This document shows, one piece after another, positions 1 through 64,000 of a stretch of 64,000 nt of DNA (within the stretch, counting starts at the first letter, position 1; every line of letters starts with the position of its first letter). The notes beneath the pieces are model-generated. The model was not told the DNA's origin, made no database searches, and saw only the letters and a program-made list of their open reading frames with translations. The translations under genes and the position numbers were made by a program. Location of the stretch: the NCBI RefSeq assembly GCF_003044035.1, contig NZ_NVQC01000023.1, forward strand, positions 77,301 through 141,300, in the 5' to 3' direction. The stretch comes from Candidatus Methylomirabilis limnetica (GTDB lineage Bacteria; Methylomirabilota; Methylomirabilia; Methylomirabilales; Methylomirabilaceae).

Positions 1-2
1 CC

Positions 3-107
3 TATCACGGCCGGACCTATGCCGAGGGGAAGAAGATTGGATGGAAGGATGGCATCGCCGCGCTCTATTACATCCTCCGCTTCCGGCTGTTCGATTGACG
101 CAAAGGG
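3..107 (+). CDS. 3' end of an unidentified upstream gene (partial; C-terminal ...[31 protein letters not shown])
   Basis: Open frame runs in from the window edge to a TGA at 105-107 and has protein-like composition. Product not recognised. Confidence 0.3.
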
Positions 108-179
108 CCACCGACCCGCGCCCCTTACCCTCCTCTGGCCGTCTCAAGGACGCGATCGGTGGACTGTGAAACGGTAGCC

Positions 180-1358
180 ATGAAAGTCATCGGGCTCATG
201 TCTGGGACGTCGGCGGACGGAATCGATGTCGCCCTTCTGGAGATCGGTATCAACAAAGGGCTGCCGCAGCTCCGGCTGCTGCGCTTCGCGGTATTTTCTT
301 TTCCCAACGGGCTCCGGGAGCGAATTTTGCGAGTGGCAGACGCTGGATCGGGTGCCACCTCTGAGATCTGTCGTTTGAATGTTCTGCTTGGTGAGCTTTT
401 CGCGAAAGCGGCAATCTCGGTGGCCCGGAGTGCCCGCGTGCCGCTACGGGACGTGGCGCTCATTGGTTCGCACGGGCAGACCATCGCCCACCTCCCTGAC
501 CCTGCGGTTGAACACGGGGTATCGGTCCGCTCCACGCTACAGATCGGGGAGTCATCAGTCATTGCCGAGCGGACTGGCGTCACGACTGTGGCCGACTTCC
601 GCCCTCGGGACATGGCGGCGGGCGGCGAGGGCGCGCCGCTCACCCCTTATTTGCATGCGCTGCTCTTTCGGCATCCTCGTCGGGACCGGATTGTCCTGAA
701 CCTGGGTGGGATCGCCAACCTCACCTTCCTGCCGAGGGGCCGCGGCCTGCGCGGCGTGTTGGCGTTTGACACGGGACCGGGCAATGTTTTGATCGATGGG
801 CTTGTGGCACGCCTGACCGGCGGCGCGATGAGCGTTGACCTGGATGGCCGGATCGCCGCCTCTGGGGAGGTAGATCCGCGTCTGCTGCGATGGCTCATGG
901 CTCATGCCTACTTTCGTCGCAAGCCACCCAAAAGCACGGGGCGGGAAGAGTTTGGGCCGACACTGATCGACGCCCTGCTCCGCCGCGCGGCAGCCCGTGG
1001 CATTACAGAGGAGGATCTAGTGGCAACTGTTACAGCCTTCACGGCGCAGTCGGTGGCGCTCCACGTCCGACGTGAACTTCCACACAATACCGTTTCGCCA
1101 GAACTGATCACCTGTGGCGGCGGGGCCAACAACCCGATGCTGATCAAGGGACTTGAAGCCGCGCTGCCTGAAAGCCGTCTCCTTTCCGCTGATGAGGCTG
1201 GCTTTCCAGGGCGGGCTATCGAGGCCTCAGCCTTCGCACTGCTCGCCTACCTCACCGCCCACGGCCTGCCAGGCAATCTGCCCCGCATCACCGGGGCGAC
1301 CCATAGCGCGATCCTGGGCAAGATCGTTCCGGGACGGGCATTTCAGGGGCTACGATGA
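180..1358 (+). CDS. anmK: anhydro-N-acetylmuramic acid kinase
   Basis: N-terminus MKVIGLMSGTSADGIDVAL is the hallmark AnmK ATP-binding motif. Length about 390 aa. Start moved to the internal ATG at 180. Confidence 0.85.
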   Translation: MKVIGLMSGTSADGIDVALLEIGINKGLPQLRLLRFAVFSFPNGLRERILRVADAGSGATSEICRLNVLLGELFAKAAISVARSARVPLRDVALIGSHGQTIAHLPDPAVEHGVSVRSTLQIGESSVIAERTGVTTVADFRPRDMAAGGEGAPLTPYLHALLFRHPRRDRIVLNLGGIANLTFLPRGRGLRGVLAFDTGPGNVLIDGLVARLTGGAMSVDLDGRIAASGEVDPRLLRWLMAHAYFRRKPPKSTGREEFGPTLIDALLRRAAARGITEEDLVATVTAFTAQSVALHVRRELPHNTVSPELITCGGGANNPMLIKGLEAALPESRLLSADEAGFPGRAIEASAFALLAYLTAHGLPGNLPRITGATHSAILGKIVPGRAFQGLR

Positions 1359-2092
1359 CAAATCCAGCGTACTATGAAGCCGTGGTTCGATTGCTCAGCG
1401 AGATCCAGCGAAGCCAGGCGGAGGCGATCGACCGGGCTGCCGATCTGATCTTCTCATCCCTCGTGGCTGACGGTGTCCTGCACATCTTTGGAAGTGGTCA
1501 CTCCCATTCAGTGGCCGAAGAGGCGTTCCATCGCGCTGGGGGGCTGGTTCCCGTCAATACCATGACCGAGCCGTTTCTGAGCCCGCTCACGTCTCCAAAG
1601 AAGAGCGGGCGGCTAGAGCGGCTCAGCGGCCTTGCGGTGATTCTACTCGACTACCACGATCCGCAGCCCGACGAGGTCCTCATCATCGTCTCCAACGCCG
1701 GGATCAACCCGGTCTCAGTCGAGTTAGCGTTGGAAGCGAAGAAGCGAGAACTTATGGTCATCGCGATCACGTCGCTCCGTCACTCCCAAGCCGTGGCCTC
1801 GCGCCATCCGAGCGGCCAGCGCCTCTTCGAGGTGGCTGACCTCGTTATCGACAACTACGGCGAGGCCGGCGATGGCGCCCTCACCTTCCCCGGCCTTACG
1901 GCGAAGGTGGGGCCGACCTCACTTATAGCCGGGGCCTTCATCGTCAACTCCATCGTCTGCGGCGTGGTGGCGCGATTCCTCGCGAAGGGGCTTACGCCGC
2001 CAGTCTATCTCAGCGCTAATCTACCAGGTGGCGATGAGCATAACCGCCAGCTTGAGGCGAAGTATAAAGGACGGATCAAATTATTGGGTTGA
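1355..2092 (+). CDS. SIS-domain sugar-phosphate isomerase-like protein (UPF0309-like)
   Basis: HIFGSGHSHSVAEEAF sugar-isomerase signature. ATGA overlap with anmK suggests an operon. It could act as a MurQ-like etherase, but that is not demonstrable from sequence. Confidence 0.65.
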   Translation: MTNPAYYEAVVRLLSEIQRSQAEAIDRAADLIFSSLVADGVLHIFGSGHSHSVAEEAFHRAGGLVPVNTMTEPFLSPLTSPKKSGRLERLSGLAVILLDYHDPQPDEVLIIVSNAGINPVSVELALEAKKRELMVIAITSLRHSQAVASRHPSGQRLFEVADLVIDNYGEAGDGALTFPGLTAKVGPTSLIAGAFIVNSIVCGVVARFLAKGLTPPVYLSANLPGGDEHNRQLEAKYKGRIKLLG

Positions 2093-2123
2093 GAAAGCGC
2101 CAGACTTGATTAGCCAACAAACC

Positions 2124-2163
2124 CAACCCCCCTTTGGCAAAGGGGGGGTACGGGGGGATTTCA
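2124..2163. repeat. poly-C/poly-G hairpin cluster (cccccctttggcaaaggggggg ... ggggggattt); candidate bidirectional terminator
   Basis: Inverted C-run and G-run, followed by a G-run and T-tract, in a 96-bp intergenic gap. Same motif at 7823, 12810 and 29733. Confidence 0.5.
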
Positions 2164-2188
2164 ACCGTGGGCGATTTTCTGAGCAACT

Positions 2189-3769
2189 ATGTATGATCTG
2201 ATAATTCGCGATGCGAACCTCATTGACGGGACTGGCGCCTCCGCACGACGCGCCGACCTTGCCGTCGTAGGTGACCGTATCGCAGAGATCGGGCATATCG
2301 CCCCATCCTTGGGGCATCGGGTGATCGAGGCGGCCGGCCTTACGCTTTCTCCCGGCTTCGTGGATATCCACTCGCACTCCGATTACCATCTCCTGCTTCA
2401 GCCGACGGCTGACAGCGCCGTTCGACAGGGGGTGACCCTCGAGATCGGGGGCAATTGCGGATATGCGGCCGCCCCGATATGGGGACCCTGGCTGGAAGAA
2501 CGGACGGCCACCTATCGTAACCTCTACGGCCTCGACCATGCCTGGCAGGCGGTGGCGGACTACTTCGCGCGACTGGAGGCGACTGGGATCTCCGAGAACT
2601 TCGGTCTCCTGATCGGTCATAACACGCTGCGGGGCTCAGCCATGGGCGGTGCTAACCGCCCGCCCTCATCGCAGGAACTTGAGGCGATGATCGAGGGAGC
2701 GCGACAAGGGATGGCCGAGGGCGCGCTTGGTTTGTCCACAGGTCTGGTGTATGCCCCGGCCTGCTTCTCCAGGCCTGACGAGCTTGCGATGATTGCAGCC
2801 GCAGTGCGGGAGGCTGGCGGCATCCTCACCTGCCACATGCGGAGCGAAGGCGACGGGCTGATCGAGGCGATCGATGAAATTATCGGAGTGGCGGAGAAGG
2901 CGGAAATCCCCCTTCAGATCTCTCACCTCAAGACATCTGGAGAGCGCAACTGGCCGAAGCTTCACGAGGCGCTTCGGCGTATTGAAGAGGCGCGAGCACG
3001 CGGCCTTGACGTTTCCTGCGACCGGTATCCCTACACTGCCTCCAACACCGGGCTTCAAGCGGTCCTGCCGGATTGGGCCTTAGAAGGCGGGCAACGGGAT
3101 CGGACCGAACGGTTAGGCAACCCGGCAGCGCGCGCCCGGATTACGCAGGAACTGACCACGCACTACCCACCTGATTACTGGTCCCGACTGATGATCTCCG
3201 AGGTCACGCGCGAGGAGAATCGACGGTATGAGGGATTGCGTGTCGCTGAGGCGGCGAAACTGGCCGAGACGCAGCCGGTCCACTTCGTCCTCGATCTGCT
3301 GCTAGCAGAGCAGATGCAGGTCGATGCTATCTTCTTTACCATGTGTGAAGAGAACCTGGAGGCGATCCTAGCACAGCCATATGCGATGATCGGGTCAGAC
3401 TCCGGGTGTCGCGGACACGAAGGTCCGCTCAGTCATGGTCGGCCTCATCCAAGAACCTTCGGGACCTTCCCGCGGGTGCTGGGCCACTTCGTGCGGGAAA
3501 GGCGTCTACTCGATCTGCCAACCGCCATCAGGAAGATGACCTGGGATCCTTGCCGCAAGCTCGGTATTCTGGACCGGGGACATCTGCAGCCTGGCTGCGC
3601 GGCCGACCTTGTCCTCTTCGACTCGGCGACCGTGTCGGACAGGGCGACCTACGAGGCCCCGTTACAGTACCCCACCGGTATCCATCACGTCTTCGTCAAC
3701 GGGGTCCCGGTCGTTGAGAGCGGCGAGCACACCGGTGCCAGACCCGGCCGCGTCGTGCGGAGGGCATGA
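2189..3769 (+). CDS. N-acyl-D-amino-acid deacylase family amidohydrolase (D-aminoacylase)
   Basis: MYDLIIRDANLIDGTG...GFVDIHSHSDY metal-binding motif of the D-aminoacylase/amidohydrolase family. 526 aa. Confidence 0.75.
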   Translation: MYDLIIRDANLIDGTGASARRADLAVVGDRIAEIGHIAPSLGHRVIEAAGLTLSPGFVDIHSHSDYHLLLQPTADSAVRQGVTLEIGGNCGYAAAPIWGPWLEERTATYRNLYGLDHAWQAVADYFARLEATGISENFGLLIGHNTLRGSAMGGANRPPSSQELEAMIEGARQGMAEGALGLSTGLVYAPACFSRPDELAMIAAAVREAGGILTCHMRSEGDGLIEAIDEIIGVAEKAEIPLQISHLKTSGERNWPKLHEALRRIEEARARGLDVSCDRYPYTASNTGLQAVLPDWALEGGQRDRTERLGNPAARARITQELTTHYPPDYWSRLMISEVTREENRRYEGLRVAEAAKLAETQPVHFVLDLLLAEQMQVDAIFFTMCEENLEAILAQPYAMIGSDSGCRGHEGPLSHGRPHPRTFGTFPRVLGHFVRERRLLDLPTAIRKMTWDPCRKLGILDRGHLQPGCAADLVLFDSATVSDRATYEAPLQYPTGIHHVFVNGVPVVESGEHTGARPGRVVRRA

Positions 3770-3772
3770 CCA

Positions 3773-4498
3773 ATGCGTCCGAGAATCGGAATCACGAGCT
3801 GGCATTATCGGGATGACGAAGAGCGGTGGGAGGCGGTACTGGAAGGTTACTCCCGCGCCGTCCTCGGCGCTGGTGGCTTGCCGCTGATCCTTCCTGTTGC
3901 CTCCGCGGAGCCTGCCCTGATCGAGGCATACCTGGAGACGATCGACGGGCTCATCTTGACCGGAGGGGCCGATATTCACCCCTCCTTTTATGGACAGACC
4001 GTTCTCGAACGATGCGGTGAGATCGACGAAGAACGCGATCGCTTCGAAATGGAGTTGGTTCGTGCGGCCCGCAATCGTGACCTGCCGCTCTTAGGGATCT
4101 GCCGCGGCCTCCAGGTCGTCAACGTGGCCCTGGGCGGCAGCCTATATCAGGACCTCTCTTACCGGCACGAGACCGACCCGGCCCACCAGAGCCCTCGCGA
4201 GCGGCGCGGGGAGCCAGCCCACGCGGTGGCGATTATGGAAGGCTCTCGCCTCGCTCAGTTGCTCGGTGTTCGAGAGTTGGACGTGACCAGCACCCACCAC
4301 CAGATCATCCGCGACCTGGCGCCCAATCTTACGGTCAACGCGGTCGCTCCAGACGGGGTCATCGAGGGGGTTGAGGGCGCTGGACGCTTTCTTCTCGCCG
4401 TCCACTGGCACCCCGAGCGGATGGTTACCCGCCACCCCGAGCAGCTCGCGCTCTTTCGGGCTCTCGTTGAGGCAGCCGGCACAGCCCATCGCCACTGA
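3773..4498 (+). CDS. gamma-glutamyl hydrolase-like class I glutamine amidotransferase (peptidase C26, PuuD-like)
   Basis: GICRGLQVVNVALGGSLYQD with catalytic Cys and downstream HHQ/HWHPE. Typical C26 length. Confidence 0.75.
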   Translation: MRPRIGITSWHYRDDEERWEAVLEGYSRAVLGAGGLPLILPVASAEPALIEAYLETIDGLILTGGADIHPSFYGQTVLERCGEIDEERDRFEMELVRAARNRDLPLLGICRGLQVVNVALGGSLYQDLSYRHETDPAHQSPRERRGEPAHAVAIMEGSRLAQLLGVRELDVTSTHHQIIRDLAPNLTVNAVAPDGVIEGVEGAGRFLLAVHWHPERMVTRHPEQLALFRALVEAAGTAHRH

Positions 4499-4593
4499 TT
4501 ACCTTGCTGTCGCACTGAGGGCAGCCACAAGGGCTGCCCCTACGTCCCGCGCAGCAAATCCCCCTTATACTCTCCCCGCACCGCTCTTCACCG

Positions 4594-5232
4594 CTACCCC
4601 ACGCACTCCTCCTTCGCAGCGGTAATGAGATCGTCGAAGGGCGGGGGTACGTCTTTGATCGGCTCATGCCAGCTCCTCCCCTGCTCCTTCTGCTTCTTAC
4701 GTAACGCAATCCACATAGTACACGGCCGACCGTTATGAAGCCAGAGCCGTAGGCCGATGCGCTCTGCATTGATCTCCTGACCTAGGGTATACTCTCTGCT
4801 CCCCACCATTCCATCCACAATTCCTGTCAGCAGGAGACCTCCAGGCACAACAGCGATAGCGGTCAGCTCTGCGGCCTGGCGACTGTCTGAAACATCCGTT
4901 TTGCTGACGGGATGGGCCAACAGGTCGTGACCGAGACTGTGGGCGATAAGCTGGGCCAACTCGTCGTCGGACGCATCATGAGCTGCCGGCTGGCTGATGT
5001 AAATGATGCCTGGGGCGATATTCCATTCGGAGGCCCGATCGTCGCCGACGATGTGGAACGCGAACGATCTTCGGCGAATACTCAACGGGAGCGTCTTCAG
5101 CAACATGTGAGCGCTCCGCTCCACGCGGATCTTTTCAGTGGGGGCAGAAAGGACTTGCAGACCGGCACCTGCACTGCACGCGGTGAGCGCCAGCATGCAG
5201 AAAGCTCCAACCGCTCGACCTAGACGCTTCAC
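4594..5232 (-). CDS. putative lipoprotein, M48-peptidase-like but possibly degenerate (AHSLGHD instead of HExxH)
   Basis: Signal peptide plus lipobox LALTACSA. Has an HxxxH-like motif but no Glu, so catalytic activity is doubtful. Confidence 0.4.
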   Translation of the reverse strand: MKRLGRAVGAFCMLALTACSAGAGLQVLSAPTEKIRVERSAHMLLKTLPLSIRRRSFAFHIVGDDRASEWNIAPGIIYISQPAAHDASDDELAQLIAHSLGHDLLAHPVSKTDVSDSRQAAELTAIAVVPGGLLLTGIVDGMVGSREYTLGQEINAERIGLRLWLHNGRPCTMWIALRKKQKEQGRSWHEPIKDVPPPFDDLITAAKEECVG

Positions 5233-6311
5233 GACCCCTTGTCGTCCATCCCGACGCTCTCGGCGAGGCGCCGGTGGGCATCACAGCCCACAACCGCGCG
5301 GATCTCCCCGGTGGATGCTGCCATCTTACGGTGCAGGTGCTGGGCCTTGGCATCGGCGATTCGTTTGCACGAAGCCAGCACCCGCGCCTCGGATAGCCGC
5401 CCGGTCTCTACCGCCTCGGTCACGACAACAAGCGCCTGTCGTTGCGCTGCCTCGTCCTCGCAGATCAGCATGAGATCGCCTCCGGCCTCAATGAACCGAA
5501 CAGCCGCCTCACCGGGATGGGTGCTGTCTGCGATCCCCTTCATCAAGAGGTCGTCACTAATGACCAGATTACGAAAGCCCAATTCCTGCCTTAGCAGATC
5601 GGTCAGAATACGTCGCGATAGCGTGGCCGGATGTTCCGGGTCCAGGGCAGGCAGCAGGAGATGAGCCGTCATCAGCGCCGGGATACCTGCCTTGATTGCG
5701 TATGCGAATGGGGCAAGTTCTACTGCCGAGAGGCGGCCAACGTCGTGCGGCACGACTGGCAGCGCCAGGTGAGAATCGACTGTCGTATCACCGTGGCCAG
5801 GGAAGTGCTTGCCTACCGCAATCACACCCTCGGACGCGAGCCCTCGGTAAAAGGCGATCCCATGTTGGGCCACCACCTGCGCGTCTGAACCGTAGCATCG
5901 ACCCGCCATGACCGGGTTTGCCGGATTGCTCAGGACATCAAGCACCGGCGCCATATTCATGTTGATCCCCACCACCATGAGCTCCCTGGCTATCGCGGAA
6001 GCCACCGCATGGGTCAGCTCGGTCGAGCCAACCGCTCCAACCGCTGAGGCGGATAGCCACCGGGTAAAGGGGGGTGCGAGGCGACTAACCTTCCCACCTT
6101 CCTGGTCAATAGCGAAAAAGAGTGGGGTCGGCGAGGCAACTTGTAGTGCGTTCGTAAGAGCCGCAATCTCCTCCGGATCGCCAAGGTTGCGCCCAAACAG
6201 GATCAAGCCGCCGGGAGTGAGGTCGCGCACGAAGGTCTTGAGGGCCTCGGATGGCGTGTGACCTTCAAACCCAAGGATGAAGAGCTGACCGATCGCCTCT
6301 CGCAGGGTCAT
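5229..6311 (-). CDS. nagZ: beta-N-acetylhexosaminidase (GH3)
   Basis: LFILGFEG, INMNMAPVLDV and KHFPGHGDTTVDSH motifs of NagZ/GH3. Fits a cell-wall recycling context with anmK. Confidence 0.85.
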   Translation of the reverse strand: MTLREAIGQLFILGFEGHTPSEALKTFVRDLTPGGLILFGRNLGDPEEIAALTNALQVASPTPLFFAIDQEGGKVSRLAPPFTRWLSASAVGAVGSTELTHAVASAIARELMVVGINMNMAPVLDVLSNPANPVMAGRCYGSDAQVVAQHGIAFYRGLASEGVIAVGKHFPGHGDTTVDSHLALPVVPHDVGRLSAVELAPFAYAIKAGIPALMTAHLLLPALDPEHPATLSRRILTDLLRQELGFRNLVISDDLLMKGIADSTHPGEAAVRFIEAGGDLMLICEDEAAQRQALVVVTEAVETGRLSEARVLASCKRIADAKAQHLHRKMAASTGEIRAVVGCDAHRRLAESVGMDDKGS

Positions 6312-7100
6312 CGCGCTTGTGCCTCCTTACTAAGGAAGGCCTGTCGAAAGGCCTCCAGGTCTGCGGGTTGGACCTCTGGCCACGTAGCCATCTGCCGGTA
6401 GAGCCCCTCGGGATCTGCGCGCACCTGGTCGAAGAGCTTGCTTGTCGCCTCAACTATTATGTTCACGCGCCTATCTATCAATGAGGTAATGAGCGGTGAC
6501 AGGAGCTTCGTCACGAAGTGGAAGAACGGATTATCGATCTGGAGGTAGAACTCCGGGTCGCTCTCCATCGAGGTCCGGCTCCCTTCCCGCACTTCACGAT
6601 ACTGCAGGATCAGGACCATCCGACTGGTAAAGCGGAGGAGGTTCGCAAGGGATCGAAACTCTCCCTGAAACCGATAGATGCGCTGATCGCCAGTCGCTGT
6701 GATCAACCTCGCTTCGCCTCTTAAGGCGCCACGGTCTTCGACCGTGTAGACGCCTTCCCCGACCTGAGTAACGGTGTACCGATCGAGGGGTGGGTGCAGG
6801 CGCCTGGCCAGTTGCGTCGCCAATGGCGGGTGACCCACCAGGAACTCGTAGGTTCGGCGATCTCCTGAAAACCGAATCCGCGGAATCTGCCGGCGCAGGG
6901 TCGGCTTCGCGATGATCTCAATCGTCTGAGGGTCCTCAATGGTCCGGCCGATGTCAACTGCGGCCTCCGCCTCGACCGGCCAGGCGAGGGCGGCAGACAG
7001 ATCAGTCAAGGGCAACGCGCGGAGTGCGGGGTACGGGGTGCGGGGCACTACAAGGAGACCAACGACCAAAATGAGGCCCAAACCAGGACTAGATGTCAGC
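6308..7100 (-). CDS. hypothetical membrane-anchored protein
   Basis: Long ORF with one N-terminal TM helix and no recognised motif. Upstream end trimmed to avoid overlap with the methyltransferase; true start uncertain. Confidence 0.35.
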
Positions 7101-7797
7101 ACGGACGACCCTGGTCGGCGCGCCGCACATAAGTTGGACGCTTCCGCATGAGGACGTGGAAGAAGCCGTTCAGTCCCTCGCGCTCCTCCTCGATCTCCAG
7201 GATCTCGCACCGGTCGCTGAAGATTTGGGCGAAGTCGCGCTTGACGAAGAAGTGGTCATAGTGGTTACGGTGGACCTGCCAGTTGCGTGTCCGCCGCTCT
7301 CCGGGATAGTGTTTGAACTTGGTGCTGAAGACCGTCAGGTGGAAGTACCCCCCTGGCTTCACAAGCCCCAGCACGCGGTCAAAATAGATCGGCCAGTCGG
7401 CCTTCTTGATGTGATGGAATACTCCGCTGTCCACGAGCGCATCAAAACTATCCGGCTTCAATGGCGGTGCAAGGGCATCTCCTAGCAGAAGCCTGATCCT
7501 TGGAGTGAGTCGCTTCTCACGTGCTCGCTGCGCAACTGTCCTCAGTGGTGCAGCCAGATAATCAAGGCCAACAGTAAAGAGTCCGGCCTTGGCGAAGAGG
7601 AGCACGTGCCGTCCCTCGCCACAACCCAGGTCGAGGACCCGACCACCCCCCTTACGCCGCTTCAGGAGATGCGACAAGCGGCTGACGGCCGGTGTCGGTT
7701 CAGTGGAAGGCCAGGGGGTCAGCCCGCCCGACTCGTAGACCTGCGCAAAGAAGTTCCGCTGCCGGGTGTATAACGCACTTTGCCACTCGGATCTCAT
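7096..7797 (-). CDS. class I SAM-dependent methyltransferase
   Basis: VLDLGCGEGRH motif I and LKPGGYFHL post-II region. Confidence 0.7.
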   Translation of the reverse strand: MRSEWQSALYTRQRNFFAQVYESGGLTPWPSTEPTPAVSRLSHLLKRRKGGGRVLDLGCGEGRHVLLFAKAGLFTVGLDYLAAPLRTVAQRAREKRLTPRIRLLLGDALAPPLKPDSFDALVDSGVFHHIKKADWPIYFDRVLGLVKPGGYFHLTVFSTKFKHYPGERRTRNWQVHRNHYDHFFVKRDFAQIFSDRCEILEIEEEREGLNGFFHVLMRKRPTYVRRADQGRPC

Positions 7798-7822
7798 GCT
7801 CGTGAAATCTCCGATACCAAAT

Positions 7823-7870
7823 TCCCCCGTACCCCCCTTTTACAAAGGGGGGGAACTGGGGGGATTTTTA
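7823..7870. repeat. poly-C/poly-G hairpin cluster (ccccccttttacaaaggggggg aactggggggattttt)
   Basis: Same architecture as 2124-2163, between two minus-strand genes. Confidence 0.5.
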
Positions 7871-8497
7871 ATGGGCGTGCGCACCAGCGGTCAAACTCTT
7901 CATGTAGGCTACTACGTCGATGAGCTGCTGGATGGTCATCGAATCGTTGTAGCTGGGCATCTTTGATTTGCCATCAGGACCGAGATATCCTTTATTTTCA
8001 GACTTATGGTGATTGATTCGCCAGGCCACGGAGGCGTTCGGATCGATCATCACCTCGACAAAATACTCCGCCGTGTGCATTGCTCCCATCCCCGAGAGAA
8101 CAGACCCCACATCTCCTTGTTCAGCTTTGGGTGAGGGAAAGTCTTCGCCACGCACTTCATGGCACTTGAAGCATTCGAAGTCGATAAAGACCTGCCGCCC
8201 GGCGTGATGATTTCCGGCCGGCATGGCAAACTGCCACCCTTTTGGCATCGCGAGGCCAGACTGCTGCTTCACTGGACCGCCAGGTTGCACCATCGTCTTC
8301 TGTGGGGGTGTCACCGCCGGATGATGGTGATGTTCACTGCTCATCTGGGGCTCAGCGCTCCACCCGCTCACAACCCGGAATGCTAGAAGACCACACGTTA
8401 AAACAACTCCGCCTATTAACGCCGCGCTTTTGAGAACATGGCGACCTTCGCGTCTTGCCTCTCTCCTCATTACCCACATTGTCTCGCTCCTTCTCAC
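7868..8497 (-). CDS. c-type cytochrome (monoheme, CFKCH)
   Basis: Single CxxCH (CFKCHE) and an N-terminal TM/signal segment. Start codon uncertain. Confidence 0.55.
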   Translation of the reverse strand: MRRSETMWVMRREARREGRHVLKSAALIGGVVLTCGLLAFRVVSGWSAEPQMSSEHHHHPAVTPPQKTMVQPGGPVKQQSGLAMPKGWQFAMPAGNHHAGRQVFIDFECFKCHEVRGEDFPSPKAEQGDVGSVLSGMGAMHTAEYFVEVMIDPNASVAWRINHHKSENKGYLGPDGKSKMPSYNDSMTIQQLIDVVAYMKSLTAGAHAH

Positions 8498-8530
8498 TCT
8501 CGATGATATCTTCTTGTTGCGAGGATTACT

Positions 8531-9058
8531 TTACGAGACAAAGACCCACACCGTGCCCCTCCATCGCTCGATCGAGCGTTCAACTGTGAGCTTGAGCCCC
8601 ACCCGATAAGGCGCCTCGATCGACTTGCCTCCTGACGCCACTGGCTTGCCGTCTTTGGCGAGGGCGATGACCGTCACCCGGATCGTGCTATTGGGCTCAA
8701 TGGTGGTGGGCTCCGTTGACGACCCGTCCGGCCCAGCCTTCACCCCAATCGGGTACGACATACTGTCTGCCGTGATGAATATCCCCTCTGTCCAGACCAC
8801 CCGGATAGTAGAGGCGGTAGGATTTGAGAAAGTGAGACTCACCTCTGCTGATCCAGCATTCGCTTGATCAATCTTGAACGGCACAGGACCCATCCCCTGG
8901 GCAGACTGAACCGTCACCTCATGCTTGAGCGGAGACAGCCTGATCGGAGACTTTATCGACCTGAGCTCTGGCGGCAGGAACTGACACCCTGACAGCCACA
9001 ACAGGGCCACCAACCCTCCCATACCTGCGATCCTCGACAAAACCCTATCAGACAACAT
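8531..9058 (-). CDS. hypothetical secreted/lipoprotein
   Basis: Signal peptide with LWLSGC lipobox. Beta-rich composition, no known motif. Confidence 0.4.
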   Translation of the reverse strand: MLSDRVLSRIAGMGGLVALLWLSGCQFLPPELRSIKSPIRLSPLKHEVTVQSAQGMGPVPFKIDQANAGSAEVSLTFSNPTASTIRVVWTEGIFITADSMSYPIGVKAGPDGSSTEPTTIEPNSTIRVTVIALAKDGKPVASGGKSIEAPYRVGLKLTVERSIERWRGTVWVFVS

Positions 9059-9145
9059 CCCTACCTCCTCCTCGGCTCTACCCCTTACCGTGTCCGGCGT
9101 TCGTCAAAGGCTGCTGCATATTGCTCGATCAGCCCTTCATCAGCA

Positions 9146-9216
9146 GTAACTACTCAGGTGTTTAGGCTGTAGGCTGAAGGCTGTTAGCCGCTGCGCATAG
9201 ACCGAATCAAGGCGCC
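9146..9216. repeat. MITE-like element, truncated copy (left TIR plus part of subtype-B core)
   Basis: gtaactactcaggtgtttaggctgtaggctgaaggctgttag followed by gcgcatagaccgaatcaaggcgc, matching the 37337 and 36024 copies. Confidence 0.6.
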
Positions 9217-9402
9217 CAGGACTTTCTTCTCCTCGGCCATCAGGCGGCGGACCAACTCCAAGGCCGCCTTGATCTGGGCGCTCCTCCACCGGCCACGCAT
9301 TGATCGCTGACGCATATCGCTGCTTTGGCCCCATGCCCGCCATCCGCCCTTTTTACCCTTGCAAGCAGAAATCTGTCACGCAAAAGCCCTCGGCCGGTCG
9401 CC

Positions 9403-10638
9403 CTAAAAAATTGAGGTCACCAGCAATAAGAGCGTGAGCACAACTATCACGAAGGCCGTTCCCCAGCCGATTAGGTTGGAGATCGGCGAGTTCACCTGCG
9501 CGCCCATGATCTTTCGGTCGTTGATCAGCAGGAGCATGAAGACCAGGACAGCCGGGAGCAGGATGCCGTTTAAGGTCTGGGAGAGATACATGATGGTGAT
9601 GAGCGGCGCCTTGGGCCAGAGGATCAGCAGCGCGCCGGCGCCCACCATGCTGAGGTAGATGCTGAAGAACCCGGGAGCCTCGCGAAAGGTCCGATTGATG
9701 CCCGTGTGCCAGCCAAGCCCCTCGCAGACCGCATAGGCGGTGGAGAGGGGCACGATGGCCGCGGAAAAGATGGAGGCGTTCAGCAGACCCACGGCAAAAA
9801 GGAGCGTGGCGTACTGGCCTGCGAACGGTTCGATCGCCATCGCAGCCTGTTCGGCCGTCTCGATCTGAATACCGTTCGCATTGAGGGTGGCACCGCACGC
9901 CACGATGATGAAGAACGCCACGGCTGACGCGACAATACTGCCTGTCCAAACATCGAACTTGACGTACCCATAGTCCTGGCGCCGAACTCCCTTATCGACG
10001 ATCGACGCCTGGATGTAGAACTGCATCCAGGGCGCAATGGTGGTTCCCACGAGGGTGATGAGCATAGTGAGATAGTCGCGCTCGATATGGAAGGTTGGCC
10101 TGGCAGTCTGCCGCAGGACGGTGGGCCAATTGGGGCTGGCCAGAAAGGCCGACACCAGATAGACGACATAGAAGAGGCTGGCGCCGAGGAAGATCCGTTC
10201 CACGAGGCGGTACGTCCCCTTGACGACCAACCAGCCCACCAGGAGCGCGGCCAGCGGCACCGTTGCGTATCGGCTCCACCCAAAGATCTCCATGCTCGCC
10301 GCCACGCCCGCGAATTCGGAAACGGTGTTGGCCAGGTTCGCCAGCACGAGAACCACCATCACGCCAACAGTGATCCGGACCCCAAACCGCTCGCGGATCA
10401 GCTCGGCCAACCCCTTGCCGGTCACGACCCCCATCCGCGAGCCCATCTCCTGGACGATGCCGAGGGCGATGGTGATGAACAACAGCGACCAGAGCAGACC
10501 ATAGCCGAACTGGGCGCCGGCAAGGGAATAGGTCGTGATCCCCCCCGCGTCCTGATCGACGCTGGCGGTAATGATCCCCGGGCCCATGATGGCGAGGAAA
10601 CGGAGGATCCGCCGCTTCTTGATCCGCGAAAGCCGCAT
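9403..10638 (-). CDS. NRAMP/SLC11-family transporter with NRMT-like (putative Mg2+) site substitutions
   Basis: Full NRAMP fold (GPGIITASVDQDAGG...AQFGYGLLW). The TM1 motif is DAGG where canonical is DPGN. The TM6 motif is TTIAPW where canonical is A-x-x-MPH. Confidence 0.8.
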   Translation of the reverse strand: MRLSRIKKRRILRFLAIMGPGIITASVDQDAGGITTYSLAGAQFGYGLLWSLLFITIALGIVQEMGSRMGVVTGKGLAELIRERFGVRITVGVMVVLVLANLANTVSEFAGVAASMEIFGWSRYATVPLAALLVGWLVVKGTYRLVERIFLGASLFYVVYLVSAFLASPNWPTVLRQTARPTFHIERDYLTMLITLVGTTIAPWMQFYIQASIVDKGVRRQDYGYVKFDVWTGSIVASAVAFFIIVACGATLNANGIQIETAEQAAMAIEPFAGQYATLLFAVGLLNASIFSAAIVPLSTAYAVCEGLGWHTGINRTFREAPGFFSIYLSMVGAGALLILWPKAPLITIMYLSQTLNGILLPAVLVFMLLLINDRKIMGAQVNSPISNLIGWGTAFVIVVLTLLLLVTSIF

Positions 10639-10662
10639 CGAGTGTCCTGGGTGGTGAAACGG

Positions 10663-11970
10663 TTAGATGTACTTTTTCGCTGCCCGTTGTTTCCATATCA
10701 TCGGGAGGAGTAGGTTCAGGACGTCATCGACAGTGACGATCCCTCTGAGCTCCCCCCCCTCATCCACCACCGGCACGGCCATTAGATTGTACCTGGTGAA
10801 GGTCTCGGTGACCTCGCGCAGGCCGGTCTCCGGCCGAACACTGATGGTTTGCCGCTCCATGATCTCATCAAGCCGCTGGCTCTGGTCGGCCAGGATCAGC
10901 TCCCGAAGGCTCAGTACCCCTACCAGCCGATCCAGGTCGTCGGTCACGTAGATGTAGTAGATAGTCTCGGCCTCGGCCCCCTCCACAGATCGGAGCCGAC
11001 CAATCACGTCGGCCACTAGGAAGTCTGGCCGCAGAGCAAACGCCTCTGTGGTCATGAGCCCACCGGCGGTATCTTCCTCGTGCGTGAGCAGCTCAACCAC
11101 ATCCTGGGCACCATCTTCCTCCATCGTATCGAGGAGCTCCTGCGCCTTCGCCTCCGGCAGGTCGCTCAAGATGTCGGCCGCCTCATCAGGCTCCATGCGC
11201 TCCAGGATATCGGCGGCCTGCTCACTCTCCATCATCTGGACCATCGAGGCTTGAACCTCCGGCTCCGTCTCGGTCAGCGTCTCGGCGGCGGTCTCTTCGT
11301 CTAAGGACTCCAACACCCCTGCTCGCTCGCTCGGACTGAGTTCCTCGATGATGTCGGCGATGTCAGCCGGATGCAGCTTCGCCAGTTTGGCATAGGTTGC
11401 GCGTCGCTTGGTCTTGGTCAGCTCAGTCTCTACCGGCTCGACAACATCCCAGGAGATCGTCTCACGTTCCAGGTGGGTCTTGAACAGGCTCGCGATCTGC
11501 TCAGCCATTGCCTCGGAGCCGAGATGCCTGAGTAGGCCACGCAGACCTGCCTCGACCGCCACAAGCTGCAGCCGCCCTTCTACCTCCTGGAATTCAAGAT
11601 CGTTGACCCGGATCACCTTGCAGCGCTTGGTATCCACCACCTTATGGTCCAGGAGGCTCTGCGCCAGCTCCATCTCCTCAGGCCGCAACGGAACAGGCTG
11701 AAGCGCCTTAGCCGCTTGAGACAGATGAATCGCCGCCGGCCCCCGCTCAATACGCGCCACAGCCTCCCACGGCAAAATCAGCTCTTCCTTCTCGGATGTC
11801 AGGATCGCGAGCTTGGTCACCGGGGGCAAGGCCCCCAACGGTAAGAGGATCAGGTCCTTAAGGTGACCCACAAGCTGCCCATCGGTATCGAGTACCGGAC
11901 AGCGACGCAACGCGGAGAAGAGGAGAGGCATACTCTCCGCCGGCATTTGACCCTCTACCTCCCCCTTCAT
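10663..11970 (-). CDS. MgtE N-terminal domain + tandem CBS-domain protein with no membrane pore
   Basis: Acidic MgtE_N helical region (EELSPSERAGVLESLDEETAAE...) followed by two CBS motifs. Ends at ...MIWKQRAAKKYI with no TM segments. 25 bp upstream of the NRAMP gene. Confidence 0.7.
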   Translation of the reverse strand: MKGEVEGQMPAESMPLLFSALRRCPVLDTDGQLVGHLKDLILLPLGALPPVTKLAILTSEKEELILPWEAVARIERGPAAIHLSQAAKALQPVPLRPEEMELAQSLLDHKVVDTKRCKVIRVNDLEFQEVEGRLQLVAVEAGLRGLLRHLGSEAMAEQIASLFKTHLERETISWDVVEPVETELTKTKRRATYAKLAKLHPADIADIIEELSPSERAGVLESLDEETAAETLTETEPEVQASMVQMMESEQAADILERMEPDEAADILSDLPEAKAQELLDTMEEDGAQDVVELLTHEEDTAGGLMTTEAFALRPDFLVADVIGRLRSVEGAEAETIYYIYVTDDLDRLVGVLSLRELILADQSQRLDEIMERQTISVRPETGLREVTETFTRYNLMAVPVVDEGGELRGIVTVDDVLNLLLPMIWKQRAAKKYI

Positions 11971-12590
11971 ATCTGACCGCTTCGCATGCCTCTGCGGACC
12001 AGCGCATTGAAGGTGGAGGAGTTGGCAATCTCCTTTTTGTAGATGAGCGGATCGTTCTGGAATCGTTTCTGGATGTAGCTGTCCACTCGATCCTTTAACT
12101 CGTATGGCAACGGTCTATCATCACCTGTAGTCTCAGACGTGTCAGCCGGATCGCCGTACATCGGGTGAAGCTTCCTTAGTGCTGCTGCCGCTTGCCCTGG
12201 TGTGTGACCCTCCCCTGACCCTTTTAGACAAATTGTATACCGCTGGAGCCCGTCAACCTTTTCGATGAGTACTCGCTCAATGGCAGGAAGATTCCACCAC
12301 CACCGTATATCTGCATCAGTCACACCTTCCTGTCTCTTCCTGGCAAGTTGTTCTTTAATGAGCGGATCTGTCGATTCTCGTTGAAGCAACTGATCTCCGG
12401 AATCTTGAGCCATGCCATCTGCCTTCGAGCGTTTCAACTCCTCTTTCGCGTCATGGATCATGTCTCTAGCGGTGCGTAGTGCCTCACTGGCCGGTATGCC
12501 CATCATCGACTCAAACATCCGAGCATGCGTTGCCTCAAGCTGCCGTTCGTAATCTGACTGCTTTAAAAACAGATCGGAAAGGAAGCCCAT
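11967..12590 (-). CDS. hypothetical protein
   Basis: ORF in an operon (4-nt overlap with the MgtE_N/CBS gene). No motif recognised. Confidence 0.4.
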   Translation of the reverse strand: MGFLSDLFLKQSDYERQLEATHARMFESMMGIPASEALRTARDMIHDAKEELKRSKADGMAQDSGDQLLQRESTDPLIKEQLARKRQEGVTDADIRWWWNLPAIERVLIEKVDGLQRYTICLKGSGEGHTPGQAAAALRKLHPMYGDPADTSETTGDDRPLPYELKDRVDSYIQKRFQNDPLIYKKEIANSSTFNALVRRGMRSGQI

Positions 12591-12625
12591 TGGTAACCCT
12601 CCCTACGATTTTTACAAACCACAAC

Positions 12626-12762
12626 GTAACTACTCAGGTAGATAGGCTGAAGGCTGAAGGCTTTTAGGGGTGAGTAATGCGCGATCAAAGAAAACTCAGA
12701 AAAGGTCTTGAATGGCTCGATTCGTGCCTTGCGAGATAATTTATAACCTTCAGCTCAGTTAC
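12626..12762. repeat. MITE-like element (subtype A core, right TIR degenerate)
   Basis: gtaactactcaggtagataggctgaaggctgaaggc ... ggtcttgaatggctcgattcgtgccttgcgagataatttataaccttcagc. Confidence 0.7.
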
Positions 12763-12809
12763 GGGTGGAAAAATCTCCCCCCGACTTAATACATGCCGGG
12801 GCAGGCTCT

Positions 12810-12880
12810 AGCCCCTCTTTTCCAAAGAGGGGGACTATCCGTTTCCCCCTTTGAAAAAGGGGGATTAAGGGGGATTTTAT
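12810..12880. repeat. poly-C/poly-G hairpin cluster (two hairpins plus gggggatttt)
   Basis: cccctcttttccaaagagggg and ccccctttgaaaaaggggg. Confidence 0.5.
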
Positions 12881-12944
12881 AAAAACATACCACATTTTAT
12901 TTAATGATTTCCCGCCTATCACTGAATGGTTACTTCTTTACGTT

Positions 12945-13072
12945 CATTTTCGTTGAGGGTCGATACCCTGCGGCTTGCCGCGAGTTCGTCATACCGGCGG
13001 AAGCCGGTATCCAACAGGGCCGACTGGATTCCCGCATATCCAGTACGGGGCAGGCTTGTCAAGCACGGAATG
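12945..13072. repeat. REP-2 structured repeat (multi-hairpin, reverse orientation)
   Basis: ggtcgataccctgcggcttgccgcgagttcgtcataccggcggaagccggtatcc...gtcaagcacggaatgac. Contains the 8-bp stem ataccggc-GGAA-gccggtat. Confidence 0.65.
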
Positions 13073-13168
13073 ACAATCAAAAGAAAAGGACATCTGGCGC
13101 ACTATCCTCGTTTGTCCGTAGGCAGGAACGCAGCACACCTGCCGCATAGGAGGCGCAAGTTCTGTAGC

Positions 13169-15484
13169 CTAGTGGGCGCGGCTGACCTCAGCCTTGTCCG
13201 CTACGTCATCCTCCTTCACGATCGAGCCTCGCTTGCTGAAGAGCACCGACAGCCCCAGGACGGTCACGCAGGTCAAAACGATAATAGACCGAGTGCCAAA
13301 CCCAATTTCACGGATGGCCAAGGGTGCGATCAGGATCGCGACCAGGTTCATGACCTTGATCATCGGGTTGATGGCCGGCCCTGCGGTGTCCTTGAACGGA
13401 TCGCCGACCGTATCGCCGATGACCGCAGCCTTATGACAGTCAGTTCCTTTGCCGCCGAACAGCCCCTCCTCGATCTTCTTCTTGGCATTGTCCCATGCCC
13501 CGCCGGTATTCGCGAGGAACACCGCCATTAGCTGACCGGTGAGAATCGCTCCGGCAAGGAAGCCGCCAAGCGCAGGCGCGCCGAAGGCGAACGCGACCAG
13601 GATCGGGCTGACAATCGAGAGGACGCCCGGTCCCAGCAGTTCCTTCTGCGCCGCAGCCGTCACGATCTCCACGCACCGACCGTAGTCGGGCTTCTCCTTA
13701 AACTCCATGATCCCCGGCTTCTCCCGGAACTGCCGACGGACCTCTTCAACCAGAAGAAAGGCCGCCCGGCTCACCGCCTGGATCGCAAAGGAGCAGAAGA
13801 GGAACGGAACCGCCCCACCGATCAGGAACCCGATGAAGACCTCTGGCAGGTTTACCTGGATCCCCGTCTCTAAGAGGTGCGCCTCGTCGATAAAGGAGCG
13901 GAAGAGGGAGACGGCCGCGATGACCGCGGTGGCGATGGCCAGCCCTTTCGTCAGGGCCTTGGTCGTATTGCCGACCGCGTCGAGCTTGGCGACAATCCGA
14001 TGTGCCTCAATTCCAGAGGGCGTCCTGGGGGCGTTCTTCAGCGCGCCAGACATCTCGAAGATGCCGCTGGCGTTGTCGGAAATGGGGCCGAAGGTATCTT
14101 CGGCCAGCACGAAGCCGGTGGTCGCCAGCAGCCCCAGCCCGGCCAGGGCGATCCCATAGGCTGACAGCGAAACGCTCCCACCGAAGATGCTGTATGCGCC
14201 AAAGATAGTTGCGGCGATGGCCAGGATGGCCCACACGCTCGACTCGAGGCCTGCGGCAAACCCGGAGAGGATCAGCGTCGCCGGCCCTGTCCGGCTGGCA
14301 TAGGCAATCTCGGTCACAGGCTTCTTGTCGGTCGCGGTGAAATACTCCGTCAGCCACGAGATCACCAGCGCCAGGGCGATCCCCATCGTATTGGCCAGAA
14401 AGACGCGCCACCAGAGTGTGCCGTACTTCGGGCTCACGATGTCGCCAAGGTAAAAGTAGCTCACAATGAAAAAGCCGACAACCGAACTGAGCGCAGCTAC
14501 CCAGAAGCCGAAGTTGATCGGCTTCATCGGGTTCATGTCGGGATCATCCTTGCCCCGAACGCACCAGGTGCCGAGGATCGAGCCGAAGACACCCACGGCG
14601 CGGATCAAGAGGGGATAGATGATCAGGGCCAGGACGACCTTGGAGGCGCTGGCAGTACCGCCGAACGACTCGACAAAGTCCTTATCCAACATGGCCCCGG
14701 CTCCCAGGATAATCGCCGCCACCAGCGTCACCTCGTACGACTCGAAGACATCGGCAGCCATCCCGGCGCAGTCGCCGACATTGTCGCCCACATTGTCGGC
14801 GATCGTGGCGGCGTTGCGCGGATCATCCTCCGGAATCCCCTTTTCAATCTTGCCGACCAGATCGGCGCCCACGTCAGCCGCCTTGGTGAAGATGCCTCCT
14901 CCCATACGCATGAACAGGGCGGCGAGCGACCCACCAAAGCCAAAGCCAACCAGAATCTTCATCGCATTCTCTTTGAACATCAGGAAGATGATGGTCGCGC
15001 CCAGGAGCCCAAGGCCGACGGTGAACATCCCCGAGACGGTCCCTGCCCTGAAGGCGATTTCCAGCGAGCTCTTGAAGCTATGGAGAGCGGCGGCGGCGGT
15101 TCGCACATTGCCTTTCACGGCCAGCAACATCCCGACGTATCCGGCGCCATAGGAGGCTGCGACTCCCATGAGAAAGGCAAACGCTACGCCAAGAGGTAGG
15201 AGCATCCCTTCATAAAGCGTACGATACATGAAGAAGAGGCCGATTGTGATGGCGATGACGAACCAGATCATCGTCTTAACCTGGCGCGCGAGATAGGCCA
15301 TCGCCCCCTCTTCAATCGCCCTGGCCACATCCTGCATCGCCTGGCTGCCAGGGTCTTCTTGCATCGTCTTTCTTGCCAGGTAGGCCCCATACCCCAGGGA
15401 GATAAAGGCCGAGACCAGGACTAACCAAAGGATCTTCCATTCCTGCGGGCCAAAGGCTGGCAGTGCAACGTTCGCTTCACTCAT
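13169..15484 (-). CDS. hppA: membrane-bound proton/sodium-translocating pyrophosphatase
   Basis: 771 aa, multi-TM, GDNVGDCAGMAADVFESYEV and DNVGD motifs. Confidence 0.9.
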   Translation of the reverse strand: MSEANVALPAFGPQEWKILWLVLVSAFISLGYGAYLARKTMQEDPGSQAMQDVARAIEEGAMAYLARQVKTMIWFVIAITIGLFFMYRTLYEGMLLPLGVAFAFLMGVAASYGAGYVGMLLAVKGNVRTAAAALHSFKSSLEIAFRAGTVSGMFTVGLGLLGATIIFLMFKENAMKILVGFGFGGSLAALFMRMGGGIFTKAADVGADLVGKIEKGIPEDDPRNAATIADNVGDNVGDCAGMAADVFESYEVTLVAAIILGAGAMLDKDFVESFGGTASASKVVLALIIYPLLIRAVGVFGSILGTWCVRGKDDPDMNPMKPINFGFWVAALSSVVGFFIVSYFYLGDIVSPKYGTLWWRVFLANTMGIALALVISWLTEYFTATDKKPVTEIAYASRTGPATLILSGFAAGLESSVWAILAIAATIFGAYSIFGGSVSLSAYGIALAGLGLLATTGFVLAEDTFGPISDNASGIFEMSGALKNAPRTPSGIEAHRIVAKLDAVGNTTKALTKGLAIATAVIAAVSLFRSFIDEAHLLETGIQVNLPEVFIGFLIGGAVPFLFCSFAIQAVSRAAFLLVEEVRRQFREKPGIMEFKEKPDYGRCVEIVTAAAQKELLGPGVLSIVSPILVAFAFGAPALGGFLAGAILTGQLMAVFLANTGGAWDNAKKKIEEGLFGGKGTDCHKAAVIGDTVGDPFKDTAGPAINPMIKVMNLVAILIAPLAIREIGFGTRSIIVLTCVTVLGLSVLFSKRGSIVKEDDVADKAEVSRAH

Positions 15485-15688
15485 ACAACGTGTCTCCTAT
15501 CATAGGGATCAATGGTCAGTTATTGAGCGTAGTGGATCCAACGCTTCTTTCCAGATTCCGTTCGCCCTGAGCCTGTCTAAGGGTGAAGCATTTCAACGGG
15601 TTGCGTTCATGGGTTCGACAAGCCTGTCCTGAGCCCAGCCGAAGGGCTCACCACGAACGGATTGTAAAGGCATGCGTGAGACGCTCCA

Positions 15689-17107
15689 CTAGTTACCAAA
15701 GAGGCCGAGCTGGTCCTGATCCTCCTCGGTAAAGGCAACCGGGTAGCAGCCGGTGAAACACGCGTTGCAGAAGCCCCCCCCACCCTGGGTTCCCTTCTCG
15801 GCGGACTGGTGCAATCCTTTCAGGCTCAGGTAGCCCAGGCTGTCGGCGTGAAGGTACCGCCGAATCTCCTCTGCGTCGTGCGTGGAGGCGATGAGCTCCT
15901 TGCGCGTTGGGGTGTCAATCCCGTAGTAACAGGGAAAAATCGTGGGGGGGGAGCTGATCCGTACATGGACCTCCGTAGCCCCGGCCGCCCGTATCATCGA
16001 CACGATCTTCCGACTGGTGGTTCCGCGGATAATAGAGTCGTCCACCACCACGACGCGTTTTCCCTCTAACACCTCACGGATGGCGTTGAGTTTGATCTTA
16101 ACCCCAAAATGCCTGATCGCCTGCTTAGGCTCGATAAAGGTCCGACCGACATAGTGATTGCGGATAAGGCCGTGTTCAAACGGCATGTGGGCCTCTTCGG
16201 CAAAACCAAGCGCTGCCGGAACTCCGGAATCGGGAACAGGAATCACCACGTCGGCCTCGACCGGGTACTCCCGCGCCAATTGTCTGCCAAGCTCTTTACG
16301 AATCCCCGCGACAGACCGACCAAATAAGAAGCTGTCCGGCCTGGCGAAGTAGACATACTCAAAGATACACTGAGACTTCGGTGCGGGTGGGAACGGAGAA
16401 AACGTGTGGACCCCACTTTCATTGATCAGGACGAATTCGCCTGGCTCTATGTCGCGGACGAAATCCGCCTCGATCAAATCGAAAGCGCAACTTTCGGACG
16501 CCAGGACCCACGCCTCACCAAGTTTGCCTAACGAGAGAGGACGAAAGCCGTAGGGATCCCGGATCCCCAGCAACTCGGTATCGTTCATGATGACCAGGGA
16601 GTAGGCACCCCGAACCTGGCTCAGTGCATCGACCGAAGCCTCCAGTAGGTTTGGCTCCCGTGAGCGAGCAATCAGGTGAACGATCACCTCGCTGTCGGTT
16701 GTAGAGTTGAAGATGGACCCTTGCGCCTCGAGATTGTCGCGGGTCTTCTCGGCGTTTGTCAGATTACCATTGTGCGCAAGGGCAAGCTGACCACGTTTGT
16801 AGCCGGCCAGCAGCGGCTGCGCATTCTTGACCTGCGAGGTCCCGGTCGTGGAGTAGCGGACGTGACCTATGGCAATCGCCCCTCTGAGGCGGCGAAGCTT
16901 GGTCTCAGAAAAGACGTCGGCAACCAGCCCCATGGCCTTTTCGAGATGCAGAGACTTACCGTCAGAGGCCGCAATCCCAGCGCTTTCCTGCCCCCTGTGC
17001 TGGAGCGCATACAGAGCCAGGTAGGCGAGGTTGGCGGCCTCCGAATGGCCATAGATCCCCACCACCCCGCACTCCTCGCGAAACTTATCGAACCTCAGCG
17101 TAGACAT
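15689..17107 (-). CDS. purF: amidophosphoribosyltransferase
   Basis: Propeptide plus CGVVGIYG Ntn Cys, and a PRTase motif. Confidence 0.9.
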
Positions 17108-17165
17108 AGAAACCAGCTTTCAGCTATCAGCAGCCAGCAATGCACGACTCCGCAGCAAGCTGCGG

Positions 17166-17346
17166 GGTTTCATCTTCTGTTCTGGCCCGTCATTCCGTAC
17201 TTGACACGCCTGCCCCGTACTTGATACGGCCTGCCCCGTACTCGATACGGGGGGGGAATCCAGCCGGGCCCTCTGGATACCGGCTTCTGCCGGTATGACG
17301 AACTTACGGCAAGCCGCAGGGAATGAACCCCCAGTGGATTCAAGAA
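17166..17346. repeat. REP-2 structured repeat (forward orientation, with duplicated gcctgccccgtacttgatacgg module)
   Basis: gtcattccgtacttgacacg...ggataccggcttctgccggtatgacgaact...gggaatgaacccccagtggattcaag. Confidence 0.65.
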
Positions 17347-17381
17347 TCAGCTATTGGAGGCTGACAGCTAATCGCTGCTTT

Positions 17382-18548
17382 TTACAGCACTCGCTTGAGG
17401 CCATGAATGGCCTGGCGGGTCCGGTGTTCGTTTTCCACCAGGGCGAATCGCACATACTCGTCCCCGTACTGTCCGAATCCGATCCCCGGGGACACGGCAA
17501 CCTTCGCCTTGTCGAGGAGGAACTTCGAAAATTCCAGAGACCCCATGGTCCGGTACGACTCAGGGATCTTTGCCCAGACAAACATGGTTCCCTTCGGCTT
17601 CGACAGATTCCACCCGATCCGGTTCAGCCCATCTACCAGCGCATCGCGCCGCGTCCGGTAGATCTCAACCGTCTGCCCCACGCATTCCTGCGGGCCGTTC
17701 AGCGCGACGATCGCCGCGATCTGGATCGGCTGGAACATCCCGTAATCCAGGTAGCTCTTGAGCCGCGTGAGGGCTGCGATGATCCGCGGATTGCCAACAC
17801 AGAAACCGACCCGCCAGCCCGGCATGTTGTAGCTCTTGGAGAGCGTAAAGAACTCCACCCCGATCTCCTTTGCCCCAGGTACTTGCAAGAGGCTTGGTGC
17901 CTGATAGCCATCAAAGGTCAGGTCCGCGTAGGCAAGATCGTGGATCAGGATCAGGTGGTGCTCCTGAGCGAACGCCACCACCTTTTCGAAAAAGGCGAGG
18001 TCCACGGTAGCGGTGGTGGGGTTGTGGGGAAAGCTCAGGATCAGCAGCTTGGGCGGTGGCCAGCTCTCCCGATGAGCAGCCATCAGCGCCCCATAGAAGT
18101 CGGTGCCCTCTTCAAGACGAACGCTGCGGACGTCCCCCCCGGCGATGATCACGGAGTAAGGGTGGATCGGGTAGGTCGGACTTGGCACCAATGCAACATC
18201 CCCGGGTTCCACTACCGCCAAGGCCAGATGCGAAAGTCCCTCCTTGGCGCCGATGGTCGCAATCGCCTCCCGCTCGGGATCGATCTCAACCCCATATCGC
18301 CGCCGATACCAATCAGCGATGGCCAGCCGGAGTTTCGTAATCCCGCGCGATGCGGAGTACCGATGATTCCGAGGGTTCCTGGCTGCCTCACAGAGCTTCT
18401 CGACGATGTGTGGAGGGGTTGGCAGGTCGGGGTTGCCCATCCCGAAGTCGATAATGTCATCGCCACGAGCGCGCGCCTTGACCTTCAGCTCATTCACGAT
18501 ATTAAAGACATACGGGGGCAACCGACTGATTCGGTGGAACTCCTCCAT
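17382..18548 (-). CDS. PLP-dependent aminotransferase, class I/II
   Basis: Fold I aminotransferase pattern with candidate PLP Lys in [15 protein letters not shown]. 388 aa. Confidence 0.8.
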
Positions 18549-18757
18549 CTGCGCTCCTTTTGGTCACCGTGGCGACCGCTCATCTCTATGGAAAACTCGC
18601 CCTCACGCTACCAAAAGGAGCTAATACTGTCAATATGAAAGAGGGCCTGTGCGGGTTCATGGTAGTCTGCGGGTGACTCCGGCGATGGCGGCGGGAATTG
18701 CGGATCAAGCGTGGGGAGTCGCTGATCTATTAGGGGGGATAAAGTGGACCAGAAGAG

Positions 18758-19009
18758 CTACCGAAGAAGAGGCAAATGCCTTTTCGCGCACTCCAACTCA
18801 ATTCCAAGTAGACGGGTCATCTGTCTGACGTGTCCAATTTGAATTACGGGATCCCGTCCCCCGTGTTCACCGGTTGGCAATCCGCGAAAAACAAGCCCAT
18901 TGTGATAAACCCAAAAATGATGCTTTTTCCGTTCGTATCTGAAGCCTGGGGCACAGGCAGTGAGCATTGCCAAGACGTTCTTAAACTCTACCTGCCCGAA
19001 CGATGACAA
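18758..19009 (-). CDS. HicA-like toxin (mRNA interferase family), putative
   Basis: 83 aa. KKHHFWVYHNG...LPTGEHGG...IQIGHVRQMTRLLGI resembles the HicA H-x-k-l-x-h-G...H-x-G...l-lkqlGl pattern. Confidence 0.4.
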   Translation of the reverse strand: MSSFGQVEFKNVLAMLTACAPGFRYERKKHHFWVYHNGLVFRGLPTGEHGGRDPVIQIGHVRQMTRLLGIELECAKRHLPLLR

Positions 19010-19020
19010 AGACCACCACG

Positions 19021-19494
19021 CTAGGCGGCTACGGCCATCTGCGGCTCTAAAACGTTATCCTTCGGGTTGAAGACACGCAACAGCTTCACCTGTACGGAAC
19101 GTGGGGAATTGGCGGGCCTTTTCTGGAGACCCTTAGAAAGAGCCTCAGCCGTGATCTTTCCAGCGCGAACATCAAGAACAGCGGCATGCCATTCTTCCTC
19201 TGTTGGACAATTTATCCCCTTGAAGAATCGACCCACTTCCGCCTTGAACGAATTGAAGTCCTTAGCGTCTTCGGCAATATCGAACAGAATGACGGTGAAT
19301 GCTTTTCGAAACTCGCGCTGCGCCTCCATGAATGTGGCACCTCCCGCCGACAAGTCGCCAGGCTGGACGCCATACATCCACCAACCGTCAGATTCCTCGA
19401 CCGCTAAGCCGCGACCATGAACGGTAATACCTGCCAAAAAGCCCTCTCCCGATACCTTATCCTGAAAAGTGAACAGCAAAGGATACTGATTCAT
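19021..19494 (-). CDS. HicB-like antitoxin (UPF0150/RNase H-like fold), putative
   Basis: 157 aa, immediately upstream of the HicA-like ORF. N-terminal YPLLFTFQD...GEGFLAGI...GATFMEAQREF resembles HicB. Confidence 0.35.
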   Translation of the reverse strand: MNQYPLLFTFQDKVSGEGFLAGITVHGRGLAVEESDGWWMYGVQPGDLSAGGATFMEAQREFRKAFTVILFDIAEDAKDFNSFKAEVGRFFKGINCPTEEEWHAAVLDVRAGKITAEALSKGLQKRPANSPRSVQVKLLRVFNPKDNVLEPQMAVAA

Positions 19495-19724
19495 GCGATA
19501 CCCTCATTGCTCAAACATTGATTGGTATATCTCTTAATTGCGATTTTTTATAGTATACCCCCAGACGACGCTGTCAAGAAAAATGTTATCTACAAGTTAA
19601 ATATGCTACCCCATAAGGTATTAACCAACATCCATGCCATGAGCAAAATCAGCCCAATCAAATTAGGACACTACCGAGGGCCTGAAGTAGGCCGCCGCGA
19701 AGCCTGATGTCCCGACGCGAAAGC

Positions 19725-19925
19725 TACATCCGTTCGGGAGCGGAGACGCCAAGCAACCCAAGCGTGTTGGCCATGACCACGCGAAGGGCGGCCACAAGCG
19801 CCAGGCGTGCATGCGCGAGATTCCTATCGGCGGAGATAATCCGATGGCGGGTATATGGTAGCCGTGAAACTGCGCGGCGAGGTCGTGCAGATAGATGGTG
19901 AGCCTGTGCGGCTCCAGCACCTCTG
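19725..19925 (-). pseudogene. displaced and decayed copy of the argS 3' end (last ~66 codons), frameshifted
   Basis: About 88% nucleotide identity to 28041-28240 (the true argS 3' end), starting exactly at the stop codon. A 2-bp insertion near 19853-19856 breaks the frame. Confidence 0.8.
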
Positions 19926-19933
19926 CAATTCGG

Positions 19934-22477
19934 CTAGACCGGTGAATTGAGCAGCTTCTTTAGATCATCTCGCCAGTCACGATCCGCGTATTCTCCCTCG
20001 TCCAGGACTTGAAAGCGGAATGTCTCGTCCCGGAAGTCTTCCGCGAGTTTCTGCCAGGGGACTTTCTGGCCAACTTTTTGAAAGTAGCTGCCCACCGTCC
20101 GCTTGTAGGTTGTGTCTTCGTTTCCTTTGAGATGCTTGCCCTTGCTTTCGACCACAACCACAGAGGCAACCGGCTTTTTATTGTGACCCTGTTGAACCAC
20201 GAAATCCGGATAAATCTTATTCCGCTTGTAGCCTTGGATCGAGAAACAATCCACACCAACGAGATTTCGATACCACCACAGGACTTCGGGATGCTTGTCG
20301 AGATACAGTGCGACCGACTTCTCGTACTCATTGAGGTCGTCCGGCACGTAATCAAAGAGGGACCGTTGGACCGGCTCGTGATCGACATGTATCAGCTTCT
20401 TTGTTCCCCGTATCTCAATCTTGGGTGGAATTTCAAAGCGCCCTTCCACACATTCAAGATAGAAGCCGAGCCGTTTGTTTTTGAACAGCGCCTCGAACGC
20501 TTCTTGCGTTTGACGGTCCGTCCCACGCTGGATCAATCCGACAATCTTTTCACGCACCTCAAACTTAACCAGTCCCAACCGGCCTGAAAGCTCCGGGGTG
20601 AGCTGATACAGACGATCAGTCACCCGACTGACGATCTCCCGTAGCTGCTTCTGGCTGAAGTAATTAAACGGCAGGCTGGCTACCAACCAGGCCTTCACCT
20701 GCTCATCAGTCTCCAGGGTAACAGATTCGCGTTCCGCCACACGCTCAAGATCATCTTGTTCAAGGGTCAGGCGATAGATGGAATCCTTTGCCGCTTCGAT
20801 CGCTGCCGTCATGTTCCAATCTATTCCGGCGTAATCGAACCGTGTGACATCGACCTGACTGAGCAAATGCCGGAAATAGTCGAGGACATCGTACGTGTCT
20901 CCGTGCTTGACGCAAAAGCGGGGCAGATAAATCTTACCCTCGAACTCCCGATAGTAACGGCGGAATTCTTCACGAATAGTAGTCACGCGCTTCTGTCCGG
21001 CTTTGCCGTCGTCCGTACTGCGGTCAACGACGCTGGCCGCGTCGCCTTCGTAGCCCTCCTGTTCCAGCGCCTTCTTGACCTCACGAGAAATATCCGCCGC
21101 CTTTCGCCGCAAACAAAACACATAGCTCTCGTTCAGCTCGTCGAACGGCGTCCTCTCCACATACGGCTGCCGAAGCACCCGCCCTACCAGTTGGGTCATA
21201 CTCTGCTGGCTGCCGGTGTTGTTCAGGGAGACCAGGATATAGGCGAAGGGGCAATCCCATCCCTCCTGCAAGGCTGCCTTGGTGATAATCCATTCCACGC
21301 GGCATCCTTCGGCGAGGAGATCAATGCCCTCAATATCGTCAGTGTCCGAGGTCTTGATGGCGATGGCCGATTCATGGACACCCTCTCTCTGCATCAGATG
21401 TTGCTTCACGTCTTCGCTGTGGACGAAGCCGCTGTCCCGCTGGTCCTTCCCTGTCCGTTCGACTTGGACCAGCACGATCGGGCGAATGAGTTTCTCGCTT
21501 TCCCTGTAATGCTTCTCCGCGAGTTTCGCTAAGTGCTCTCTCTTTTCTCGCGCCTGCGTCAGGCAATTCTTCCAAGACGGCTGGTTGGCGTTGGCGATGT
21601 TGATCGGCAACTTGATCATCTGTTCACCAAGCAGTTCTTTGCCGGTTACCCGAACGAGGACGTTGGCTTCCTTATGTGGCGTGGCGGACAGTTCGACCAC
21701 CACTGAGGCATTGAATCCCTCAATGGTCTTCCGAGCGAGCTCGCTGGTGGCCTTGTGTCCTTCGTCCAAGATGACCGGCGGCTCGCAGAGACGGACCAAG
21801 TTGCCTAGCGAGGTTTTGACCAACCTCTCGTCCTGGTCGTCGTCATCCCCCAGCATGTCTAGGTTCAGGAACTGAACCTTGAGCGCCCCGTGCTTTTCTG
21901 GATCATTTTCGGGCGGGAAATGCTGGACGATGTTGCCCCCGCTATCGCGGAAGAACTTGAGCTGCTCGCGCGTCTCGCGGTTGGTACTGGCGAGTTTCAG
22001 GAGTAGGATATTTAGGTTGCTGCGTAACTGCCCCGGCGTCAGGCGAAAAATCTCGTGCTTTTCCCACACCTCAATACGGCGTGACAGCACGAACTCCAAT
22101 GATTCGCGATAGAAGTGCCTACGGTCGCGAAGCGCCTTGAGCGTGTCCTTGTATATCTGATCGCTGGGAACCACCCACAACACCAACCCAGAGCCGTTGC
22201 GGTTCTTCAGAATAGTTTGATAGACAAGCCCAAGAATCTGAGTAGCCAGTAAAGTCTTCCCGCCGCCGGTGGGTACCTTGATGCAACACGTAGGGAGGTC
22301 TTTTCCTAGACCGTTCTTGCGTGGTCGATACTCGCCGGGCAGATGAAACAGTTTCTTCGCTTTATCCCAAGCAGCCAAGGATGCGTACTGACTCCCGGCC
22401 GTTTGCTCCGAAGCCAACGCGTCCAGAAAGAGTTTAACTTCGCTTATGACGCGTTCCTGATAACGCTTCAGTTGCAT
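19934..22477 (-). CDS. res: Type III restriction endonuclease Res subunit (SF2 helicase + nuclease)
   Basis: Walker A VPTGGGKT and DEGH box. 847 aa. Lies immediately downstream of mod. Confidence 0.85.
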   Translation of the reverse strand: MQLKRYQERVISEVKLFLDALASEQTAGSQYASLAAWDKAKKLFHLPGEYRPRKNGLGKDLPTCCIKVPTGGGKTLLATQILGLVYQTILKNRNGSGLVLWVVPSDQIYKDTLKALRDRRHFYRESLEFVLSRRIEVWEKHEIFRLTPGQLRSNLNILLLKLASTNRETREQLKFFRDSGGNIVQHFPPENDPEKHGALKVQFLNLDMLGDDDDQDERLVKTSLGNLVRLCEPPVILDEGHKATSELARKTIEGFNASVVVELSATPHKEANVLVRVTGKELLGEQMIKLPINIANANQPSWKNCLTQAREKREHLAKLAEKHYRESEKLIRPIVLVQVERTGKDQRDSGFVHSEDVKQHLMQREGVHESAIAIKTSDTDDIEGIDLLAEGCRVEWIITKAALQEGWDCPFAYILVSLNNTGSQQSMTQLVGRVLRQPYVERTPFDELNESYVFCLRRKAADISREVKKALEQEGYEGDAASVVDRSTDDGKAGQKRVTTIREEFRRYYREFEGKIYLPRFCVKHGDTYDVLDYFRHLLSQVDVTRFDYAGIDWNMTAAIEAAKDSIYRLTLEQDDLERVAERESVTLETDEQVKAWLVASLPFNYFSQKQLREIVSRVTDRLYQLTPELSGRLGLVKFEVREKIVGLIQRGTDRQTQEAFEALFKNKRLGFYLECVEGRFEIPPKIEIRGTKKLIHVDHEPVQRSLFDYVPDDLNEYEKSVALYLDKHPEVLWWYRNLVGVDCFSIQGYKRNKIYPDFVVQQGHNKKPVASVVVVESKGKHLKGNEDTTYKRTVGSYFQKVGQKVPWQKLAEDFRDETFRFQVLDEGEYADRDWRDDLKKLLNSPV

Positions 22478-22487
22478 GAGAGGATTG

Positions 22488-24158
22488 CTACTTCAAGTTG
22501 AACGGGACAATCATGGGCCGCACCGTCCGCTTCGTTTTCTGCTCAAACTTCGCCAGGTCATCACGGTGCACCCAAATTTTCTCACAGTAAACCACCAAGC
22601 TCCTGTTCTTCTCCATCTTGTCGAGACCCTTGAGCCATTCCATGTCCAATCGGCGGTCTTCCTGACCGTCTGGAGTGTAGAGCAGATAGTAACTGGTCCC
22701 GTGATGTTCACCGATCTTCCCGGTTTTCTCGTTCATCGCCTTCCGGTCGAAGTCTCGGCTGGTCTCCGTATAAAAGATGTACTTGGCGAGATCGTCATAG
22801 CCGGGCAACTGCTTGCCCCAATCGCGGTATTCACCGAAGAGCGGTTTGCCGACGCAGACATAGGCGAAGGAGCCGCCTAGCCCCGTAACTTTTTCTTTCT
22901 TACCCTTCGGGCTCGTATACGTAAACCCCTGAATGACCCGCCGGACCCGCTCCGCTGTGATCTTCTGGCAGATGTTGAACTTGTTCTTCTCCTGCTCTTT
23001 CATTTCGTAGGGAATCTGAACAAGAATAAACCTCCGGTTGCCGCCGTCTTCCTCGTTCAGCCTCAATACTGCATGAGCGGTCGTTCCGGACCCGGCAAAA
23101 GAGTCAAGAACAAAATCGTCTCCCACGGCTACCTGTGCCACCAAGTCCCGAATAAGTAGAGACGGCTTCGGGAAAGGTAATACTGTACCGATCTGGTCTC
23201 CAAATATTTGCCGTATCTCTTCCGTTCCGTCGCTGGTAAAGACTCCGTCAATCACACTCGGGAATCCGAGAACGCCTGATTCCAGTTCTTTAAGGAACAC
23301 CTTCTCTCGTGGCCGTCCTCCTGCTTTTCGTGGCCAAAAGATTCTTTCTTCGGCAATCTTTTGGTCCATCGTCGTCTTACTGCAAATCCATCCTGTTGCC
23401 GGAGGACATCGATACACCTCTTTAGTTTTGGGGTTAACAAAGTCGTAGTGAAGATTGGGTCGCTGTTCTTTAGTCGCTTTGCCTAAAAGGCTACAGCTTG
23501 TCCAATCACCACGTGTATCCTTGTCAGGATTGGAATATTTCGTCTCACTACGCCTTTTTCCAAGAAGCCGACCATCCGAGGATTTCCGATACGCCAGGAT
23601 GTATTCGTGGTCAACCGAAACTCCCGTTTTGGGTCGAGTGTCCGGGAAGTTTCTCGATTTCCAAATAAGCACACCCAGCCTGTTTTCTGGGCCGAAAATC
23701 TCATCCATCATCATCCGCAGATTGTGGACTTCGTTATCGTCGATACTGATGAATATGGCCCCATCGTCGCGAAGAAGTTCCTTCAATAGCTGGAGGCGCG
23801 GATACATCATGCAGCACCACTTATCGTGGCGAGTAGCGTCCTCTCCCTCTTTGCCCACCGCTCGCCCTATCCACTCTTTGAACTGCGGCTGAGTGAGGTT
23901 GTCGTTATAGACCCACCCTTCATTGCCGGTATTGTATGGCGGATCAATATAGATACACTTGATCCGTCCCGCGTGGGTGGGAAGAAGGGCCTTTAAGGCG
24001 ATGAGGTTGTCACCCTCGATGATGAGGTTGCCGTCGAGTGCTGGCTTCTCGCCCTTCCCTAGGACCGACAGCTTGGCGTCGAACTCCAGGGTATGGTGCG
24101 AAATCGTGTGGTGATAGCACTCAATCGCGGTCTTCCCTTTGAACTGCAAAACCGGCAT
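22488..24158 (-). CDS. mod: Type III R-M Mod DNA N6-adenine methyltransferase
   Basis: IYIDPPYN catalytic motif IV then LDSFAGSGTT motif I (beta-class order). 556 aa. Adjacent to res. Confidence 0.85.
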   Translation of the reverse strand: MPVLQFKGKTAIECYHHTISHHTLEFDAKLSVLGKGEKPALDGNLIIEGDNLIALKALLPTHAGRIKCIYIDPPYNTGNEGWVYNDNLTQPQFKEWIGRAVGKEGEDATRHDKWCCMMYPRLQLLKELLRDDGAIFISIDDNEVHNLRMMMDEIFGPENRLGVLIWKSRNFPDTRPKTGVSVDHEYILAYRKSSDGRLLGKRRSETKYSNPDKDTRGDWTSCSLLGKATKEQRPNLHYDFVNPKTKEVYRCPPATGWICSKTTMDQKIAEERIFWPRKAGGRPREKVFLKELESGVLGFPSVIDGVFTSDGTEEIRQIFGDQIGTVLPFPKPSLLIRDLVAQVAVGDDFVLDSFAGSGTTAHAVLRLNEEDGGNRRFILVQIPYEMKEQEKNKFNICQKITAERVRRVIQGFTYTSPKGKKEKVTGLGGSFAYVCVGKPLFGEYRDWGKQLPGYDDLAKYIFYTETSRDFDRKAMNEKTGKIGEHHGTSYYLLYTPDGQEDRRLDMEWLKGLDKMEKNRSLVVYCEKIWVHRDDLAKFEQKTKRTVRPMIVPFNLK

Positions 24159-24633
24159 CTGTCGTTGGACTCCTATGAGTTTGCTAGGGGAATGGGTGGA
24201 GGCTAGACCACGGCTAACTATCCGTCAAGCAAAAACAAAAAGGCTCGAATCGTTCCTAGTCGAACCTTCGCGAGAGGTTGAGGGTCAGGTTTTGACGTTA
24301 ACAATTGAAGTCCCTCACGTGAATAAACGGCCCTTATCCGTCCTCGCTCCCAATTCAGATGCGACTCCACCGCTCCCTGCCCGTTGGCCCATCTGCTCCC
24401 GTCGCCTCGCACGGTTCCGTCTGCCGAACGCCAAGTCGTCCGCTGCCCCAGGTATCGGTCACGCTGAGGAGATTACCGTTGAGATCGTACCCGAATTGGG
24501 TGAAACCGTTCAAGGGATCGTCGATGGCCCGAGCAATAAGTCAACACTCAAGTCTGACCCCGAATTTCTGACCCCTGTGTGATTGCAAGACCTGTCCCTC
24601 TAACCTCCGATCGATTTCGGCCGGGTCCGAATC

Positions 24634-27060
24634 CTATCGCCCGTGGCAGGCTTTATATTTCCTCCCGGAGCCGCACGGACAATGCTCATTCCTGCCAATC
24701 TTCCGCGACGAGGTCGCATGTATGACTTGCTGCTCGATGTGTGACCGGCCTCGAGAGAGCTCCGCTTCGGAGAAAGTGCTAGGCGTTATGATGCGAATCT
24801 TTCTTATGAGATAGGTGCTCTGATTCTTTAGTTGGACCACAAGCCATCTGGTGCTGCCGCCTTGTCGCATCCGCGCAGCGCACCTGACCAGTTCCTCATT
24901 GAAGTTGTTTTCCGAGGCATGGGTGACACTCAGCCCGATTGAGTTGCTGCTGAACGGCAGATGGAGACTTGGCTGTCTGCTTGCACTCCGTCTGCCCTCT
25001 AGAGCTACGAGATTCGCTTCGAACTCGTCTCTGCCTTCTTGGCCCATAGAAAAGAGGATCGAGGCGACCTCGAATCTCCCAGGCAAGCGAGATGTACTTA
25101 GTGCTTCTAAGAAGCCGCTCATCTTTGGGGGTAGGTTCTGTTCCGGAACGCGTGGAGACTCGCCGGCGTAACGTGCAGCAAAATAGAAGTCGATGTGCTT
25201 CATATAGGAAGGATCAAACGACATGTGATCCATTCCTCTGATGGGCAGCTCGTGGTATTGGTTCAGCTTCTGATAGAGGGCGACATGCTCTATTTCGTCA
25301 TGCTGCGACATGACGGTCTCTGATGATGCCTGGAGTCGCTGCTCCAAGAAATGCACGAACTGGAGATCCTTACCAATAAAGAGCTCGGCGACGATTCGAA
25401 GGTCATCAATTGATATGTGCCACGGAAAGGACTTACTGAGTCCCGGGTCGAGGATGGATAGCACAGCGATCTTGGCGCCGACCCAACCAAGGAACTCTCG
25501 GGTAACTACAACCCGAAAGACTCTCCGGTAGTCGGCGATGCGCAGTCTATGTACGACGTTCTTTCCTGACTCATCGTAGAAGACAGTTTCGGGTTGGGAC
25601 TTGATGTAACGCTCAGCTCTTTCTGATTGACGCTGGCCCGCGATGATCAGGTCAGAAAGATCGCTCGCTAGGCTTTTCGGGGCGCCTCGGCTCGCCGCGC
25701 CCGACAGGCCGCCGGATTTGACTTCGACGAGAAAGAGAAGATCATCGACGCCCAACATGATGTCTAATTCGGTCAGGTCGCCAGGACGGTCGGGATTCGG
25801 ATAATAGACCTGCTCAAAGACAAAATCCGGTCGAAGCACACTACTCAAGAGCTCCTTCGATACCTTCTCGATGTGATCCGAATGTTTCTTCGCCATCATC
25901 GTGCCGTCGCCAGCTCTCTTGCTGAGAAGGTCTCCTTCAATGATCTCGGCAATGCGATCTTCGAATCCTGAGTGATAGAACGAATAGAACCGATCGCCGA
26001 CCTGGAGAAACGGCTTGAAGTGCCAAAGGGAGTCGGACAACGGACTCAGGTCATCGTGCTTTGTTAGCGTCGGATCTCGGAGAACTGCTTCTCCTGGCCT
26101 GACTGACAACGTCGATAGAAGTGATCTCGGAAGCGACGTCAAATCGGTTATGTCGAAGATTGCCGGCGTGAAAGTTAGTCGAGCTTTCTCTTGCGCCTCG
26201 GTATGAGCGTCTGCAAACTCGGGTGACGCAACCGCTTGTCTGGTGCGCTCCATGTTCTCTTCCGTGGCGTCTGAGTCCACGGCATACCCTTTCTCTCTGA
26301 GGCGCTCCATCAGGGCATTCGTAGCGCTCATGGCGTCGGCGTATCTGCCCAGCACTCCTGTCTTTTGATACTCCTCGAGGGCCTGTAGTCCGTGCATCAG
26401 GTCCTCGACGCTAATTCCATAGAGCTTCTTGATCCACGGCTCGTAGGGAAACAGTGAGTCTTTCCAATAGTCCCGAAGGAAGAAGGGATAGCGTTGGACC
26501 CGGATCGCTAGCCTAGCCGTGTCCAAATGAAATCGAAGGTCGTCGATTTCAGAAGGCGGAGTCGCCTCAGTCCTTCTTGTAAAGAGATACTGTTGTGTTA
26601 GACGCAGGACATCGAGCGTGAGCGACCAGACCGCCTCCCACTCTTCCTCAGTCGGCTCAGCCCCGGTCGTGTTCGCTTCTGTTCGCGCGATCAGGTACTG
26701 CAAATACTCCACGCCCGGCAGAGAGAATGACTCTTCAGGACCAAACTCGTTCTCAGAGCGGTACTTCAAGAATAGAGGCAGCAGCACGTAGGCGGCGCGG
26801 TGCAGCAGCAGAACAGCATCGTACTTGTGGATCAGGTCCTGGAGGTTGCCAACTTTCTCTGCCAGCTCCTCGTGAATTCTCCTGTTCGCGTCCGCCGCTC
26901 TCCTCAGAAACTCGCGGTGCTCTTCCGGGGTCGACTGGTTCGAGAGCAAAACACTTCGCCCATAGCGGGCGATACTCAGTGGCCCACGGCTAACAACTTC
27001 ATCGGGCGTTGGGCGAATCCACTTCGTTCTGCCCTTTTTTCGGCTGCTCTTCTTTCCCAT
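24634..27060 (-). CDS. large uncharacterised protein: basic N-terminus, central PD-(D/E)xK nuclease-like motif, C-terminal SEC-C zinc motif
   Basis: 808 aa. Central ...FEQVYYPNPDRPGDLTELDIMLGVDDLLFLVEVKSGG (E..D..EVK). C-terminus GRNEHCPCGSGRKYKACHGR. N-terminus MGKKSSRKKGRTKW. Confidence 0.6.
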   Translation of the reverse strand: MGKKSSRKKGRTKWIRPTPDEVVSRGPLSIARYGRSVLLSNQSTPEEHREFLRRAADANRRIHEELAEKVGNLQDLIHKYDAVLLLHRAAYVLLPLFLKYRSENEFGPEESFSLPGVEYLQYLIARTEANTTGAEPTEEEWEAVWSLTLDVLRLTQQYLFTRRTEATPPSEIDDLRFHLDTARLAIRVQRYPFFLRDYWKDSLFPYEPWIKKLYGISVEDLMHGLQALEEYQKTGVLGRYADAMSATNALMERLREKGYAVDSDATEENMERTRQAVASPEFADAHTEAQEKARLTFTPAIFDITDLTSLPRSLLSTLSVRPGEAVLRDPTLTKHDDLSPLSDSLWHFKPFLQVGDRFYSFYHSGFEDRIAEIIEGDLLSKRAGDGTMMAKKHSDHIEKVSKELLSSVLRPDFVFEQVYYPNPDRPGDLTELDIMLGVDDLLFLVEVKSGGLSGAASRGAPKSLASDLSDLIIAGQRQSERAERYIKSQPETVFYDESGKNVVHRLRIADYRRVFRVVVTREFLGWVGAKIAVLSILDPGLSKSFPWHISIDDLRIVAELFIGKDLQFVHFLEQRLQASSETVMSQHDEIEHVALYQKLNQYHELPIRGMDHMSFDPSYMKHIDFYFAARYAGESPRVPEQNLPPKMSGFLEALSTSRLPGRFEVASILFSMGQEGRDEFEANLVALEGRRSASRQPSLHLPFSSNSIGLSVTHASENNFNEELVRCAARMRQGGSTRWLVVQLKNQSTYLIRKIRIITPSTFSEAELSRGRSHIEQQVIHATSSRKIGRNEHCPCGSGRKYKACHGR

Positions 27061-27171
27061 GAGGTCTCAAATCAGAATTATCAGAGAAGCCGTGGAGTTG
27101 CACAAAGAAAGGGGGAGGCTAGGCAACATATCGTGTAGCCAGGGGTCAGCCCCCATAATCTTGTGAGTTTG

Positions 27172-27621
27172 TCAGTTCTTGACCTCCAATTCGCGTAACG
27201 GCACGACAATGCTATGACCCCTCAGCTTTTTCACCATGACCTCGTCGGCAGTGATGAGCGGGTATCCCAGTTGCTCACCAAGAGCCACATAGAGGGCGTC
27301 ATAGATGGTGATCTTGTAGGCCCAGGCAATGGCGTTGGCTTTACGCAGTAGTTGAAAATCAGTATCTGTGACATTGAGGTGTAACCCTTCAAGCCCGGCT
27401 ATGGCTCTTGCTCCATGCTCCTCCTTGGCCCTTGAACCGAAGCGGATCGCGTTGAGAACCTCCAAGAAGGTGAGTTCCGTCACATAGATGGTGCAGCGCC
27501 CTGATACATGGAACTCTTTGAGCGCCAGAGCCCGGTCTCGGTCAGGTTCATCGTGCTCAACAAACCATTTAATGAGAACCGACGCATCTACCACGTAACC
27601 CTGGTGATATGCGGGTATCAT
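27172..27621 (-). CDS. vapC: PIN-domain toxin VapC
   Basis: YVVDASVLIKW (Asp1), LTFLEVLN (Glu), IYDALYVALGE and ITAD acidic residues. 4-nt overlap with the upstream antitoxin gene. Confidence 0.75.
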   Translation of the reverse strand: MIPAYHQGYVVDASVLIKWFVEHDEPDRDRALALKEFHVSGRCTIYVTELTFLEVLNAIRFGSRAKEEHGARAIAGLEGLHLNVTDTDFQLLRKANAIAWAYKITIYDALYVALGEQLGYPLITADEVMVKKLRGHSIVVPLRELEVKN

Positions 27622-27890
27622 CGATCTCCCTTTAAATTTGTATCGCGGAAGCGGCGAATGATCGCTACGGGATCCCAATCCCCAAGCTCTTTAGCCAGGT
27701 CATCAATCCTATGGGAGGCCTCCTGCATCTTCTCCCGCTTTTCCTCTTCTTCCCGCTTCTTCCGTTTCGCCTGCAAGTATTCTTCTAGCGCAGCCTGAAT
27801 GAGAGCGCTGCGATTGGTTCCCTCATCTTTCGCCTCCTCGTTGATCTCATCGAGCAATGCATCTTTCAAGAAAACGTTTACGCGTGCCAT
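27618..27890 (-). CDS. vapB: ribbon-helix-helix (CopG-like) antitoxin VapB
   Basis: MARVNVFLKDALLDEINEEAKDEGTNRSALIQAALEEY, an RHH N-terminus. ATGA overlap with vapC. Confidence 0.7.
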   Translation of the reverse strand: MARVNVFLKDALLDEINEEAKDEGTNRSALIQAALEEYLQAKRKKREEEEKREKMQEASHRIDDLAKELGDWDPVAIIRRFRDTNLKGDR

Positions 27891-28039
27891 GACGCACCTC
27901 CTATAACATCACTAAAGCACATCACCGATGTGTTGTCAAGTATGTTTTAGTGCGACAATCCCTTATTTAAGAAATGCTTAGTGATATCAAGAAGTTGAGA
28001 GAGGGGCGAGGAAAGAATTGCGTAATCGTGACCGTGCAA

Positions 28040-29713
28040 CTACATCCGTTCGGGAGCGGAGACGCCCAGCAACCCAAGCGCGTTGGCCATGACCACGCGA
28101 AGGGCAGCCACCAGCGCCAGGCGAGCGCGCGTGAGATTCCTATCGGCGGAGATAATGCGATGGCGGGTATAGTAGCCATGAAACTGCGCGGCGAGGTCGT
28201 GCAGATAGGTGGTGAGTCTGTGCGGCTCCAGCGCCTGCGCCGCCCCGATCACCAGTTCCGGGTAGAGCGCCAGTTGCTTAATCAACCCGATCTCTTCCTG
28301 CAGATCGAGCGACTCGAGGGCATCCTCTGGGGTGGGAGCTGGAAACTGAGCCTTTGCCGCCTGCCGGAGAATGCTGCACAGGCGTGTGTGCGCGTACTGC
28401 ACGTAGTAGACGGGGTTTTCCTCGGACGCCGACTTGGCGAGCTCCAGGTCAAAGTCCAAATGGCTGTCGCACCGTCTGGTGAGAAAGATGAAGCGCGCCG
28501 CATCACGGCCCACCTCCTCAACCAGCTCGTCCATCATCACGAACTGCCCGGATCGCTTGGACATCCGGACCTGCTCGGTCCCTCGCATTAAACGGACGAG
28601 CTGCACGATCAGGACCCTGAACGCCTCGGGAGGATGGTCGAGCGCCTGCATTGCAGCCCGCATCCGCGCAATGTAGCCATGGTGGTCCGGGCCCCAGAGA
28701 TCGATCACCTGGTCAAACCCGCGAGCGAACTTGTCCTGGTGATAGGCGATGTCCGGAAGAAAATAAGTGATATCGCCGTCGCCCTTCACAAGGACCCGGT
28801 CTTTATCATCGCCAAAGGCGGTCGAGCGAAACCACAGGGCGCTCTCATGCTCATAGAGGAAGCCGCGCTCCCGCAGCGCCTCCATCACCCGCTCTGGCTC
28901 GCGGCGTTCCCGCAGGGCCCGCTCGCTAAACCACCCATCAAAGGTGACCCCGTATGCCTCAAGCGAGGCCCGCTGCCAGCGGAGGATCCGCTCGACCGCA
29001 AAGCGACCCAGTCGATCGCGGCGCTCCGGCTCCGGCGCTAAGAGCGCCTCGGGCCCGTGCTGCTCCAGAAACTCGCGGGCCAGATCGATCAGATAGTCAC
29101 CCGGATAGGCCTCCTCTGGCATGGGGCAGTCCTCACCCAGGCGCTGACGGCACCGCACCTCCATCGCCAACGCGAGGTTGCGGAATTGGTTCCCCGCATC
29201 GTTCACATAGTACTCGCGGTACGGCCGATGCCCGATGGCCTCTAAGAGCCTAGCGATGGCATCACCGATCGCCGCGGCCCTGGCACTGACCACGACGAGC
29301 GGGCCGGTCGGATTCGCGCTGACAAACTCCACGAGTACGCGGCGCCCGCCGCCGACATCAGCCCTGCCGTACGTCGATCCAGCTCGGAGGATCTCCTGAA
29401 CGAGATGACGCCAGAACGGCCTGGCGATAAAGAAGTTCAGATAGCCGGCGCCCGCCACCTCGACGCGATCGACCAGATCGGAAGGAAATGTTGCTGAGGC
29501 GGCAATCTGGAGCGCGATCTCGCGAGGCTTCTGCCTCAGCGCTTTCGCCAGGCCGAAGGCCAGCGTGGTAGAGAGATCGCCGAAGGCCTGGTCGCTCGGA
29601 TATTCCCACGTAAGCTGTGCGGGAGCATCCTGCGCAAGCCCGCTCTCTAAACCAGCCTGCTTGATGGCGGTCAGAAGCGATTTCGTCAGGTTTGTTTTGA
29701 GAGCACTAATCAT
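28040..29713 (-). CDS. argS: arginine--tRNA ligase
   Basis: 557 aa, class I aaRS with KMSKS-like MSKRSG. Anticodon-binding C-terminus ends in ...APERM. Confidence 0.9.
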   Translation of the reverse strand: MISALKTNLTKSLLTAIKQAGLESGLAQDAPAQLTWEYPSDQAFGDLSTTLAFGLAKALRQKPREIALQIAASATFPSDLVDRVEVAGAGYLNFFIARPFWRHLVQEILRAGSTYGRADVGGGRRVLVEFVSANPTGPLVVVSARAAAIGDAIARLLEAIGHRPYREYYVNDAGNQFRNLALAMEVRCRQRLGEDCPMPEEAYPGDYLIDLAREFLEQHGPEALLAPEPERRDRLGRFAVERILRWQRASLEAYGVTFDGWFSERALRERREPERVMEALRERGFLYEHESALWFRSTAFGDDKDRVLVKGDGDITYFLPDIAYHQDKFARGFDQVIDLWGPDHHGYIARMRAAMQALDHPPEAFRVLIVQLVRLMRGTEQVRMSKRSGQFVMMDELVEEVGRDAARFIFLTRRCDSHLDFDLELAKSASEENPVYYVQYAHTRLCSILRQAAKAQFPAPTPEDALESLDLQEEIGLIKQLALYPELVIGAAQALEPHRLTTYLHDLAAQFHGYYTRHRIISADRNLTRARLALVAALRVVMANALGLLGVSAPERM

Positions 29714-29732
29714 AGGATGAGTAATTCCTCAG

Positions 29733-29829
29733 AAAATCCCCCCCACCTTAATCCTCCCCCTCCGAAGGGGGAGGAGTCTGCCTGAGATGTCCCTTCCCCC
29801 CATGAGGGGGAAGGTGAGGATGGGGGGGC
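29733..29829. repeat. poly-C/poly-G hairpin cluster (three hairpins)
   Basis: aaaatcccccccacc, ccccctccgaagggggagg, cccccatgaggggg. Lies between the argS start and the PGM/PMM end. Confidence 0.5.
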
Positions 29830-29866
29830 GAAGTTGCCGTTTCATACGTCGTGGTGCGGTAGCGCC

Positions 29867-31345
29867 TCACGGCATATTCCTCTGAATCTTATCGGCGCAC
29901 GCCTTCGCCCAGTCGAGCAATCTAGAAACCTGGCTCTGGGTCGGCGCCTCGGCGTAGAGGCGAAGCACGGGCTCTGTCCCTGACGGCCGGATGAGCAGCC
30001 AGCCTCCGTCTGCCCCGACCAGCTTCACGCCATCCAGGGTCTGAACCTCTTTCACTCGCCACTCGTCGATATGGGTTGGTGGGTCGCTCGCAACGCGTCG
30101 CCCGAGTTCCGCCCCGTCTTCAGACCGAGCCAGTTGCAGGTCAAGACGCCGATAGCAATGGGGTCCCACCTTCGCCTCCAGCTCCCCGAGTAACACCCCA
30201 AGCGGTTTCTTTTCTGTCGCCATACACTCCAGCAGCAGCAACGCACTGACAATCCCATCCCGCTCAGGGATGTGCCCGGCAAACCCAATCCCCCCGCTCT
30301 CCTCTCCCCCGATCAGAAACGGCTCCCCTCGCATGACCTCGGCAATGTGCTTGAATCCGATCGGGGTGACCGCAAGCCGCAGGCCATGGCTCGCCGTCAA
30401 CCGGTCGATCATCGTGGTGGTGGAAAAGCTCTTGATCACCGTTCCAGAGAGTCCGCGCCTGGTTACCAGATGCTGCAGCAGCAATGCAAAGACCTGGTGC
30501 GGCGTGACATATGACCCAGTCTCATCGATGACCCCCAGGCGATCGCCGTCGCCGTCAAAGGCCAGCCCAATCTTTCTCGACTCGTTCAGATCCCTGACCC
30601 GTTCGGCGAGCTCTCCGAGACTCGCGCCCAGCGGTTCAGGAGGCACCCCCCCAAACCACGGGTTGATCTCCGCGTGAATCTCCTCGGCCTTCAGACCGAT
30701 CTGTCGAAGCATCGCCGCCACAATGCCCTGCGCCGCCCCGTACATCGGATCGATGACAACATGAATTCCTGAGCGGCCGATACGCTCCATATCGACCAGA
30801 GTACGTAGCCGCTCCTGATACTGCGGGAGGGGATCGAATGGATTGATCGCGCCCACTGTCGTCTGGTCCGTCGAAGGAGAGGCGCCCTCCGGCCGAACCC
30901 CGAGATCTCCCGAGAGGCGACGGACCTCTACCTCGATCTGATCGGTCAAGGTCGTCGTCGCGCAGCCGCCATCGGCTATGCGGACTTTCAACCCGTTGTA
31001 GGATGGAGGATTGTGACTGGCAGTGACCATCAGTCCACCCCGCGCCTTGAGAACCGGGATAGCGCACGCCAACATTGGGGTGGTAACGTGAGAGGTCGTG
31101 AGGCGAACCTCTACGCCGAGAGCGGTAAGAGCGTCAGCTGCTGTCTGCGCGAACCGACGGGAGAGAAAGCGGGTATCGTGACCGACGGCGACGAGGAAGC
31201 GCTGGCCTTCAGGATGGCTCGCTCGAAGGGTTGCAGCTACAGCGCCGGCAACCAGTCGAACGCCCTCAAAGGTGAAATCCCTGGCGATGACTCCCCGCCA
31301 ACCGTCCGTCCCAAAGCGGATCTGCAGCGGCGCAGACATCAGCAC
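29867..31345 (-). CDS. phosphohexomutase (phosphoglucomutase/phosphomannomutase family)
   Basis: FGTDGWRG N-terminus and TASHNP active-site Ser loop. Confidence 0.8.
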   Translation of the reverse strand: MLMSAPLQIRFGTDGWRGVIARDFTFEGVRLVAGAVAATLRASHPEGQRFLVAVGHDTRFLSRRFAQTAADALTALGVEVRLTTSHVTTPMLACAIPVLKARGGLMVTASHNPPSYNGLKVRIADGGCATTTLTDQIEVEVRRLSGDLGVRPEGASPSTDQTTVGAINPFDPLPQYQERLRTLVDMERIGRSGIHVVIDPMYGAAQGIVAAMLRQIGLKAEEIHAEINPWFGGVPPEPLGASLGELAERVRDLNESRKIGLAFDGDGDRLGVIDETGSYVTPHQVFALLLQHLVTRRGLSGTVIKSFSTTTMIDRLTASHGLRLAVTPIGFKHIAEVMRGEPFLIGGEESGGIGFAGHIPERDGIVSALLLLECMATEKKPLGVLLGELEAKVGPHCYRRLDLQLARSEDGAELGRRVASDPPTHIDEWRVKEVQTLDGVKLVGADGGWLLIRPSGTEPVLRLYAEAPTQSQVSRLLDWAKACADKIQRNMP

Positions 31346-31487
31346 CCGCAGTTAGGTTCAATGCTGTTCACTTTAGCCGTTCGTGGTGAGCCTGTCGAAC
31401 CACAATTACCCTTCGACAAGCTCAGGGCGAACGGCGTGGGGCTTAAGTGAACAGTATTGCAGTTGGGTGACGGGAAACGGATCGGGA

Positions 31488-31841
31488 TCATCGCGTGAGG
31501 GGGTAGCCTTGCTTGAGCCAGGCAATGGTTCCCCCTTCAAGGTTGTAGATCTGCGTCCTACCGATGGCCGCCGCAACCTCGCAGGCCACTGCGCTCCGGA
31601 TTCCTTCGGCGCACACGAAGATGATGCCGTCCTGCTGGAGCAGCTCTCGCGGGCGATTCATCAGCGTTCCCAGAGGGATATGCACGGACTCGGCGATATG
31701 CCCCTGGCTCCACTCCGCCGACTCCCGCACATCGACCACGACCATGCCCCCTTTATCGATCAGCCCCTTGGCCGTTCCCGGGGTGATGCGATCAAATGGA
31801 TCCTGGAACTCCTCTTTCGATATCATACCTTCCCTTCCCAA
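31488..31841 (-). CDS. rhodanese-like domain protein
   Basis: 117 aa with active-site loop CAEGIRS. Confidence 0.7.
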   Translation of the reverse strand: MGREGMISKEEFQDPFDRITPGTAKGLIDKGGMVVVDVRESAEWSQGHIAESVHIPLGTLMNRPRELLQQDGIIFVCAEGIRSAVACEVAAAIGRTQIYNLEGGTIAWLKQGYPLTR

Positions 31842-31959
31842 GTTTGACGATGTATCGCCGCATCAACCGCAACAGAGGAAACCGCATGCCCTCGCAGTAA
31901 GTCACTACACGCGTATAATAGCGCATCGTCCTCCCTTGCTTCAAGGACGATGCGCGGCT

Positions 31960-33051
31960 TTACTCCTCCAGGAAGTTCTGAACGCCTCGATAGAGTAGGA
32001 GGCGGTTCTTCTCCAGTATGGCGTAATGGGTTGAATCCCCAATGTCCAAGCGCCGCTTGGATGGCGCCGATGTGAGCTTCTGGAGGAGCTCTTCAGCGGC
32101 CTCGTTGCTTATCAACTCTTCGGCGCTCCCTCGAACGATCATGGTCGGTGCCTTGATCCTCGCTGGATCGAACAACGATCGGCCCGCGTGGATTTCGTGC
32201 CAATCGATGTACGGGCCGTTGGGAACCTGGATCGATTCCGGAGTGCGTTGTTTGGCTGTGGGGTCGGAGTTCAAGAGTGTGCTGATCCAAGCATCAATGA
32301 CCTCCCTGTCTCGCCAGTCATCCTGGAGTTCCGCCTTGATCCATCCATCCCACTGCTCAAGCATTGCCTTCCGAGATAGATAGCGATAGGCCCCCATTTC
32401 AAAATGCGGTCGATCGGTGTTGGTCGGGTCGCCGAACGTACTGACGAAGGTAGAATTCTTCCCATAAATCGCCCCGTACATCACCAGTTTATTCACCTTT
32501 TCCGGATGCATCGTCGCATACAGGGCGGACCAGGAAGCGCCAATAGAGTGTCCGATGATGTTGACTTTATCCACCTTTCGCTTGGAACGGATGTAATCGA
32601 CGGCAACATCAATATCCCGCATCACCTGATCCGCTCGAACCAGGGGAAGGTTCTGTTCCGGAGATTCCTTCATTTCCGGTGGCCTGGTCGAGCGTCCGAA
32701 TCCCCTGATATCCACGGTAAAAGCGTCAAAGCCGCGTTCGGCCACATACTCCAACCAGGAATATCCGGGAAGCGCAAGGTCAAAAATGACTGAGCCAGGG
32801 CCTGGAAGACCATGGACGAACAGGACCACATTCTCTTTGGTAATCTTTGGCAAGTTCGAGAGCCGCTTCTCTCGAACGAACAGTTTGACCCCCTGATCCC
32901 TGCCCTGCACCAAAAATTCCTCCTTGACGATGGCGTTCTCCTGCTCCGCCGCACCCACTGCAGAAGCGCTTATCGCGACAACCGCTAACGCCACTCGACA
33001 CATCCTGCCGATTCGCAACCAGTGATCCATCCTGCTCTCCTTTCTCCGCAT
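31960..33051 (-). CDS. secreted alpha/beta-hydrolase
   Basis: Signal peptide plus GHSIGAS nucleophile elbow. Confidence 0.65.
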   Translation of the reverse strand: MRRKESRMDHWLRIGRMCRVALAVVAISASAVGAAEQENAIVKEEFLVQGRDQGVKLFVREKRLSNLPKITKENVVLFVHGLPGPGSVIFDLALPGYSWLEYVAERGFDAFTVDIRGFGRSTRPPEMKESPEQNLPLVRADQVMRDIDVAVDYIRSKRKVDKVNIIGHSIGASWSALYATMHPEKVNKLVMYGAIYGKNSTFVSTFGDPTNTDRPHFEMGAYRYLSRKAMLEQWDGWIKAELQDDWRDREVIDAWISTLLNSDPTAKQRTPESIQVPNGPYIDWHEIHAGRSLFDPARIKAPTMIVRGSAEELISNEAAEELLQKLTSAPSKRRLDIGDSTHYAILEKNRLLLYRGVQNFLEE

Positions 33052-33132
33052 ATTCTATCGAAGCACCAATGTCTTATCTATTGAAGGCCCATCATTATAA
33101 GGCTAGAAGAGGCAGGAGTGTCAACTTCTTTT

Positions 33133-33272
33133 GTAACTACAGGTAGATAGACTGAAGGCTGAAGGCTGTTAGTGGTAGGAACCGAGAAGGTCTTGAACGG
33201 CTCGATTCGTGTCTTGCGAGATATTTATAACCTTCAGTCTTCAGCCTTCAGCCTAAACACCTGGGTAGTTAC
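33133..33272. repeat. MITE-like element, complete (subtype A)
   Basis: Left TIR gtaactacaggtagatagactgaaggctgaaggct. Right TIR agccttcagcctaaacacctgggtagttac. Confidence 0.75.
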
Positions 33273-33293
33273 ACTGATACCAGTGATTGCCAT

Positions 33294-34187
33294 TTGCCTC
33301 TGGGACCTGATTTTCTTATAATACGATCTATGAGTCAGGTAGATGACCTTCGAAGCGTCAGCCGCCAGGTAACCAAAAAGAGCGGCTCGAACTTCTACTA
33401 CTCCTTTCTCTTCCTCCCAAAGCCAAAACGCGAGGCGATGTACGCCGTCTACGCCTTCTGTCGGTTGAGCGACGATCTGGTGGATGAGTCAAAGGCTGGA
33501 GGCGATCCCTCGGCCGCGCTGACCCGATGGAGAAAAGCGCTCGATACCTACTTTCAGGACGGCGTTGGGCCCCCTGTCATCATGGCTGTTGGCCAAGCCG
33601 CGTGCCGGTTCAATATCCCAAAGGTCTACTTCGAGGAGCTGCTCAATGGCATGGAGATGGATCTCACGCGCGCCAGATATGCGACGCTTGACGAACTCTA
33701 CCCGTACTGCTACCGCGTGGCGTCGATTGTAGGCCTCATCTGCATCGAAATCTTTGGCTACACCAATCCGCAGACAAAGACGTACGCCGAACAACTGGGC
33801 ATTGCCTTTCAACTGACCAACATTATTCGGGATGTGGGTGTTGATGCACAACGAGGACGGATCTACCTTCCGCAGGATGAGTTGAAGCAGTTTGGATATT
33901 CTGAAGAAGAGCTGCTGGCCGGACGATACAACCGCGCCTTCATGGAGCTGATGCAGTTTCAGTGTGAGCGAGCCCGAGGCTTTTTTCACGCAGCCTCAGC
34001 CGCGTTGTCGGCAGAGGATGAGCGGTCGCTGCTGGCCGCAGAGATCATGCGGGCTATTTACTACCGCCTGTTGCTCAGAATCGAAGCGCAACAGTACGAT
34101 GTCTTCCGCGGGGATATCACTCTTGGTAAACCCCGGAAGCTTTTGTTGGCCGGCGGTCTGTGGCTCCGATCGATACTGCGCTTTTAG
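33294..34187 (+). CDS. squalene/phytoene synthase family enzyme (HpnC/HpnD-like)
   Basis: YYSFLFLP...AVYAFCRLSDDLVDE first Asp-rich motif and NIIRDVGVD second motif. Confidence 0.8.
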   Translation: MPLGPDFLIIRSMSQVDDLRSVSRQVTKKSGSNFYYSFLFLPKPKREAMYAVYAFCRLSDDLVDESKAGGDPSAALTRWRKALDTYFQDGVGPPVIMAVGQAACRFNIPKVYFEELLNGMEMDLTRARYATLDELYPYCYRVASIVGLICIEIFGYTNPQTKTYAEQLGIAFQLTNIIRDVGVDAQRGRIYLPQDELKQFGYSEEELLAGRYNRAFMELMQFQCERARGFFHAASAALSAEDERSLLAAEIMRAIYYRLLLRIEAQQYDVFRGDITLGKPRKLLLAGGLWLRSILRF

Positions 34188-34204
34188 TGTAATGTCCCCT
34201 GAGT

Positions 34205-34346
34205 CTCTTTGCTTTGATTGTCATTCCGGGCTTGATAAGCCTGCCCCGTACTTGATACGGGGGGAATCCAGTCGGGCCCTATGGATACCGGCTTCCGCCG
34301 GTATGACGAACTCGCGGCAAGCCTCGGGGAATGAACCCCCAGTGGA
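34205..34346. repeat. REP-2 structured repeat fused to a MITE remnant
   Basis: gtcattccgggcttgataagcc...ggataccggcttccgccggtatgacgaactcgcggcaagcc...gaacccccagtggattcaaga. Confidence 0.65.
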
Positions 34347-34433
34347 TTCAAGATCTTTCTGAAGTTTTGCGTGATCACGCATGACTTACACCTAACAGCC
34401 TTCAGTCTTCAGCCTATCTACCCGAGTAGTTAC
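34347..34433. repeat. MITE-like element, internal region plus right TIR only (left half replaced by REP-2)
   Basis: tctttctgaagttttgcgtgatcacgcatgacttacacctaacagccttcagtcttcagcctatctacccgagtagttac. Confidence 0.7.
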
Positions 34434-34473
34434 GCTGAAACATCTACACGGCAGAGACGGGGTCACGTCCTGA

Positions 34474-35070
34474 TTAGCGACCCTTACCGTGGTGGTCAAT
34501 CCCAATGTGGGCTTTGATGAACTTGACGATCCGCGCCTCGTCAAACTCATCAAACTTGTCGATCCTGCCCCATGCCGTCAGCGCAATCTTTCGATCCAGT
34601 CCGGTGTATGGCGCAAGGATAACGTGATCGTACCGCTCGGCAATCGCGGTGAGCTGTTTGATCAGGTCAGGGCAATCCTGACAGAAGTAGTTGATCGCCA
34701 CGCCGCCATCTTCGAGATTGTGAACCTGCATCTCCTTCGGGACCGGTTCGCTGTGAACGCCCCATTTTGCCACCCCGGCAGCATGAGGTCCAGAGGTTGG
34801 TGGATCGCTATTGTACGGCGGATGAGGGGTACCGAGGGCAACGTGGGGGCTCGGCAGGGTCGCAACGGAGGTCCAGCTCACCTTCTCCGTCATCTTGCCG
34901 TAACCCCAATAGGCGGCAACCATCAGAACGACCGCAATGGCGGAATAGAGCCCGATCTGCCCCATAACCCCCTGACGTCGCTTCGCTCTTTCCGCCTCAG
35001 CACGTTCCTGCTTTGCCTTTTGGTTAGCCTCTTTCTTGATTTGCGATTTCGCGATCTGCGGCTTTGCCAT
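34474..35070 (-). CDS. DUF3105-like membrane-anchored protein
   Basis: Lys-rich N-terminus, one TM, then HNLEDGGVAINY, which resembles the DUF3105 HNLEHG core. Confidence 0.5.
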   Translation of the reverse strand: MAKPQIAKSQIKKEANQKAKQERAEAERAKRRQGVMGQIGLYSAIAVVLMVAAYWGYGKMTEKVSWTSVATLPSPHVALGTPHPPYNSDPPTSGPHAAGVAKWGVHSEPVPKEMQVHNLEDGGVAINYFCQDCPDLIKQLTAIAERYDHVILAPYTGLDRKIALTAWGRIDKFDEFDEARIVKFIKAHIGIDHHGKGR

Positions 35071-35118
35071 CCACCCCCCTTTAATATTATCGCTGTGAGA
35101 CCGGCCTTGAACGCCAGG

Positions 35119-36003
35119 CTATTTGCTTCCTCCACTCTTCCGACGGTTGCCGACACCCTTACGCTCGACCGGCTGCGGCGTTTCTGGAGTGGCGACCAGT
35201 GTAAGCACCTCGCTAGCCGCCTCCTCGATCGATTTGCAGCTCATATCGATGACCGGCCAGCCCGCCTTGCGGAAGAGTGACCGGCTGTATGAAAGCTCAG
35301 CGCGCACATCCTCCACCTTCGCGTAGGCTTCAGCCGCAGGCGCAAGCTTGCGCTCGAGTCTGTCCCGCCGCAGATCCACCAGCCGTTCCACCCCCACAAT
35401 GAGCCCAACGATTCGGCCCTGATCGATCGTCATCAACCGGCCTGGCAGCGGAAGATGTAAGATCACGGGGACGTTCGCAACTCGCCACCCCTTTCCCGCC
35501 AGGTAGAGGCTCAACGGAGTCTTGGAGGTTCGTGAGACGCCGACGAAGACGATCTCGGCGCGGTCTAGGCCAAGCGGGTCCTGGCCGTCGTCGTGCTTGA
35601 AAGTATATTCGATAGCCTCGATTCGTTGGAGGGACTCCTGCCCTAGTTGTCGGAATAGACCGGGCTGCACAAGCGGGGGCATACACAACTGGTTGCTCAG
35701 GCGAAGCAGCAGCGGCCCGATCAGGTCGATGGTCTCTACCCCTCGCTCCCGTCCCTCCCGTAACAGGACATGCCTAAGCTCCTCTGACACCAGGGTATGC
35801 ACAATGATCCCTTTGTTCGCTTGGGCAGTCTCAATCGCACGTCGCACCTCACCCACCGTCCGGATATTGGGAAGACGGCAGATCTCCACCTCTGCCACCT
35901 GAAACTGAGCCAGCGCGGCACGGACAACCAGTTCCGCGGTGGCGCCGGTGGCGTCGGAAACGATAAAGATCTGATAACGGCCTCCGGATGAGGAGCGGTT
36001 CAT
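35119..36003 (-). CDS. PEP synthetase / pyruvate-phosphate dikinase regulatory protein (bifunctional kinase-pyrophosphorylase, DUF299)
   Basis: P-loop GVSRTSKTPLSLYLA and N-terminal IFIVSDATGATAE. 294 aa. Confidence 0.8.
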   Translation of the reverse strand: MNRSSSGGRYQIFIVSDATGATAELVVRAALAQFQVAEVEICRLPNIRTVGEVRRAIETAQANKGIIVHTLVSEELRHVLLREGRERGVETIDLIGPLLLRLSNQLCMPPLVQPGLFRQLGQESLQRIEAIEYTFKHDDGQDPLGLDRAEIVFVGVSRTSKTPLSLYLAGKGWRVANVPVILHLPLPGRLMTIDQGRIVGLIVGVERLVDLRRDRLERKLAPAAEAYAKVEDVRAELSYSRSLFRKAGWPVIDMSCKSIEEAASEVLTLVATPETPQPVERKGVGNRRKSGGSK

Positions 36004-36023
36004 AGCGGCTATCCTATCATCCC

Positions 36024-36189
36024 GTAACTACTCAGGTAGATAGACTGTAGGCTTTTAGACTGTAGGAACGCACCATGCGAGACCATACCAAGCCGAGAGC
36101 GCGTGAACTGGCCGACGAAGCGCCCTGATTCGGTCCGTGCGCAACTACTAACAGCCTTCAGCCTACAGCCTAAACACCTGAGTAGTTGC
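36024..36189. repeat. MITE-like element, complete (subtype B core, encodes MRDHTKPRARELADEAP on +)
   Basis: gtaactactcaggtagatagactgtaggc ... gcctacagcctaaacacctgagtagttgc. Core is the reverse complement of the 37337 copy. Confidence 0.75.
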
Positions 36190-36199
36190 CTCATCCCCA

Positions 36200-36649
36200 T
36201 TACAGTTCGAGGAGGACCGCCACTTCGTCGCAGCGGTACAACTTGCTGCAATTGAGGCAATCCTTCCACACCTTCTCTGGCAGTGTCAACTTGTCAACTA
36301 CGTGAAATCCAAGGCGCTCAAAGAAAGTCGGCTTATAGGTCAGGGCAAAGACTCGCCTCATCGGGAGGTCTTTCGCTGTGGCGATGCAGGCCTCGGTCAC
36401 TGCCCGACCGATCCCCTTCCCCTGGTACTCCGGCCAGACGGCCAGCGATCGAACCTCAGCCAGGTCTGCCCCGTAAACGAAGAGCGAGCACACTCCGGCA
36501 ATTAGCCCGTCCTGCTCAAAGACCTGAAAATCGCCGACCCGATCGTAGAGCTCCTGCGGCGCCAGTGGTAACAGTTCGCCCTTGCCGGCGTAGGCATTCA
36601 CCAAGCGCGCAATTGCCGGAACATCGGTCGTCTTCGCCTTCCTGACCAT
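36200..36649 (-). CDS. GNAT family N-acetyltransferase
   Basis: 149 aa with acetyl-CoA binding QGKGIGRAV motif A. Confidence 0.7.
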   Translation of the reverse strand: MVRKAKTTDVPAIARLVNAYAGKGELLPLAPQELYDRVGDFQVFEQDGLIAGVCSLFVYGADLAEVRSLAVWPEYQGKGIGRAVTEACIATAKDLPMRRVFALTYKPTFFERLGFHVVDKLTLPEKVWKDCLNCSKLYRCDEVAVLLEL

Positions 36650-36879
36650 GCGCTACTTCACCTGTCTGCGTGCGACTTGTCTTCGTGCGGCGCGCTGGCA
36701 TGGGTGCGGTCCGCCGCTATCGCCCCCTCACCGTATGATCCATCGATCCTTAGAACGGCATTCGCCACTACGCTCCTACTATCCTCGCCATTGTGAGGCG
36801 CACCCCGAATCTGAAAAGGTATTATTTGCCCGCTAGCGGAAACTGTCAAGGGAACTCTTAGACGGCAGATCCAACAGCT

Positions 36880-37314
36880 TTACTCACGAGGCCCTCGCCC
36901 CTCTCCCACCTTTTTTCCGGCCTTCGCGTGGAAGCGTGTGAGGTCAACAATGACCCGCTCGTGCTGACACTCGGCAATCTTCTCCACCTCGTCGAAGGCC
37001 TCGATCCGGAAAGTGAGACGCCGTCCATCAATCTGCGTCAGTGTCGCCACCACCTTCACCATAAGCCCGATCGGGGTTGGCGCCAGGTGCGTCATCTTTA
37101 TGATGCTGCCGACTGTGCCCTGCCCATCCGACAGATGCGGCTGCACGCTGGCTGTCGCCACCTCCTCCATCCACTCGACCACAACCGGCGTGGTAAGCAC
37201 ATGGACCAACGGGTTGCCATGCCGGTCGGCCGCCTCGGCCCCGGTCACCCTCCAGGCCCTCTCACACGTCATCCCTTCATGCAGGCTCATCGACTCCTCC
37301 CATCTCGGGCGCAT
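36880..37314 (-). CDS. hotdog-fold thioesterase (FlK/fluoroacetyl-CoA thioesterase-like)
   Basis: About 140 aa. Pattern GNPLVHVLTTPVVVEWMEEV...GTVGSIIKMTHLAPTPIG typical of FlK-like hotdog proteins. Confidence 0.55.
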   Translation of the reverse strand: MRPRWEESMSLHEGMTCERAWRVTGAEAADRHGNPLVHVLTTPVVVEWMEEVATASVQPHLSDGQGTVGSIIKMTHLAPTPIGLMVKVVATLTQIDGRRLTFRIEAFDEVEKIAECQHERVIVDLTRFHAKAGKKVGEGRGPRE

Positions 37315-37336
37315 TGTGCCGGTTGTCTCTGGACGC

Positions 37337-37504
37337 GTAACTACTCAGGTGTTTAGGCTGTAGGCTGAAGGCTGTTAGTCTTTGCGCATGGACCGAATCA
37401 AGGCGCACTTCGTCGGCCAGTTCAAACGCTCTGAGCTTGGCATGGTCTCGCATGGCGCGTTCCTACAGTCTAAAAGCCTACAGTCTATCTACCTGAGTAG
37501 TTAC
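37337..37504. repeat. MITE-like element, complete (subtype B, inverted relative to 36024)
   Basis: gtaactactcaggtgtttaggctgtaggctgaaggctgttag...ctacagtctatctacctgagtagttac. Confidence 0.75.
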
Positions 37505-37732
37505 TTGGGCGCAATAATACTTGACAGGCTCAGGAAGAGTGACTAGATTGAGCCGGTTTTGCTGAACTCCATACCCTGCGTGCTCCATGCTATCACACGA
37601 ACATGCCTGTGAGAGCGAAGGTCTTCATTGCGCCCGCCAACTTGACGAAATACGCTGACCGGGATAGCATCCTAACAGGCGTGCTGGCGCCAAGGTGACC
37701 AACGAGCCTCGCTGATCCGAGCATACTGTACC

Positions 37733-39685
37733 GTGAGGCAATCTGTGCCTACAATCGAGGAAGAGAGCGGAACGACCGTCTTGCGGCGAACCGCCGAACA
37801 CCAGCCGCCTCGCTCGTGGCGAAGTTGGCTGATCGGGCGTCCACTCCGGACCGCCGATGCCCCTGATCAGGCCATCGGAAAGACGGTCGGCTTGGCCGTC
37901 TTCGCCTCCGACGCGCTGTCATCGACCGCATACGCGACCGATGAGATTCTGTTCGTCCTGGCCGCCGCTGGAACCGCCGCACTCGTCTACGCCCTTCCGA
38001 TCTCGCTGGCCATAGTGGCACTGCTGGCCATTGTCACGCTCTCGTATTTGCAGACGATACATGCCTATCCAGGAGGCGGCGGAGCCTACATTGTGGCTCG
38101 TGACAACCTGGGAGGATTCCCATCCAAGATCGCCGGCGCGTCGCTGCTTACCGACTATATCCTCACCGTGGCCGTTTCAGTCGCTTCGGGCGTGGCCCAA
38201 CTAACCTCAGCGTATCCGTCAATTTTTCCCTACCGAGTGCCGTTAGCCATCGGGATGGTGCTGGTCATGATGGTCGTCAACCTGCGCGGCGTCAAAGAAT
38301 CCGGCGCGATTCTCGCTATACCCAGCTATTTCTTCTTGGCTATGATGCTTCTGACCATAGGCAGCGGCCTCAGTCAGTACATGATGGGGAGCCTCCATAC
38401 CGTAGTGAACCCGCCGCAGGGAAGGGAACATGTCGCGCAATCGATCTCACTCTTCCTGATTCTCCATGCCTTTTCCAATGGCACTACAGCCCTGACCGGG
38501 GTGGAGGCTATCTCTAACGGGGTCCCTGCGTTTAAGGAGCCACGTAGCCGCAATGCAGGCATCACGCTGATCTGGATGTCTGCCATTCTGGGCACGCTGT
38601 TCCTGGGCGTTACCTTCCTGGCCGGCAAAATGGGCGCGACGCCTTCGGAGACAGAAACGGTGATCTCGCAACTGGCGCGTACGGCCCATGAGGGACGGGG
38701 CTACCTGTACATCTTCACCATCGCCGCCACAACCCTTATCCTGATCATGGCGGCCAATACGGCCTATGCCGGATTCCCGCGGTTGAGCGCCCTGCTGGCG
38801 GCGGATGGCTTTTTGCCCCGGCCGCTCACTTACCGGGGAAGCCGACTCGTCTACTCGCGAGGCATTGTGGCGCTGGCCCTCATCGCCTCACTCCTGATCT
38901 GGCTGTTTCAGGCCAGCGTCAACGCGCTGATCCCGCTCTATGCCATTGGCGTCTTCCTCTCCTTCACGCTTGCCCAGGCCGGCATGGCGCACCGCTGGTG
39001 GAAGGCCGGACATCTCTCGCCAGAGCAGGAAGCCCAAGAGCATGGCTCAATACTCCGTCACGACCCGCGCTGGGCACTAAAGATGGTGATCAACGGCTTT
39101 GGCGCGCTCTGTACGGCCGGGGTCATGCTGATCTTTACCGTCACAAAGTTTCGCGATGGGGCGTGGCTCGTGATCCTGTTGGTGCCGATTCTCGTGGCGA
39201 TATTCTCTGCCATCCATTCCCATTACCGGGACTTGGCCGCCCACCTTTCATTGGAACAGTATGGTGGGCCGCCTCGAATCTCGCGTCAGCGTGTGATCCT
39301 GGCGATTAGTGGTGTGCATCGCGGGACGCTGGCGGCGCTCCGCTATGCCCGAACATTGTCCGACGATATTACGGCCGTGCATATCTGCACCGACCCCGTC
39401 GAGGCCGAGACGCTGAATCGGAAATGGGAATCGTGGGGCGATGGAATCCGCCTGGTCGTACTTGATTCCCCTTACCGGTTGTTCCTGGAACCCTTATTGG
39501 GGTATATCGAGGAGATTGCCGCACGGCGCCAGCCGAACGAGATTATCACCATCGTCGTGCCGCAGTTTGTCCCCCGCCACTGGTGGCACAACCTCCTACA
39601 CAACCAGACCGCGATGCTGCTCAGACTAATGCTGTTGTTCAAGCCAGGGATCGTGATTATTGACGTACCCTATCAGATAGAGTAA
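37733..39685 (+). CDS. APC-superfamily permease with a C-terminal cytoplasmic extension
   Basis: 12-TM region with ASDALSSTAYATDEI start, plus about 180 aa of extra C-terminal domain. Confidence 0.7.
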   Translation: MRQSVPTIEEESGTTVLRRTAEHQPPRSWRSWLIGRPLRTADAPDQAIGKTVGLAVFASDALSSTAYATDEILFVLAAAGTAALVYALPISLAIVALLAIVTLSYLQTIHAYPGGGGAYIVARDNLGGFPSKIAGASLLTDYILTVAVSVASGVAQLTSAYPSIFPYRVPLAIGMVLVMMVVNLRGVKESGAILAIPSYFFLAMMLLTIGSGLSQYMMGSLHTVVNPPQGREHVAQSISLFLILHAFSNGTTALTGVEAISNGVPAFKEPRSRNAGITLIWMSAILGTLFLGVTFLAGKMGATPSETETVISQLARTAHEGRGYLYIFTIAATTLILIMAANTAYAGFPRLSALLAADGFLPRPLTYRGSRLVYSRGIVALALIASLLIWLFQASVNALIPLYAIGVFLSFTLAQAGMAHRWWKAGHLSPEQEAQEHGSILRHDPRWALKMVINGFGALCTAGVMLIFTVTKFRDGAWLVILLVPILVAIFSAIHSHYRDLAAHLSLEQYGGPPRISRQRVILAISGVHRGTLAALRYARTLSDDITAVHICTDPVEAETLNRKWESWGDGIRLVVLDSPYRLFLEPLLGYIEEIAARRQPNEIITIVVPQFVPRHWWHNLLHNQTAMLLRLMLLFKPGIVIIDVPYQIE

Positions 39686-39701
39686 AAGTAAGCGTTCAGC
39701 A

Positions 39702-39878
39702 GTAACTACTCAGCAGTAACTACTCAGGTGTTTAGGCTGAAGGCTGAAGACTGAAGGCTCTGCATTATCTCGCAAGGCACGAATCGAGCCATTCAAGATC
39801 TTTTCGGAGTTTTGTATGATCACGCATGACTTACTTCTAAAAGCCTTCAGCCTTCAGCCTATCTACCTGAGTAGTTAC
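39702..39878. repeat. MITE-like element, complete (subtype A), with 14-bp tandem duplication of the left tip
   Basis: agtaactactcagc agtaactactcaggtgtttaggctgaaggctgaagactgaaggc...ccttcagccttcagcctatctacctgagtagttac. Confidence 0.75.
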
Positions 39879-40040
39879 GTTCAGCAGTCAGCCGTCAGCT
39901 TTCAGCAACAACAAGGAAAGAACGAAAATGGCCGACCATTTCCAAATCAAAAGCTTGGACCTCTGTGGTTAGTTTGCCTCATCTTGCTGACGGCTGAGCG
40001 CTGACCGCTGAATGCTATTTTCTGAGGAGCAGAACACGCT

Positions 40041-40700
40041 ATGCATATCATTATCGTGGGGTGTGGGCGGGTAGGCACAGAGCTGGCTTATCGGCTATTC
40101 CAGAAGGGACATCAGGTGGCGGTAATCGACCAGGTAGCTGCCTCCCTGAGTAACCTGTCCGCAGAGTTCCGTGGACACACAGTGCAAGGTGAAGCGCTGG
40201 CCGCAGATGTGCTGCGCCGAGCGGGCATTGAGCAAGCCGATGGTCTCGCCGCCGTCACCAACTCCGACTCGCTTAACGCGGTGGTAGCGCACGTGGCGCG
40301 GACCGTCTATCACGTACCCCAGGTCGTCGTCCGCAACTATCATCCGCGCTGGCGAGCTTTACATGAGGCCTTTGGCTTCCAAGTGGTCAGCTCGACCAGT
40401 TGGGGCGCACAACGCATCGAAGAACTGCTATACCCCTCGTTCGCTCGATGCGTATTCTCGGCAGGCAATGGCGAAGTTGAGATCTACGAACTGGTCGTGC
40501 CTGAGGCTTGGTACGGTCGGTCCCTCCAGGATCTCCTTCCCGCAGGCGAGTGTCTGGCCGTGGCGTTGTCCCGCGCAGGCAAGGCCATGCTCCCCTCTTC
40601 TGAGGACCGTCTCGAGGCGGGCGATATTGTACACCTGAGCGCCACCATGGCAGGGATCGACACGTTGCGTAAGCGGCTGCAGACGCCGCAAGGGGGGTAG
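40041..40700 (+). CDS. trkA: TrkA/KtrA-type K+ transport regulatory subunit (RCK N- and C-domains)
   Basis: MHIIIVGCGRVGTELA Rossmann GxGxxG. Confidence 0.8.
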   Translation: MHIIIVGCGRVGTELAYRLFQKGHQVAVIDQVAASLSNLSAEFRGHTVQGEALAADVLRRAGIEQADGLAAVTNSDSLNAVVAHVARTVYHVPQVVVRNYHPRWRALHEAFGFQVVSSTSWGAQRIEELLYPSFARCVFSAGNGEVEIYELVVPEAWYGRSLQDLLPAGECLAVALSRAGKAMLPSSEDRLEAGDIVHLSATMAGIDTLRKRLQTPQGG

Positions 40701-40701
40701 C

Positions 40702-41385
40702 ATGTTTGTGCTGATCGCCGGCGGAGGCCGAACTGCTTCACACCTGGCCACCCTCTTGCTGGCTCGCCAGCACGAGGTCCGACTTATCGAGCACCGACGG
40801 GACGTCCTCTCACGTCTTCACCACGAGTTGCCCACCGAGGTGATCTACGAAGGCAACCCCACCGATCCACAAGTATTGGAACGGGCCGATATCCGTCGGG
40901 CGAAGGTGTTAGCTGCGTGCACCTCTTCCGATGAAGATAATCTCTCGCTCTGCTTCTTTGCCCGCACCCTCTATCGGGTGCCCCGTACTATCGGCTGGAT
41001 CAACAATCCCCGCACCGCTTGGCTCTTCGACGAGAAGTTCCACGTAGACGTGGCCCTCAACCAGGCGCAGATCTTTAGCAGTCTGATCGAAGAAGAGATG
41101 TCGCTCGGCGATATGATGACACTGCTCAAATTGCGGAGGGGCCGCTATTCCCTGGTAGAGGAGAAGATCCCCCCGGGCGCCCGCGCTCTGGGTATCGCTA
41201 TCAAGGACCTGCGCTTGCCGCCGGATTCGGTGATCGCCACCATCATCCGGGACGGGCAGCTCCTCATTCCGCGCGGGGATACCCGATTTGAAGTTGGGGA
41301 TGAGGTGCTCGCGATTGCAGATCATGAAGGCACCGAAGAGCTCGCCGGCCTGTTCGGCCGACCGGATGCGCAACAGAAGACGTAA
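40702..41385 (+). CDS. trkA: second TrkA/KtrA-type RCK protein
   Basis: MFVLIAGGGRTASHLA Rossmann. Tandem with the first copy, 1-nt spacing. Confidence 0.8.
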   Translation: MFVLIAGGGRTASHLATLLLARQHEVRLIEHRRDVLSRLHHELPTEVIYEGNPTDPQVLERADIRRAKVLAACTSSDEDNLSLCFFARTLYRVPRTIGWINNPRTAWLFDEKFHVDVALNQAQIFSSLIEEEMSLGDMMTLLKLRRGRYSLVEEKIPPGARALGIAIKDLRLPPDSVIATIIRDGQLLIPRGDTRFEVGDEVLAIADHEGTEELAGLFGRPDAQQKT

Positions 41386-41435
41386 CTACTTAGGCGTTTA
41401 GACTGAAGGCTGAAGACTGAAGGTTATACATTCAA
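41383..41435. repeat. MITE left TIR only (opens a 1.1-kb low-GC insert)
   Basis: gtaactacttaggcgtttagactgaaggctgaagactgaaggtt, then unrelated low-GC sequence. Confidence 0.65.
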
Positions 41436-41691
41436 ACGATAGTTGCTCTGAAGTATCAGCCTCAACATACGGCCCTTCGTTTTTCGACTTAAAGGCCATC
41501 GTTTCATAGTAACGCCCACCTGCGCCAATAGTGTCTAGTGCCTCCTTACTGCGGAACGCACCAACCGTCGAGACAACAATCCCTTCCTTTCCGTTTTCCA
41601 GTAGAGTGTTGCGCCTAAACATGCAGCGAGACGCACAAATAAAGTGTCCTGCCCACCCTCTTTCAGTTCTCTTTACCATTGTGTCCTCCAA
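41398..41691 (-). CDS. hypothetical protein (low-GC cassette ORF)
   Basis: 97-aa ORF in a 48%-GC segment. No motif recognised. Confidence 0.3.
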   Translation of the reverse strand: MEDTMVKRTERGWAGHFICASRCMFRRNTLLENGKEGIVVSTVGAFRSKEALDTIGAGGRYYETMAFKSKNEGPYVEADTSEQLSFECITFSLQPSV

Positions 41692-41746
41692 TCGCGCCCT
41701 CGTGTACAGGCGTCTCCATCACCTCACCCCCGCTCTCAGTAGCCCC

Positions 41747-42094
41747 TTACTCCCTCCCCCAACACTCCCCCAATTCTCCTCCCACACCACCCCCCTCCAA
41801 CACCCAGCTAAGCTCTATCACCGCCTGCTCCGCCCGTATACAATTCTCACCAGCAGCTCTGCCCTCGCGTAGCTCGTGATCAAATCTTTCTCGATACCAG
41901 GCGAGTCGTGCGCGTATCTCCTGCTCAGTTCTCAGAGCCAAAAGCCGTTTGAAAGTGTAGATGAGAAGTGATATGAAAAATATGAGTAACCAATACTCGT
42001 CTACCCAGCGTCCCAACCACGTGTCAAAAACGTATTCCCTTAAGAAGAACTCAATAGCTTGAGTGCCAGCGTAAATAGCCTCAATGATGGTCAT
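41747..42094 (-). CDS. hypothetical small membrane protein (low-GC cassette ORF)
   Basis: 115 aa with one hydrophobic helix (YWLLIFFISLLIYTF). Confidence 0.3.
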   Translation of the reverse strand: MTIIEAIYAGTQAIEFFLREYVFDTWLGRWVDEYWLLIFFISLLIYTFKRLLALRTEQEIRARLAWYRERFDHELREGRAAGENCIRAEQAVIELSWVLEGGGVGGELGECWGRE

Positions 42095-42261
42095 GGCGTC
42101 ACCTCACCCCCGCTTTCACTAACCATCGCCCACGCTTAACCTGCGTCACCCCTCGTGCCTGCCGCGCCTGTAGCTGCTTGAGTGATAGCGCCATAGCATG
42201 AGCCTCACATAAGCTCGCAAGACGCGAATCAAGTCAATGAACTACCCCGCAGCAAGCTGCT

Positions 42262-42385
42262 TCGGTATCGTCTTCTGTTCTGGCCCGTCATTCCGTGCTT
42301 GACACGGAATCCAGCCGGGCCCTCTGGATACCGGCTTCCACCGGTATGACGAACTCGCGGCAAGCCGCGGGGAATGAACCCCAGT
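42262..42385. repeat. REP-2 structured repeat fused to a MITE remnant
   Basis: cttctgttctggcccgtcattccgtgcttgacacggaatccagccgggccctctggataccggcttccaccggtatgacgaactcgcggcaagccgcgggg. Confidence 0.65.
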
Positions 42386-42477
42386 AGATTCAAGACCTTC
42401 TCGGTAACTCTTCTTTCGGAAACCCTGTGATTACCCCTAACAGCCTTCAGCCTTCAGCCTATCTACCTTGTAGTTAA
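42386..42477. repeat. MITE internal remnant plus right TIR (closes the low-GC insert)
   Basis: ...ccctgtgattacccctaacagccttcagccttcagcctatctaccttgtagttaac. Confidence 0.65.
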
Positions 42478-43250
42478 CAGCCCAGTCGATCGAGGAAGGC
42501 TTCAATGCCTCGGTTCACCTCGTCCGGCTGCTCCATCATGACCATGTGGCTGGCAGCGGGAACGAGTTGAAGCTGCGATCCGTTGATCTGGCTATGCAGA
42601 TACTCGGCGTATTTGGGTGGCGTCACCAGGTCGTCGGTCCCGCAGATCACAAGCGCTGGAATGGAGACCGCCTTCACCTGCTCCATGAGATCAAAGGCAT
42701 CGCACGCCAGAAGGTCTCCCTCGATCACTGGGATCGAGATGCGCAGCATAGCGTCGGCATCCTGCTTCAGCACCTCCGCCGGGGTGCCTGGCGCGTGCAC
42801 CAATTTGATTATCAGATCGACCGCTCGCCCTGCGTCGTCTCGAAGTCCCGCGAGGATCTGCGGCTGCACCCGCAGCCTTACTCCGCTCCCTACCAGCACA
42901 ATCGCCGCAAGCAGCTCAGGGTAGGCCAAGGCAATACTCTGGGTAATCGCCCCGCCCATCGAGTGGCCCACCATGACGATTCGATCAAGACCCAAGGCCG
43001 CGATACACCCCTTGACGATGTCGCGGTAGGCCTCGATCCGATCGGCTCCGCTCCCGTTCGAATCGCCATGCCCAGGGAGGTCCACGGCGATGGCCTTCCG
43101 CCGCCGTCCCAACGACTTGAGCTGCTGGAGCCACACCTGATGGCTCCCACCCGCCCCGTGGATGAAGACGATCGGTGACAGATGGCTCGCCAGACTTGGA
43201 CCTTGTTCAACGAAGTGGATACGAGTGCGCCCAACCTGTACGTACGGCAC
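42474..43250 (-). CDS. alpha/beta-hydrolase
   Basis: GHSMGG nucleophile elbow. 258 aa. Confidence 0.7.
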   Translation of the reverse strand: MPYVQVGRTRIHFVEQGPSLASHLSPIVFIHGAGGSHQVWLQQLKSLGRRRKAIAVDLPGHGDSNGSGADRIEAYRDIVKGCIAALGLDRIVMVGHSMGGAITQSIALAYPELLAAIVLVGSGVRLRVQPQILAGLRDDAGRAVDLIIKLVHAPGTPAEVLKQDADAMLRISIPVIEGDLLACDAFDLMEQVKAVSIPALVICGTDDLVTPPKYAEYLHSQINGSQLQLVPAASHMVMMEQPDEVNRGIEAFLDRLGC

Positions 43251-43259
43251 GTCCCGCCT

Positions 43260-44258
43260 CTACGTCTCTTCAGATTTCAACGCCCTGCTCAGGAGACTCA
43301 CCACCGCCTCCCGGGGCGATCGATGCTCGAAGAATACGGCATAGCTTTCCCGGCAGATTGGCATGTCTACGGAGAAGCGCTGCGCAAGCTCGACCGCAGC
43401 CTTCGAGGCATTGACCCCTTCCTTCACAGTCGGGCTACGCTGTAGCAGCTCGGAGAGCGCCGCACCCTTGCCCAGCGCCAGCCCAAGTTGCCGGTTTCGC
43501 GAGAGGTCCCCGGTACATGTCAGCACGAGGTCCCCAAGCCCAGCCAGCCCGGCGAATGTCTCGGCGCGCGCGCCCATCGCGACGCCCAGCCGGGTCATTT
43601 CGCGTAACCCCCTTGTGATGAGAGCAGCCACCGCATTGTGCCCCAGTCCAAGACCGTCCACTATCCCAGCGGCGATGGCAATCACGTTCTTGATCGCCCC
43701 CCCCAACTCCACGCCCAACGGATCGCTCCCGGCATACACGCGAAAGGTTGGGGTGCTCAGCAAGTCCTGAACCCGTAAAGCCGCTTCCGCCTCCTCAGAC
43801 GCCGCGACCGCCGCCGTTGGCAGTCCTCCGCTCACCTCCTTCGCGAAGGTGGGACCTGAGAGCACGGCCACCGTCCTCAAGTGGGGAGCGACGTCATGCA
43901 TGACCTGAGATATGGTCATGCAACTAATTGGTTCTAGCCCCTTTGTTGCGCTTACCAAAACCGTAGATGGATCAACGAACGGAAGTAGGTTTGTAAACAC
44001 CGAACGGAACACATGAGAAGGAGTGACCAGCAGAAGGGCCGAGCAGCCTCGGGCGACCTCAGTGAGTGAAGCCGTGATCTCAAGCGCCGCTGGCAGTTTA
44101 ACCCCCGGCAGATAGAGGCTGTTCTCGCGCTCCCTCGCCATTGTCACGGCGAGATCACGCTCATGGACCCAGAGGCTGACCGAGTGCCCTTTCTCGGCTA
44201 ACAGCTTGGCGAGCGTGGTCCCCCAGGCTCCGGCTCCGACGACGCCGATCCGCTCCAT
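43260..44258 (-). CDS. gpsA: NAD(P)H-dependent glycerol-3-phosphate dehydrogenase
   Basis: MERIGVVGAGAWGTTLA Rossmann N-terminus (start moved to the internal ATG). Lies downstream of lgt. Confidence 0.85.
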   Translation of the reverse strand: MERIGVVGAGAWGTTLAKLLAEKGHSVSLWVHERDLAVTMARERENSLYLPGVKLPAALEITASLTEVARGCSALLLVTPSHVFRSVFTNLLPFVDPSTVLVSATKGLEPISCMTISQVMHDVAPHLRTVAVLSGPTFAKEVSGGLPTAAVAASEEAEAALRVQDLLSTPTFRVYAGSDPLGVELGGAIKNVIAIAAGIVDGLGLGHNAVAALITRGLREMTRLGVAMGARAETFAGLAGLGDLVLTCTGDLSRNRQLGLALGKGAALSELLQRSPTVKEGVNASKAAVELAQRFSVDMPICRESYAVFFEHRSPREAVVSLLSRALKSEET

Positions 44259-44277
44259 CACCCTGCTCCTATCCGCG

Positions 44278-45060
44278 CTAAAACCGCTTGGAAGCAACAC
44301 GCAACCAGGCAAGTCCGGTAAGAGAGAGGGCGATCAAGCCGAGGCTCATAACCTGCGCCGCGCGTAAGGGCCCCAGCATCAGACTGTCGATGCGGAGCCC
44401 TTCGACGAAGAATCGGCCGATAGAGTACAACCCCACGTAACAGAGCAGCAGCGCGCCAGGGGTCCGCTCTAGCCGCCGGCAAAGCACGAGGTAGAGAATC
44501 GCGAAGACCAGGAGGTTCCACAACGATTCGTACAGGAACGTCGGATGGAAATACTCGAAGGCGGCCAGATCGGGCGGCCGGTGGTACGGCTCGATGTAAA
44601 GCTTCCACGGCAGATCGGTCGGGATCCCAAAGGCCTCCTGATTGAAAAAGTTTCCCCACCGACCAATCGCCTGCCCGAGCGGAAGCGAAGTGGCCATGAT
44701 ATCCATGTAGGTCAGCGCGGGCAGCTTCTTCCGGACGGTATAGATGGCCGTAGCCAGTGCCCCAGCCAGGAGACCGCCGTGTATGGCGAGCCCCCCCTCC
44801 CACACCGCCAGGATCTTCAGCGGCCTCGTGCCGTAATAACCCCAATTGAACAGAACGTAGTATAGCCGCGCGCCTAGTAAGCCCCACATCACGCCGCACA
44901 CGATAACGTTGAGGAGCTGATCAGGATCCTCCCCCCGGCGGATCGCCTCGCGGTTCGCAAGTGTGGTCCCCAGCAGGACAGCGGTGGCGAAGAGCAGGCC
45001 ATACCAACGAATGGAAAGCGGGCCGATCTGCATGACAAATGGACCAGGCGATGCGAACAT
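44278..45060 (-). CDS. lgt: prolipoprotein diacylglyceryl transferase
   Basis: Multi-TM. IRWYGLLFATAV N-terminus and the Lgt signature region GARLYYVLFNW. Confidence 0.85.
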   Translation of the reverse strand: MFASPGPFVMQIGPLSIRWYGLLFATAVLLGTTLANREAIRRGEDPDQLLNVIVCGVMWGLLGARLYYVLFNWGYYGTRPLKILAVWEGGLAIHGGLLAGALATAIYTVRKKLPALTYMDIMATSLPLGQAIGRWGNFFNQEAFGIPTDLPWKLYIEPYHRPPDLAAFEYFHPTFLYESLWNLLVFAILYLVLCRRLERTPGALLLCYVGLYSIGRFFVEGLRIDSLMLGPLRAAQVMSLGLIALSLTGLAWLRVASKRF

Positions 45061-45303
45061 TCAGACCTCAGTAGGGGTTGGCGTCAGATTTCTCAGCGGG
45101 TTACGTTCGGGCTCACTCTAGCCAAAAATCGAGTGAAGTCAAGGTAAATTTCGGCACGCGGAGCGCTTCCTCCGCCGCTTGTTCTTCCGGGCCACCCACA
45201 GCCGCTTGGCGCCGATGCGGGAGGCCGCCTACACCATCAAGACGCATTGGACAGGAGTGCTCCGCGCTTTACCGAATCTTCTCCCCCGGGAGACTCGATC
45301 ATT

Positions 45304-47160
45304 CTACACATACGCATTGGCGGCATACTGTTGGACCATCCGGTGCGTGTTGAAAAACGACGCATTAAACGCGATCGTTTGCCGCATGATATCGAGCCAT
45401 CTGTCCCGGTCCCGGTAAAACATCGGGACGATCACCGTTCGCAGCTTGTGATACAGCTCCTGAGCATCTCGGCCGTTCACCGAATCCGAATCAGAGTGAT
45501 TCGTGAGACCAGGCCCGATAGACCATCCCGTCACACCCTCGATATGACCCTCAATCCACCAGCCATCGAGAACGCTGAAGCTTGGGACCCCGTTGTGAGC
45601 AGCTTTCATGCCCGAGGTGCCGGAGGCCTCCAGCGGACGCAAGGGGGTGTTCAACCAGAGGTCTACACCGGAGGTAAGCAGCCTGCCAAGCTCCATGTCG
45701 TAATTCTCAAGATAGGCGATTGAGATCTGATCCTTCAGTTGCCGTGCAAAATGAAACACTCGCCGAATCAGGTCCTTCCCAGGCTCATCCTTCGGATGCG
45801 ATTTCCCCGCAAAGACGAGTTGGATCGGGCCGACGGTGCCGGCGATCTCCATTAATTTACCGGGATCGGAAAATACCAGATCGGTCCGCTTGTATAGCGT
45901 CGCGCGTCGGGCAAACCCGATGGTGAGCACGTCAGGCTTCAAAGCCATCCCGGTCCGCCGATGCACCTCCTCGATCAACCGCCCCTTGGCCTCAACGTGG
46001 GCCTCCCATATCTCGCTCTTCGGGATGCTGATGGCGTACCGGAGCGAGAAAGAATCATTGACCCATCCGGCGATGTGACGATCGTAGAGCTTCTTAAAGC
46101 TATCGCAGGTCCAGGTGAATGAATGAACTCCATTGGTGATGGAATCGATAGAATAGCCTGGAAACATCTCTTGTGAGACTTCTCCGTGCTTCTTCGCTAC
46201 TCCGTTTACGTACTGGCTCAGGTTCAGCGCGAGAAGCGTCATGTTCAGGCGTTCCCCGCCCCCCAGCATCCGCATGAGCTCCAGCGGCACAGGTTCCCCG
46301 AGAACGCTCTTCACCAGGTCATACGAGAACTGATCGTGACCGGCCGGGACGGGTGTGTGCGTTGTGAAGACACAGCGGCTTCTGACACTATCGAAATCCC
46401 ACGCGTGAGGAGCACTCTCCCGCTGCTCTCGCAACAGCTCCAGAGTCAGGAGACTGGCATGGCCTTCGTTCAGGTGAAATCTTTGTAGTTGCGTGTACCC
46501 GAGCGCTCGGAGCATCCGGACGCCTCCCATGCCCAGGATGATCTCCTGAGCCAGGCGGTATCGTTCGTCCCCACCGTAGAGAGAAGCGGTCAACTCCCGG
46601 TCAGGGGGCGTATTCTCATCGACGTTTGTGTCCAGAAGGATCAAGGGAACCGAATATCCAGTATAGCCTGTAATGTCATACTGCCAGGCCCTGACGACCA
46701 CGGACCGGTTTTCAATCGGCACTTGAACGGTGACCGGAAGCAGGCGCACATAGCGGGAAGGCTCCCATCCAACCGGGAGTTCTTGCTGGTTCCCCCATTC
46801 GTCCAGTTTTTGATCGAAGTACCCCTTGGCATACAGGAGGCTTACAGCCACAGTCGGAATCGTGATATCGGCGCAGGACCTCAGGGTGTCCCCCGCCAGC
46901 ACTCCTAAGCCGCCGCTGTACGTCGGCATACGGGGATCCACGGCCACCTCCATCGAAAAGTAGGCAATCCGTCGAGTGGTGTCGGCATCGCCCGGGGTGC
47001 TAGCTGGAGTTGCTGCGGCATACTTTTCGGGATCGGCCAGGAAGGTCCGCTTGCAGAGATCAGAGCAGAAGGCGTACGCCTTACTCTGGTGGAAGACTAT
47101 GAAGCCCTCCTCGGCACGGGCCACCATCCCACACACCGGGTCTTTGTCGACATTCGCCAC
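45304..47160 (-). CDS. alpha-glucan (glycogen/maltodextrin) phosphorylase, GT35, with an N-terminal YHS/TRASH-like metal-binding domain
   Basis: N-terminus DPVCGMV...AFCSDLCKRTFLADPEKY (YHS) fused to YFSMEV...GGLGVLAGD...NEGHA of the alpha-glucan phosphorylase family. Confidence 0.75.
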   Translation of the reverse strand: MANVDKDPVCGMVARAEEGFIVFHQSKAYAFCSDLCKRTFLADPEKYAAATPASTPGDADTTRRIAYFSMEVAVDPRMPTYSGGLGVLAGDTLRSCADITIPTVAVSLLYAKGYFDQKLDEWGNQQELPVGWEPSRYVRLLPVTVQVPIENRSVVVRAWQYDITGYTGYSVPLILLDTNVDENTPPDRELTASLYGGDERYRLAQEIILGMGGVRMLRALGYTQLQRFHLNEGHASLLTLELLREQRESAPHAWDFDSVRSRCVFTTHTPVPAGHDQFSYDLVKSVLGEPVPLELMRMLGGGERLNMTLLALNLSQYVNGVAKKHGEVSQEMFPGYSIDSITNGVHSFTWTCDSFKKLYDRHIAGWVNDSFSLRYAISIPKSEIWEAHVEAKGRLIEEVHRRTGMALKPDVLTIGFARRATLYKRTDLVFSDPGKLMEIAGTVGPIQLVFAGKSHPKDEPGKDLIRRVFHFARQLKDQISIAYLENYDMELGRLLTSGVDLWLNTPLRPLEASGTSGMKAAHNGVPSFSVLDGWWIEGHIEGVTGWSIGPGLTNHSDSDSVNGRDAQELYHKLRTVIVPMFYRDRDRWLDIMRQTIAFNASFFNTHRMVQQYAANAYV

Positions 47161-47229
47161 AGGATCACCCCCTTTTGGGCTGGTCTGGATCGCTTGAAAG
47201 AACCGATTCGTCGCCGAAGCTGCGCCCGG

Positions 47230-47820
47230 TCATGACCCAGGGGCAGGGGCAAAGGCGGCCTCGAGCTGCGCCAGGACAGCGGCCTCGGCATTCGAAACCT
47301 TTGAACCTATGCCGAACACGCCGCCGCTCGCGCTGGCCACCGTACGCGCTCGTTCCAACAAGCCTGCCTTAAGGCGAGCGGCTCCATCAGGCCCGAGATG
47401 CTCGCACATCCCCTGGACCAGGTACGTCCATGCAGTGAGGAGCTTGGGGTCCGGTCGGCGATCGAGCCAAGCTTCTAGCAAGGCATACTCGGTGGATCCG
47501 CGGGCGACTCCCGAGTCGCCCGCACGGTCGAGGATCGCGCGGCGCTCCTTGGCATCGAGCGTGCCATCGGCCCATGCCACCTCGACGAGCGGGACGATTA
47601 ATAGCGCAGTGACCGTCTCTGCCCGGATCCCCAACGCCATCAACCTGTCGAGAACCGCAGGCTTGGTGATGCCCGTGGCCTTGGCGAGGGCCTCCCGGGT
47701 CGTCTCGGCGACCTTCAGCTCGTTCAGCCGCTCGATCAGCCGCTGGTCCTCGCGGTGGAAGAATTCGTCCTCGAGATCCCGCCCGCGATCCCGCAGGCTC
47801 TCCGGCTCCTGTAGCGTCAT
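47230..47820 (-). CDS. TerB-like (tellurite-resistance / DjlA N-domain-like) protein
   Basis: AWADGTLDAKERRAIL is typical of the TerB-like helical fold. 196 aa. Confidence 0.45.
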   Translation of the reverse strand: MTLQEPESLRDRGRDLEDEFFHREDQRLIERLNELKVAETTREALAKATGITKPAVLDRLMALGIRAETVTALLIVPLVEVAWADGTLDAKERRAILDRAGDSGVARGSTEYALLEAWLDRRPDPKLLTAWTYLVQGMCEHLGPDGAARLKAGLLERARTVASASGGVFGIGSKVSNAEAAVLAQLEAAFAPAPGS

Positions 47821-47850
47821 CGGTCTTCCCTCCCTGTTTCTCGCGAGTCC

Positions 47851-49299
47851 CTACTTCACCTCATCGACTACGATCATGTTGTGTCCGGTGGCGGTCCAAT
47901 GGGTGCTCGCAACGAGTACGACCCGGTCTCCAGGACGAAGCAAGTCTCGTTCGCGAGCCCAGTCAGTCACGCGCCTCAGCAGTTCGCCGCTGTCGTGGGC
48001 TTCTGAAAAGTGGAGCGGGGTTACGCCCCAGTATAGGCTCATGCGACGAACAGTGGCTTCGTGATGACTGATGCCCAGAACCGGGGTGCGGCTGCGTTGC
48101 TTCGACAGCAACAGGGCGGTGTTGCCGTCCCGGGTGGCCACGAGCACAAGCGTGGCCCGGATCTCCTCCGCAAGACGGCTCGTCGCCTCGACGATGCCGT
48201 CGATGATCGACGACGCAGCCTTGGGCGAGCGAACTCCTGGCTCTGGGCCGACCAATGGCTCGATCATCGGCTCCGTTTCGCGCGCGATGGACCCCATCAT
48301 CGCCACGGCCTCCACCGGATAGTGGCCGATCGCGGTCTCAGCAGAGAGCATGAGGGCGTCGGAGCCGTCGAGGATAGCGTTCGCCACGTCAGTGGCCTCC
48401 GCACGAGTGGGCAGCCGACTCGACCGCATGCTCTCGAGCATGTGTGTTGCGGTGATGACAGGGACTCGCGCTTGCCGGCATCGCCGGATGATCTGCTTCT
48501 GCACTCCGGCGATCCGCGCGATGTCGATCTCAACGCCGAGGTCCCCGCGCGCCACCATGATGGCGTCGGCCTCGTGGATGATCTCGTCCAGGGCCTCGAC
48601 CGCCTCGGCCCTCTCTATCTTTGCTACGATCCGGGCGCCGGAGTCGAGGCGCCGGAGCTCGTCACGCAGCTCGCGCACGTCCTCCGGGCGGCGGACGAAG
48701 CTGAGACCGAAGAAGTCGACGGAATGCCCGGCCGCCCAGCGCACGTCGCCATAGTCCTTCTCGGTGAGCGCTCCACCCGGCAACTGGACGCCCGGCACAT
48801 TGATGCCGGCGCCCGAGCGAATCTCGCCGGGCTGGACGACACGGCAGACGACGGCGCCTTCCTGCTTCTCTTCGACCCGCATCGAGACCAGGCCGTCGAC
48901 CAACAATACCACGTCCCCGACCTCCAACTGTTGAACCAGCGCGCGGTGGCTCGACGTCAGATCATTTGGCCCGCGCGCCGCCGCTGGGTAGACGACGATG
49001 CGGAACCGGTGGCCAATCTCACAATTCACGCTCCCGCCGGCGATCGGCCCCAGCCGAATTTTCGGCCCGCCCAAGTCAGCCAGAATGGCCAGCGGACGAT
49101 CGAGATCCTCGCTGACCCGACGAATCCGTCCGATGACGGCTTCATGCCAGTCACGCCGGCCGTGGGCCATATTGAGCCGGAACAGGGCGACGCCGGCCTC
49201 GACGAGTTGAGTCAATCGCTCGACCGTTTCACTCGCCGGACCGATGGTCGCGACAATCTTGGTCTTTGTGCTGATAAGGGGCTTGGCGGTCAGGCTCAC
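47851..49299 (-). CDS. pyk: pyruvate kinase
   Basis: TKIVATIGPAS...LFRLNMAHG N-terminal signature and MVARGDLGVEI motif. Confidence 0.9.
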   Translation of the reverse strand: MSLTAKPLISTKTKIVATIGPASETVERLTQLVEAGVALFRLNMAHGRRDWHEAVIGRIRRVSEDLDRPLAILADLGGPKIRLGPIAGGSVNCEIGHRFRIVVYPAAARGPNDLTSSHRALVQQLEVGDVVLLVDGLVSMRVEEKQEGAVVCRVVQPGEIRSGAGINVPGVQLPGGALTEKDYGDVRWAAGHSVDFFGLSFVRRPEDVRELRDELRRLDSGARIVAKIERAEAVEALDEIIHEADAIMVARGDLGVEIDIARIAGVQKQIIRRCRQARVPVITATHMLESMRSSRLPTRAEATDVANAILDGSDALMLSAETAIGHYPVEAVAMMGSIARETEPMIEPLVGPEPGVRSPKAASSIIDGIVEATSRLAEEIRATLVLVATRDGNTALLLSKQRSRTPVLGISHHEATVRRMSLYWGVTPLHFSEAHDSGELLRRVTDWARERDLLRPGDRVVLVASTHWTATGHNMIVVDEVK

Positions 49300-49608
49300 G
49301 CGAGTGTCCGCTGAGTGGGATTCGCTACCGCCCGCATTATACCACGGAGCACGATGCCTCGGTGAGAAGGGCCACGGAATCCGCCCGTGCTCTCTTCGTT
49401 TGCCATGGTTCCACCTCTAGCTTTCCCCCTCGTGAAGGGTCTGTGTCGCGCCAGTTCGCGCGAGCTGCCGGCCCCTCCAGACCTCGAAGATGACGGGGCA
49501 CACGACCAGATCGAGGATGAACGACGTGACAACGCCACCGATCATGGGGGCGGCGCTCCGCTTCATGACGTCCGCGCCGGCGCCGTGGCTCCACATGATC
49601 GGAATAGT

Positions 49609-52236
49609 TCAACACACCAAGGCCGGCGCGTTCCGCCGGTCGGCCCTCCGCTTCAACCATTTCTCCCCCTCAACGGCAAAAAAGATGACAGAAGATACCC
49701 CAAGGGCCAGAGCCAGCTCCACAGGGCTCAGGGGTTCGGTCTTGAAGATGCCGTTTAGGATCGGGAGGTAGATGGTGGCCATCTGCAGAAGAAACGTCAG
49801 GACGACCGCCCCCAGAAGCGGTATGTTGGTCAGAAGCCCCTGGGTCAACAGCGATTCCCGCTCCGAGCGGATGGCGAGCACATGGCCCAACTGGGATAGA
49901 CAGAGGACGGTGAAGACCACGGTCTGCCAGTGGGCGGACCCGATGGAGGTGAACCACCCCTCCGCGCTTAGTGTCAGGGCTGCCATCAAGAGTCCCACCC
50001 AGATGACGTGGATGCCCAGGCCATGGGAGAAGACCCCCTCCTGCGGCGGTCGTGGGGGCCGCCCCATGACATCCCTCTCCTCCGGCTCCGCCGCCAGCGC
50101 AAGGCCGGGCAGACCATCTGTTACGAGATTGATCCAGAGGATTTGAATCGGAAGGAGCGGAATCGGTAATCCGAAGAAGGGTGCAAGGAAAATGGTCCAA
50201 ACCTCGCCTGAGTTAGTGGTCAACCCGTACTTGATGAACCGCCGCATGTTGTCGTAGATCTTCCGCCCCTCTCGCACCGCCCGGACGATGGTGGCGAAAT
50301 TATCGTCCAGCAGGATCATGGAGCTGGCCTCTTTCGCCACATCGGTGCCGGTTATTCCCATGGCCACCCCGATGTCAGCCTGCTTTAGCGCCGGGGCGTC
50401 ATTGACCCCGTCACCGGTCATGGCCACGAACTCCCCCCGGGCCTGAAGCGCCTTGACAATCTTCAGCTTTTGCTCCGGCGCGACCCGCGCATATACCCGC
50501 ACCTTCTCGACCCGCGCCTCAAGCTCATGTTGGGAAAGGGTGGCCAGCGCGGGCCCGGTCATGACGGCATCGCCGTCGTCGTCCAGGATCCCGAGCCGCC
50601 GGGCGATGGCCCGGGCCGTCAGAGCATGATCGCCAGTGATCATCACGGGGATGATGCCGGCCGCGCGGCACGTAGCGACCGCCTCGCGCGCCTCCTCGCG
50701 GGGCGGATCCATGATCCCCACGAAACCAAGCAGCGTCAGCTCCCGCTCCACCGTTTCCGGAGTTACCGTCGCCGGCAGGGCCGCCCACCGGCGCAGACCC
50801 ACGGCGAGCACCCGGAGCCCGTCCGCTGCCATCCGCTCGCTGATTGTCTCGAGGTGGTCCCGCCGGATCTCGACCGTTCCCGACGAGGTCAACATCTGTG
50901 AGGATCTTTCGATGATGACCTCGACCGCCCCCTTGGTAAAGGAGACGAAGCCGCCTGCCGGGTCCCGGTGCAGGGTCGTCATGCACTTGCGCTCCGAATC
51001 GAAGGGGATCTCCGCCACCCGGGGATAGTCCTTCTCGACCTCCCGCTTCTCCATCCCAGCCAGCCTGGCGGCCATGAAGAGCGCCGCCTCCGTCGGATCC
51101 CCAACGATCACTTCCGCGGTATTGACGCTGGCGTCGTTACTGAGCGCCATTGCACGAAGGAACTCGTCCCAAGGGTCGCCGGATCCGGGAGCGGAGACGA
51201 TGGTCCCATCGCAATAGAACTCCTCTACTTGCATCCGGTTCATGGTCAGCGTGCCGGTCTTGTCGGAACAGATGTAGGTCACAGACCCCAGGGTCTCCAC
51301 GGCAGGGAGCTTCCGCACCAGTGCCTTCTTCTGCACCATCTTCCTCGCGCCGATGGCCAGAGAGATGGTGACGACTGCGGGAAGGGCTTCCGGGATGGCG
51401 GCCACAGCCAGGCTGCCGGCCGTCAGGAACATGAGGAGGGGAGCCTCGCCGCGCAGAATCCCCGCCATGAAGATGATGGCGCAGATAGCCAGGGCAGCGA
51501 TCGCCAGGTGCCGACCGAAGCCGGCCAACCGCTTCTGCAGCGGAGTCTTGCCTTCGCCTGTTTTCTGAAGCAGAGTGGCGATCTTCCCGAATTCGGTCTG
51601 CATGCCGGTCGCCACCACCACCCCGCTTCCCCGCCCGTACGTCGCAACCGTCCCCTTGTAGGCCATGTTTTTCCGATCGCCGACCGAAAGCAACTCTTCA
51701 TGGAGCGGTGCTGTCACCTTTTCGACAGGAACGGACTCCCCGGTGAGGGCGGCCTCGTCAATCCTGAGCTGCGCCATATCGAAGAGTCTCAGGTCCGCGG
51801 GCACGATCGCGCCGGCTTCGAGGATGACGACATCCCCCGGAACAACATCCGACGCCGGGATCACCGCTCTCCCTCCGTTCCGGAGAACTACGGCGGCAGG
51901 AGCGGCCATGGCCCTCAGTGCCTCCATGGCCCGTTCGGCCCGGTACTCCTGGACGAAGCCGATCACCGCATTCAGAATGACGATCGCCACTATGGCGATC
52001 GTATCCTTTGCCTCACCGATCACGCCCGAGACAACAGCGGCGGCCAGCAGGACAAGGATCATAAAGTCGGTGAACTGGTCGAAGAACATCCCCAGAGGCG
52101 TCCGCCGTTTCCCTTCCGCGAGCACGTTAGGACCGTGCTCGCAGAGTCGGCGCTCCGCCTCTGTCGTCGTGAGACCTTCGACGGATGTCCTCAGTGCGTC
52201 GACAACCGCCTGGGTGGATTGCTGATGCCAAGTCAT
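49609..52236 (-). CDS. P-type cation-transporting ATPase (P2-type, Ca2+/cation)
   Basis: ICSDKTGTLT phosphorylation site, MITGDH, TGDGVNDAPAL. 875 aa, 10 TM. Confidence 0.9.
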   Translation of the reverse strand: MTWHQQSTQAVVDALRTSVEGLTTTEAERRLCEHGPNVLAEGKRRTPLGMFFDQFTDFMILVLLAAAVVSGVIGEAKDTIAIVAIVILNAVIGFVQEYRAERAMEALRAMAAPAAVVLRNGGRAVIPASDVVPGDVVILEAGAIVPADLRLFDMAQLRIDEAALTGESVPVEKVTAPLHEELLSVGDRKNMAYKGTVATYGRGSGVVVATGMQTEFGKIATLLQKTGEGKTPLQKRLAGFGRHLAIAALAICAIIFMAGILRGEAPLLMFLTAGSLAVAAIPEALPAVVTISLAIGARKMVQKKALVRKLPAVETLGSVTYICSDKTGTLTMNRMQVEEFYCDGTIVSAPGSGDPWDEFLRAMALSNDASVNTAEVIVGDPTEAALFMAARLAGMEKREVEKDYPRVAEIPFDSERKCMTTLHRDPAGGFVSFTKGAVEVIIERSSQMLTSSGTVEIRRDHLETISERMAADGLRVLAVGLRRWAALPATVTPETVERELTLLGFVGIMDPPREEAREAVATCRAAGIIPVMITGDHALTARAIARRLGILDDDGDAVMTGPALATLSQHELEARVEKVRVYARVAPEQKLKIVKALQARGEFVAMTGDGVNDAPALKQADIGVAMGITGTDVAKEASSMILLDDNFATIVRAVREGRKIYDNMRRFIKYGLTTNSGEVWTIFLAPFFGLPIPLLPIQILWINLVTDGLPGLALAAEPEERDVMGRPPRPPQEGVFSHGLGIHVIWVGLLMAALTLSAEGWFTSIGSAHWQTVVFTVLCLSQLGHVLAIRSERESLLTQGLLTNIPLLGAVVLTFLLQMATIYLPILNGIFKTEPLSPVELALALGVSSVIFFAVEGEKWLKRRADRRNAPALVC

Positions 52237-52405
52237 TACGTCTCCGCTGTGACAGGGGTCGGAATCATCAGCCTCGAGGGTGTGTGGATCTGTGCTCCTG
52301 TGCCCGAGGCCGGCTGATCTTCTTCCCTTGCAACTCTTACCGAGTGTTCGCGCCGCACAGCGGGAGCGCAGCGGACGCTGTAAGCCGTCGTCTGGACAGC
52401 CTCGG

Positions 52406-53755
52406 TCAGGTGGTGCATTTTGCCGAGGAGACGGGCCTTGGAAGCAGCCAAAACAAGAGCAGGGTCCCTATCACCGCGGACAATGCCGACCCAGACAGAA
52501 TCCCCACCTTGGCGGCGTTGAGCAATACGCCCTCCAACGCCAAGCCTGCGATGAATAGCGCCATGGTGAAGCCGATACCTGCCAGTATGCCGCCCGCTGT
52601 AAGTATGCTCCAGTTCACACCCTCAGGCAGCTTGGCAATGCCCAAGCGCACCGCCAGCCAACTAAAACTTACAATGCCTACAGGCTTGCCGACTCCTAGG
52701 CCTACCATGACCGCCACCGCAACGGGTTCACGAAAGTCCGTGAGGTTGATCGATACCCCAGCATTTGCCAACGCAAAGAGGGGCATGATCACAAAGCTCA
52801 CCCACGGGTGCAGTGCGGTCTCAAGCCGTTCAAGGGGGGACAAAATCTCTCGTGCCGCCACCTGGATATCACGCAACGCCGCGTGGTTCTTCCCCTCATT
52901 ACTCCAGCGTTCCCCTTCAACATACGCAGTAAACTGCTGGACGATCGCGTGCAGGCGGCCCGCACTGACCCACACATGGGCCGGCGTGAGCAGACCCAAG
53001 ATCACGCCGGCAATCGTGGCATGGACCCCGGATGCATGGAACGCCAACCAGATCACCGTCCCAACGATGCAATAGATCGGGACACTGCGCACCCCAAGGC
53101 GGGCCAGTCCTCTCACGACACCAAGACCCAGCAAGCCCAAGAAAAGCGCAGCGAGGTTGATGTGGCTTGTATAGCCGATAGCGATGACGAGGATGGCGCC
53201 GACGTCGTCAGCGATCGCCAGCGAAAGGAGGACAATACGCAAGCCCTGCGGGACCCGTGTCCCCAAGACCGCCAGACAACCAACGACAAAAGCGATGTCG
53301 GTCGCCATGGGAATACCCCAGCCGCGCTCGCCGGGCTGTCCGAGTTGGCCCGCGAGATAGAGAGTAGCCGGTACGACCATGCCGCCCGCCGCTGCAATGA
53401 TGGGGAGCGCGGCCGTTCGCATGTCCCTGAGTTCCCCGAGTACTAATTCGCGTTTGACTTCTAAGCCAACCACGAAAAAGAAAATCGCCATGAGACCGTC
53501 GTTGATCCAATGCCTTAAAGAGTGGTTCATCTCAAACGTACCAAACGTGAGACCGAATGGAGTCTTCCACAGGCCCAGAAATGCATTTGCCAAAGGTGAG
53601 TTGGCGAGAGCGAGCGCAAGACATGTAGCAAAAAGCAGGAGAAACCCACTGGCTGCCTCGATACGCAAAAAGCGCGCGAGCGGCTCGATGATGCGATCGA
53701 CCGGTTTCGCGGGCAGGCGAGCCAGGTCGTTGGAGTGTTGAGGTTGTTGCAACAT
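52406..53755 (-). CDS. nhaA: Na+/H+ antiporter NhaA
   Basis: NhaA fold (LAIADDVGAIL, VGLLAGIGFTM). Start set to the MLQQP ATG at 53755. The ORF extends 39 codons further upstream without a clear RBS. Confidence 0.75.
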   Translation of the reverse strand: MLQQPQHSNDLARLPAKPVDRIIEPLARFLRIEAASGFLLLFATCLALALANSPLANAFLGLWKTPFGLTFGTFEMNHSLRHWINDGLMAIFFFVVGLEVKRELVLGELRDMRTAALPIIAAAGGMVVPATLYLAGQLGQPGERGWGIPMATDIAFVVGCLAVLGTRVPQGLRIVLLSLAIADDVGAILVIAIGYTSHINLAALFLGLLGLGVVRGLARLGVRSVPIYCIVGTVIWLAFHASGVHATIAGVILGLLTPAHVWVSAGRLHAIVQQFTAYVEGERWSNEGKNHAALRDIQVAAREILSPLERLETALHPWVSFVIMPLFALANAGVSINLTDFREPVAVAVMVGLGVGKPVGIVSFSWLAVRLGIAKLPEGVNWSILTAGGILAGIGFTMALFIAGLALEGVLLNAAKVGILSGSALSAVIGTLLLFWLLPRPVSSAKCTT

Positions 53756-54013
53756 ACTGCGGCACCCAATTCTGACAAGGTCTCTGCCGGTAGAGTCGAA
53801 GAAGGGTGCGGTGGTCTTAGGAACGGGGAATCGCTGTTGTCGGAAGCCTTCGCTGCTGTACCGGCGCCTCAATCCGTCCCATCACTCCGTCTCCCGACTC
53901 TGCTCATCGAACCGGACGTGCGGATTTACCGCATCCGGCTCTCCGACTGGTATTACACACCAGGACCCACGCAGGCGGCGTCACCCGTGGCGCTCCTAGC
54001 GTGGGGATACGCA

Positions 54014-54436
54014 CTACTCCTGCTGAATCGAACCCAGGTAGTCGGTGAGGGCTCGTGAGTGCAGAAGCGAGGTGTAGGCAGGGTAGCCTTCACGTCGATG
54101 CTCATCCTCGAACACCGCCCCCCAGACAGGCATCTCCCTGGTCCCATGCTCGGCCACTGCGCGCCGGCCGTCGATGATTTGCATCACATAGCTCTCATCA
54201 AATCGCCCGTCGTAGCGCTTCGAGATCAGCCGAAGGTCGGATGGGTGTCGCCGCATGGATGCTGCCACCGAACCGTTTCCGTCTCCTGACTCGCCGTGAC
54301 ATGAGGCGCAATGCCGAAGATAGAGGGCCTGTCCGGTAACCGGCTCCGAAGCGCCACGGCACGAGACGAGCATCGGACTGACAGCGAACGCGAGGACAGC
54401 GGTTCCCTTAGCGATTCTAGTTAGCCTCGCGATCAT
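54014..54436 (-). CDS. class I monoheme cytochrome c
   Basis: Signal peptide, CASCHG heme site, distal Met in MPVWG. Confidence 0.65.
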   Translation of the reverse strand: MIARLTRIAKGTAVLAFAVSPMLVSCRGASEPVTGQALYLRHCASCHGESGDGNGSVAASMRRHPSDLRLISKRYDGRFDESYVMQIIDGRRAVAEHGTREMPVWGAVFEDEHRREGYPAYTSLLHSRALTDYLGSIQQE

Positions 54437-54594
54437 CCCAAGCCCTCCTTTGCGCCGTCCAACGTTGACCTAACGGGCGTACAAAAGCCGAGGGAAGCGT
54501 CGCTATTGCACGTCCGTGTTGAGCGAATTGTTAAGCTGCTTGCCGTTGAAGTAGGAAACTCGGAACTCGTCCACGATTCTCTCAAACGCGCTCC

Positions 54595-54879
54595 CTACTC
54601 GACGTCGCGGTAGGAATTCTCACTCCCCCAGACATTGGGAACTTTTGGGGCAAAAGGGTCGTTCCACCACTCCTTGCCGTCTACGAAGAATTTGTACTCA
54701 TATCGACCAGGCTCTAAGGATAGTGAGATGATCCAGACCGTCTGGAGGCCGTCGTAGACCATCGGGTGATCCGACACATTCCAGCCGTTGAAATCCCCTG
54801 CCAGGGTCACCGACTGGGCTCCAGGGCAGTGGAAGCTGAAGCTTACGACCTTTCCCATCGCGAATCCTCCCAGCCCCAC
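54595..54879 (-). CDS. stand-alone CBM48 / AMPK-beta-type glycogen-binding mini-protein (copy 1)
   Basis: 94 aa. VTLAGDFNGWN...PGRYEYKFFVDGKEWWNDP is the CBM48 glycogen-binding signature. Confidence 0.55.
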   Translation of the reverse strand: MGLGGFAMGKVVSFSFHCPGAQSVTLAGDFNGWNVSDHPMVYDGLQTVWIISLSLEPGRYEYKFFVDGKEWWNDPFAPKVPNVWGSENSYRDVE

Positions 54880-54962
54880 TTCTCGTATAAGCCGTCTGAA
54901 GTGTCTATCCGGATTCCATCGGTCATGATCCGGCCGACCAGGGCGGCGATGAAATATATCGC

Positions 54963-55922
54963 TTATTTAGCTACAGATCCTGATGACTGATCGCCTACCC
55001 CCTTGCTCTCCTTGCTCTCCCTGCTCCCTCTGCTCTCCCTGCTCTCCCTGCTCCCCTTGATCTCCCTACTCTCCTGCGGCCCACCTACGCCAATAAACGG
55101 CACAGCCCCAGCGCCTGTAACCTGGGGAAGTATGCCATTCCATTTGTCTATAGCCCGGAGATTGGCCTCTATCTTTCTCAGTTCTATCAGGTCCGGTGAA
55201 ATATTTGCTTTCTGCAGCCTCAGGGACTCTGCCTCTGCCCTGGCTGCTGTAATCGTCTGCTCTGCCTCTACCTTTATCCTGTCCAGGTCTCTCTTTGCCT
55301 TCAGTGCAAGCTGTTCTGCTGTCTGCTTTGCCTCAATAGCCTCAGTAAATACTCGTGAGAAGCTGAATGTGACAATAGAAAACGCATCCACTACTATGTT
55401 ATACGCTAGGAGTCTTTCTGAAAGGGCTGCTCTTATTGCCTCGCTTACCGCTGGCCTCTTTGTGATAAGCTCTTCCGCTGTGTATTTGGCCGACACCGCC
55501 TTCATTACCTCTTGTATTGCAGGGTCTATAATACGCACCTTGAACTGAACTCCAAGCGTTTGATAGACAACATTTGCCTTCTCAGGTAGGATATGATAGT
55601 TAAGCGCAACCGACAAAGTCACATCCTGAAGATCAGCCGATGCAGATGCGGCATCAGTCACTGCCTTCTGAACCTTGACATCCATTGGGATAACGCTTTG
55701 CATTATAGGCACCCTGAAATGCAGTCCTTCTCCAAGCACAATCTCTTGAACAGCGCCAAAATTAAGGACAACCCCTCTTTCACCTGCACCAATCTGAACC
55801 CATGGATGTAAAATCATAAAACCGACCAGAATTGCTGCAAACATCAGCGCTAGCATCACAGGGCCTTTCATCAGTACAGACTGCACTGCCTTCTTGGCCA
55901 TGAAGATCTCTCTCTCATCCAT
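54963..55922 (-). CDS. SPFH/band-7 (prohibitin/HflC-like) protein with a C-terminal SRE(S/G) low-complexity tail
   Basis: N-terminal TM then GERGVVLNFGAV...HFRVPIMQSV SPFH core. C-terminus ...KGSRESRESRGSRESKESKG. Confidence 0.8.
   Translation of the reverse strand: MDEREIFMAKKAVQSVLMKGPVMLALMFAAILVGFMILHPWVQIGAGERGVVLNFGAVQEIVLGEGLHFRVPIMQSVIPMDVKVQKAVTDAASASADLQDVTLSVALNYHILPEKANVVYQTLGVQFKVRIIDPAIQEVMKAVSAKYTAEELITKRPAVSEAIRAALSERLLAYNIVVDAFSIVTFSFSRVFTEAIEAKQTAEQLALKAKRDLDRIKVEAEQTITAARAEAESLRLQKANISPDLIELRKIEANLRAIDKWNGILPQVTGAGAVPFIGVGGPQESREIKGSRESRESRGSRESKESKGVGDQSSGSVAK
55000..55072. repeat. 9-nt tandem repeat (agggagagc/ctccctgct, about 7 units) encoding the SRES tail of the SPFH protein
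   Basis: cttgctctccttgctctccctgctccctctgctctccctgctctccctgctcc. Confidence 0.6.
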
Positions 55923-55976
55923 TCTATATACCCCTTCCGGCTCTATGAGCCTACGCGAAACAACTTGATCAACTTA

Positions 55977-56507
55977 ACCGCTTCGACTTCTTTAGCTTTC
56001 TGAGCTTGATCGTATAGTTCCATTCCCCGTGGAACTTATGGGGGTTCGATGTTGAGAGCGGCCAGTTCCTCATTCGAGACCTTGATCTTGAGGGAATACT
56101 CCCGTGTGTCCAGCTTGGCTTTGACCTTCAATCCTGTCTTGGGCATGGTCGCACCGATCTGTTGTACCACAACTTCATGGCTCATCAACGGACGCTCTCT
56201 CCAATTCATGCTGATGTAGGAAAATAACCGATATTCGATCTTGTTCCACCTTCTTGGTGTCGACCGAGATGATGGGGTCGCCCGCCTTCAAGAAATGATG
56301 AACGTGACGACTGAGATGCTGAAATTGCCGGTCGTGATCTGGATAGGCCGCGCCTTCCGCCAGCGTTTTCATGATGCTCTGGTCTCTCAGGGCGATCGGC
56401 TTGCGATCGCCGCCCGTCGCTCGGACCCCGCACCCTGCCGCTACCTGGCGGCTCATCTCCTCGCGCTCAGCGAAGGTGAGTCTCTTGTAAGTTGTCATCC
56501 AGCACAA
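55977..56507 (-). pseudogene. decayed ISAzo13-family (DDE_Tnp_ISAZ013) transposase remnant, internally deleted and frameshifted
   Basis: Minus strand encodes ...PIISVDTKK... and C-terminal ...LNIEPP*(frameshift) HKFHGEWNYTI. The C-run at about 56023-56027 causes the frameshift. The whole remnant is under 180 aa versus about 400 aa expected. Confidence 0.5.
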
Positions 56508-56855
56508 CTCCTTTCTCTTGAGCTATCCCAGGATACAGGTGTTGCGCTAGAAACTTGAACTCAGGTTAAAAAAAAGCCGCCTCCGCCTCTCGCGGATGGC
56601 GGCCCGACCACCCTCTGTCCTCCGAAAATAGCTAGACGCTATCTCCGGACCCCTCTGGAATAACCTGTCACAACGTTATGTCCTAAGAAGTCATTTTGAT
56701 GATCGGCGACAACCTCACAACACCCTACGAAGAGACCATTCGATGCGAACATGCGACCTCAGCAGGCGTCAGCTTCAGATGTGTCGACGCGTTACACTAA
56801 CGCTCACTATAGCCCTAAATCGAGTGCAGTCAAGGTCAATCAGGCTCTGTGCCCC

Positions 56856-57140
56856 CTACTCGATATCGAGGTATGAATTCTCACTCCCCCAGACATTGGG
56901 AACTTTTGGTGCGGAGGGGTCGTTCCACCACACCCGACCATCCACGAAGAACTTGTACTCGTATCGGCCAGGCTCTAACGGAAGCGCGACGGTCCATACC
57001 TCCTGGATGCCGTCATAGACCATCGGGTGGGCCGACACATTCCAGCCGTTGAAATCCCCCGCCAGGATGACCGACCCGGCTCCAGGACAGCGAAAGCTGA
57101 AGCTGGCAATCCTTCCCATAGCCAATCCCTCTGTCATCAA
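56856..57140 (-). CDS. stand-alone CBM48 glycogen-binding mini-protein (copy 2, paralogue of 54595-54879)
   Basis: 94 aa, about 80% identical to copy 1 (VILAGDFNGWN...PGRYEYKFFVDGRVWWNDP). Confidence 0.55.
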   Translation of the reverse strand: MMTEGLAMGRIASFSFRCPGAGSVILAGDFNGWNVSAHPMVYDGIQEVWTVALPLEPGRYEYKFFVDGRVWWNDPSAPKVPNVWGSENSYLDIE

Positions 57141-57570
57141 TGCTCATGTAGCGCGCCCAAGGTTTCTGCGCGGAGCTAATTCATGCTGAGCTCATCAGTG
57201 ATGAAATTACACAATGGATCGCAAATAGGCAAGTTCTTTATGCCTGGAACGTACCGCGCGATTCCCTGGAGAGCTCGCAGGTCTTAACGGCTACTCTGGT
57301 TAATCTGAAACGTCTGAACTGCACAGCATGGGAGGTGGGATGGCGAAGGCATACTGCAGCGGATGTGGGATCACACCGGTAGATCCTTCAGCGTCGCTAC
57401 CAGCGCCCGTGGTGACTGGTCGACTCCGGCCAGCACCGTAATCTGGGCGCACGACACGTACTGCTTGGGAATTCAACTGGACCTCGGTCCCTCTGGTGAG
57501 GGCTCCAGTCGGTTAATCCTTTCGGTTACAGAACTGCCTCCTCGACAGAAAGGTGTGGTAGAATACAACC

Positions 57571-57759
57571 ATGATACAGAAGATTACCAGGAAATATCAC
57601 TTGCAAGAGCACGCCACCACACAAGCTGACTTAGCCTACTGGCTGAGTAAAACGCCCGAAGAACGCGTCGCTACCGTCGACTATTTGCGCGGACAATATT
57701 ATGGAAACGCAACCAGACTTCAGAGAGTTGCTCGCGTTGTTCAGCGCCCACCGCGTTGA
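57571..57759 (+). CDS. small hypothetical ORF overlapping the start of the downstream nucleotidyltransferase gene (possible antitoxin partner or misframed leader)
   Basis: 62-aa ORF with a 59-nt overlap. No motif recognised. Confidence 0.2.
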   Translation: MIQKITRKYHLQEHATTQADLAYWLSKTPEERVATVDYLRGQYYGNATRLQRVARVVQRPPR

Positions 57760-58147
57760 GCACCTGATTGTCGGCGGGTATGCGCTCGCCTTTCACGGCG
57801 CACCACGTTTCACCGGCGACCTTGATATCCTCGTGAGGCCTGATGCGGCCAATGCTCAACGCATCGTCACCGCACTCGAGGCCTTCGGCTTCACCTCCGT
57901 GGGCCTGACTCCAAACGATTTTGAGCACGTGGATCAGGTCATACAACTCGGTACACCTCCTGTGCGCATAGATCTGATCACCTCGATCACTGGTGTCTCC
58001 TGGGACGAGGCGTGGGCAGGCAGGACCGCTGGGCGCTACGGGGATATTCCGGTGTACTACATTGGCCGGGCACAGTTTATTGCCAACAAACGTGCGACTG
58101 GTAGAATGAAGGACATCGCGGACTTGGAAGTGCTCGGGGAAGCGTAA
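57701..58147 (+). CDS. minimal nucleotidyltransferase-fold protein (MNT-like)
   Basis: VGGYALAFHGAPRFTGDLDILV fits the NTase GS-x9-13-DhDh motif. 148 aa. Confidence 0.5.
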   Translation: METQPDFRELLALFSAHRVEHLIVGGYALAFHGAPRFTGDLDILVRPDAANAQRIVTALEAFGFTSVGLTPNDFEHVDQVIQLGTPPVRIDLITSITGVSWDEAWAGRTAGRYGDIPVYYIGRAQFIANKRATGRMKDIADLEVLGEA

Positions 58148-58247
58148 AGCCAAGTACATACTATGCGCTAAAAACCCAACCTCTACCCACACGAGACCCG
58201 AAAGAACCGAATATAGATTAACAGCGCAACCCGTTTATTGGCCTGTC

Positions 58248-58401
58248 GTAACTGCTCAGGTAGATAGACTGAAGGCTGAAGGCTTTTAGGGGTAAGCCGC
58301 GTGATTATTTAAAACCCCGAGAAGGTCTTGAGGGGCTCGATTCGTGTCTTATGAGATAATTTAGAGCCTTCAGCCTTCAGCCTAAACACCTGAGTAGTTA
58401 C
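58248..58401. repeat. MITE-like element, complete (subtype A, same orientation as 12626)
   Basis: gtaactgctcaggtagatagactgaaggctgaaggc...gccttcagccttcagcctaaacacctgagtagttac. Confidence 0.75.
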
Positions 58402-58516
58402 AATCCGAGATATCATCTGAGAAAAGGCGCTGGAGCGTTTATACGCTCGTGTAAGGGACGATGCGCCACACTGGAGGCTCTTTCACGTGCTACACAGGCC
58501 CAAGGGAAAATCCCTC

Positions 58517-59125
58517 ATGTTTGCCGCGACCCTGTTACTGCTTCAGGCAGCCTCTTTAGGGACGGGTGAGTCAGCAACCACTGGACTTACGGCAGGTGAA
58601 TTAACCAGGATGGAAAAGGGTGGCGTGGTGGTCAAGACAGATACCTACCCCACGGGGGACGGCGCGCGCGGCGCCAAAGTCAAAGCCTACTGCATCATTA
58701 ACAAGCCACCGGACGTCGCGTGGGCGGTCATGCTGGACTATCATAAGTTCGACGAATTTATGCCGCGGCTCGAGAAGGTTGAGGTTCTGGAAAAGACAAC
58801 AAGCACCATGAAGGTCACCGAGACGGTTCGCGTTCCGCTCGGCGTGATCAGCTATACGATCGATCTGATTTTTACGCCCGCGCAGAGGACAGTGAACTGG
58901 ACGCTGGATAAATCGAGGAAACACGATATCGCGGAGACGTTCGGTGCGTGGGAGATCCTCCCGTATAGACAGGATAAGACCATTCTTCGATACACAACCA
59001 CCTTGAACAGCGGCTTCTTTGTCCCCAGGTTAGTGGAAGAATTCCTGATCAGGAACGATTTGTCTGATGCGCTGTTGGGCCTGAAGCAGCGCACCGAATC
59101 CGACGGGACGTGGAAGAAGAAATGA
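58517..59125 (+). CDS. secreted SRPBCC (START/Bet v1-like) domain protein
   Basis: Signal peptide, then a polyketide-cyclase/SRPBCC-like beta-rich domain (VAWAVMLDYHKFDEFMP...). Confidence 0.5.
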   Translation: MFAATLLLLQAASLGTGESATTGLTAGELTRMEKGGVVVKTDTYPTGDGARGAKVKAYCIINKPPDVAWAVMLDYHKFDEFMPRLEKVEVLEKTTSTMKVTETVRVPLGVISYTIDLIFTPAQRTVNWTLDKSRKHDIAETFGAWEILPYRQDKTILRYTTTLNSGFFVPRLVEEFLIRNDLSDALLGLKQRTESDGTWKKK

Positions 59126-59161
59126 GACGTGCGTAGCAGTCGCACCGCCTTTGCGGCGCCT

Positions 59162-60373
59162 CTACTCGACGTAGACGATTAGCTGCACGCCCATAAGGAT
59201 CACGAAGAGAGCCGGAACCAACCCCCACCAGCGTTGTTTCATAATCCCTAACGTTCCCATGAGATACGTCATACCGGCAAGGAGCGCGGTGACCCCCTCG
59301 GTCGTGTGAGGCGAATTGGCTCGCCCGACGTAGTTGAAGTTGCTGATCGGATGCAGATGGAATAACAGGGTCACCCCTCCCATGATGGCGAGCCACGGAA
59401 AGATCATTCCCCATATCGAATGAGAGAGTATACGGCGCGCCCGCAGCCATTCCACAGACCCCATGGCGAGGACGATGATGCCGGAGAGCTTATGCTCGAT
59501 GGCCTCCCGGTCACCCAGGAGTTCGGTCAGCGTCTTTGGGCCGAACGGCCAATACTCCGGGTCGCTCCGGTAAAGGATAAACATTGCTACGCTTAGCGTC
59601 AGCAGAGGCCATAGATGGGCGAACCTGGACTTCTGACCTCCCCAGAGGGCGGAGCCTGTCATCGCCATACCCATGACGAGTACCAGCCATCCGGAAAAGT
59701 GATGGTTAAAGTTCGAGAACTCCGTATGCGCTTTCCATGTCTCCCAGCTTCCCGCTTCGTCCGGCGGGATCGTTCGATCATCGAACGGGGCCAGAAGAGG
59801 GTTCATGCTTGCGAACAACCCGTACGGATTCGGGTACCAGATCCAGAGACGGATAGCCCACATGTCCGGATACCAGGCAGTGAATGAGCTTTTCGTCTCA
59901 GGATGAATCTGAGGGCAGCCTTCTCGGGATAGTGATCGATATTCCTGCCAGTCCGCATAGCGACAGATCGCCAGGCTCCGATCCCAGTCTATTCCGGTAA
60001 ACGGGCTCTCGGCGGGACGGGCTCCAGCGGCTGTATATTTCAGCGCAACCAGTTGCCATTGCCCCTGCCTCTCGGTGTAAAGTAGTGTGGAGGGGTGGGC
60101 ATAATCAATTTGCGTGATACCTGCCTTGTAAAAGTGGTAGCCTTCTAACGGCACATTTCCCGATATCTGCACGTACCCATCCGCTTTCGCCTGCTCCAGG
60201 TCCTGATACCGCGAAGTGGACGTCCGAATATCGGCGAGAAGTCTCGCGAGGGCGAAGTCCTTTTCCGGCTCCTTCGCGTACCAGTGCCCATGATTCATAT
60301 AATAGTCAGAGCCCCAGGCCAGGCCACCGGCCAGCAGCGTGATGACCACAAACGCGATGAGTTGTCTCTTCAC
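59162..60373 (-). CDS. hypothetical membrane protein (periplasmic N-domain + 5-6 C-terminal TM helices, His-rich)
   Basis: Signal/TM start, W/Y-rich soluble region, then a hydrophobic C-terminal half. No known motif. Confidence 0.45.
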   Translation of the reverse strand: MKRQLIAFVVITLLAGGLAWGSDYYMNHGHWYAKEPEKDFALARLLADIRTSTSRYQDLEQAKADGYVQISGNVPLEGYHFYKAGITQIDYAHPSTLLYTERQGQWQLVALKYTAAGARPAESPFTGIDWDRSLAICRYADWQEYRSLSREGCPQIHPETKSSFTAWYPDMWAIRLWIWYPNPYGLFASMNPLLAPFDDRTIPPDEAGSWETWKAHTEFSNFNHHFSGWLVLVMGMAMTGSALWGGQKSRFAHLWPLLTLSVAMFILYRSDPEYWPFGPKTLTELLGDREAIEHKLSGIIVLAMGSVEWLRARRILSHSIWGMIFPWLAIMGGVTLLFHLHPISNFNYVGRANSPHTTEGVTALLAGMTYLMGTLGIMKQRWWGLVPALFVILMGVQLIVYVE

Positions 60374-60504
60374 GTACCCTCCTCCTTGTCAGCCGATCGA
60401 ACCACGGCAACATCCCCGCTTCATATTCCCCGCCGGATGCCGCCTCTAAGCCAAATGGTCTTCATCCCCGCGAAGCTTGTCCCCGCATGCTTGAAACGGG
60501 GAGC

Positions 60505-60575
60505 GGCAATCCAGAGAGGCGCTGGATTCCCCCGTATCAAGTACGTGGCAGGCTTGTCAAGCCCGGAATGACACC
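60505..60575. repeat. REP-2 structured repeat, partial copy
   Basis: ggattcccccgtatcaagtacgtggcaggcttgtcaagcccggaatgac. Confidence 0.5.
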
Positions 60576-60729
60576 CAAGCACAGAGATACAAAGTTGTCA
60601 TTGCGAACGAGGTGAAGCAATCTCGCAGATTGCCACGCACCCTGCTGGTGCTCGCAATGACAGAAAGAAGCTAGTGATTGTGCAGTCTATCGCTGTTCTT
60701 GGGTAACAAACTGTCTGCTGTTCGCCGCA

Positions 60730-62055
60730 TCACGACACCGTTTGATTCTTCGCGAAGAGGATATAGGACCTTGCTCGGCCCTCACGGATGGCCTGCTCGA
60801 CCAGGGCCCGAGGCTCCTTCGCCTTGACTCTTGGCAGGATCGCCTCGAAGAACTGGATGTAGAAATCGTCTGGCACCACGACTACGGAGGCACGCATTGT
60901 GAGCCCCGCCCGGTCGATGGTTCTCGCGTAGCGAACAGTACGGCTTTTACCGGACGCAATCCTGGTGTCAAAGAGTTCTTGTGTCAGATCAAGCGTGACC
61001 TCTCGCCCGATCCGTTCCTCTTGCACACTCTCATTCACCTGCTTACCATCCGTATCTACTAACTCCCATCGGACTATGATCTTCGGCGTAACGTAGGTTG
61101 GGACATGATGCCCAACCCCGGTATTAGCCAGCGTGATTTCAGCCTGAACTTGCTCGCCGACCTGGTAGCGCTCCTTATTTACCGAAAGACGGACGGATAC
61201 GCCTTGCTTGACCATCTCAGGATCATGGATCCCCCGCCATAGATGCCGCCGCTCCGGCATATGGCAGCCCTGACAGGTCATCCCTCCCAGCGCATACGGC
61301 CCCTCTTTCCATTCATTATAGGTGTTTTCGAGCAGCTTACCGTTCAGGGCAGACCCACTCGGCTCGAACTGGTGGCACCCTTTGCAGAACTCGGATCGCT
61401 CAAAGGCCGCCGTCCTGATGGCGCCGGCGTGGGGGAGCTGTGCTACCGGAGCGGAATTCTCAATCGAGCCGTCCCGCTTTGGCGGCCCGAAGCGCTGGTG
61501 CTTCCGAACATGGCACCCGGCACAGGTCAGACCCTTTTGCTGCAGCGAGGCCGAAAAGGCGCGGTTCGTTTTGAACTTCAACGCGGTGCTGCCCCAGACC
61601 CCTGACGCGCTCGGCAATGGCGTCGCAACGGCGCGGCGCTTCTTGAACAGAGAGGGGGAACCACCGCCTTTCTTCACGACCTTCTCCTGCTGCTCGGTGA
61701 GAGGAGCATGACAACTGTAGCAGAGGATCGCCATATTGGGATCACCATGGATAAACTCCATCGTCTGGCCTATCACGCCCGGCCCCATACTTTTACTGTG
61801 GAGGCTGCTGCTCCAATCCTCGTACTGAGTTCGATGGCAGACGGCGCAACTTTCCGGGTCAAGAGATGCCTCTATCGACGAGAAATGGGCGGGCGGCTTA
61901 CCTTGAGGCGGGATGGGCGTCTGCCAATGGCGCGTGAGAAACTCAAGCTGCGCGTCGTCATCGGCAGCGGGTGGCGGGTCTTTCATCGCCCATGCGCCAA
62001 CCGAAAGCCCCAGGCCTGCGATCACGACAGCGGTATACAGAAGAAGCCGTTTCAT
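60730..62055 (-). CDS. pentaheme c-type cytochrome (secreted)
   Basis: Five CxxCH: CAVCH, CYSCH, CAGCH, CKGCH, CQGCH. Signal peptide MKRLLLYTAVVIAGLGLSVGAWA. Start set at 62055 because the upstream in-frame 77 codons are the translated REP-2 repeat. Confidence 0.75.
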   Translation of the reverse strand: MKRLLLYTAVVIAGLGLSVGAWAMKDPPPAADDDAQLEFLTRHWQTPIPPQGKPPAHFSSIEASLDPESCAVCHRTQYEDWSSSLHSKSMGPGVIGQTMEFIHGDPNMAILCYSCHAPLTEQQEKVVKKGGGSPSLFKKRRAVATPLPSASGVWGSTALKFKTNRAFSASLQQKGLTCAGCHVRKHQRFGPPKRDGSIENSAPVAQLPHAGAIRTAAFERSEFCKGCHQFEPSGSALNGKLLENTYNEWKEGPYALGGMTCQGCHMPERRHLWRGIHDPEMVKQGVSVRLSVNKERYQVGEQVQAEITLANTGVGHHVPTYVTPKIIVRWELVDTDGKQVNESVQEERIGREVTLDLTQELFDTRIASGKSRTVRYARTIDRAGLTMRASVVVVPDDFYIQFFEAILPRVKAKEPRALVEQAIREGRARSYILFAKNQTVS

Positions 62056-62065
62056 TCTCGTCGAG

Positions 62066-62215
62066 GGTCGATACCCTGCGGCTTGCCGCGAGTTCGTCAT
62101 ACCGGCGGAAGCCGGTATCCAGAGGGCCCGACTGGATTCCGTGTCAAGCACGGAATGACGGGCCAGTACAGAAGTCGATACCCCGTAGCTTGCCGCGGGG
62201 TAGTTCATCGATGGC
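62066..62215. repeat. REP-2 structured repeat (reverse orientation, plus an extra partial unit)
   Basis: ggtcgataccctgcggcttgccgcgagttcgtcataccggcggaagccggtatcc...gtcaagcacggaatgacgggccagtacagaag. Confidence 0.65.
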
Positions 62216-62224
62216 GCCCACTCC

Positions 62225-62893
62225 TTACCTCTTGCGGGGCGTCTTGCCGGCGTCCAAAAGGATTCCGATGAGCCTCTGAGCATCATCTCCCGCCCAATCC
62301 CTCGGCCCGATGCTCCCAGCCACGACCTTCCCGTCGCGATTGATCAGGAGCCGGGTTGGCGTGGCGCGAACCCCGTACAGGTTGGCGACGCTTGAGCTGG
62401 TGTCCACAAGAGCGGGAAAGGTGAGCTTATGCTTGAGCACATAGTTCCGGACCTGGTCGGGCGGCTCGGCGATGTTCACTGCGAGCACGACGAAATCGTT
62501 CTTCTGAAACTGCTGGTAGAGGCGCTCGAGTGAGGGAAACTCCCTCAGGCAATAGCCTCACCAGGTTGCCCAGAAGGTCAGGAAGACGACCTTTCCACGC
62601 TGGTCAGCCAGCCGGACCGACTTCCCTGACACGTCCTGGAGTGTAAAGTCGGGAGCAACCGATTCGTTTCGGAGCTTAATGAACCCGAGGGCTTCCAGGG
62701 AACTATCTATGGAGACGGTTTCCTGACCAGCGCCGACAGAGATAACCGGGGAGGCGACGAGCATACAGCCGAGTAAAAGAACGGCCACCCACCCAGGGCT
62801 CTTTCTTGAGAGGTGTCGGTTTATCTTCACTGCCTTACTCTCACTTCTTGCTACCCACTGTCGCTGGTCTTGCGCCAGCTCTGAGCCAATCAT
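62225..62893 (-). CDS. TlpA/ResA-like thiol:disulfide oxidoreductase, candidate selenoprotein (in-frame TGA at 62558-62560 replaces the first Cys of the CxxC motif)
   Basis: Single reading frame ...[48 protein letters not shown]...LTFPALVD, thioredoxin-fold TlpA-like on both sides of the TGA. N-terminal TM anchor. Hairpin 11 nt downstream of the TGA. Confidence 0.65.
62532..62546 (-). promoter_or_regulatory. candidate bacterial SECIS hairpin (GAGGGA-GUU-UCCCUC) 11 nt 3' of the in-frame UGA
   Basis: Perfect 6-bp stem with a GUU loop beginning 11 nt after the UGA. This is the spacing of the minimal E. coli fdhF SECIS. Confidence 0.5.
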
Positions 62894-62903
62894 AGTTCAT
62901 AAG

Positions 62904-63058
62904 TAACTACTCAGGTGTTTAGGCTGAAGACTGAAGGTTCTAAATTATCTCGCAAGGCCCGAATCGAGCCATTCAAGATCTTTTCTGAGTTTTCTTTGAT
63001 CACGCATGACTTACCCCTAAAAGCCTTCAGCCTTCAGCCTATCTACCTGAGTAGTTAC
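62904..63058. repeat. MITE-like element, complete (subtype A)
   Basis: gtaactactcaggtgtttaggctgaagactgaagg...ccttcagccttcagcctatctacctgagtagttac. Confidence 0.75.
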
Positions 63059-63059
63059 A

Positions 63060-64000
63060 ATACCCCCGCCCATGAAGGCTGGACAGGATCATTTTCCACT
63101 TCAGCTCGTTTTGACAACGCAAAAGGGACCCACCGTGATAAAGCAAAAGGAACCCACCTCTGTTCAGTGATAGTCGGGCCTGTGGGAAGCATGGGAAAGC
63201 CGGAGGCTTTTCCATGCTGCGGTCGAAATCCGCACTGGTTGCGGGTCGTTACCACAGCGGGACGCTTCACAGGCCTGTCGCCTTCCTTCCGTTTGATACC
63301 TTGAGACTCTCGCACCAGAATCTCTCGCACTAGGATCGCCCAGCAACAACGATCGATGAGACGACCCTCAGCTCGTTCGTAGTGTCACGCCCCGCCGCGT
63401 CGATCCATCGGATCAGGATTAGGTAGTAGCCACAACACGAGGAGCAGGCTTGTGAGCCAGGCTCTTCTGCTTCAGGCTGTCCGTGAATCGGATACTCTCC
63501 CAGCCGAACTCGTGGATCGCACAGTGATGGGTGAGCCGATCCAACAGGGCCGCCGTGAGCGAGGCATCGCCGAAGACGCTCGTCCAGTGCGCAAAGGCCA
63601 GGTTCGACGTCACGATCATCGACCCCTTCTCGTAGCGATCTGAAAAGACCTGGAACAACAGTTGGGCCCCCTCGGCAGAAAAGGGGATGTAGCCAACCTC
63701 GTCGATGATGAGGAGCTCATAGCGCGACAGCCTGGCTAACTCGCGCGTGAGCTGCCGCTCCTCTCTCGCCTCGATCAGCGTAGTGGTCAGGTGCGCAGCA
63801 GTCGTGAACAGCACCCGATACCCCTTACGGCAGGCCTCGACACCCAAGACCGTGGCCGCATGCGTCTTTCCCGTACCGTGCTTCCCTAACAGGACCAGGT
63901 TCTCCCGCCGGCTGATGTACTGACACTCAGCGTACGCGCGCACCTGGGTGACCTCGAATCCCGGCCACTTGGTCAGGTCCGTCGTCTCCAGGGTCCTCAG
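63060..64000. mobile_element. IS21-family insertion sequence, right-hand end (terminus with short direct repeats, plus istB). Continues beyond the window.
   Basis: istB helper ATPase gene, with repeated aaagg(g/a)acccacc motifs at 63120-63160 in the sub-terminal region, as in IS21 ends. Confidence 0.6.
63419..64000 (-). CDS. istB: IS21-family transposition helper ATPase IstB (5'-partial, runs off the window)
   Basis: Walker A LLGKHGTGKTHAA and Walker B LLIIDEVGY. The frame stays open to position 64000. Confidence 0.8.
   Translation of the reverse strand: MRTLETTDLTKWPGFEVTQVRAYAECQYISRRENLVLLGKHGTGKTHAATVLGVEACRKGYRVLFTTAAHLTTTLIEAREERQLTRELARLSRYELLIIDEVGYIPFSAEGAQLLFQVFSDRYEKGSMIVTSNLAFAHWTSVFGDASLTAALLDRLTHHCAIHEFGWESIRFTDSLKQKSLAHKPAPRVVATT

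Follow-up and report, generated by a model that had tools for sequence, protein, structure and literature searches.

What are the short repeats that recur between the protein genes of Candidatus Methylomirabilis limnetica, from what did they arise, and what moves them? We consider these questions for a stretch of 64,000 nt (hereafter the window) from this methane-oxidising bacterium, in which an earlier reading of the sequence alone (the sequence-only reading) had described about 14 copies of a MITE-like repeat, among them the one at 33133.

Ends and copies of the repeat family

The repeat family exists: each position listed by the sequence-only reading (9146, 12626, 33133, 34347/34433, 36024, 37337, 39702, 41382, 42386/42479, 58248, and 62903) carries the element's tip, a near-invariant 14-bp sequence, GTAACTACTCAGGT, with 16 matches in the window versus 0.11 expected (at most 2 mismatches, both strands). 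The copies are located between protein genes, as had been stated, while their number was set too high, the 16 tips belonging to 10 insertions, namely, six complete miniature elements, three truncated ones, and one split element whose two ends are parted by later insertions. Eight of the 10 lie inside 9.4 kb, and copies fill nearly all of the intergenic gaps of this stretch (33-42.5 kb).

At each end, the tip is followed by 4 nt and then by 2-3 tandem heptamers (GGCTGAA, GACTGAA, or GGCTGTA), the two ends being in inverted orientation and differing past the tip, with AGAT or GGAT at one and GTTT at the other. The subterminal unit is 7 bp long and not the 10-bp unit GCTGAAGGCT proposed earlier, whose 20-mer has no match even at 3 mismatches. 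Heptamer arrays match the window 23 times versus 0.29 expected, with no match outside the sites of the family. The inverted arms (tip plus heptamers) measure 35-50 nt, show 90-98% complementarity, and are not self-palindromic. Window copies are 140-177 bp long and contain gene remnants only, e.g., a 17-codon fossil ORF. Searching the literature for the tip sequence returned unrelated primer matches only. The copies are listed below, where the reference cassette is the intact parental element described further on.

9146..9215, minus strand: truncated copy of the subtype-B lineage, comprising the last ~70 nt (GTTT-type end, heptamers, C-terminal gene remnant); 94% identity to 37337-37406, with similarity ending past 9215
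12626..12762, plus strand: subtype-A miniature with intact AGAT-type 5' end; reference cassette positions 1-71 and 365-427; 3' heptamers and tip partly deleted (...CTTCAGC-TCAGTTAC); 95% identity to 62931-63058
33133..33272, plus strand: complete miniature of 140 bp; reference cassette positions 1-48 and 352-447; 5' tip 2 nt short (GTAACTACAGGT)
34347..34433, minus strand: 5' half only; reference cassette positions 1-74, with the MRDH... start-codon remnant retained; fused at ATTCAAGA to a copy (34203-34353) of a second, unrelated repeat family
36024..36189, plus strand: complete subtype B of 166 bp; remnant ORF MRDHTKPRARELADEAP, followed by a stop
37337..37504, minus strand: complete subtype B of 168 bp; 93% identity to the 36024 copy
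39702..39878, minus strand: complete subtype A (element at 39716-39878, extended by a tandem duplication of 14 bp across the junction, 39702-39715); N-terminal remnant MRDHTKLRKD, C-terminal remnant EKILNGSIRALRD
41382..41431, minus strand: split element, 3' (GTTT-type) end
42406..42479, minus strand: split element, 5' (AGAT-type) end
58248..58401, plus strand: complete subtype A of 154 bp
62903..63058, minus strand: complete subtype A of 156 bp; 93-95% identity to the copies at 39741 and 12626

The 14-bp tip duplication that had been noted in one copy is real (39702-39715), but it is a tandem duplication of TCAGCAGTAACTAC across the junction between flank and tip. The split element represents a third deletion variant, which retains TGFPKEEL codons (42406-42427) and corresponds to reference cassette positions 11-48 and 127-147; in the window, a 785-bp insert (41431-42215) lies between its ends together with a second-family repeat (~42230-42396), whereas in strain L216 the same ends belong to a single uninterrupted element of ~310 bp. 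The G-TAA-C of its tips supplies the TAA stop codons of two neighboring genes, the TrkA-like gene 40702-41385 (plus strand) at the 3' end and the hydrolase gene 42474-43250 (minus strand) at the 5' end. The copy at 62903 adjoins a fragment of an IS21 IstB gene.

Target-site duplications, empty sites, and host range

According to our analysis, the repeats are recently mobile miniature transposons (MITEs), in agreement with the mobilisation that the sequence-only reading had deduced from their density. Target-site duplications, which it had proposed to look for, were found: among 78 paired copies in other genomes, 36 are bordered by perfect 8-bp duplications and 13 by duplications with one mismatch (49 of 78 with at most one mismatch), while in the control, the next 8 nt outward, no perfect pair and a single pair with one mismatch were detected (1/78). 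The target follows approximately the pattern nAnnnnTn and is AT-rich. At insertion, 8 bp of the AT-rich target are duplicated, as is characteristic of a transposase making cuts staggered by 8 bp.

Three of the seven window copies with both ends have a recognisable 8-bp duplication, i.e., those at 36024 (ATCATCCC, 36016-36023, and CTCATCCC, 36190-36197), 37337 (CTGGACGC, 37329-37336, and TTGGGCGC, 37505-37512), and 39702 (a perfect GTTCAGCA, 39694-39701 and 39879-39886); none is recognisable at the other four, which include the copies at 33133, 58248, and 62903. For the first three, empty sites with a single target exist in metagenome strains that share 95-99.9% identity with the window: the 36024 copy is missing in five related contigs, where ATCATCCC occurs once, the 37337 copy in three, with a single CTGGACGC, and the 39702 copy in the related contig L218. 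At window position ~31836, one related strain carries a further copy that is not in the window. Four window copies are fixed in all of the related strains seen, and that at 33133 was found in every one examined. A composite transposon made of the 36024 and 37337 copies was considered and rejected since each has its own duplication. The elements show several traits of a MITE, namely, small size, no intact coding capacity, inverted ends, a duplication of fixed length, and empty sites.

The fallback named by the sequence-only reading was an origin of the REP/BIME type. In such a case, recombination or a RAYT-type tyrosine transposase, instead of cut-and-paste or copy-and-paste transposition, would have dispersed REP/BIME- or REPIN-like palindromes. 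REP/BIME and REPIN-RAYT repeats are short GTAG-headed palindromes without target-site duplications, served by a tyrosine HUH enzyme. Our elements share with them their abundance as intergenic, hairpin-forming repeats, their local density, and the absence of a nearby transposase, but not the defining features: the arms do not consist of short palindromes with a GTAG head, the source of the elements is a protein-coding cassette, and no RAYT-like gene was seen in the flanks. Because of the 8-bp duplications and the empty sites with a single target copy, we regard such an origin as ruled out for practical purposes.

The stability of the predicted RNA stems raises another question, namely, whether the copies are kept as cis-regulatory RNA hairpins (RNase III sites, stabilisers, or terminators), so that their density at 33-42.5 kb would reflect selection and not merely hopping, a reading compatible with a transposon origin. 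Stems of window copies range from -58 to -83 kcal/mol, with z from -3.7 to -10 (-57.9 kcal/mol and z = -6.5 at 33133, -82.7 and -7.0 at 37337, -77.2 and -10 at 39702, -72.9 and -8.2 at 58248, and -62.5 and -9.0 at 62903), and a transcribed copy would fold into a stem of ~35-45 bp of the kind that RNase III removes from 23S rRNA intervening sequences, where the homologous stem is cut by this enzyme (PMC4990558). The occupation of nearly all gaps in the 9.4-kb stretch, the four fixed copies, and the two tips that provide stop codons fit a retained function as well. However, stem stability follows automatically from the terminal inverted repeats, no Rfam family matches the elements, and three copies are polymorphic between strains with no visible change in the neighboring genes. 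We deem selection for RNA hairpins unlikely as the reason for the density of these MITEs.

The family spans many phyla, which had been missed. A 30-nt pattern of tip plus heptamers matched at least 120 loci, almost all of them paired elements of 87-267 bp, in Methylomirabilis, Nitrospirota, Desulfobacterota, Nitrospinota, anammox bacteria, Geobacter, Bacteroidales, and Pseudomonadota. The tip is conserved among the ends compared, although this is not independent evidence since the ends were selected by tip match. That the 14-nt tip is kept from NC10 to Desulfobacterota, Nitrospirota, and anammox bacteria implies an enzyme for mobilisation that is shared widely, as well as horizontal transfer taking place often between bacteria of sediments and groundwater. 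As far as its description goes, the MITE named Chunjie from Geobacter uraniireducens, which has 21-bp terminal inverted repeats, is comparable in being a MITE of a deltaproteobacterial lineage that folds into stable hairpins and whose insertions lie within operons, and it differs in having 9-bp direct repeats instead of 8 bp (PMC3184786). In practical terms, these elements break metagenome assemblies and are usable as strain markers in Methylomirabilis.

The IVP cassette and 23S rRNA intervening sequences

The sequence-only reading had distinguished two unrelated cores. Both are instead deletion remnants of one gene of 118 aa, encoding a 23S_rRNA_IVP/four-helix-bundle protein (hereafter IVP), as is the core of the third variant. 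Subtypes A and B both begin MRDHTK ~51 nt from the AGAT-type end, and FPKEE and EKVLNGLIRALRD remnants are detected in window copies. Subtype A consists of cassette positions 1-71 and 363-447, subtype B of positions ~1-98 and ~385-447 of a more diverged parent, and the third variant additionally retains the FPKEE codons. The short ORF ascribed to subtype B does exist, but it is a fossil of the IVP gene, given that the cores are remnants of this gene.

Metagenomes contain an abundance of intact cassettes, 430-457 bp long, that share these tips and duplications and have IVP as the single gene; subtype A, subtype B, and the third variant are derivatives of such cassettes, formed by internal deletion. 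The intact ORF in one of the loci (L029) matches PF05635 (1.8e-33) and TIGR02436 (5.6e-34). Both tips were found at 15 of 80 metagenome loci with an intact gene (430-479 bp between tips), and seven of these 15 have a duplication at no more than one mismatch; L132:2949-3395, L163, L183, and L188 carry both tips and the IVP gene, the last three surrounded by perfect 8-bp duplications. The gene is under purifying selection (dN/dS 0.11 at dS 1.14), and more than 7,900 protein clusters match IVP at E values of at most 1e-10. The window itself contains no intact IVP gene.

A mobile insertion cassette (MIC) is a passenger gene between IS-type ends, e.g., MIC231, and the intact IVP cassette, with its inverted ends and duplication around a passenger gene and without a transposase, fits this definition. 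Together with its miniatures, it resembles MITEs and MICs in being short, multicopy, bounded by inverted ends and duplications, and devoid of a transposase, and in that miniatures arise by internal deletion. It is unlike them in that a search of the window and 221 loci found no cognate IS sharing its ends, in that the passenger is always the same Avd-like gene under purifying selection, and in its ends, made of a 14-nt tip plus tandem heptamers, with the same tip in many phyla.

The fold predicted for IVP is an Avd-like, plain four-helix bundle with no match to nuclease, integrase, or transposase folds. Sequence identity to Avd, the accessory protein of diversity-generating retroelements (DGRs), is ~11%, and, unlike in a DGR, no reverse transcriptase was seen beside IVP genes, whose neighbors are housekeeping genes. 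PADLOC gave no match for IVP, and no defence or transposase family was matched. Heptamer arrays flank distant IVP genes at the nine plasmid loci examined, and arrays of differing sequence stand beside IVP genes in every lineage examined, where the outer tips vary; on this basis, the arrays plausibly go with the IVP protein as an accessory module for binding or structure. A search for intact cassettes in the sub-family with GGTTCAA heptamers, meant to follow co-variation of IVP and heptamers, found none, and neither the cassette nor the tip matched plasmid, phage, or viral contig DNA. A literature search combining IVP family names with MITE or target-site duplication returned no earlier description among the papers covered.

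IVP is best known from 23S rRNA intervening sequences (IVSs) with an S23p/IVP ORF, present in Coxiella, Leptospira, and Xanthomonas (PMC4990558). The Coxiella IVS is 428 nt long, forms an inverted-repeat stem, and has two to three GACAGAT units just upstream of an ORF that is thought not to be expressed; the origin of IVSs was called unclear in this 2016 study, where transposition was only hypothesised (PMC4990558). The likeness to our elements comprises the PF05635 protein (intact in relatives, as remnants in the window), the stem, the heptamers in variable number upstream of the ORF, the size (428 nt versus 430-457 bp), and the decay of the ORF by deletion. The elements described here differ in lying outside rRNA genes, and hence outside helix 25/45 of the 23S rRNA gene: conserved 23S or 16S motifs are present in none of the 221 loci, and the window copies are located between protein genes. 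They also differ in their 8-bp duplications and insertion polymorphism, of which no report for IVSs was found in our literature search, and in an ORF under selection, against one thought unexpressed in Coxiella. A transposon with the same gene and the same stem and heptamer layout may show where 23S rRNA intervening sequences originate. It also gives biological context to the very abundant orphan family PF05635, with its more than 7,900 close clusters, as the cargo of mobile cassettes, which explains IVP genes wedged inside operons and cas loci.

Candidates for the mobilising enzyme

The sequence-only reading had left the transposase unnamed. No transposase is encoded between any pair of tips in the window and 221 loci (~1.2 Mb), nor does this material contain an IS with matching ends, which had been suggested as a search target. 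When ORFs of 150 aa or more from 120 loci were clustered against one another, only housekeeping families resulted; tips paired 600-5000 bp apart with matching flanks yielded nothing credible, and tblastn with eight ISL3 transposases (E of at most 0.1) gave no match in the window or the 221 loci. The collections were scanned with exact patterns that included the heptamers, so an autonomous partner having only the tip would escape these scans. MAG assemblies commonly break at multicopy insertion sequences.

Elements without a transposase of their own imply mobilisation in trans. Taken together, the repeats are very probably non-autonomous MITEs, derived from the IVP cassette by internal deletion and moved in trans; the enzyme acting on both cassettes and miniatures would be a DDE transposase that recognises the 14-bp tips.

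The best lead to an autonomous partner is an ISL3-family IS of Nostoc sp. KVJ3 (L239:1847-4404). This element of 2.56 kb, within a perfect 8-bp duplication (AAAATATG), is ordered as tip, (GGCAGAG/GGCAGAA)n, ISL3 transposase, IVP gene, inverted array, and tip, and also occurs in plasmids of Nostoc PCC 7120 (pCC7120gamma/alpha). It resembles the cassette in the length of the duplication, in ends made of a tip and subterminal heptamers (GGCAGAG/GGCAGAA versus GGCTGAA), and in the IVP gene placed just inside the right end; it differs in encoding a DDE transposase, in a 24-nt tip, GGTTCTTGGCAACTTTTGGTGATC, unrelated to GTAACTACTCAGGT, in an IVP protein with 42% identity, and in the phylum of the host. 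ISL3-family elements produce 8-bp target-site duplications (ISfinder). Our repeats share this trait but not ISL3 ends of the GG...TTTTGG type, GTAACTACTCAGGT being different from both GGTTCTTGGCAACTTTTGGTGATC and GGTTCAGGGCCCATTTTGGTGAT, whereas the Nostoc IS, like a second ISL3 element, begins with GG and includes TTTTGGTGAT. No DDE_Tnp_ISL3 coding sequence is present within or near the GTAAC-tipped elements. The link to ISL3 comes from one cyanobacterial IS lineage. Two metagenome ISL3 candidates, P0261 and P0258, were discarded, having ordinary ISL3 ends and neither an IVP gene nor heptamers.

We consider an ISL3-like enzyme possible, if somewhat less than an even prospect. The IS66 family has GTAA-type ends, usually GTAAGCG, and 8-bp duplications (ISfinder). 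The GTAA start and the 8-bp duplication of our elements recall this family, although only the first four bases match GTAAGCG, and no IS66 tnpA, tnpB, or tnpC lies between tip pairs in the window and 221 loci; an IS66-like enzyme appears rather improbable. The chances are about even that the enzyme is of another kind or encoded by the host.

Could the cassette instead move itself? In such a scheme, the ~450-bp cassette would be autonomous or semi-autonomous, with an IVP pentamer forming part of the transposition machinery, e.g., binding the heptamers, bringing the ends together, and attracting a nuclease or polymerase of the host, and the miniatures would be moved by IVP in trans. This would suit a gene that is the only one between the tips, is under strong purifying selection, and has heptamers beside it in all lineages examined, where the outer tips vary, as well as the lack of a transposase in the 1.2 Mb of DNA around the elements. 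Avd, which among characterised proteins is structurally closest, serves a mobile retroelement as an essential cofactor that handles nucleic acids, and an old hypothesis regards the IVS ORF as a mobility component (quoted in PMC4990558). On the other hand, the modelled protein is a plain bundle lacking the folds and family matches expected of such machinery, in Nostoc, the IVP gene is carried alongside a canonical ISL3 DDE transposase, and recent insertions are seen in the lineage of the window although the window has no intact IVP gene. Moreover, many intact IVP genes persist without tips, which suggests a function other than mobility. We think that self-mobilisation by IVP is quite improbable, and mobilisation in trans by a DDE transposase is the reading we retain.

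Another role for the protein is conceivable but doubtful: IVP cassettes might be distinct, phylum-spanning, semi-autonomous elements in which an Avd-like pentamer binds the inverted heptamer arrays, as DNA or as an RNA stem, and either is required for mobilisation by an outside transposase or controls it. If so, the elements would be free-living relatives of 23S rRNA intervening sequences and might be one origin of the STRR-like arrays of tandem heptamers in cyanobacteria.

Inspection of 68 unpaired tips showed that nearly all belong to MITEs whose other end is a variant. A candidate with 3.5 kb between two tips (L030) was rejected, as it proved to consist of two solo ends around PIN and HD genes. 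One unpaired tip, in L005, adjoins a truncated gene fragment that, by eye, resembles the N terminus of a transposase.

The GTAAC-tipped family in the window

The sequence at 33133-33272 (GTAACTACAGGTAGATAGACTGAAGGCTGAAGGCTG...CCTTCAGTCTTCAGCCTTCAGCCTAAACACCTGGGTAGTTAC) belongs to a family of GTAAC-tipped miniature transposons (MITEs). In the window, the 14-nt tip GTAACTACTCAGGT has 16 matches against 0.11 in shuffled sequence (≤2 mismatches, both strands), while a 17-nt probe of the heptamer array has 23 against 0.29 expected, confined to the tip-bearing loci. According to repeat comparison and inspection, each coordinate listed in the sequence-only reading is a genuine copy or fragment. The family of about 14 copies proposed there is therefore real, but the number of insertions is 10, since a single element has its two ends at 41382-41431 and 42406-42479, and in a related strain these are contiguous, ~310 bp end to end. 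Six insertions are complete miniature copies, one is interrupted and three are truncated; 8 of the 10 are clustered in 33.1-42.5 kb. The tandem unit, previously given as 10 bp, is 7 bp (GGCTGAA, GACTGAA, or GGCTGTA), and a 20-mer of the 10-bp unit goes unmatched in the window even at 3 mismatches. Nor are the arms identical repeats, since past the tip they carry AGAT or GGAT at one end and GTTT at the other. The 14-bp tip duplication reported at 39702 exists but is a tandem TCAGCAGTAACTAC straddling the flank/tip junction rather than a duplication of the tip alone.

A 30-nt pattern of tip plus heptamers was found at no fewer than 120 loci (one genome per species) in Methylomirabilis, Nitrospirota, Desulfobacterota, Nitrospinota, an anammox planctomycete, Geobacter, Bacteroidales, and Pseudomonadota, and almost all loci among the matches listed are paired elements of 87 to 267 bp. 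At 78 paired copies, the target-site duplications that the sequence-only reading had proposed to look for are present: 8-bp direct repeats are perfect in 36 and have one mismatch in 13, compared with 0 and 1 of 78, respectively, for the adjacent outward 8 nt. Target sites are AT-rich and show a preference, weakly symmetric, for nAnnnnTn. Three window copies are flanked by such duplications:

39702-39878, 8-bp duplication GTTCAGCA / GTTCAGCA
36024-36189, recognisable 8-bp duplication ATCATCCC / CTCATCCC
37337-37504, recognisable 8-bp duplication CTGGACGC / TTGGGCGC

The matching empty sites, with a single copy of the target, occur on metagenome contigs 95 to 99.9% identical to the window, and L219, a contig of a closely related strain, carries an extra copy at window position ~31836 that is absent from the window. 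There is thus insertion polymorphism in both directions inside one species-level lineage, which rules out a REP/BIME origin of the repeats; together with the duplications, it bears out the recent mobilisation suggested earlier.

Three proteins encoded in the window are identical to Candidatus Methylomirabilis limnetica (phylum NC10) proteins, PTL35526.1, PTL35510.1, and PTL35507.1. The genes around the copies are housekeeping genes encoding Nramp, H+-pyrophosphatase, squalene/phytoene synthase, PpsR kinase, and GNAT acetyltransferase, together with a thioesterase, a permease, two TrkA proteins, and hydrolases. The TrkA-like gene (40702-41385, plus strand) and the alpha/beta-hydrolase gene (42474-43250, minus strand) have their stop codons within the element tip G-TAA-C, at 41383-41385 and 42474-42476, respectively, so that the insertions re-terminated both genes at their 3' ends. 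Each window copy folds as a 35- to 45-bp stem (−58 to −83 kcal/mol; z, −3.7 to −10), a stability that the inverted repeats account for and that by itself is no evidence of function; no Rfam family matched the elements. Two gene fragments flank the last MITE copy, the second of them being the window's only transposition-related gene:

62558-62893, minus strand, truncated AhpC/TSA-like ORF retaining just the first ~37 domain positions
63419-63943, minus strand, truncated IS21 IstB gene starting at profile position 83

This arrangement suggests a rearranged, IS-rich patch at the window end.

The cores as remnants of an IVP gene

The two core subtypes, A and B, were previously described as unrelated. 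Both open with an ATG ~51 nt inside the AGAT-type end, encoding MRDHTK(L/P)R. In subtype A, the terminal codons are EKILNGSIRALRD, immediately before the GTTT-type end, and subtype B reads MRDHTKPRARELADEAP to a stop and then LIRSVRN in a different frame. Longer relatives retain more of the gene, such as ...FELVNEVTMLVDSVIAGF.PKEE at locus L082, and an intact version is present in a Nitrospira metagenome-assembled genome (L029), with the tip at 2228 and an ORF at 2279-2635. Its product (MRDHTKLRAFELADEV...GFPKEE...SNIVEG...EKVLNGLIRALKGE) matches PF05635 (23S_rRNA_IVP; 1.8e-33) and TIGR02436 (four helix bundle protein; 5.6e-34), hereafter IVP, and is weakly similar to Avd, an accessory protein of diversity-generating retroelements. 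When the window copies were aligned to an intact cassette (L132:2949-3395), subtype A corresponded to cassette positions 1-71 plus 363-447 and subtype B to a distinct deletion of a more diverged parent. A third variant, comprising the 41382/42479 element and the extra L219 copy, still has the TGFPKEEL codons. Since the window copies align as deletions of the IVP cassette, their cores are not unrelated, and the short ORF noticed in subtype B is present but is a fossil of the IVP gene. In one sub-family of the GTAAC-tipped group, the heptamers are GGTTCAA and the IVP remnant, MKIERFEDIEAWQLARELARKI, is different.

At E ≤ 1e-10, more than 7,900 clusters (90% identity) match the IVP protein, the best being 85 to 93% identical, and most clusters are located on short contigs, as repeats would be. 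Among 80 metagenome loci whose close homologue is intact, 15 keep both tips, most of them with a tip 44 to 51 nt 5' of the start codon and another ~40 to 50 nt 3' of the stop codon. These two-tipped cassettes are mostly 430 to 457 bp long (one is 479 bp), and 8-bp duplications with no more than one mismatch flank 7 of the 15, three of them perfect (TTTTTATT, GAAAATTT, and AAAATGAC). The cassettes are inserted in short intra-operon gaps, for instance between heptosyltransferase genes. Many further intact IVP genes keep the heptamers while their outer tips are gone. For 61 distinct intact ORFs, dN/dS has a median of 0.11 (dS, 1.14), which shows the IVP protein to be under selection. Among the ends compared, the 14-nt tip is near-invariant, but these ends were picked by tip match, so that this is not an independent measure. 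In the intact cassettes at L203:2890-3000 and upstream in L192, the heptamer array has grown to at least 15 units, (GGCTGAAG[G/A]C[C/T]GAAG)n, suggesting that replication slipped at the ends.

Tandem heptamer arrays flank the IVP gene at nine distant loci on cyanobacterial and Azospirillum plasmids (L222-L229). Their sequence is specific to the lineage, at most loci the two arrays are mutually inverted, and the genes are wedged between cas6/cas4, RNR beta/alpha subunit genes, or parA/parB.

Examples of heptamer arrays at distant IVP loci
AGTAGGG x7.9 and TCCCTAC x4.9
AGGGAAC and CTGTTCC x7.4
AGGGTGT and CTACACC
GAGGACG and GTCTTCT
AAAAGCT x15.6

We take these arrays to resemble the cyanobacterial STRR heptamer repeats; our literature search found no paper linking STRR repeats to IVP-flanking arrays.

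The 23S rRNA intervening sequence (IVS) of Coxiella is a 428-nt element with a stem cut by RNase III, in which 2 to 3 tandem GACAGAT heptamers lie immediately 5' of the S23p ORF; this ORF decays through deletion, and the origin of the IVS "remains unclear," transposition being merely hypothesised (PMC4990558). Judging from arrays beside IVP genes across lineages and in the Coxiella IVS, the constant module is the heptamer arrays plus IVP, with variable outer tips, and the arrays may be tied to IVP function, either being binding sites or forming a structured stem. By analogy, the GTAAC-tipped elements could be free-living relatives of rRNA IVSs. They are not IVSs by definition, since no locus in the window or among the 221 others lies inside an rRNA gene.

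The mobilising enzyme

No transposase lies between any tip pair in the window and 221 loci (~1.2 Mb), and mobilisation must therefore be in trans. The best lead emerged when finished plasmids were searched for distant IVP genes. In Nostoc PCC 7120 (pCC7120gamma, L231:1851-4416, and alpha) and Nostoc sp. KVJ3, an ISL3-family transposase gene (PF01610 plus PF14690) is followed directly by an IVP gene, and both are enclosed by ~85-bp inverted repeats, each consisting of a 24-nt ISL3-type tip, a spacer, and 4 to 5 tandem heptamers (GGCAGAG or GGCAGAA). The KVJ3 copy (L239:1847-4404; 2,558 bp) is flanked by a perfect duplication of 8 bp, AAAATATG. Thus, there is an autonomous element that runs tip, heptamers, transposase, IVP, heptamers, tip. 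The GTAAC family matches it in duplication length and, but for the missing transposase, in layout, and its heptamers are one base different; this makes an ISL3-like enzyme the best single candidate for its mover, if a tentative one: the GTAAC tip is dissimilar to ISL3 ends, no ISL3-like coding DNA was found near family members in the window and 221 loci, and the link comes from one cyanobacterial lineage. To our knowledge, IS66 is the only family listed in ISfinder with GTAA ends and 8-bp duplications, and on this likeness an IS66-like enzyme would be the alternative, albeit an unlikely one. At locus L005 (1588-2172), a GTAAC-tipped element of a sub-family with GGTTCAC heptamers directly adjoins the truncated 3' end of a gene fragment that, by eye, looks like an IS1182/IS5-type transposase N-terminus, which suggests nested mobile elements.

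MITEs and passenger-carrying cassettes are of an already known kind. Our literature search found no description of this element, by tip sequence or by IVP, S23p, or four-helix-bundle protein tied to MITE, mobile cassette, duplication, or STRR. Scattered IVP genes had been noted in earlier papers, both in cas loci and within rRNA insertions of CPR bacteria, but were left unexplained. The Geobacter MITE Chunjie, to judge from its description, is set apart by 9-bp repeats and 21-bp inverted repeats. New here are the cargo, the tip-plus-heptamer ends, the cross-phylum spread, and the link to rRNA IVSs and an ISL3 element.

Other features of the window

A second, unrelated, GC-rich repeat family looks REP/BIME-like and consists of small hairpin modules, such as GTCATTCCG..CTTGA.ACG, CCTGCCCCGTACTTGATACGG, and GGAATCCAGCCGGGCCC..CCGGCTTCCGCCGGTATGACG. 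Two of its copies occupy one same position (ATTCAAGA) within the MITE-family core. Its copies and the remaining features are as follows:

12943-13091, 17133-17345, 34203-34353, 42230-42396, 60522-60585, and 62051-62215, second repeat family
41431-42215, 785-bp segment inside the MITE with ends at 41382 and 42479
19724-19922 and 28040-28236, ~200-nt duplicate, 93% identity
52406-53872, minus strand, NhaA antiporter gene
54590-54889 and 56851-57150, 300-nt direct repeat, 81% identity, 2.26 kb apart
54999-55070, 9-bp tandem repeats (CTCCCTGCT-like) near the 3' end of a Band_7/SPFH gene (54963-55922, minus strand)
56594-56652, minus strand, nhaA-I RNA (RF03057) match, 46.3 bits against a gathering score of 37

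The 785-bp segment is missing from L216, a strain contig of 95 to 97% identity, and may be another mobile insertion; its ORFs at 41531-41872 (plus strand) and 41747-42094 (minus strand) have no Pfam match. The ~200-nt duplicate looks like a gene-fragment duplication; one copy covers the arginyl-tRNA synthetase gene (28040-29713, minus strand) at its 3' end, and the other lies downstream of the gene at 19934-22477.

Follow-up and report, generated by a model that had tools for sequence, protein, structure and literature searches.

The families CGTC-1 to CGTC-4 of CGTC-tagged REPs include the Neisseria repeat dRS3 and the Rickettsia repeats RPE-4 and RPE-6 (Di Nocera, De Gregorio & Rocco 2013, PMC3733652). 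Their units are defined by a CGTC or TGTC tag, an 8-9-bp stem beginning with AT, a 4-5-nt loop and a CCA tail, and are mostly arranged as head-to-head (HH) dimers, which in the case of CGTC-1 in H. neapolitanus lie within a palindromic carrier; the class is reported to be without a dedicated (tyrosine) transposase, and the same authors argued that many REPs act as RNA hairpins (PMC3733652). In Neisseria, dRS3 is encompassed by the NTS (CGTCATTCCCGCGMAVGCGGGAATCYRG), which the 94-aa GIY-YIG nuclease SsnA binds and cuts only as single-stranded DNA, and not as RNA or duplex, at a site ~3 nt upstream of the CGTCAT head; in N. meningitidis, NTS and SsnA modulate transformation (Chenal et al. 2025, PMC11893778). 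SRM motifs, which are related to NTS, flank ssn genes across phyla, and this 2025 link of CGTC-type repeats to Ssn single-strand nucleases came with no evidence on how the repeats spread (PMC11893778).

Here we describe REP-2, a repeat found in several copies in a 64,000-nt stretch of the genome of Candidatus Methylomirabilis limnetica (hereafter the window, to which all coordinates refer), and compare it with these systems. Mosaic intergenic repeats of modular build, such as the NIMEs of Neisseria, the BIMEs of E. coli and the BOX elements of pneumococci, offer a further comparison. We consider it likely that REP-2 is a non-coding, non-autonomous mobile DNA repeat, built around a dimer of CGTC units and acting at the level of DNA, and not an RNA gene.

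Copies of REP-2 in the window

REP-2 is a real repeat and not an artefact. The hairpin pattern ATACCGGC-N4-GCCGGTAT occurs five times in the window against 0.02 expected, and the 22-nt module GCCTGCCCCGTACTTGATACGG and the 49-nt core pattern occur five times each, with 0 expected in both cases. A covariance model of the core recovered exactly five full cores (Table 1) and, as a sixth match, one weak and divergent copy; scores on the opposite strand were 30-40 bits lower, and the orientation of each copy is therefore well defined. The three perfect hairpins that an earlier, sequence-only reading of this DNA had described are present, on the strand that it used, and its variable number of internal modules can be counted as 0 (copies at 42240 and 62050), 1 (12945, 34205 and 60470) or 2 (17150) extra 22-nt modules per copy. 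Other parts of that reading had to be revised. Full elements are 152-199 nt long, and not about 130 nt; the stretch 34205-34433, taken as a single unit, does contain REP-2, but its last 87 nt belong to a MITE; and the copy at 60505, regarded as partial, is not truncated but represents a divergent subfamily, whose second unit is a nested-hairpin variant (CTGGATTGCCGC-TCCCCG...CGGGGA-...GGGGATGA) resembling the ssn-proximal unit of a Nitrospirae locus (L069, see below).

All copies in the window are intergenic and lie beside ordinary housekeeping genes, with H+-pyrophosphatase, an amidophosphoribosyltransferase-like protein, an alpha/beta hydrolase and a multihaem cytochrome encoded by adjoining genes. 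The stretch 34205-34433 itself separates a gene for squalene/phytoene synthase (33294-34187, +; PF00494) from one that encodes a DUF3105 protein (34474-35070, -) and is convergent to it. At the 62050 copy, the multihaem cytochrome ORF (60730-62055) probably starts at the last ATG of the terminal ...GAGAATGAA. REP-2 also generates spurious ORFs, such as 33964-34362, and a literature search for the peptide motifs of such ORFs (IPAFAGMT and similar) gave no matches.

Table 1. Copies of REP-2, associated MITE sequences and pairs of filled and empty sites. Positions are those of the window; loci designated L lie in other genomes or metagenomes, and ^ marks the junction.
Feature	Position	Strand	Core	Details
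REP-2 copy without M1, one extra module, type-B 3' end	12943-13075	-	12984-13075	60.2 bits
Complete type-A REP-2 with two extra 22-nt modules, no MITE	17140-17338	+	17227-17303
REP-2 copy without 5' M1 module (34205 copy)	34219-34346	+	34219-34311	59.1 bits, E 4.7e-15
Extra 22-nt module GCCTGCCCCGTACTTGATACGG of the 34205 copy	34239-34260	+
3' module M2, type A, of the 34205 copy	34312-34346	+		ends ...CAGTGGA
Right half of GGCTGAAGG-type MITE	34347-34433	+		begins with TTCA(AGA) target, ends with right TIR ...CCGAGTAGTTAC
Empty reference MITE	39716-39878	+		uninterrupted target ...GAGCCA^TTCAAGATC...
Remnant of MITE left internal region (TAAGCTCGCAAGACGCGAATCAAGTCA)	42210-42236	+		27 nt, directly 5' of nested REP-2
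Complete type-A REP-2 (M1, core, M2) nested in MITE	42237-42388	+	42286-42354	81.1 bits; termini 5'-ATGAAC...CAGTAGA-3'
MITE right half with degenerate right TIR	42389-42477	+		starts at TTCA target
Divergent REP-2 copy, first unit with one extra module	60475-60573	-		12.7 bits, E 0.17
Complete REP-2, type-B 3' end (...GGGTATCGACCCTCGACGAGAATGAA)	62051-62208	-	62092-62160	87.2 bits
Second empty MITE copy	62903-63058
Filled/empty pair, window vs L148	17140-17338			CAGCA^TTCAG
Filled/empty pair, L086 vs L071				AGGTC^TTCAC
Filled/empty pair, L089 vs L074				CCCGG^TTCAG

Anatomy and fold

The 69-nt core of REP-2 is made of two inverted hairpin units, CGTCAT-hairpin-ATCCAG-loop-CTGGAT-hairpin-ATGACG, or in full CGTCAT/TCCGTG-cttga-CACGGA/ATCCAG-9 nt-CTGGAT/ACCGGC-ttcc-GCCGGT/ATGACG. 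Unit 1 reads CGTC-ATTCCGTG-cttga-CACGGAAT-CCAG and unit 2, which is inverted, CGTC-ATACCGGC-ggaa-GCCGGTAT-CCAG; the core is a head-to-head heterodimer, with tags outside, of two CGTC-tagged REP hairpins. The units carry every defining feature of that class. Both are headed by CGTCAT or TGTCAT in all of the five full copies as well as in 58 distinct cores related to them, both have 8-bp stems that begin with AT (with the loops CTTGA and GGAA, respectively), both end ...AT-CCA(G), and every core has the HH arrangement CGTCAT...CCAG-9 nt-CTGG...ATGACG. Extra 22-nt modules enlarge the first unit: the module is a tandem duplication of the hairpin of that unit, and copies that bear it read CCGTA-cttga-TACGG, as opposed to CCGTG-cttga-CACGG in copies without it.

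In the full NC10 element, the dimer is framed by two copies of a further hairpin module, M1 and M2 (CCCCGCGGC-AA-GCCGCGGGG). M1 reads ATGAAC-TA-CCCCGCGGCAAGCYGCGGGG-TATCG-TCTTCTGTTCTGGCC, and M2 reads T-CGCGGCAAGCCGCGGGG and then has either a type-A end (AATGAACCCCCAGTGGA) or a type-B end (TATCGACCCTCAACGAAAATGAA). The 34205 and 12945 copies form a subfamily without M1, whose left edge is ...TTTGATT^GTCAT. A search for M1/M2 hairpins standing alone, outside any element with a core, found none.

Folded as single-stranded DNA, the core adopts a perfect four-way junction, the same on either strand and with similar energies, in which CGTCAT head pairs with head and ATCCAG tail with tail alongside the two unit hairpins. 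This junction is both the minimum-energy and the centroid structure, with z between -4.3 and -5.9. The folding program also paired the H2 loop, CGGGCC, with GGCCCG in the 5' flank; this pairing was dropped because variants backed the inverted and the direct reading equally.

Like the published CGTC-tagged REPs, REP-2 is intergenic, lies mostly between convergent or co-directional genes, and shares with them the heterodimer with tags outside, a frequent form in that class, and the embedding of some dimers in larger palindromic carriers. It differs in its NC10 host ('Methylomirabilis' has zero matches in the text of PMC3733652), in a dimer spacer of only 9 nt, with tails that pair to give a closed four-way junction, in the tandem duplication (0-2 times) of the hairpin of its first unit, and in a dimer that always lies within the M1/M2 hairpin modules. 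As two inverted REP hairpins forming one intergenic unit of high copy number, with a single-strand hairpin as substrate, it also resembles REPINs/REP-BIMEs, although its tag is CGTC and that of REPINs is GTAG. With the mosaic repeats (NIMEs, BIMEs and BOX) it has in common a modular, intergenic build, a variable number of internal modules and alternative ends; unlike them it has discrete ends and a defined target, and the sequences of its modules are unrelated to theirs except for the dRS3/NTS-like units.

Boundaries and target site

The boundaries of REP-2 are 5'-ATGAAC...GTGGA-3'. The element has no TIRs, and it stands directly 5' of TTCA, in most cases as A^TTCAA, with the target left unduplicated. 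In three orthologous pairs of filled and empty sites outside MITEs (Table 1), the ends of the element are identical and nothing is duplicated, and the same boundaries emerge when MITEs that carry REP-2 are compared with MITEs that lack it. Among 71 distinct type-A ends, 67 are followed by TTCA, 60 of them by TTCAA, and the sequences downstream are otherwise unrelated; for type-B ends, the two comparisons (L157/L112 and L098/L143) were not clean and delimited no boundary. The filled site of the window pair sits before TTCA at 17339-17342, inside a CAGC-heptad hairpin. The empty and filled sites show that the whole REP-2 unit is mobile, and such pairs fit insertion and precise excision alike. 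For the CGTC-tagged REPs, PMC3733652 offered evidence neither for insertion events nor for a target site.

REP-2 is not itself a classical MITE, as its ends are not inverted repeats and there is no duplication at four sites. To lack both TIRs and a duplication, and to have a fixed tetranucleotide on the flank together with identical subterminal hairpins, is the signature of single-strand (IS200/IS605-like) transposition. REP-2 has these structural traits: like IS200/IS605 and their gene-less derivatives, the PATEs, it lacks terminal inverted repeats and target duplication; it lies beside a fixed tetranucleotide, so that the bottom strand reads TGAA^ and then the element (TGAA^TCCAC...GTTCAT); and it has near-identical subterminal hairpins (M1/M2) ~8 and ~21 nt from its ends. 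It is unlike them in its conserved cargo, which is the CGTC REP dimer. In the window and 180 related loci (1.29 Mb together) we found no element with TnpA or TnpB and REP-2 ends, and no Y1/RAYT similarity, the latter being a weak test. No longer element with REP-2 ends was found either, since no locus has a left and a right end paired >330 bp apart.

Insertion into a MITE

The 34205 and 42240 copies continue, at ...GA^TTCAAGA, into the right half and right TIR of a MITE. The sequence-only reading had described this for three copies, and it holds for these two; the third, at 17166, ends ...GTGGA^TTCAAGA and then runs into native intergenic sequence, which is also present at the empty L148 site, with no MITE. 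That reading had further proposed that REP-2 replaces the left half of the MITE at a fixed junction. Complete MITEs with both TIRs are found in six NC10 loci (L159, L162, L072, L097, L077 and L059), and each of them carries REP-2 at the identical, central position GAGCCA(ATGAAC...GTAGA)TTCAAGATC; the element therefore interrupts the MITE and does not replace its left half. The companion suggestion of site-specific insertion into the MITE is borne out by the same six, in which REP-2 occupies the same nucleotide, and by the two empty MITEs of the window, which read GAGCCATTCAAGATC without interruption. TTCAAGA in the middle of the MITE is one REP-2 target among others. The 'fixed junction' thus arose when REP-2 inserted at this central target (A^TTCAAGA), nesting within the MITE, which afterwards lost its left arm. 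That arm is missing at the 34205 locus and at its orthologue L141, while the orthologue of the 42237-42388 locus, L059 (Methylomirabilis sp. bin48, with flanks 96-99% identical to the window), carries the complete MITE.

The 152-nt inserts of three MITEs are 95-96% identical, as against 71-81% for the surrounding MITE arms. Inserts that are more alike than the arms favour repeated later insertion over a single ancestral chimera, although their higher identity could also come from constraint or gene conversion. It has to be considered whether the joints between REP-2 and the MITE are recombination chimeras, formed via short homology between the two repeats (ATTCAAGA and the CTCGC..AAG stretch), and the empty sites deletions. 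The MITE centre (CTCGCAAGGCACGAATCGAGCCATTCAAGA) loosely resembles the 3' module of REP-2 (CTCGCGGCAAGCCGCGGGGAATGAAC...GATTCAAGA), the left MITE arm is missing in both chimeras of the window (with the 27-nt remnant at one), and repeats of this density invite recombination. We nonetheless regard such an origin as very unlikely, because MITEs with both arms carry REP-2 at the same nucleotide, the three non-MITE loci have the same termini and the same TTCA flank, TTCA follows 67 of 71 ends in front of otherwise unrelated sequence, and the inserts are far more alike than the arms.

Relatives in other genomes

Relatives were searched for with a pattern that leaves both unit hairpins free, in one genome per species, which returned 68 genome loci. 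A metagenome scan added 110 further NC10-type loci, and a scan of 2.9 million viral contigs gave 0 matches for the dimer. The taxonomic labels of the 68 loci, which are those of MAG bins and in part doubtful, comprise Ca. Methylomirabilis/NC10; Syntrophobacteraceae, 'delta proteobacterium' and Thermodesulfobacteriota; Nitrospirae; Planctomycetes (one labelled Kuenenia); Natronospirales; and 'Patescibacteria', where a single bin at 59% GC suggests mis-binning. The CGTC dimer is the part of REP-2 that is common to several phylum labels, and motifs of its kind are found on the flanks of ssn genes.

In an alignment of 39 distinct cores, 97.8% of stem cells are paired, and six pairs change on both sides, all of them within the two unit hairpins. 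Compensatory variants include TCCGTG/CACGGA, TCCGGG/CCCGGA and TCCCGCG/CGCGGGA in unit 1, and ACCGGC/GCCGGT, TCCCGC/GCGGGA and ACCTGC/GCAGGT in unit 2, while heads and tails are invariant among these cores, partly through ascertainment. The entire M1-core-M2 arrangement recurs on a 41%-GC Thermodesulfobacteriota contig (L003), at ~80% identity and with compensatory changes.

In Syntrophobacteraceae-like MAGs, the same dimer lies at the centre of a 145-bp MITE with TIRs and TTA duplications in every copy seen, and a search for copies of this MITE without the dimer found none. The central position of the dimer in this second element suggests that it may be cargo, travelling in different carriers. 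One dimer at the centre of unrelated carriers (the NC10 frame, the 145-bp TTA MITE and ssn-adjacent arrays) also speaks for another explanation, in which the host keeps the CGTC dimer as a protein-binding or genome-dynamics signal, for example for Ssn restriction of incoming single-stranded DNA as in Neisseria, and copies spread mainly by hitch-hiking in the REP-2 frame and in MITEs. The CGTC-1 dimers of H. neapolitanus, likewise inside a palindromic carrier (PMC3733652), and the modulation of transformation by NTS/SsnA in N. meningitidis (PMC11893778) are in keeping with such a role. However, we found no ssn gene near any NC10 copy, and neither a carrier without the dimer nor M hairpins on their own have been seen, so that carrier and cargo are inseparable here; we judge a host signal quite unlikely as the main explanation.

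REP-2 units and Ssn nucleases

The flanks of the REP-2 unit (CGTCATTCC...GGAATCCAG), which make up 18 of 28 nt, are identical to the NTS consensus and include the C that follows the palindrome, on which binding critically depends in NTS. The second unit (CGTCATACC...GGTATC) is similar to NTSvar. Differences from NTS lie in the inner stem and loop. In three Planctomycetes-labelled loci (L061, L050 and L026), units that do fit the NTS consensus occur in the same dimer. At one mismatch, the REP-2 units gave no match to the NTS consensus, and the SRM expression HGTCWYN(0-2)YYVSBRHN(0-5)WNVSBRGN(0-2)RNCYNB had two matches in the window against 0.5 expected, neither of them in REP-2; the units miss an SRM/NTS match by one stem or loop position. 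As the NC10 units have no literal SRM match, we do not claim SRM membership for them by that expression, and because the published expression fails, REP-2 was classed by its anatomy and by the covariance model.

Two loci of real Ssn homologues (GIY-YIG, PF01541) were retrieved, one in a Nitrospirae MAG (L069) and one in a Deltaproteobacteria MAG (L070). In both, the ssn gene has on its flanks single units as well as dimers that are built in the same way. Against the REP-2 core model, in whose making they had no part, these dimers reach 52-59 bits, an independent link between REP-2 and the ssn-associated motifs. Apart from these two (leaving L001-L068 and L071-L180), no ssn gene (cd10448 GIY-YIG, ~95 aa) was found in the window or in the 180 related loci (1.29 Mb), either by tblastn, for which a consensus probe and then 20 real homologues served as queries, or by a profile of 120 homologues run over all six-frame ORFs; one weak match, in L170, was rejected as it had no Pfam domain. 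The cut position of a Neisseria-type SsnA falls ~45 nt inside the boundaries of REP-2. Ssn cutting alone therefore fails to explain the REP-2 termini, and it follows that the M1/M2 ends are the substrate of another enzyme or that NC10 has a system unlike that of Neisseria.

RNA or DNA

The sequence-only reading had taken the strong, conserved structure as a sign that REP-2 functions as RNA, and had offered the lack of compensatory changes in the stems as a ground for abandoning that view. The stems do covary, so that this particular ground is absent; such covariation is equally expected of hairpins that are read as single-stranded DNA. A role as a functional, structured RNA, perhaps in addition to one as DNA, be it as an sRNA or within a 3' UTR to stabilise or terminate the transcript from upstream, would accord with the covarying stems and strong folds, with the argument of PMC3733652 for REPs as RNA hairpins, and with the position of the 34205 copy, which begins 32 nt past the stop codon of the squalene/phytoene synthase gene. 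It would also accord with the gene contexts, 60 of them convergent or co-directional and 11 divergent, which is the pattern of co-transcribed REPs. Within these contexts, which rest on crude gene calls, 21 are convergent, and the tandem ones are divided between 18 sense and 21 antisense copies, an orientation that is random and argues against an RNA.

Several further observations weigh in the same direction. An Rfam search, which the sequence-only reading had recommended, gave no family match at REP-2 even at E<=10 (34150-34480), and the only match in an Rfam 15 scan of the window at the gathering threshold was nhaA-I, which lies elsewhere. The two strands have the same fold, and mismatches in the stems show no G·U/A·C bias: G·T outnumbers A·C by 12 to 5, but the TGTC tag variant accounts for six of the G·T, and without it the counts are 6 and 5. 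Among the sequences of the window copies, no hairpin is followed by a T-run. The presence or absence of REP-2 between close strains, with precise ends, is the behaviour of mobile DNA, and the closest characterised relatives are recognised as single-stranded DNA and not as RNA (PMC11893778). We thus consider an RNA function unlikely, and REP-2 is not evidence for a new regulatory RNA. Secondary effects on transcripts are possible, as for other REPs.

Mobilisation and significance

Our preferred reading, a mobile DNA repeat with a CGTC dimer core, would have REP-2 mobilised through single-stranded DNA, with its folded hairpins recognised by a trans-acting, hairpin-specific nuclease or transposase. 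As neither an Ssn (L069 and L070 aside) nor a Y1/RAYT protein nor a longer element was found in the 1.29 Mb, this enzyme is one that we purely infer. Given mobility, a reasonable candidate, if one with less than an even chance, would be an Ssn-type GIY-YIG single-strand nuclease acting on the CGTC units; only slightly less likely is a HUH/Y1 enzyme of the kind known from IS200/IS605 and RAYT, for which the M1/M2 ends would be the substrate, and the remaining probability falls to some other or extinct enzyme. Effects on the transcripts of neighbouring genes, through 3' hairpins or a donated ATG, would be by-products.

It is doubtful, on present evidence, that REP-2 is a CGTC-REP-based single-strand transposon for which Ssn, and not HUH, is the mobilising enzyme of CGTC REPs in general. 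On that premise, the CGTC dimer with its four-way junction may be the recognition module of Ssn, and REP-2 may be the first CGTC-REP element with clean empty and filled sites; if true, a repeat class that occurs in many phyla would move by a new transposition chemistry.

CGTC-tagged REPs (dRS3/NTS, RPE and their relatives) are among the most widespread bacterial repeats, and the hairpin class of CGTC-tagged REPs and NTS-SRM is already known; what is new is the NC10 frame, the defined target and the nesting in a MITE. In its genomes, REP-2 breaks short-read assemblies, as seen from its many matches at contig ends, and it can donate start codons to neighbouring genes. For the repeat class, the present analysis adds NC10 and neighbouring lineages of anaerobes to the hosts, shows that the geometry of the dimer, a closed four-way junction, is tightly conserved, and supplies boundaries exact to the nucleotide at a target, A^TTCAA, that is not duplicated, which together provide a substrate for finding the mobilising enzyme.

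Mobile-element contexts of REP-2

A MITE family of ~160 bp is abundant in the window (copies listed in the table), with terminal inverted repeats (TIRs) of the form GTAACTACTCAGGT... that hold runs of GGCTGAA heptads, and with at least two internal subfamilies, and it is the centre of this element, at A^TTCAAGA, that REP-2 targets. CAGC-rich heptad runs (CAGCTAT CAGCAGC CAGC... / GCTGACAGCTAATCGCTGC) also form intergenic hairpins, and one of these is the insertion site of the REP-2 copy at 17140-17338. A different MITE carries the CGTC dimer, the inverted pair of CGTC-tagged hairpins at the REP-2 core, in six loci from Syntrophobacteraceae or 'delta' MAGs (L006, L009, L030, L032, L041 and L051). 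That element is 145-172 bp long, with TIRs GTACAGCGCCACA... and a TTA target duplication; a REP-2-type CGTC dimer lies at its centre in all copies seen, followed in some by tandem GGCGGTGRCGAACT units.

Possible pairing in REP-2, and other hairpin dimers

The 5' flank of NC10-type REP-2 holds a GGCCCG, 5 nt before GTCAT, that is complementary to the CGGGCC of the H2 loop, the 9-nt spacer between the two core units. This possible pairing was chosen by the folding program in a 150-nt context, and variants of the two motifs fit inverted-repeat and direct-repeat readings alike.

Adjoining the divergent REP-2 copy (60475-60573, minus strand) is a second inverted hairpin dimer, of the type GTCATTGCGAG...GCAATC / GATTGC...TCGCAATGAC, which looks unrelated to REP-2; the two share a head-outside architecture, with TGC/GCA replacing the TCC/GGA of REP-2. 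Units similar to this second dimer (GACATTGCGAAC...GCGATC) adjoin ssn, the gene for a GIY-YIG single-strand DNA nuclease, in a Deltaproteobacteria MAG (L070), and in a Nitrospirae MAG (L069, 6350-6470) a tandem array of ~7 unit 3' heads (GGAATGACGGGGATGTC) lies downstream of ssn.

NC10-type REP-2, M1/M2 hairpin modules included, is present in three loci from a Patescibacteria-labelled MAG (L031, L048 and L055). Contig GC is 56-60% in these and in L061, labelled Kuenenia stuttgartiensis. The bin labels of all four look unreliable, and phylum counts for REP-2 should therefore be treated with caution.

Features of the window

The nhaA-I riboswitch was the only match in the window at Rfam gathering thresholds. 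The two 94-aa ORFs are paralogous small genes ~2.3 kb apart, because their host segments are 81% identical and hold one ORF each.

Coordinates of repeats and other features
Feature	Position	Strand	Remark
~160-bp MITE copies	9146-9215, 12626-12760, 33140-33273, 36033-36190, 37337-37504, 39716-39878, 41382-41432, 58248-58402, 62903-63058		
CAGC-rich heptad runs	17110-17139 + 17343-17380; 39879-39905		also L148 (empty-site orthologue), ~11620-11720
GGCCCG / CGGGCC	42281-42286 and 42316-42321		example of possible pairing
Second hairpin dimer	60596-60665		
Spurious 132-aa ORF	33964-34362	+	created by REP-2 (...WIPASAGMTNSRQASGNEPPVDSRSF)
nhaA-I (Na+-responsive) riboswitch	56594-56652	-	46.3 bits; upstream of 110-aa ORF 56175-56507(-)
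300-bp segment pair	54590-54889 and 56851-57150		94-aa ORFs 54595-54879(-), 56856-57140(-)
Direct repeats, ~200 bp, 93% identical	19724-19922 and 28040-28236		spacing 8.3 kb; overlap ends of ORFs 19663-19920, 28040-29713

REP-2 and coding sequence

The ATG of a multihaem cytochrome gene (ORF 60730-62055, minus strand) is likely supplied by a type-B REP-2 3' end (...GAGAATGAA) at 62051-62056, and an alternative, longer call of this ORF (to 62286) crosses REP-2. Several type-B copies at other loci likewise finish in ATG followed by an ORF. Translations of REP-2-class repeats, like the spurious 132-aa ORF, probably give rise to junk 'hypothetical proteins'.

Follow-up and report, generated by a model that had tools for sequence, protein, structure and literature searches.

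Two enzymes with which the protein described here can be compared are ResA of Bacillus subtilis, which acts extracytoplasmically in cytochrome c maturation, and TlpA of Bradyrhizobium, a periplasmic, membrane-anchored reductant of the same fold and family whose known clients are ScoI and CoxB. Both use Cys at the active site. Selenocysteine (Sec) forms of this fold are also on record: the catalogued selenoprotein families include TlpA-like, redoxin and Prx-like proteins with a UxxC motif, and NCBIfam already has ResA-like selenoprotein models. The SECIS element of the E. coli fdhF gene has a bulged U. The bacterial SECIS (bSECIS) model of Zhang & Gladyshev 2005, as summarized in PMC13188914 (Fig. 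2), calls for a loop of 3–9 nt with a G in its first two positions, a stem of 4–16 bp, a distance of 16–37 nt from the UGA and a minimum free energy (MFE) of −7.5 or lower. Table 1 of the same paper lists a “Prx-like thiol:disulfide oxidoreductase” selenoprotein family, defined by a PF00578 domain and a UxxC motif and attributed there to Kryukov & Gladyshev 2004; its representative is WP_010940744.1. Sec use has been reported near the organism studied here. Candidatus Methylomirabilis oxyfera, a congener, is listed as Sec-utilizing with 6 selenoproteins in Table S2 of PMC5029168, where SelB is the trait signature, and a Methylomirabilota metagenome-assembled genome (MAG) has been reported to carry 63 predicted selenoprotein genes (PMC13188914).

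The window analyzed here, a 64-kb (64,000 nt) stretch of the Candidatus Methylomirabilis limnetica genome whose pyruvate kinase is 100% identical to WP_107563069.1 of that species, contains a gene that had been listed as two open reading frames (ORFs) in a common frame, one of 111 aa (62893..62558) and one of 87 aa (62488..62225). The initial annotation proposed that a TGA splits a single gene into these two parts and that Sec replaces Cys in a WCxxC motif. The first proposal is confirmed and the second is supported. Translation of 62893..62225 on the minus strand has its single internal stop at codon 112 (TGA, 62560..62558), where the protein sequence reads FWATW-U-GYC; in the alignment with B. 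subtilis ResA, the corresponding residue is the first Cys of the active site. We consider it likely, judging from sequence comparison, that this is one gene and that its product is a thiol:disulfide oxidoreductase of the TlpA/ResA thioredoxin-fold family, anchored in the membrane, facing the periplasm and containing Sec. The features of the locus are collected in Table 1. Translation probably begins at the GTG at 62830 (V22) rather than the ATG at 62893, because homologues of 76% identity (L021/L022) carry a stop codon ahead of the corresponding position. In a codon-usage scan of the window, this gene was the only convincing case of an in-frame TGA with coding signal on both sides. The scan returned six further candidates, none of them convincing; those at 47232 and 49611 mark the normal ends of genes, and the others are weak ORFs on the opposite strand.

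Table 1. Positions of the features of the TlpA-like locus, numbered within the window.
Feature	Position	Strand	Remarks
Whole read-through gene	62225..62893	minus	One frame; sole internal stop is TGA
Alternative starts and stop	ATG at 62893; GTG at 62830; TAA 62227..62225	minus	222 codons from ATG; 201 codons from GTG
In-frame TGA, codon 112	62558..62560	minus	Proposed Sec codon; first position of UxxC (U-G-Y-C)
TGC codon, Cys115	62549..62551	minus	Resolving cysteine of UxxC; invariant in homologue alignment
Thioredoxin-fold (TlpA/ResA-like redoxin) domain, residues 79–200	62294..62659	minus	Pfam match
N-terminal hydrophobic segment, residues 36–54	62732..62788	minus	K/R residues ahead; Kyte-Doolittle
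SECIS-like upper hairpin	62531..62547	minus	UGAGGGA (62547..62541) / loop GUU (62540..62538) / UCCCUCA (62537..62531)
Extended stem-loop	62519..62559	minus	Lower helices GAGGC/GCCUC and UUG/CGA around upper hairpin; MFE
Pentaheme c-type cytochrome, 441 aa	60730..62055	minus	5 CxxCH motifs; conserved downstream neighbor
Third cluster gene, 403-aa membrane protein	59162..60373	minus	Conserved after cytochrome

Among distinct homologous sequences, the codon equivalent to codon 112 is TGA in at least 9 and TGC or TGT in about 48 others. The TGA is found in the related loci L001, L002, L018–L023, L025–L027, L062, L067 and L075–L078. Its carriers include Ca. Methylomirabilis sp. bin48 (86% identity), a Nitrospinota MAG (43%) and unbinned metagenome contigs, the range of about 43–86% identity covering only those sequences that tblastn could measure reliably. 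Cys orthologues that align C with U were also found, the closest full-length homologues (61% identity) reading FWATWCPYC. One Cys orthologue, L024, is nested within the Sec clade and has kept a 6-bp version of the hairpin described below, which might conceivably be the “fossil SECIS” of a recent Sec-to-Cys reversion. The clade offers a compact and well-resolved case of Sec/Cys interchange, with SECIS covariation within the coding region.

The hairpin downstream of the TGA was first described as a perfect 6-bp stem (GAGGGA-GUU-UCCCUC) positioned as in the minimal bacterial SECIS. It is present and in fact extends to 7 bp, beginning after a 10-nt spacer and placing the loop 17 nt from the TGA. 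The hairpin lies within all of the published bSECIS limits, having a 3-nt loop that starts with GU, a 7-bp stem, the 17-nt distance and, for the bare hairpin, an energy of −9.2 kcal/mol. The 51 nt from the UGA onward fold with an MFE of −21.7 kcal/mol (z = −3.4 against dinucleotide shuffles), a value equaled or bettered by 2 of 200 shuffles. The stem also shows compensatory changes: in the L002 and L062 lineages both partners of four of the seven pairs are altered, in some cases by way of amino-acid changes. Across the alignment 96% of cells are paired, none of 500 shuffles matches the observed covariation values, and register-slide controls of the covariation fail. The bSECIS limits are passed by 8 of 9 distinct Sec sequences versus 3 of 48 Cys sequences (Fisher 8.5e-7, phylogeny left uncorrected).

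The fit between hairpin and Sec codon is not one-to-one. L025 and L026 have the TGA and an imperfect stem, and the K-E-F-P sequence is also present in B. subtilis ResA; together with the hairpin of L024, this indicates that part of the hairpin coincides with a conserved peptide motif and that its presence is not limited to Sec forms. The lower helices of the extended fold are broken in L018/L019 (GGC to UCC) and were therefore dropped as a required part of the SECIS; they are probably not essential. At the Rfam gathering threshold, a search of the whole window placed no family on the hairpin, and at E values up to 10 the region 62450–62620 gave five weak matches that we regard as noise, a negative result that carries little weight.

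The predicted protein has a thioredoxin-fold domain that spans the TGA (residues 79–200). Its two best Pfam matches are AhpC-TSA (PF00578; 1e-30, 106.6 bits, cut-off 26), which ranks first, and Redoxin (PF08534; 3e-27, 95.5 bits, cut-off 26.6). Among solved structures the best match is to B. subtilis ResA (3c71/1st9), with an alignment (E = 1e-28) that covers 116 residues and extends across the TGA; Bradyrhizobium TlpA (1jfu) follows with E = 1.8e-18. The W-C-x-x-C active site of the family is found here as W-U-G-Y-C, with the second Cys (Cys115) kept. All specific NCBIfam models score the protein under their curated cut-offs, including the ResA subfamily NF002854 (119.5 bits, cut-off 170) and the TlpA equivalog NF047696 (83.5 bits, cut-off 230). 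The protein, as far as its sequence tells, resembles ResA/TlpA enzymes in its predicted action and belongs to neither curated family. Residues 36–54 form its only strongly hydrophobic segment (Kyte-Doolittle mean 2.35 over 19 residues), equivalents of which are present in the orthologues, and this segment is probably a signal anchor that would place the domain in the periplasm. An LLLGC sequence was considered as a lipobox and rejected, as the hydrophobic run extends beyond the Cys and the orthologues read LLFGG with no Cys.

In the mechanism that we propose, UGA 62560..62558 would be decoded as Sec rather than as a stop, with the mRNA hairpin 10 nt downstream bringing SelB-GTP-Sec-tRNA(Sec) to the ribosome. 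In the resulting U-G-Y-C active site, Sec112 would stand where ResA has its first, nucleophilic Cys. By analogy with the family, Sec112 may attack a substrate disulfide to give a mixed selenenylsulfide, which Cys115 would resolve into an internal Se-S bond, and a CcdA/DsbD-type membrane reductant could then re-reduce this bond.

The gene neighborhood gives some indication of what the substrate could be. A cytochrome c with five heme-binding motifs lies directly downstream, in agreement with the initial annotation. Its likely start is MKRLLLY at 62055, 170 nt past the TlpA stop, and the ATG given for it in the ORF list (62286) probably precedes the true start. This cytochrome adjoins the TlpA-like gene in the window, L001, L018/L020, L019/L023, L025 and L026, and adjoins the Cys orthologue in L024. 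It is followed by the gene for the 403-aa protein in the window, L018/L020, L019/L023 and L075, so that the order TlpA / pentaheme cytochrome / 403-aa gene is conserved. The only family match of the 403-aa protein is a marginal one to LiaF-TM (28 bits), and NCBIfam gave none. The TlpA-like gene is closely preceded by an IS21 fragment and an inverted repeat.

Because the three-gene cluster is conserved, the likeliest substrate may be the CxxCH cysteines of the neighboring cytochrome before heme attachment, or another periplasmic partner encoded in the cluster, a suggestion that we make tentatively and with less than even confidence. A ResA-like role toward apocytochromes would follow from family similarity and from the conserved adjacency of the cytochrome. 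It is also possible, and a serious if somewhat less favored option, that the protein is a genuine Sec enzyme with a different role, as a general periplasmic reductant, a ScoI/CoxB copper-chaperone reductase, or an enzyme directed at peroxide or sulfur. Such a role would be consistent with the scores under the ResA and TlpA cut-offs, with AhpC-TSA as the top Pfam family, with the precomputed SCO1/SenC (PF02630) matches of some homologues, and with L002 and L062, in which the Sec-TlpA gene has no adjacent cytochrome. Furthermore, a dedicated ResA is normally accompanied by resBC/ccsBA, and none was seen in the cluster. No ScoI or CoxB was seen in the cluster either. On the other hand, the adjacency of the pentaheme cytochrome is kept across orthologues of 61–86% identity, the Cys form included, ResA is the best solved relative, and the Glu of the ResA K-E-F-P stretch, which we take to be the functionally important Glu80, is kept here in R-E-F-P.

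The cytochrome itself is a distant homologue of MccSep/ExtKL, a pentaheme selenoenzyme that reduces polysulfide by means of its own Sec325 and a heme-ligating Cys239. Compared with MccSep/ExtKL, the Methylomirabilis cytochrome has Tyr/Thr at the position of Sec325 and Leu at that of Cys239. It is conceivable, although we think it improbable, that the Sec-TlpA works together with the pentaheme cytochrome and the 403-aa protein as a dedicated redox module of the periplasm, with Sec supplied in trans. If it were so, the Sec partner would provide the Se-S chemistry and the hemes would deliver electrons, and the protein would be no mere maturation factor.

Whatever its substrate, a functional gene has to be distinguished from a pseudogene, in which a nonsense mutation from TGC/TGT to TGA would have killed a Cys-type TlpA and left only an inactive N-terminal fragment to be made. 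Every public assembly examined calls the gene as two fragments, a collection of 5.8 billion proteins holds no full-length relative closer than 64% identity, and the IS21 fragment with its inverted repeat suggests that the region has been disturbed. The coding sequence beyond the TGA nevertheless behaves as a gene under constraint. Between the window and L001, 110 codons downstream of the TGA contain no indel or stop, and dN/dS is 0.30 there as against 0.20–0.31 upstream. The downstream frame is also intact in L002, L018–L027 and L075–L078. Genuine truncation in the orthologues, a possibility raised in the initial annotation, was not seen, as the TGA is kept across species and phyla and so is an uninterrupted frame after it. 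The TGA is retained in nine distinct sequences from at least two phyla, over the wide identity range given above where it can be measured, and the hairpin that follows it covaries. Repeated independent nonsense hits on the exact codon of the catalytic Cys are not credible, and we regard a pseudogene as very unlikely.

Equally slight is the likelihood that the UGA is read through without Sec, by near-cognate insertion of Trp or Cys or under a general code in which UGA is sense. The point in its favor is that Sec machinery was not found in the window: no selA, selB or selD was present in the 64 kb or in any related locus retrieved, Pfam searches of the ten largest plausible ORFs of the window returned only housekeeping and transport functions, and ARAGORN, run for tRNA-Sec on the window and on 19 related loci, reported no tRNA. 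Against it, 11 of the 31 long ORFs in the window end in TGA and the GC content of the genome is 58%, from which we conclude that the code is not reassigned. In addition, the codon sits exactly at the redox-active Cys of the homologues, the structure after it agrees with the SECIS model for SelB binding, and the genus is listed as Sec-utilizing. Finally, a single base separates TGA from TGC/TGT, but a sequencing or assembly error is effectively refuted by independent assemblies, since the identical split gene, with its N-terminal ORF ending at the TGA, occurs in 7 contigs, the TGA was confirmed in the four that were read, each from a different sample (ENA ERZ4201064 and ERZ27280245; JGI 3300037497 and 3300037264), and diverged homologues carry it as well.

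Decoding of the UGA as Sec, the reading that we prefer, has consequences for annotation. As the gene is called in two fragments, the annotation of this nitrite-dependent methanotroph, an environmentally important organism, would lack a selenoenzyme with Sec in its active site. Literature searches covering Methylomirabilis genome papers and the BSepDB paper turned up no reference to the gene. The gene would add a periplasmic, cytochrome-linked member to the Methylomirabilis selenoproteome, and selenium supply could then affect periplasmic redox maintenance in these methane oxidizers. It leaves the understanding of how selenoproteins work unchanged and opens no new class.

Compared with the catalogued UxxC thioredoxin-fold selenoproteins, the gene has the same PF00578/PF08534 assignment, Sec in the first position of UxxC and a SECIS-type hairpin after the UGA; in the literature examined, those families are not described from Methylomirabilis or in a cluster with a pentaheme cytochrome. 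With its PF00578 domain and UxxC motif it falls within the Prx-like family, a match by definition only. Two NCBIfam models, NF041054 (ResA-like WAxxUGC) and NF053656 (TUGYCR), share with it a ResA-like/redoxin fold and an active-site Sec, which here stands in WATW-U-G-Y-C. It is a member of neither: NF041054 (WAxxUGC_long), a model of 354 positions as against 201–222 aa here, gives 70 bits with a cut-off of 300, and NF053656 (redoxin_TUGYCR) gives 25.4 bits with a cut-off of 100. Set beside the consensus bacterial SECIS, the hairpin has a loop at the 3-nt minimum and no bulged U, and binding of SelB to it is putative. TlpA of Bradyrhizobium (1jfu, 4txo) has the same fold and the membrane-anchored, periplasmic setting predicted here, but is without Sec. 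ResA of B. subtilis, in turn, shares the FW.TWC..C..EFP region and the membrane-anchored architecture, whereas it has Cys in place of Sec, and the Methylomirabilis gene, with no resBC/ccsBA beside it, is instead accompanied by its pentaheme cytochrome.

The TlpA/ResA-like gene, called on the minus strand as separate ORFs of 111 and 87 aa, is a well-supported candidate for an unannotated selenoprotein gene of an already known kind. Translated in a single frame it comprises 222 codons with a sole internal stop, a TGA, and a junction of FWATW-U-GYC; this bears out the initial annotation's description of the two ORFs as one frame parted by one TGA. With Cys substituted for the stop, a single domain extends across it (residues 79–200; AhpC-TSA, 1e-30; Redoxin, 3e-27). 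The first start of the 87-aa ORF is an internal GTG, so its product would be a thioredoxin fold without the active site. The true start of the full gene is probably also a GTG, downstream of the called ATG, since in the homologous loci L021 and L022 a stop precedes the corresponding position. Residues 36–54, the sole strongly hydrophobic segment (Kyte-Doolittle 2.35), are preceded by K and R residues and fit a predicted signal anchor of N-in orientation that would leave the domain in the periplasm.

Coordinates of the features discussed, in the window and in homologous loci
Feature	Sequence	Position	Strand
Full TlpA/ResA-like gene	window	62893..62225	−
111-aa ORF	window	62893..62558	−
87-aa ORF	window	62488..62225	−
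Probable GTG start	window	62830	−
In-frame TGA, codon 112	window	62560..62558	−
Hairpin	window	62547..62531	−
Inverted repeat	window	62903-63058	
IS21-type IstB ATPase fragment	window	63419-63943	−
Pentaheme cytochrome gene, start MKRLLLY at 62055	window	60730-62055	−
REP-like palindromic units	window	62060-62205, 60421-60615	
403-aa protein	window	59162-60373	−
nhaA-I RNA (RF03057)	window	56594-56652	−
NhaA Na+/H+ antiporter, end of gene run	window	52406-53872	−
Pyruvate kinase	window	47851..49299	−
FWATWCPYC and hairpin of Cys orthologue	L024	10289-10340	+
ORF with C-terminal Sec-TlpA domain	L062	863-2900	+
Zn_ribbon_8 (FmdB-type) gene, 54 aa	L076	979-1143	+

TGA is the ordinary stop for 11 of the 31 long ORFs in the window (GC 58%), indicating that the genetic code is standard. 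A six-frame codon-usage scan of the window returned seven TGAs flanked on both sides by coding-like sequence, among which only codon 112 was convincing. The exact 111-aa N-terminal fragment is recorded on seven contigs; the four that were read come from four different samples, and in all of them the TGA is present and gene callers split the gene. In a collection of 5.8 billion proteins, full-length matches did not exceed 64% identity, so the read-through product is unannotated there.

Scans of species-representative genomes and metagenomes yielded 74 loci. TGA occupies the proposed Sec codon in Ca. Methylomirabilis sp. bin48 (L001, 86% amino acid identity), in L018/L020, L019/L023, L021/L022, L025/L026 and L027, in an uncultured Nitrospinota MAG (L002, 43%), and in L062/L067. 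About 48 further distinct homologues carry TGC or TGT at this codon, and the closest full-length proteins (P0001–P0003, about 61% identical) read FWATWCPYC, with U aligned to C. Judged from sequence, this distribution is the classic Sec/Cys pattern. In L062 and L067 the Sec-containing TlpA-like domain (FWATW*GVC) has a different architecture, being placed in L062 at the C-terminal end of an uncharacterised ORF of >620 aa. Over the 110 codons 3′ of the TGA, the window and L001 differ by no indel and by 10 synonymous and 10 non-synonymous codons. The resulting dN/dS of 0.30 (0.20–0.31 before the TGA) places the downstream half under purifying selection and argues against the truncated pseudogene considered in the initial annotation. 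The Cys orthologue L024 (about 61% identity, reading FWATWCPYC) branches within the Sec clade in a neighbour-joining tree and keeps a 6-bp GAGGGA-GUU-UCCCUC hairpin; on the simplest reading, it may have reverted recently from Sec to Cys, with the hairpin persisting as a fossil SECIS.

The hairpin itself (UGAGGGA-GUU-UCCCUCA) lies 10 nt (GGCUAUUGCC) past the TGA. It had been described as 6 bp at 11 nt; its presence stands, with the stem corrected to 7 bp and the spacing to 10 nt. The 51 nt from the UGA onward fold at −21.7 kcal/mol (z = −3.4), a value equalled by 2 of 200 shuffles. The proposed match to the minimal bacterial SECIS also holds, as the hairpin agrees with the consensus model (2026 review, PMC13188914 Fig. 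2) on all four of its criteria: apical loop 3 nt and opening with GU (model 3–9 nt, with G among the first two positions), upper stem 7 bp (4–16 bp), UGA-to-loop distance 17 nt (16–37 nt) and MFE −9.2 kcal/mol (−7.5 or lower). Run across all homologues, the same test was passed by 8 of 9 distinct Sec sequences and by 3 of the 48 with Cys (8.5e-7 by Fisher's exact test, only indicative because the sequences are related). The register is the same across all TGA-bearing lineages, while the stem changes from UGAGGGA/UCCCUCA in the window to GGAAGGA/UCCUUCC in L002 and GCGCGGA/UCCGCGC in L062, where L067 shares the core. A GUU loop is common to these three lineages; L021 and L025/L026 have GUUC versus GUUU in the others, and the stem of L025/L026 is imperfect. 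In an alignment of eight sequences, 96% of cells are paired and four of the seven pairs have changed on both sides, values reached by none of 500 shuffles; sliding the 3′ arm by 1–3 nt abolishes the pairing. Some compensations involve an amino acid change, such as an R-to-K replacement matched by a silent change in a Pro codon, indicating that the structure is kept beyond the needs of the peptide. Part of the hairpin sequence is nevertheless a conserved peptide motif, since Bacillus subtilis ResA has K-E-F-P at the corresponding spot, and the retention of a 6-bp form by the Cys orthologue L024 is a further caveat. No Rfam family matched the hairpin, a negative of little weight. Given the chance and error controls, the comparative evidence and this RNA element, it is very unlikely that the split ORFs reflect a pseudogene, a recoding of UGA to something other than Sec, or a sequencing error that created the TGA.

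The best solved relative of the read-through protein is B. subtilis ResA (3c71, 1st9; E = 1e-28 over 116 residues spanning the TGA), followed by Bradyrhizobium TlpA (1.8e-18). U aligns with the first Cys of the ResA active-site CxxC motif, and the Glu of R-E-F-P aligns with that of K-E-F-P in ResA, the functionally important Glu80. Every NCBIfam score falls below its cut-off (ResA subfamily, the best model, 119.5 bits versus 170; TlpA, 83.5 versus 230; the "ResA-like WAxxUGC" selenoprotein model, 70 versus 300; the "TUGYCR redoxin" selenoprotein model, 25.4 versus 100), so this is a generic TlpA/ResA-family protein outside every curated equivalog.

Neither sel genes nor any tRNA were found in the 64-kb window or in the related loci. 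For the genus, Ca. M. oxyfera is listed among "all Sec-utilizing organisms", with six known selenoproteins (Peng et al. 2016, PMC5029168 Table S2), and SelB and the Sec trait are in perfect agreement in that study. The 2026 review (PMC13188914) cites 63 predicted selenoprotein genes for one Methylomirabilota MAG. Its catalogue of UxxC thioredoxin-fold selenoproteins goes back to 2004–2008, including "Prx-like thiol:disulfide oxidoreductase" (PF00578; 28 organisms in Peng et al., PMC5029168), "Redoxin family protein" (PF08534), "thiol-disulfide isomerase-like" (cd02966, TlpA-like) and "UGC-containing TlpA disulfide reductase". As these families are catalogued and NCBIfam already holds dedicated ResA-like selenoprotein models, the gene would add to a known kind. 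It is of value as a correction to the annotation of an important methanotroph, and for the clean SECIS covariation, Sec/Cys dynamics and an unexplored cytochrome module.

Upstream, an inverted repeat (35 nt, 89% complementary, 86-nt spacer) begins 10 nt before the ATG, with the IstB fragment (PF01695, 1.3e-56) beyond it. The short-read contig L075 ends in this region, and the context upstream of the identical gene differs in L076–L078, marking a variable junction. In L076 it is preceded by the FmdB-type gene together with a toxin-antitoxin pair of the PIN/PhdYeFM type; FmdB-family proteins are among predicted UxxU selenoproteins (PMC13188914). REP-like units (e.g. GTCGATACCC..GCTTGCCGCG.. and TGTCAAGC.CGGAATGAC) fill the spacers on either side of the cytochrome gene and generate spurious ORFs; the extra N-terminal stretch in a 518-aa ORF call is one of these. 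Elsewhere in the window, the nhaA-I RNA (46.3 bits; gathering score 37) lies upstream of the gene run ending in NhaA, and the pyruvate kinase matches WP_107563069.1 of Ca. Methylomirabilis limnetica at 100% identity, against 92% for the protein from a MAG carrying the label M. lanthanidiphila; this assigns the window to M. limnetica or to a strain nearly identical to it.

Directly downstream, as initially annotated, is a pentaheme cytochrome c gene with five CxxCH motifs; its realistic start is 170 nt past the TlpA stop, with two REP-like palindromes between. The order TlpA(Sec), cytochrome, 403-aa membrane protein recurs in L018/L020, L019/L023 and L075, and the TlpA-cytochrome adjacency also in L001, L025, L026 and the Cys orthologue L024; the Sec-TlpA gene of L002 has no adjacent cytochrome. 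The product of the third gene is soluble in its N-terminal part and a multi-pass membrane protein in its C-terminal part, with no NCBIfam match and only a marginal Pfam one (LiaF-TM, 28 bits). This retained gene neighbourhood favours a functional link without indicating its kind. From a ResA-like protein, textbooks would lead one to expect that it reduces the CxxCH thiols of apocytochromes, and we tentatively regard this as a possible role of the Sec-TlpA protein. The cytochrome is distantly homologous to the multiheme cytochrome c selenoprotein MccSep/ExtKL: its best NCBIfam match is "(seleno)protein ExtKL" (NF040886, 65.8 bits versus a cut-off of 250), and its best solved relative is MccSep (PDB 9wt8, E = 4.7e-9), a periplasmic pentaheme polysulfide reductase employing Sec325 together with the heme-ligating Cys239 (bioRxiv 10.1101/2025.11.18.688581). 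It is improbable, if conceivable, that the adjacent Sec thioredoxin-fold partner could supply MccSep-type chemistry in trans to the cytochrome. Unlike MccSep, the Methylomirabilis cytochrome has Tyr/Thr at the Sec325 site and Leu at the Cys239 site, with no Cys nearby, and thus has the MccSep scaffold without its catalytic residues.
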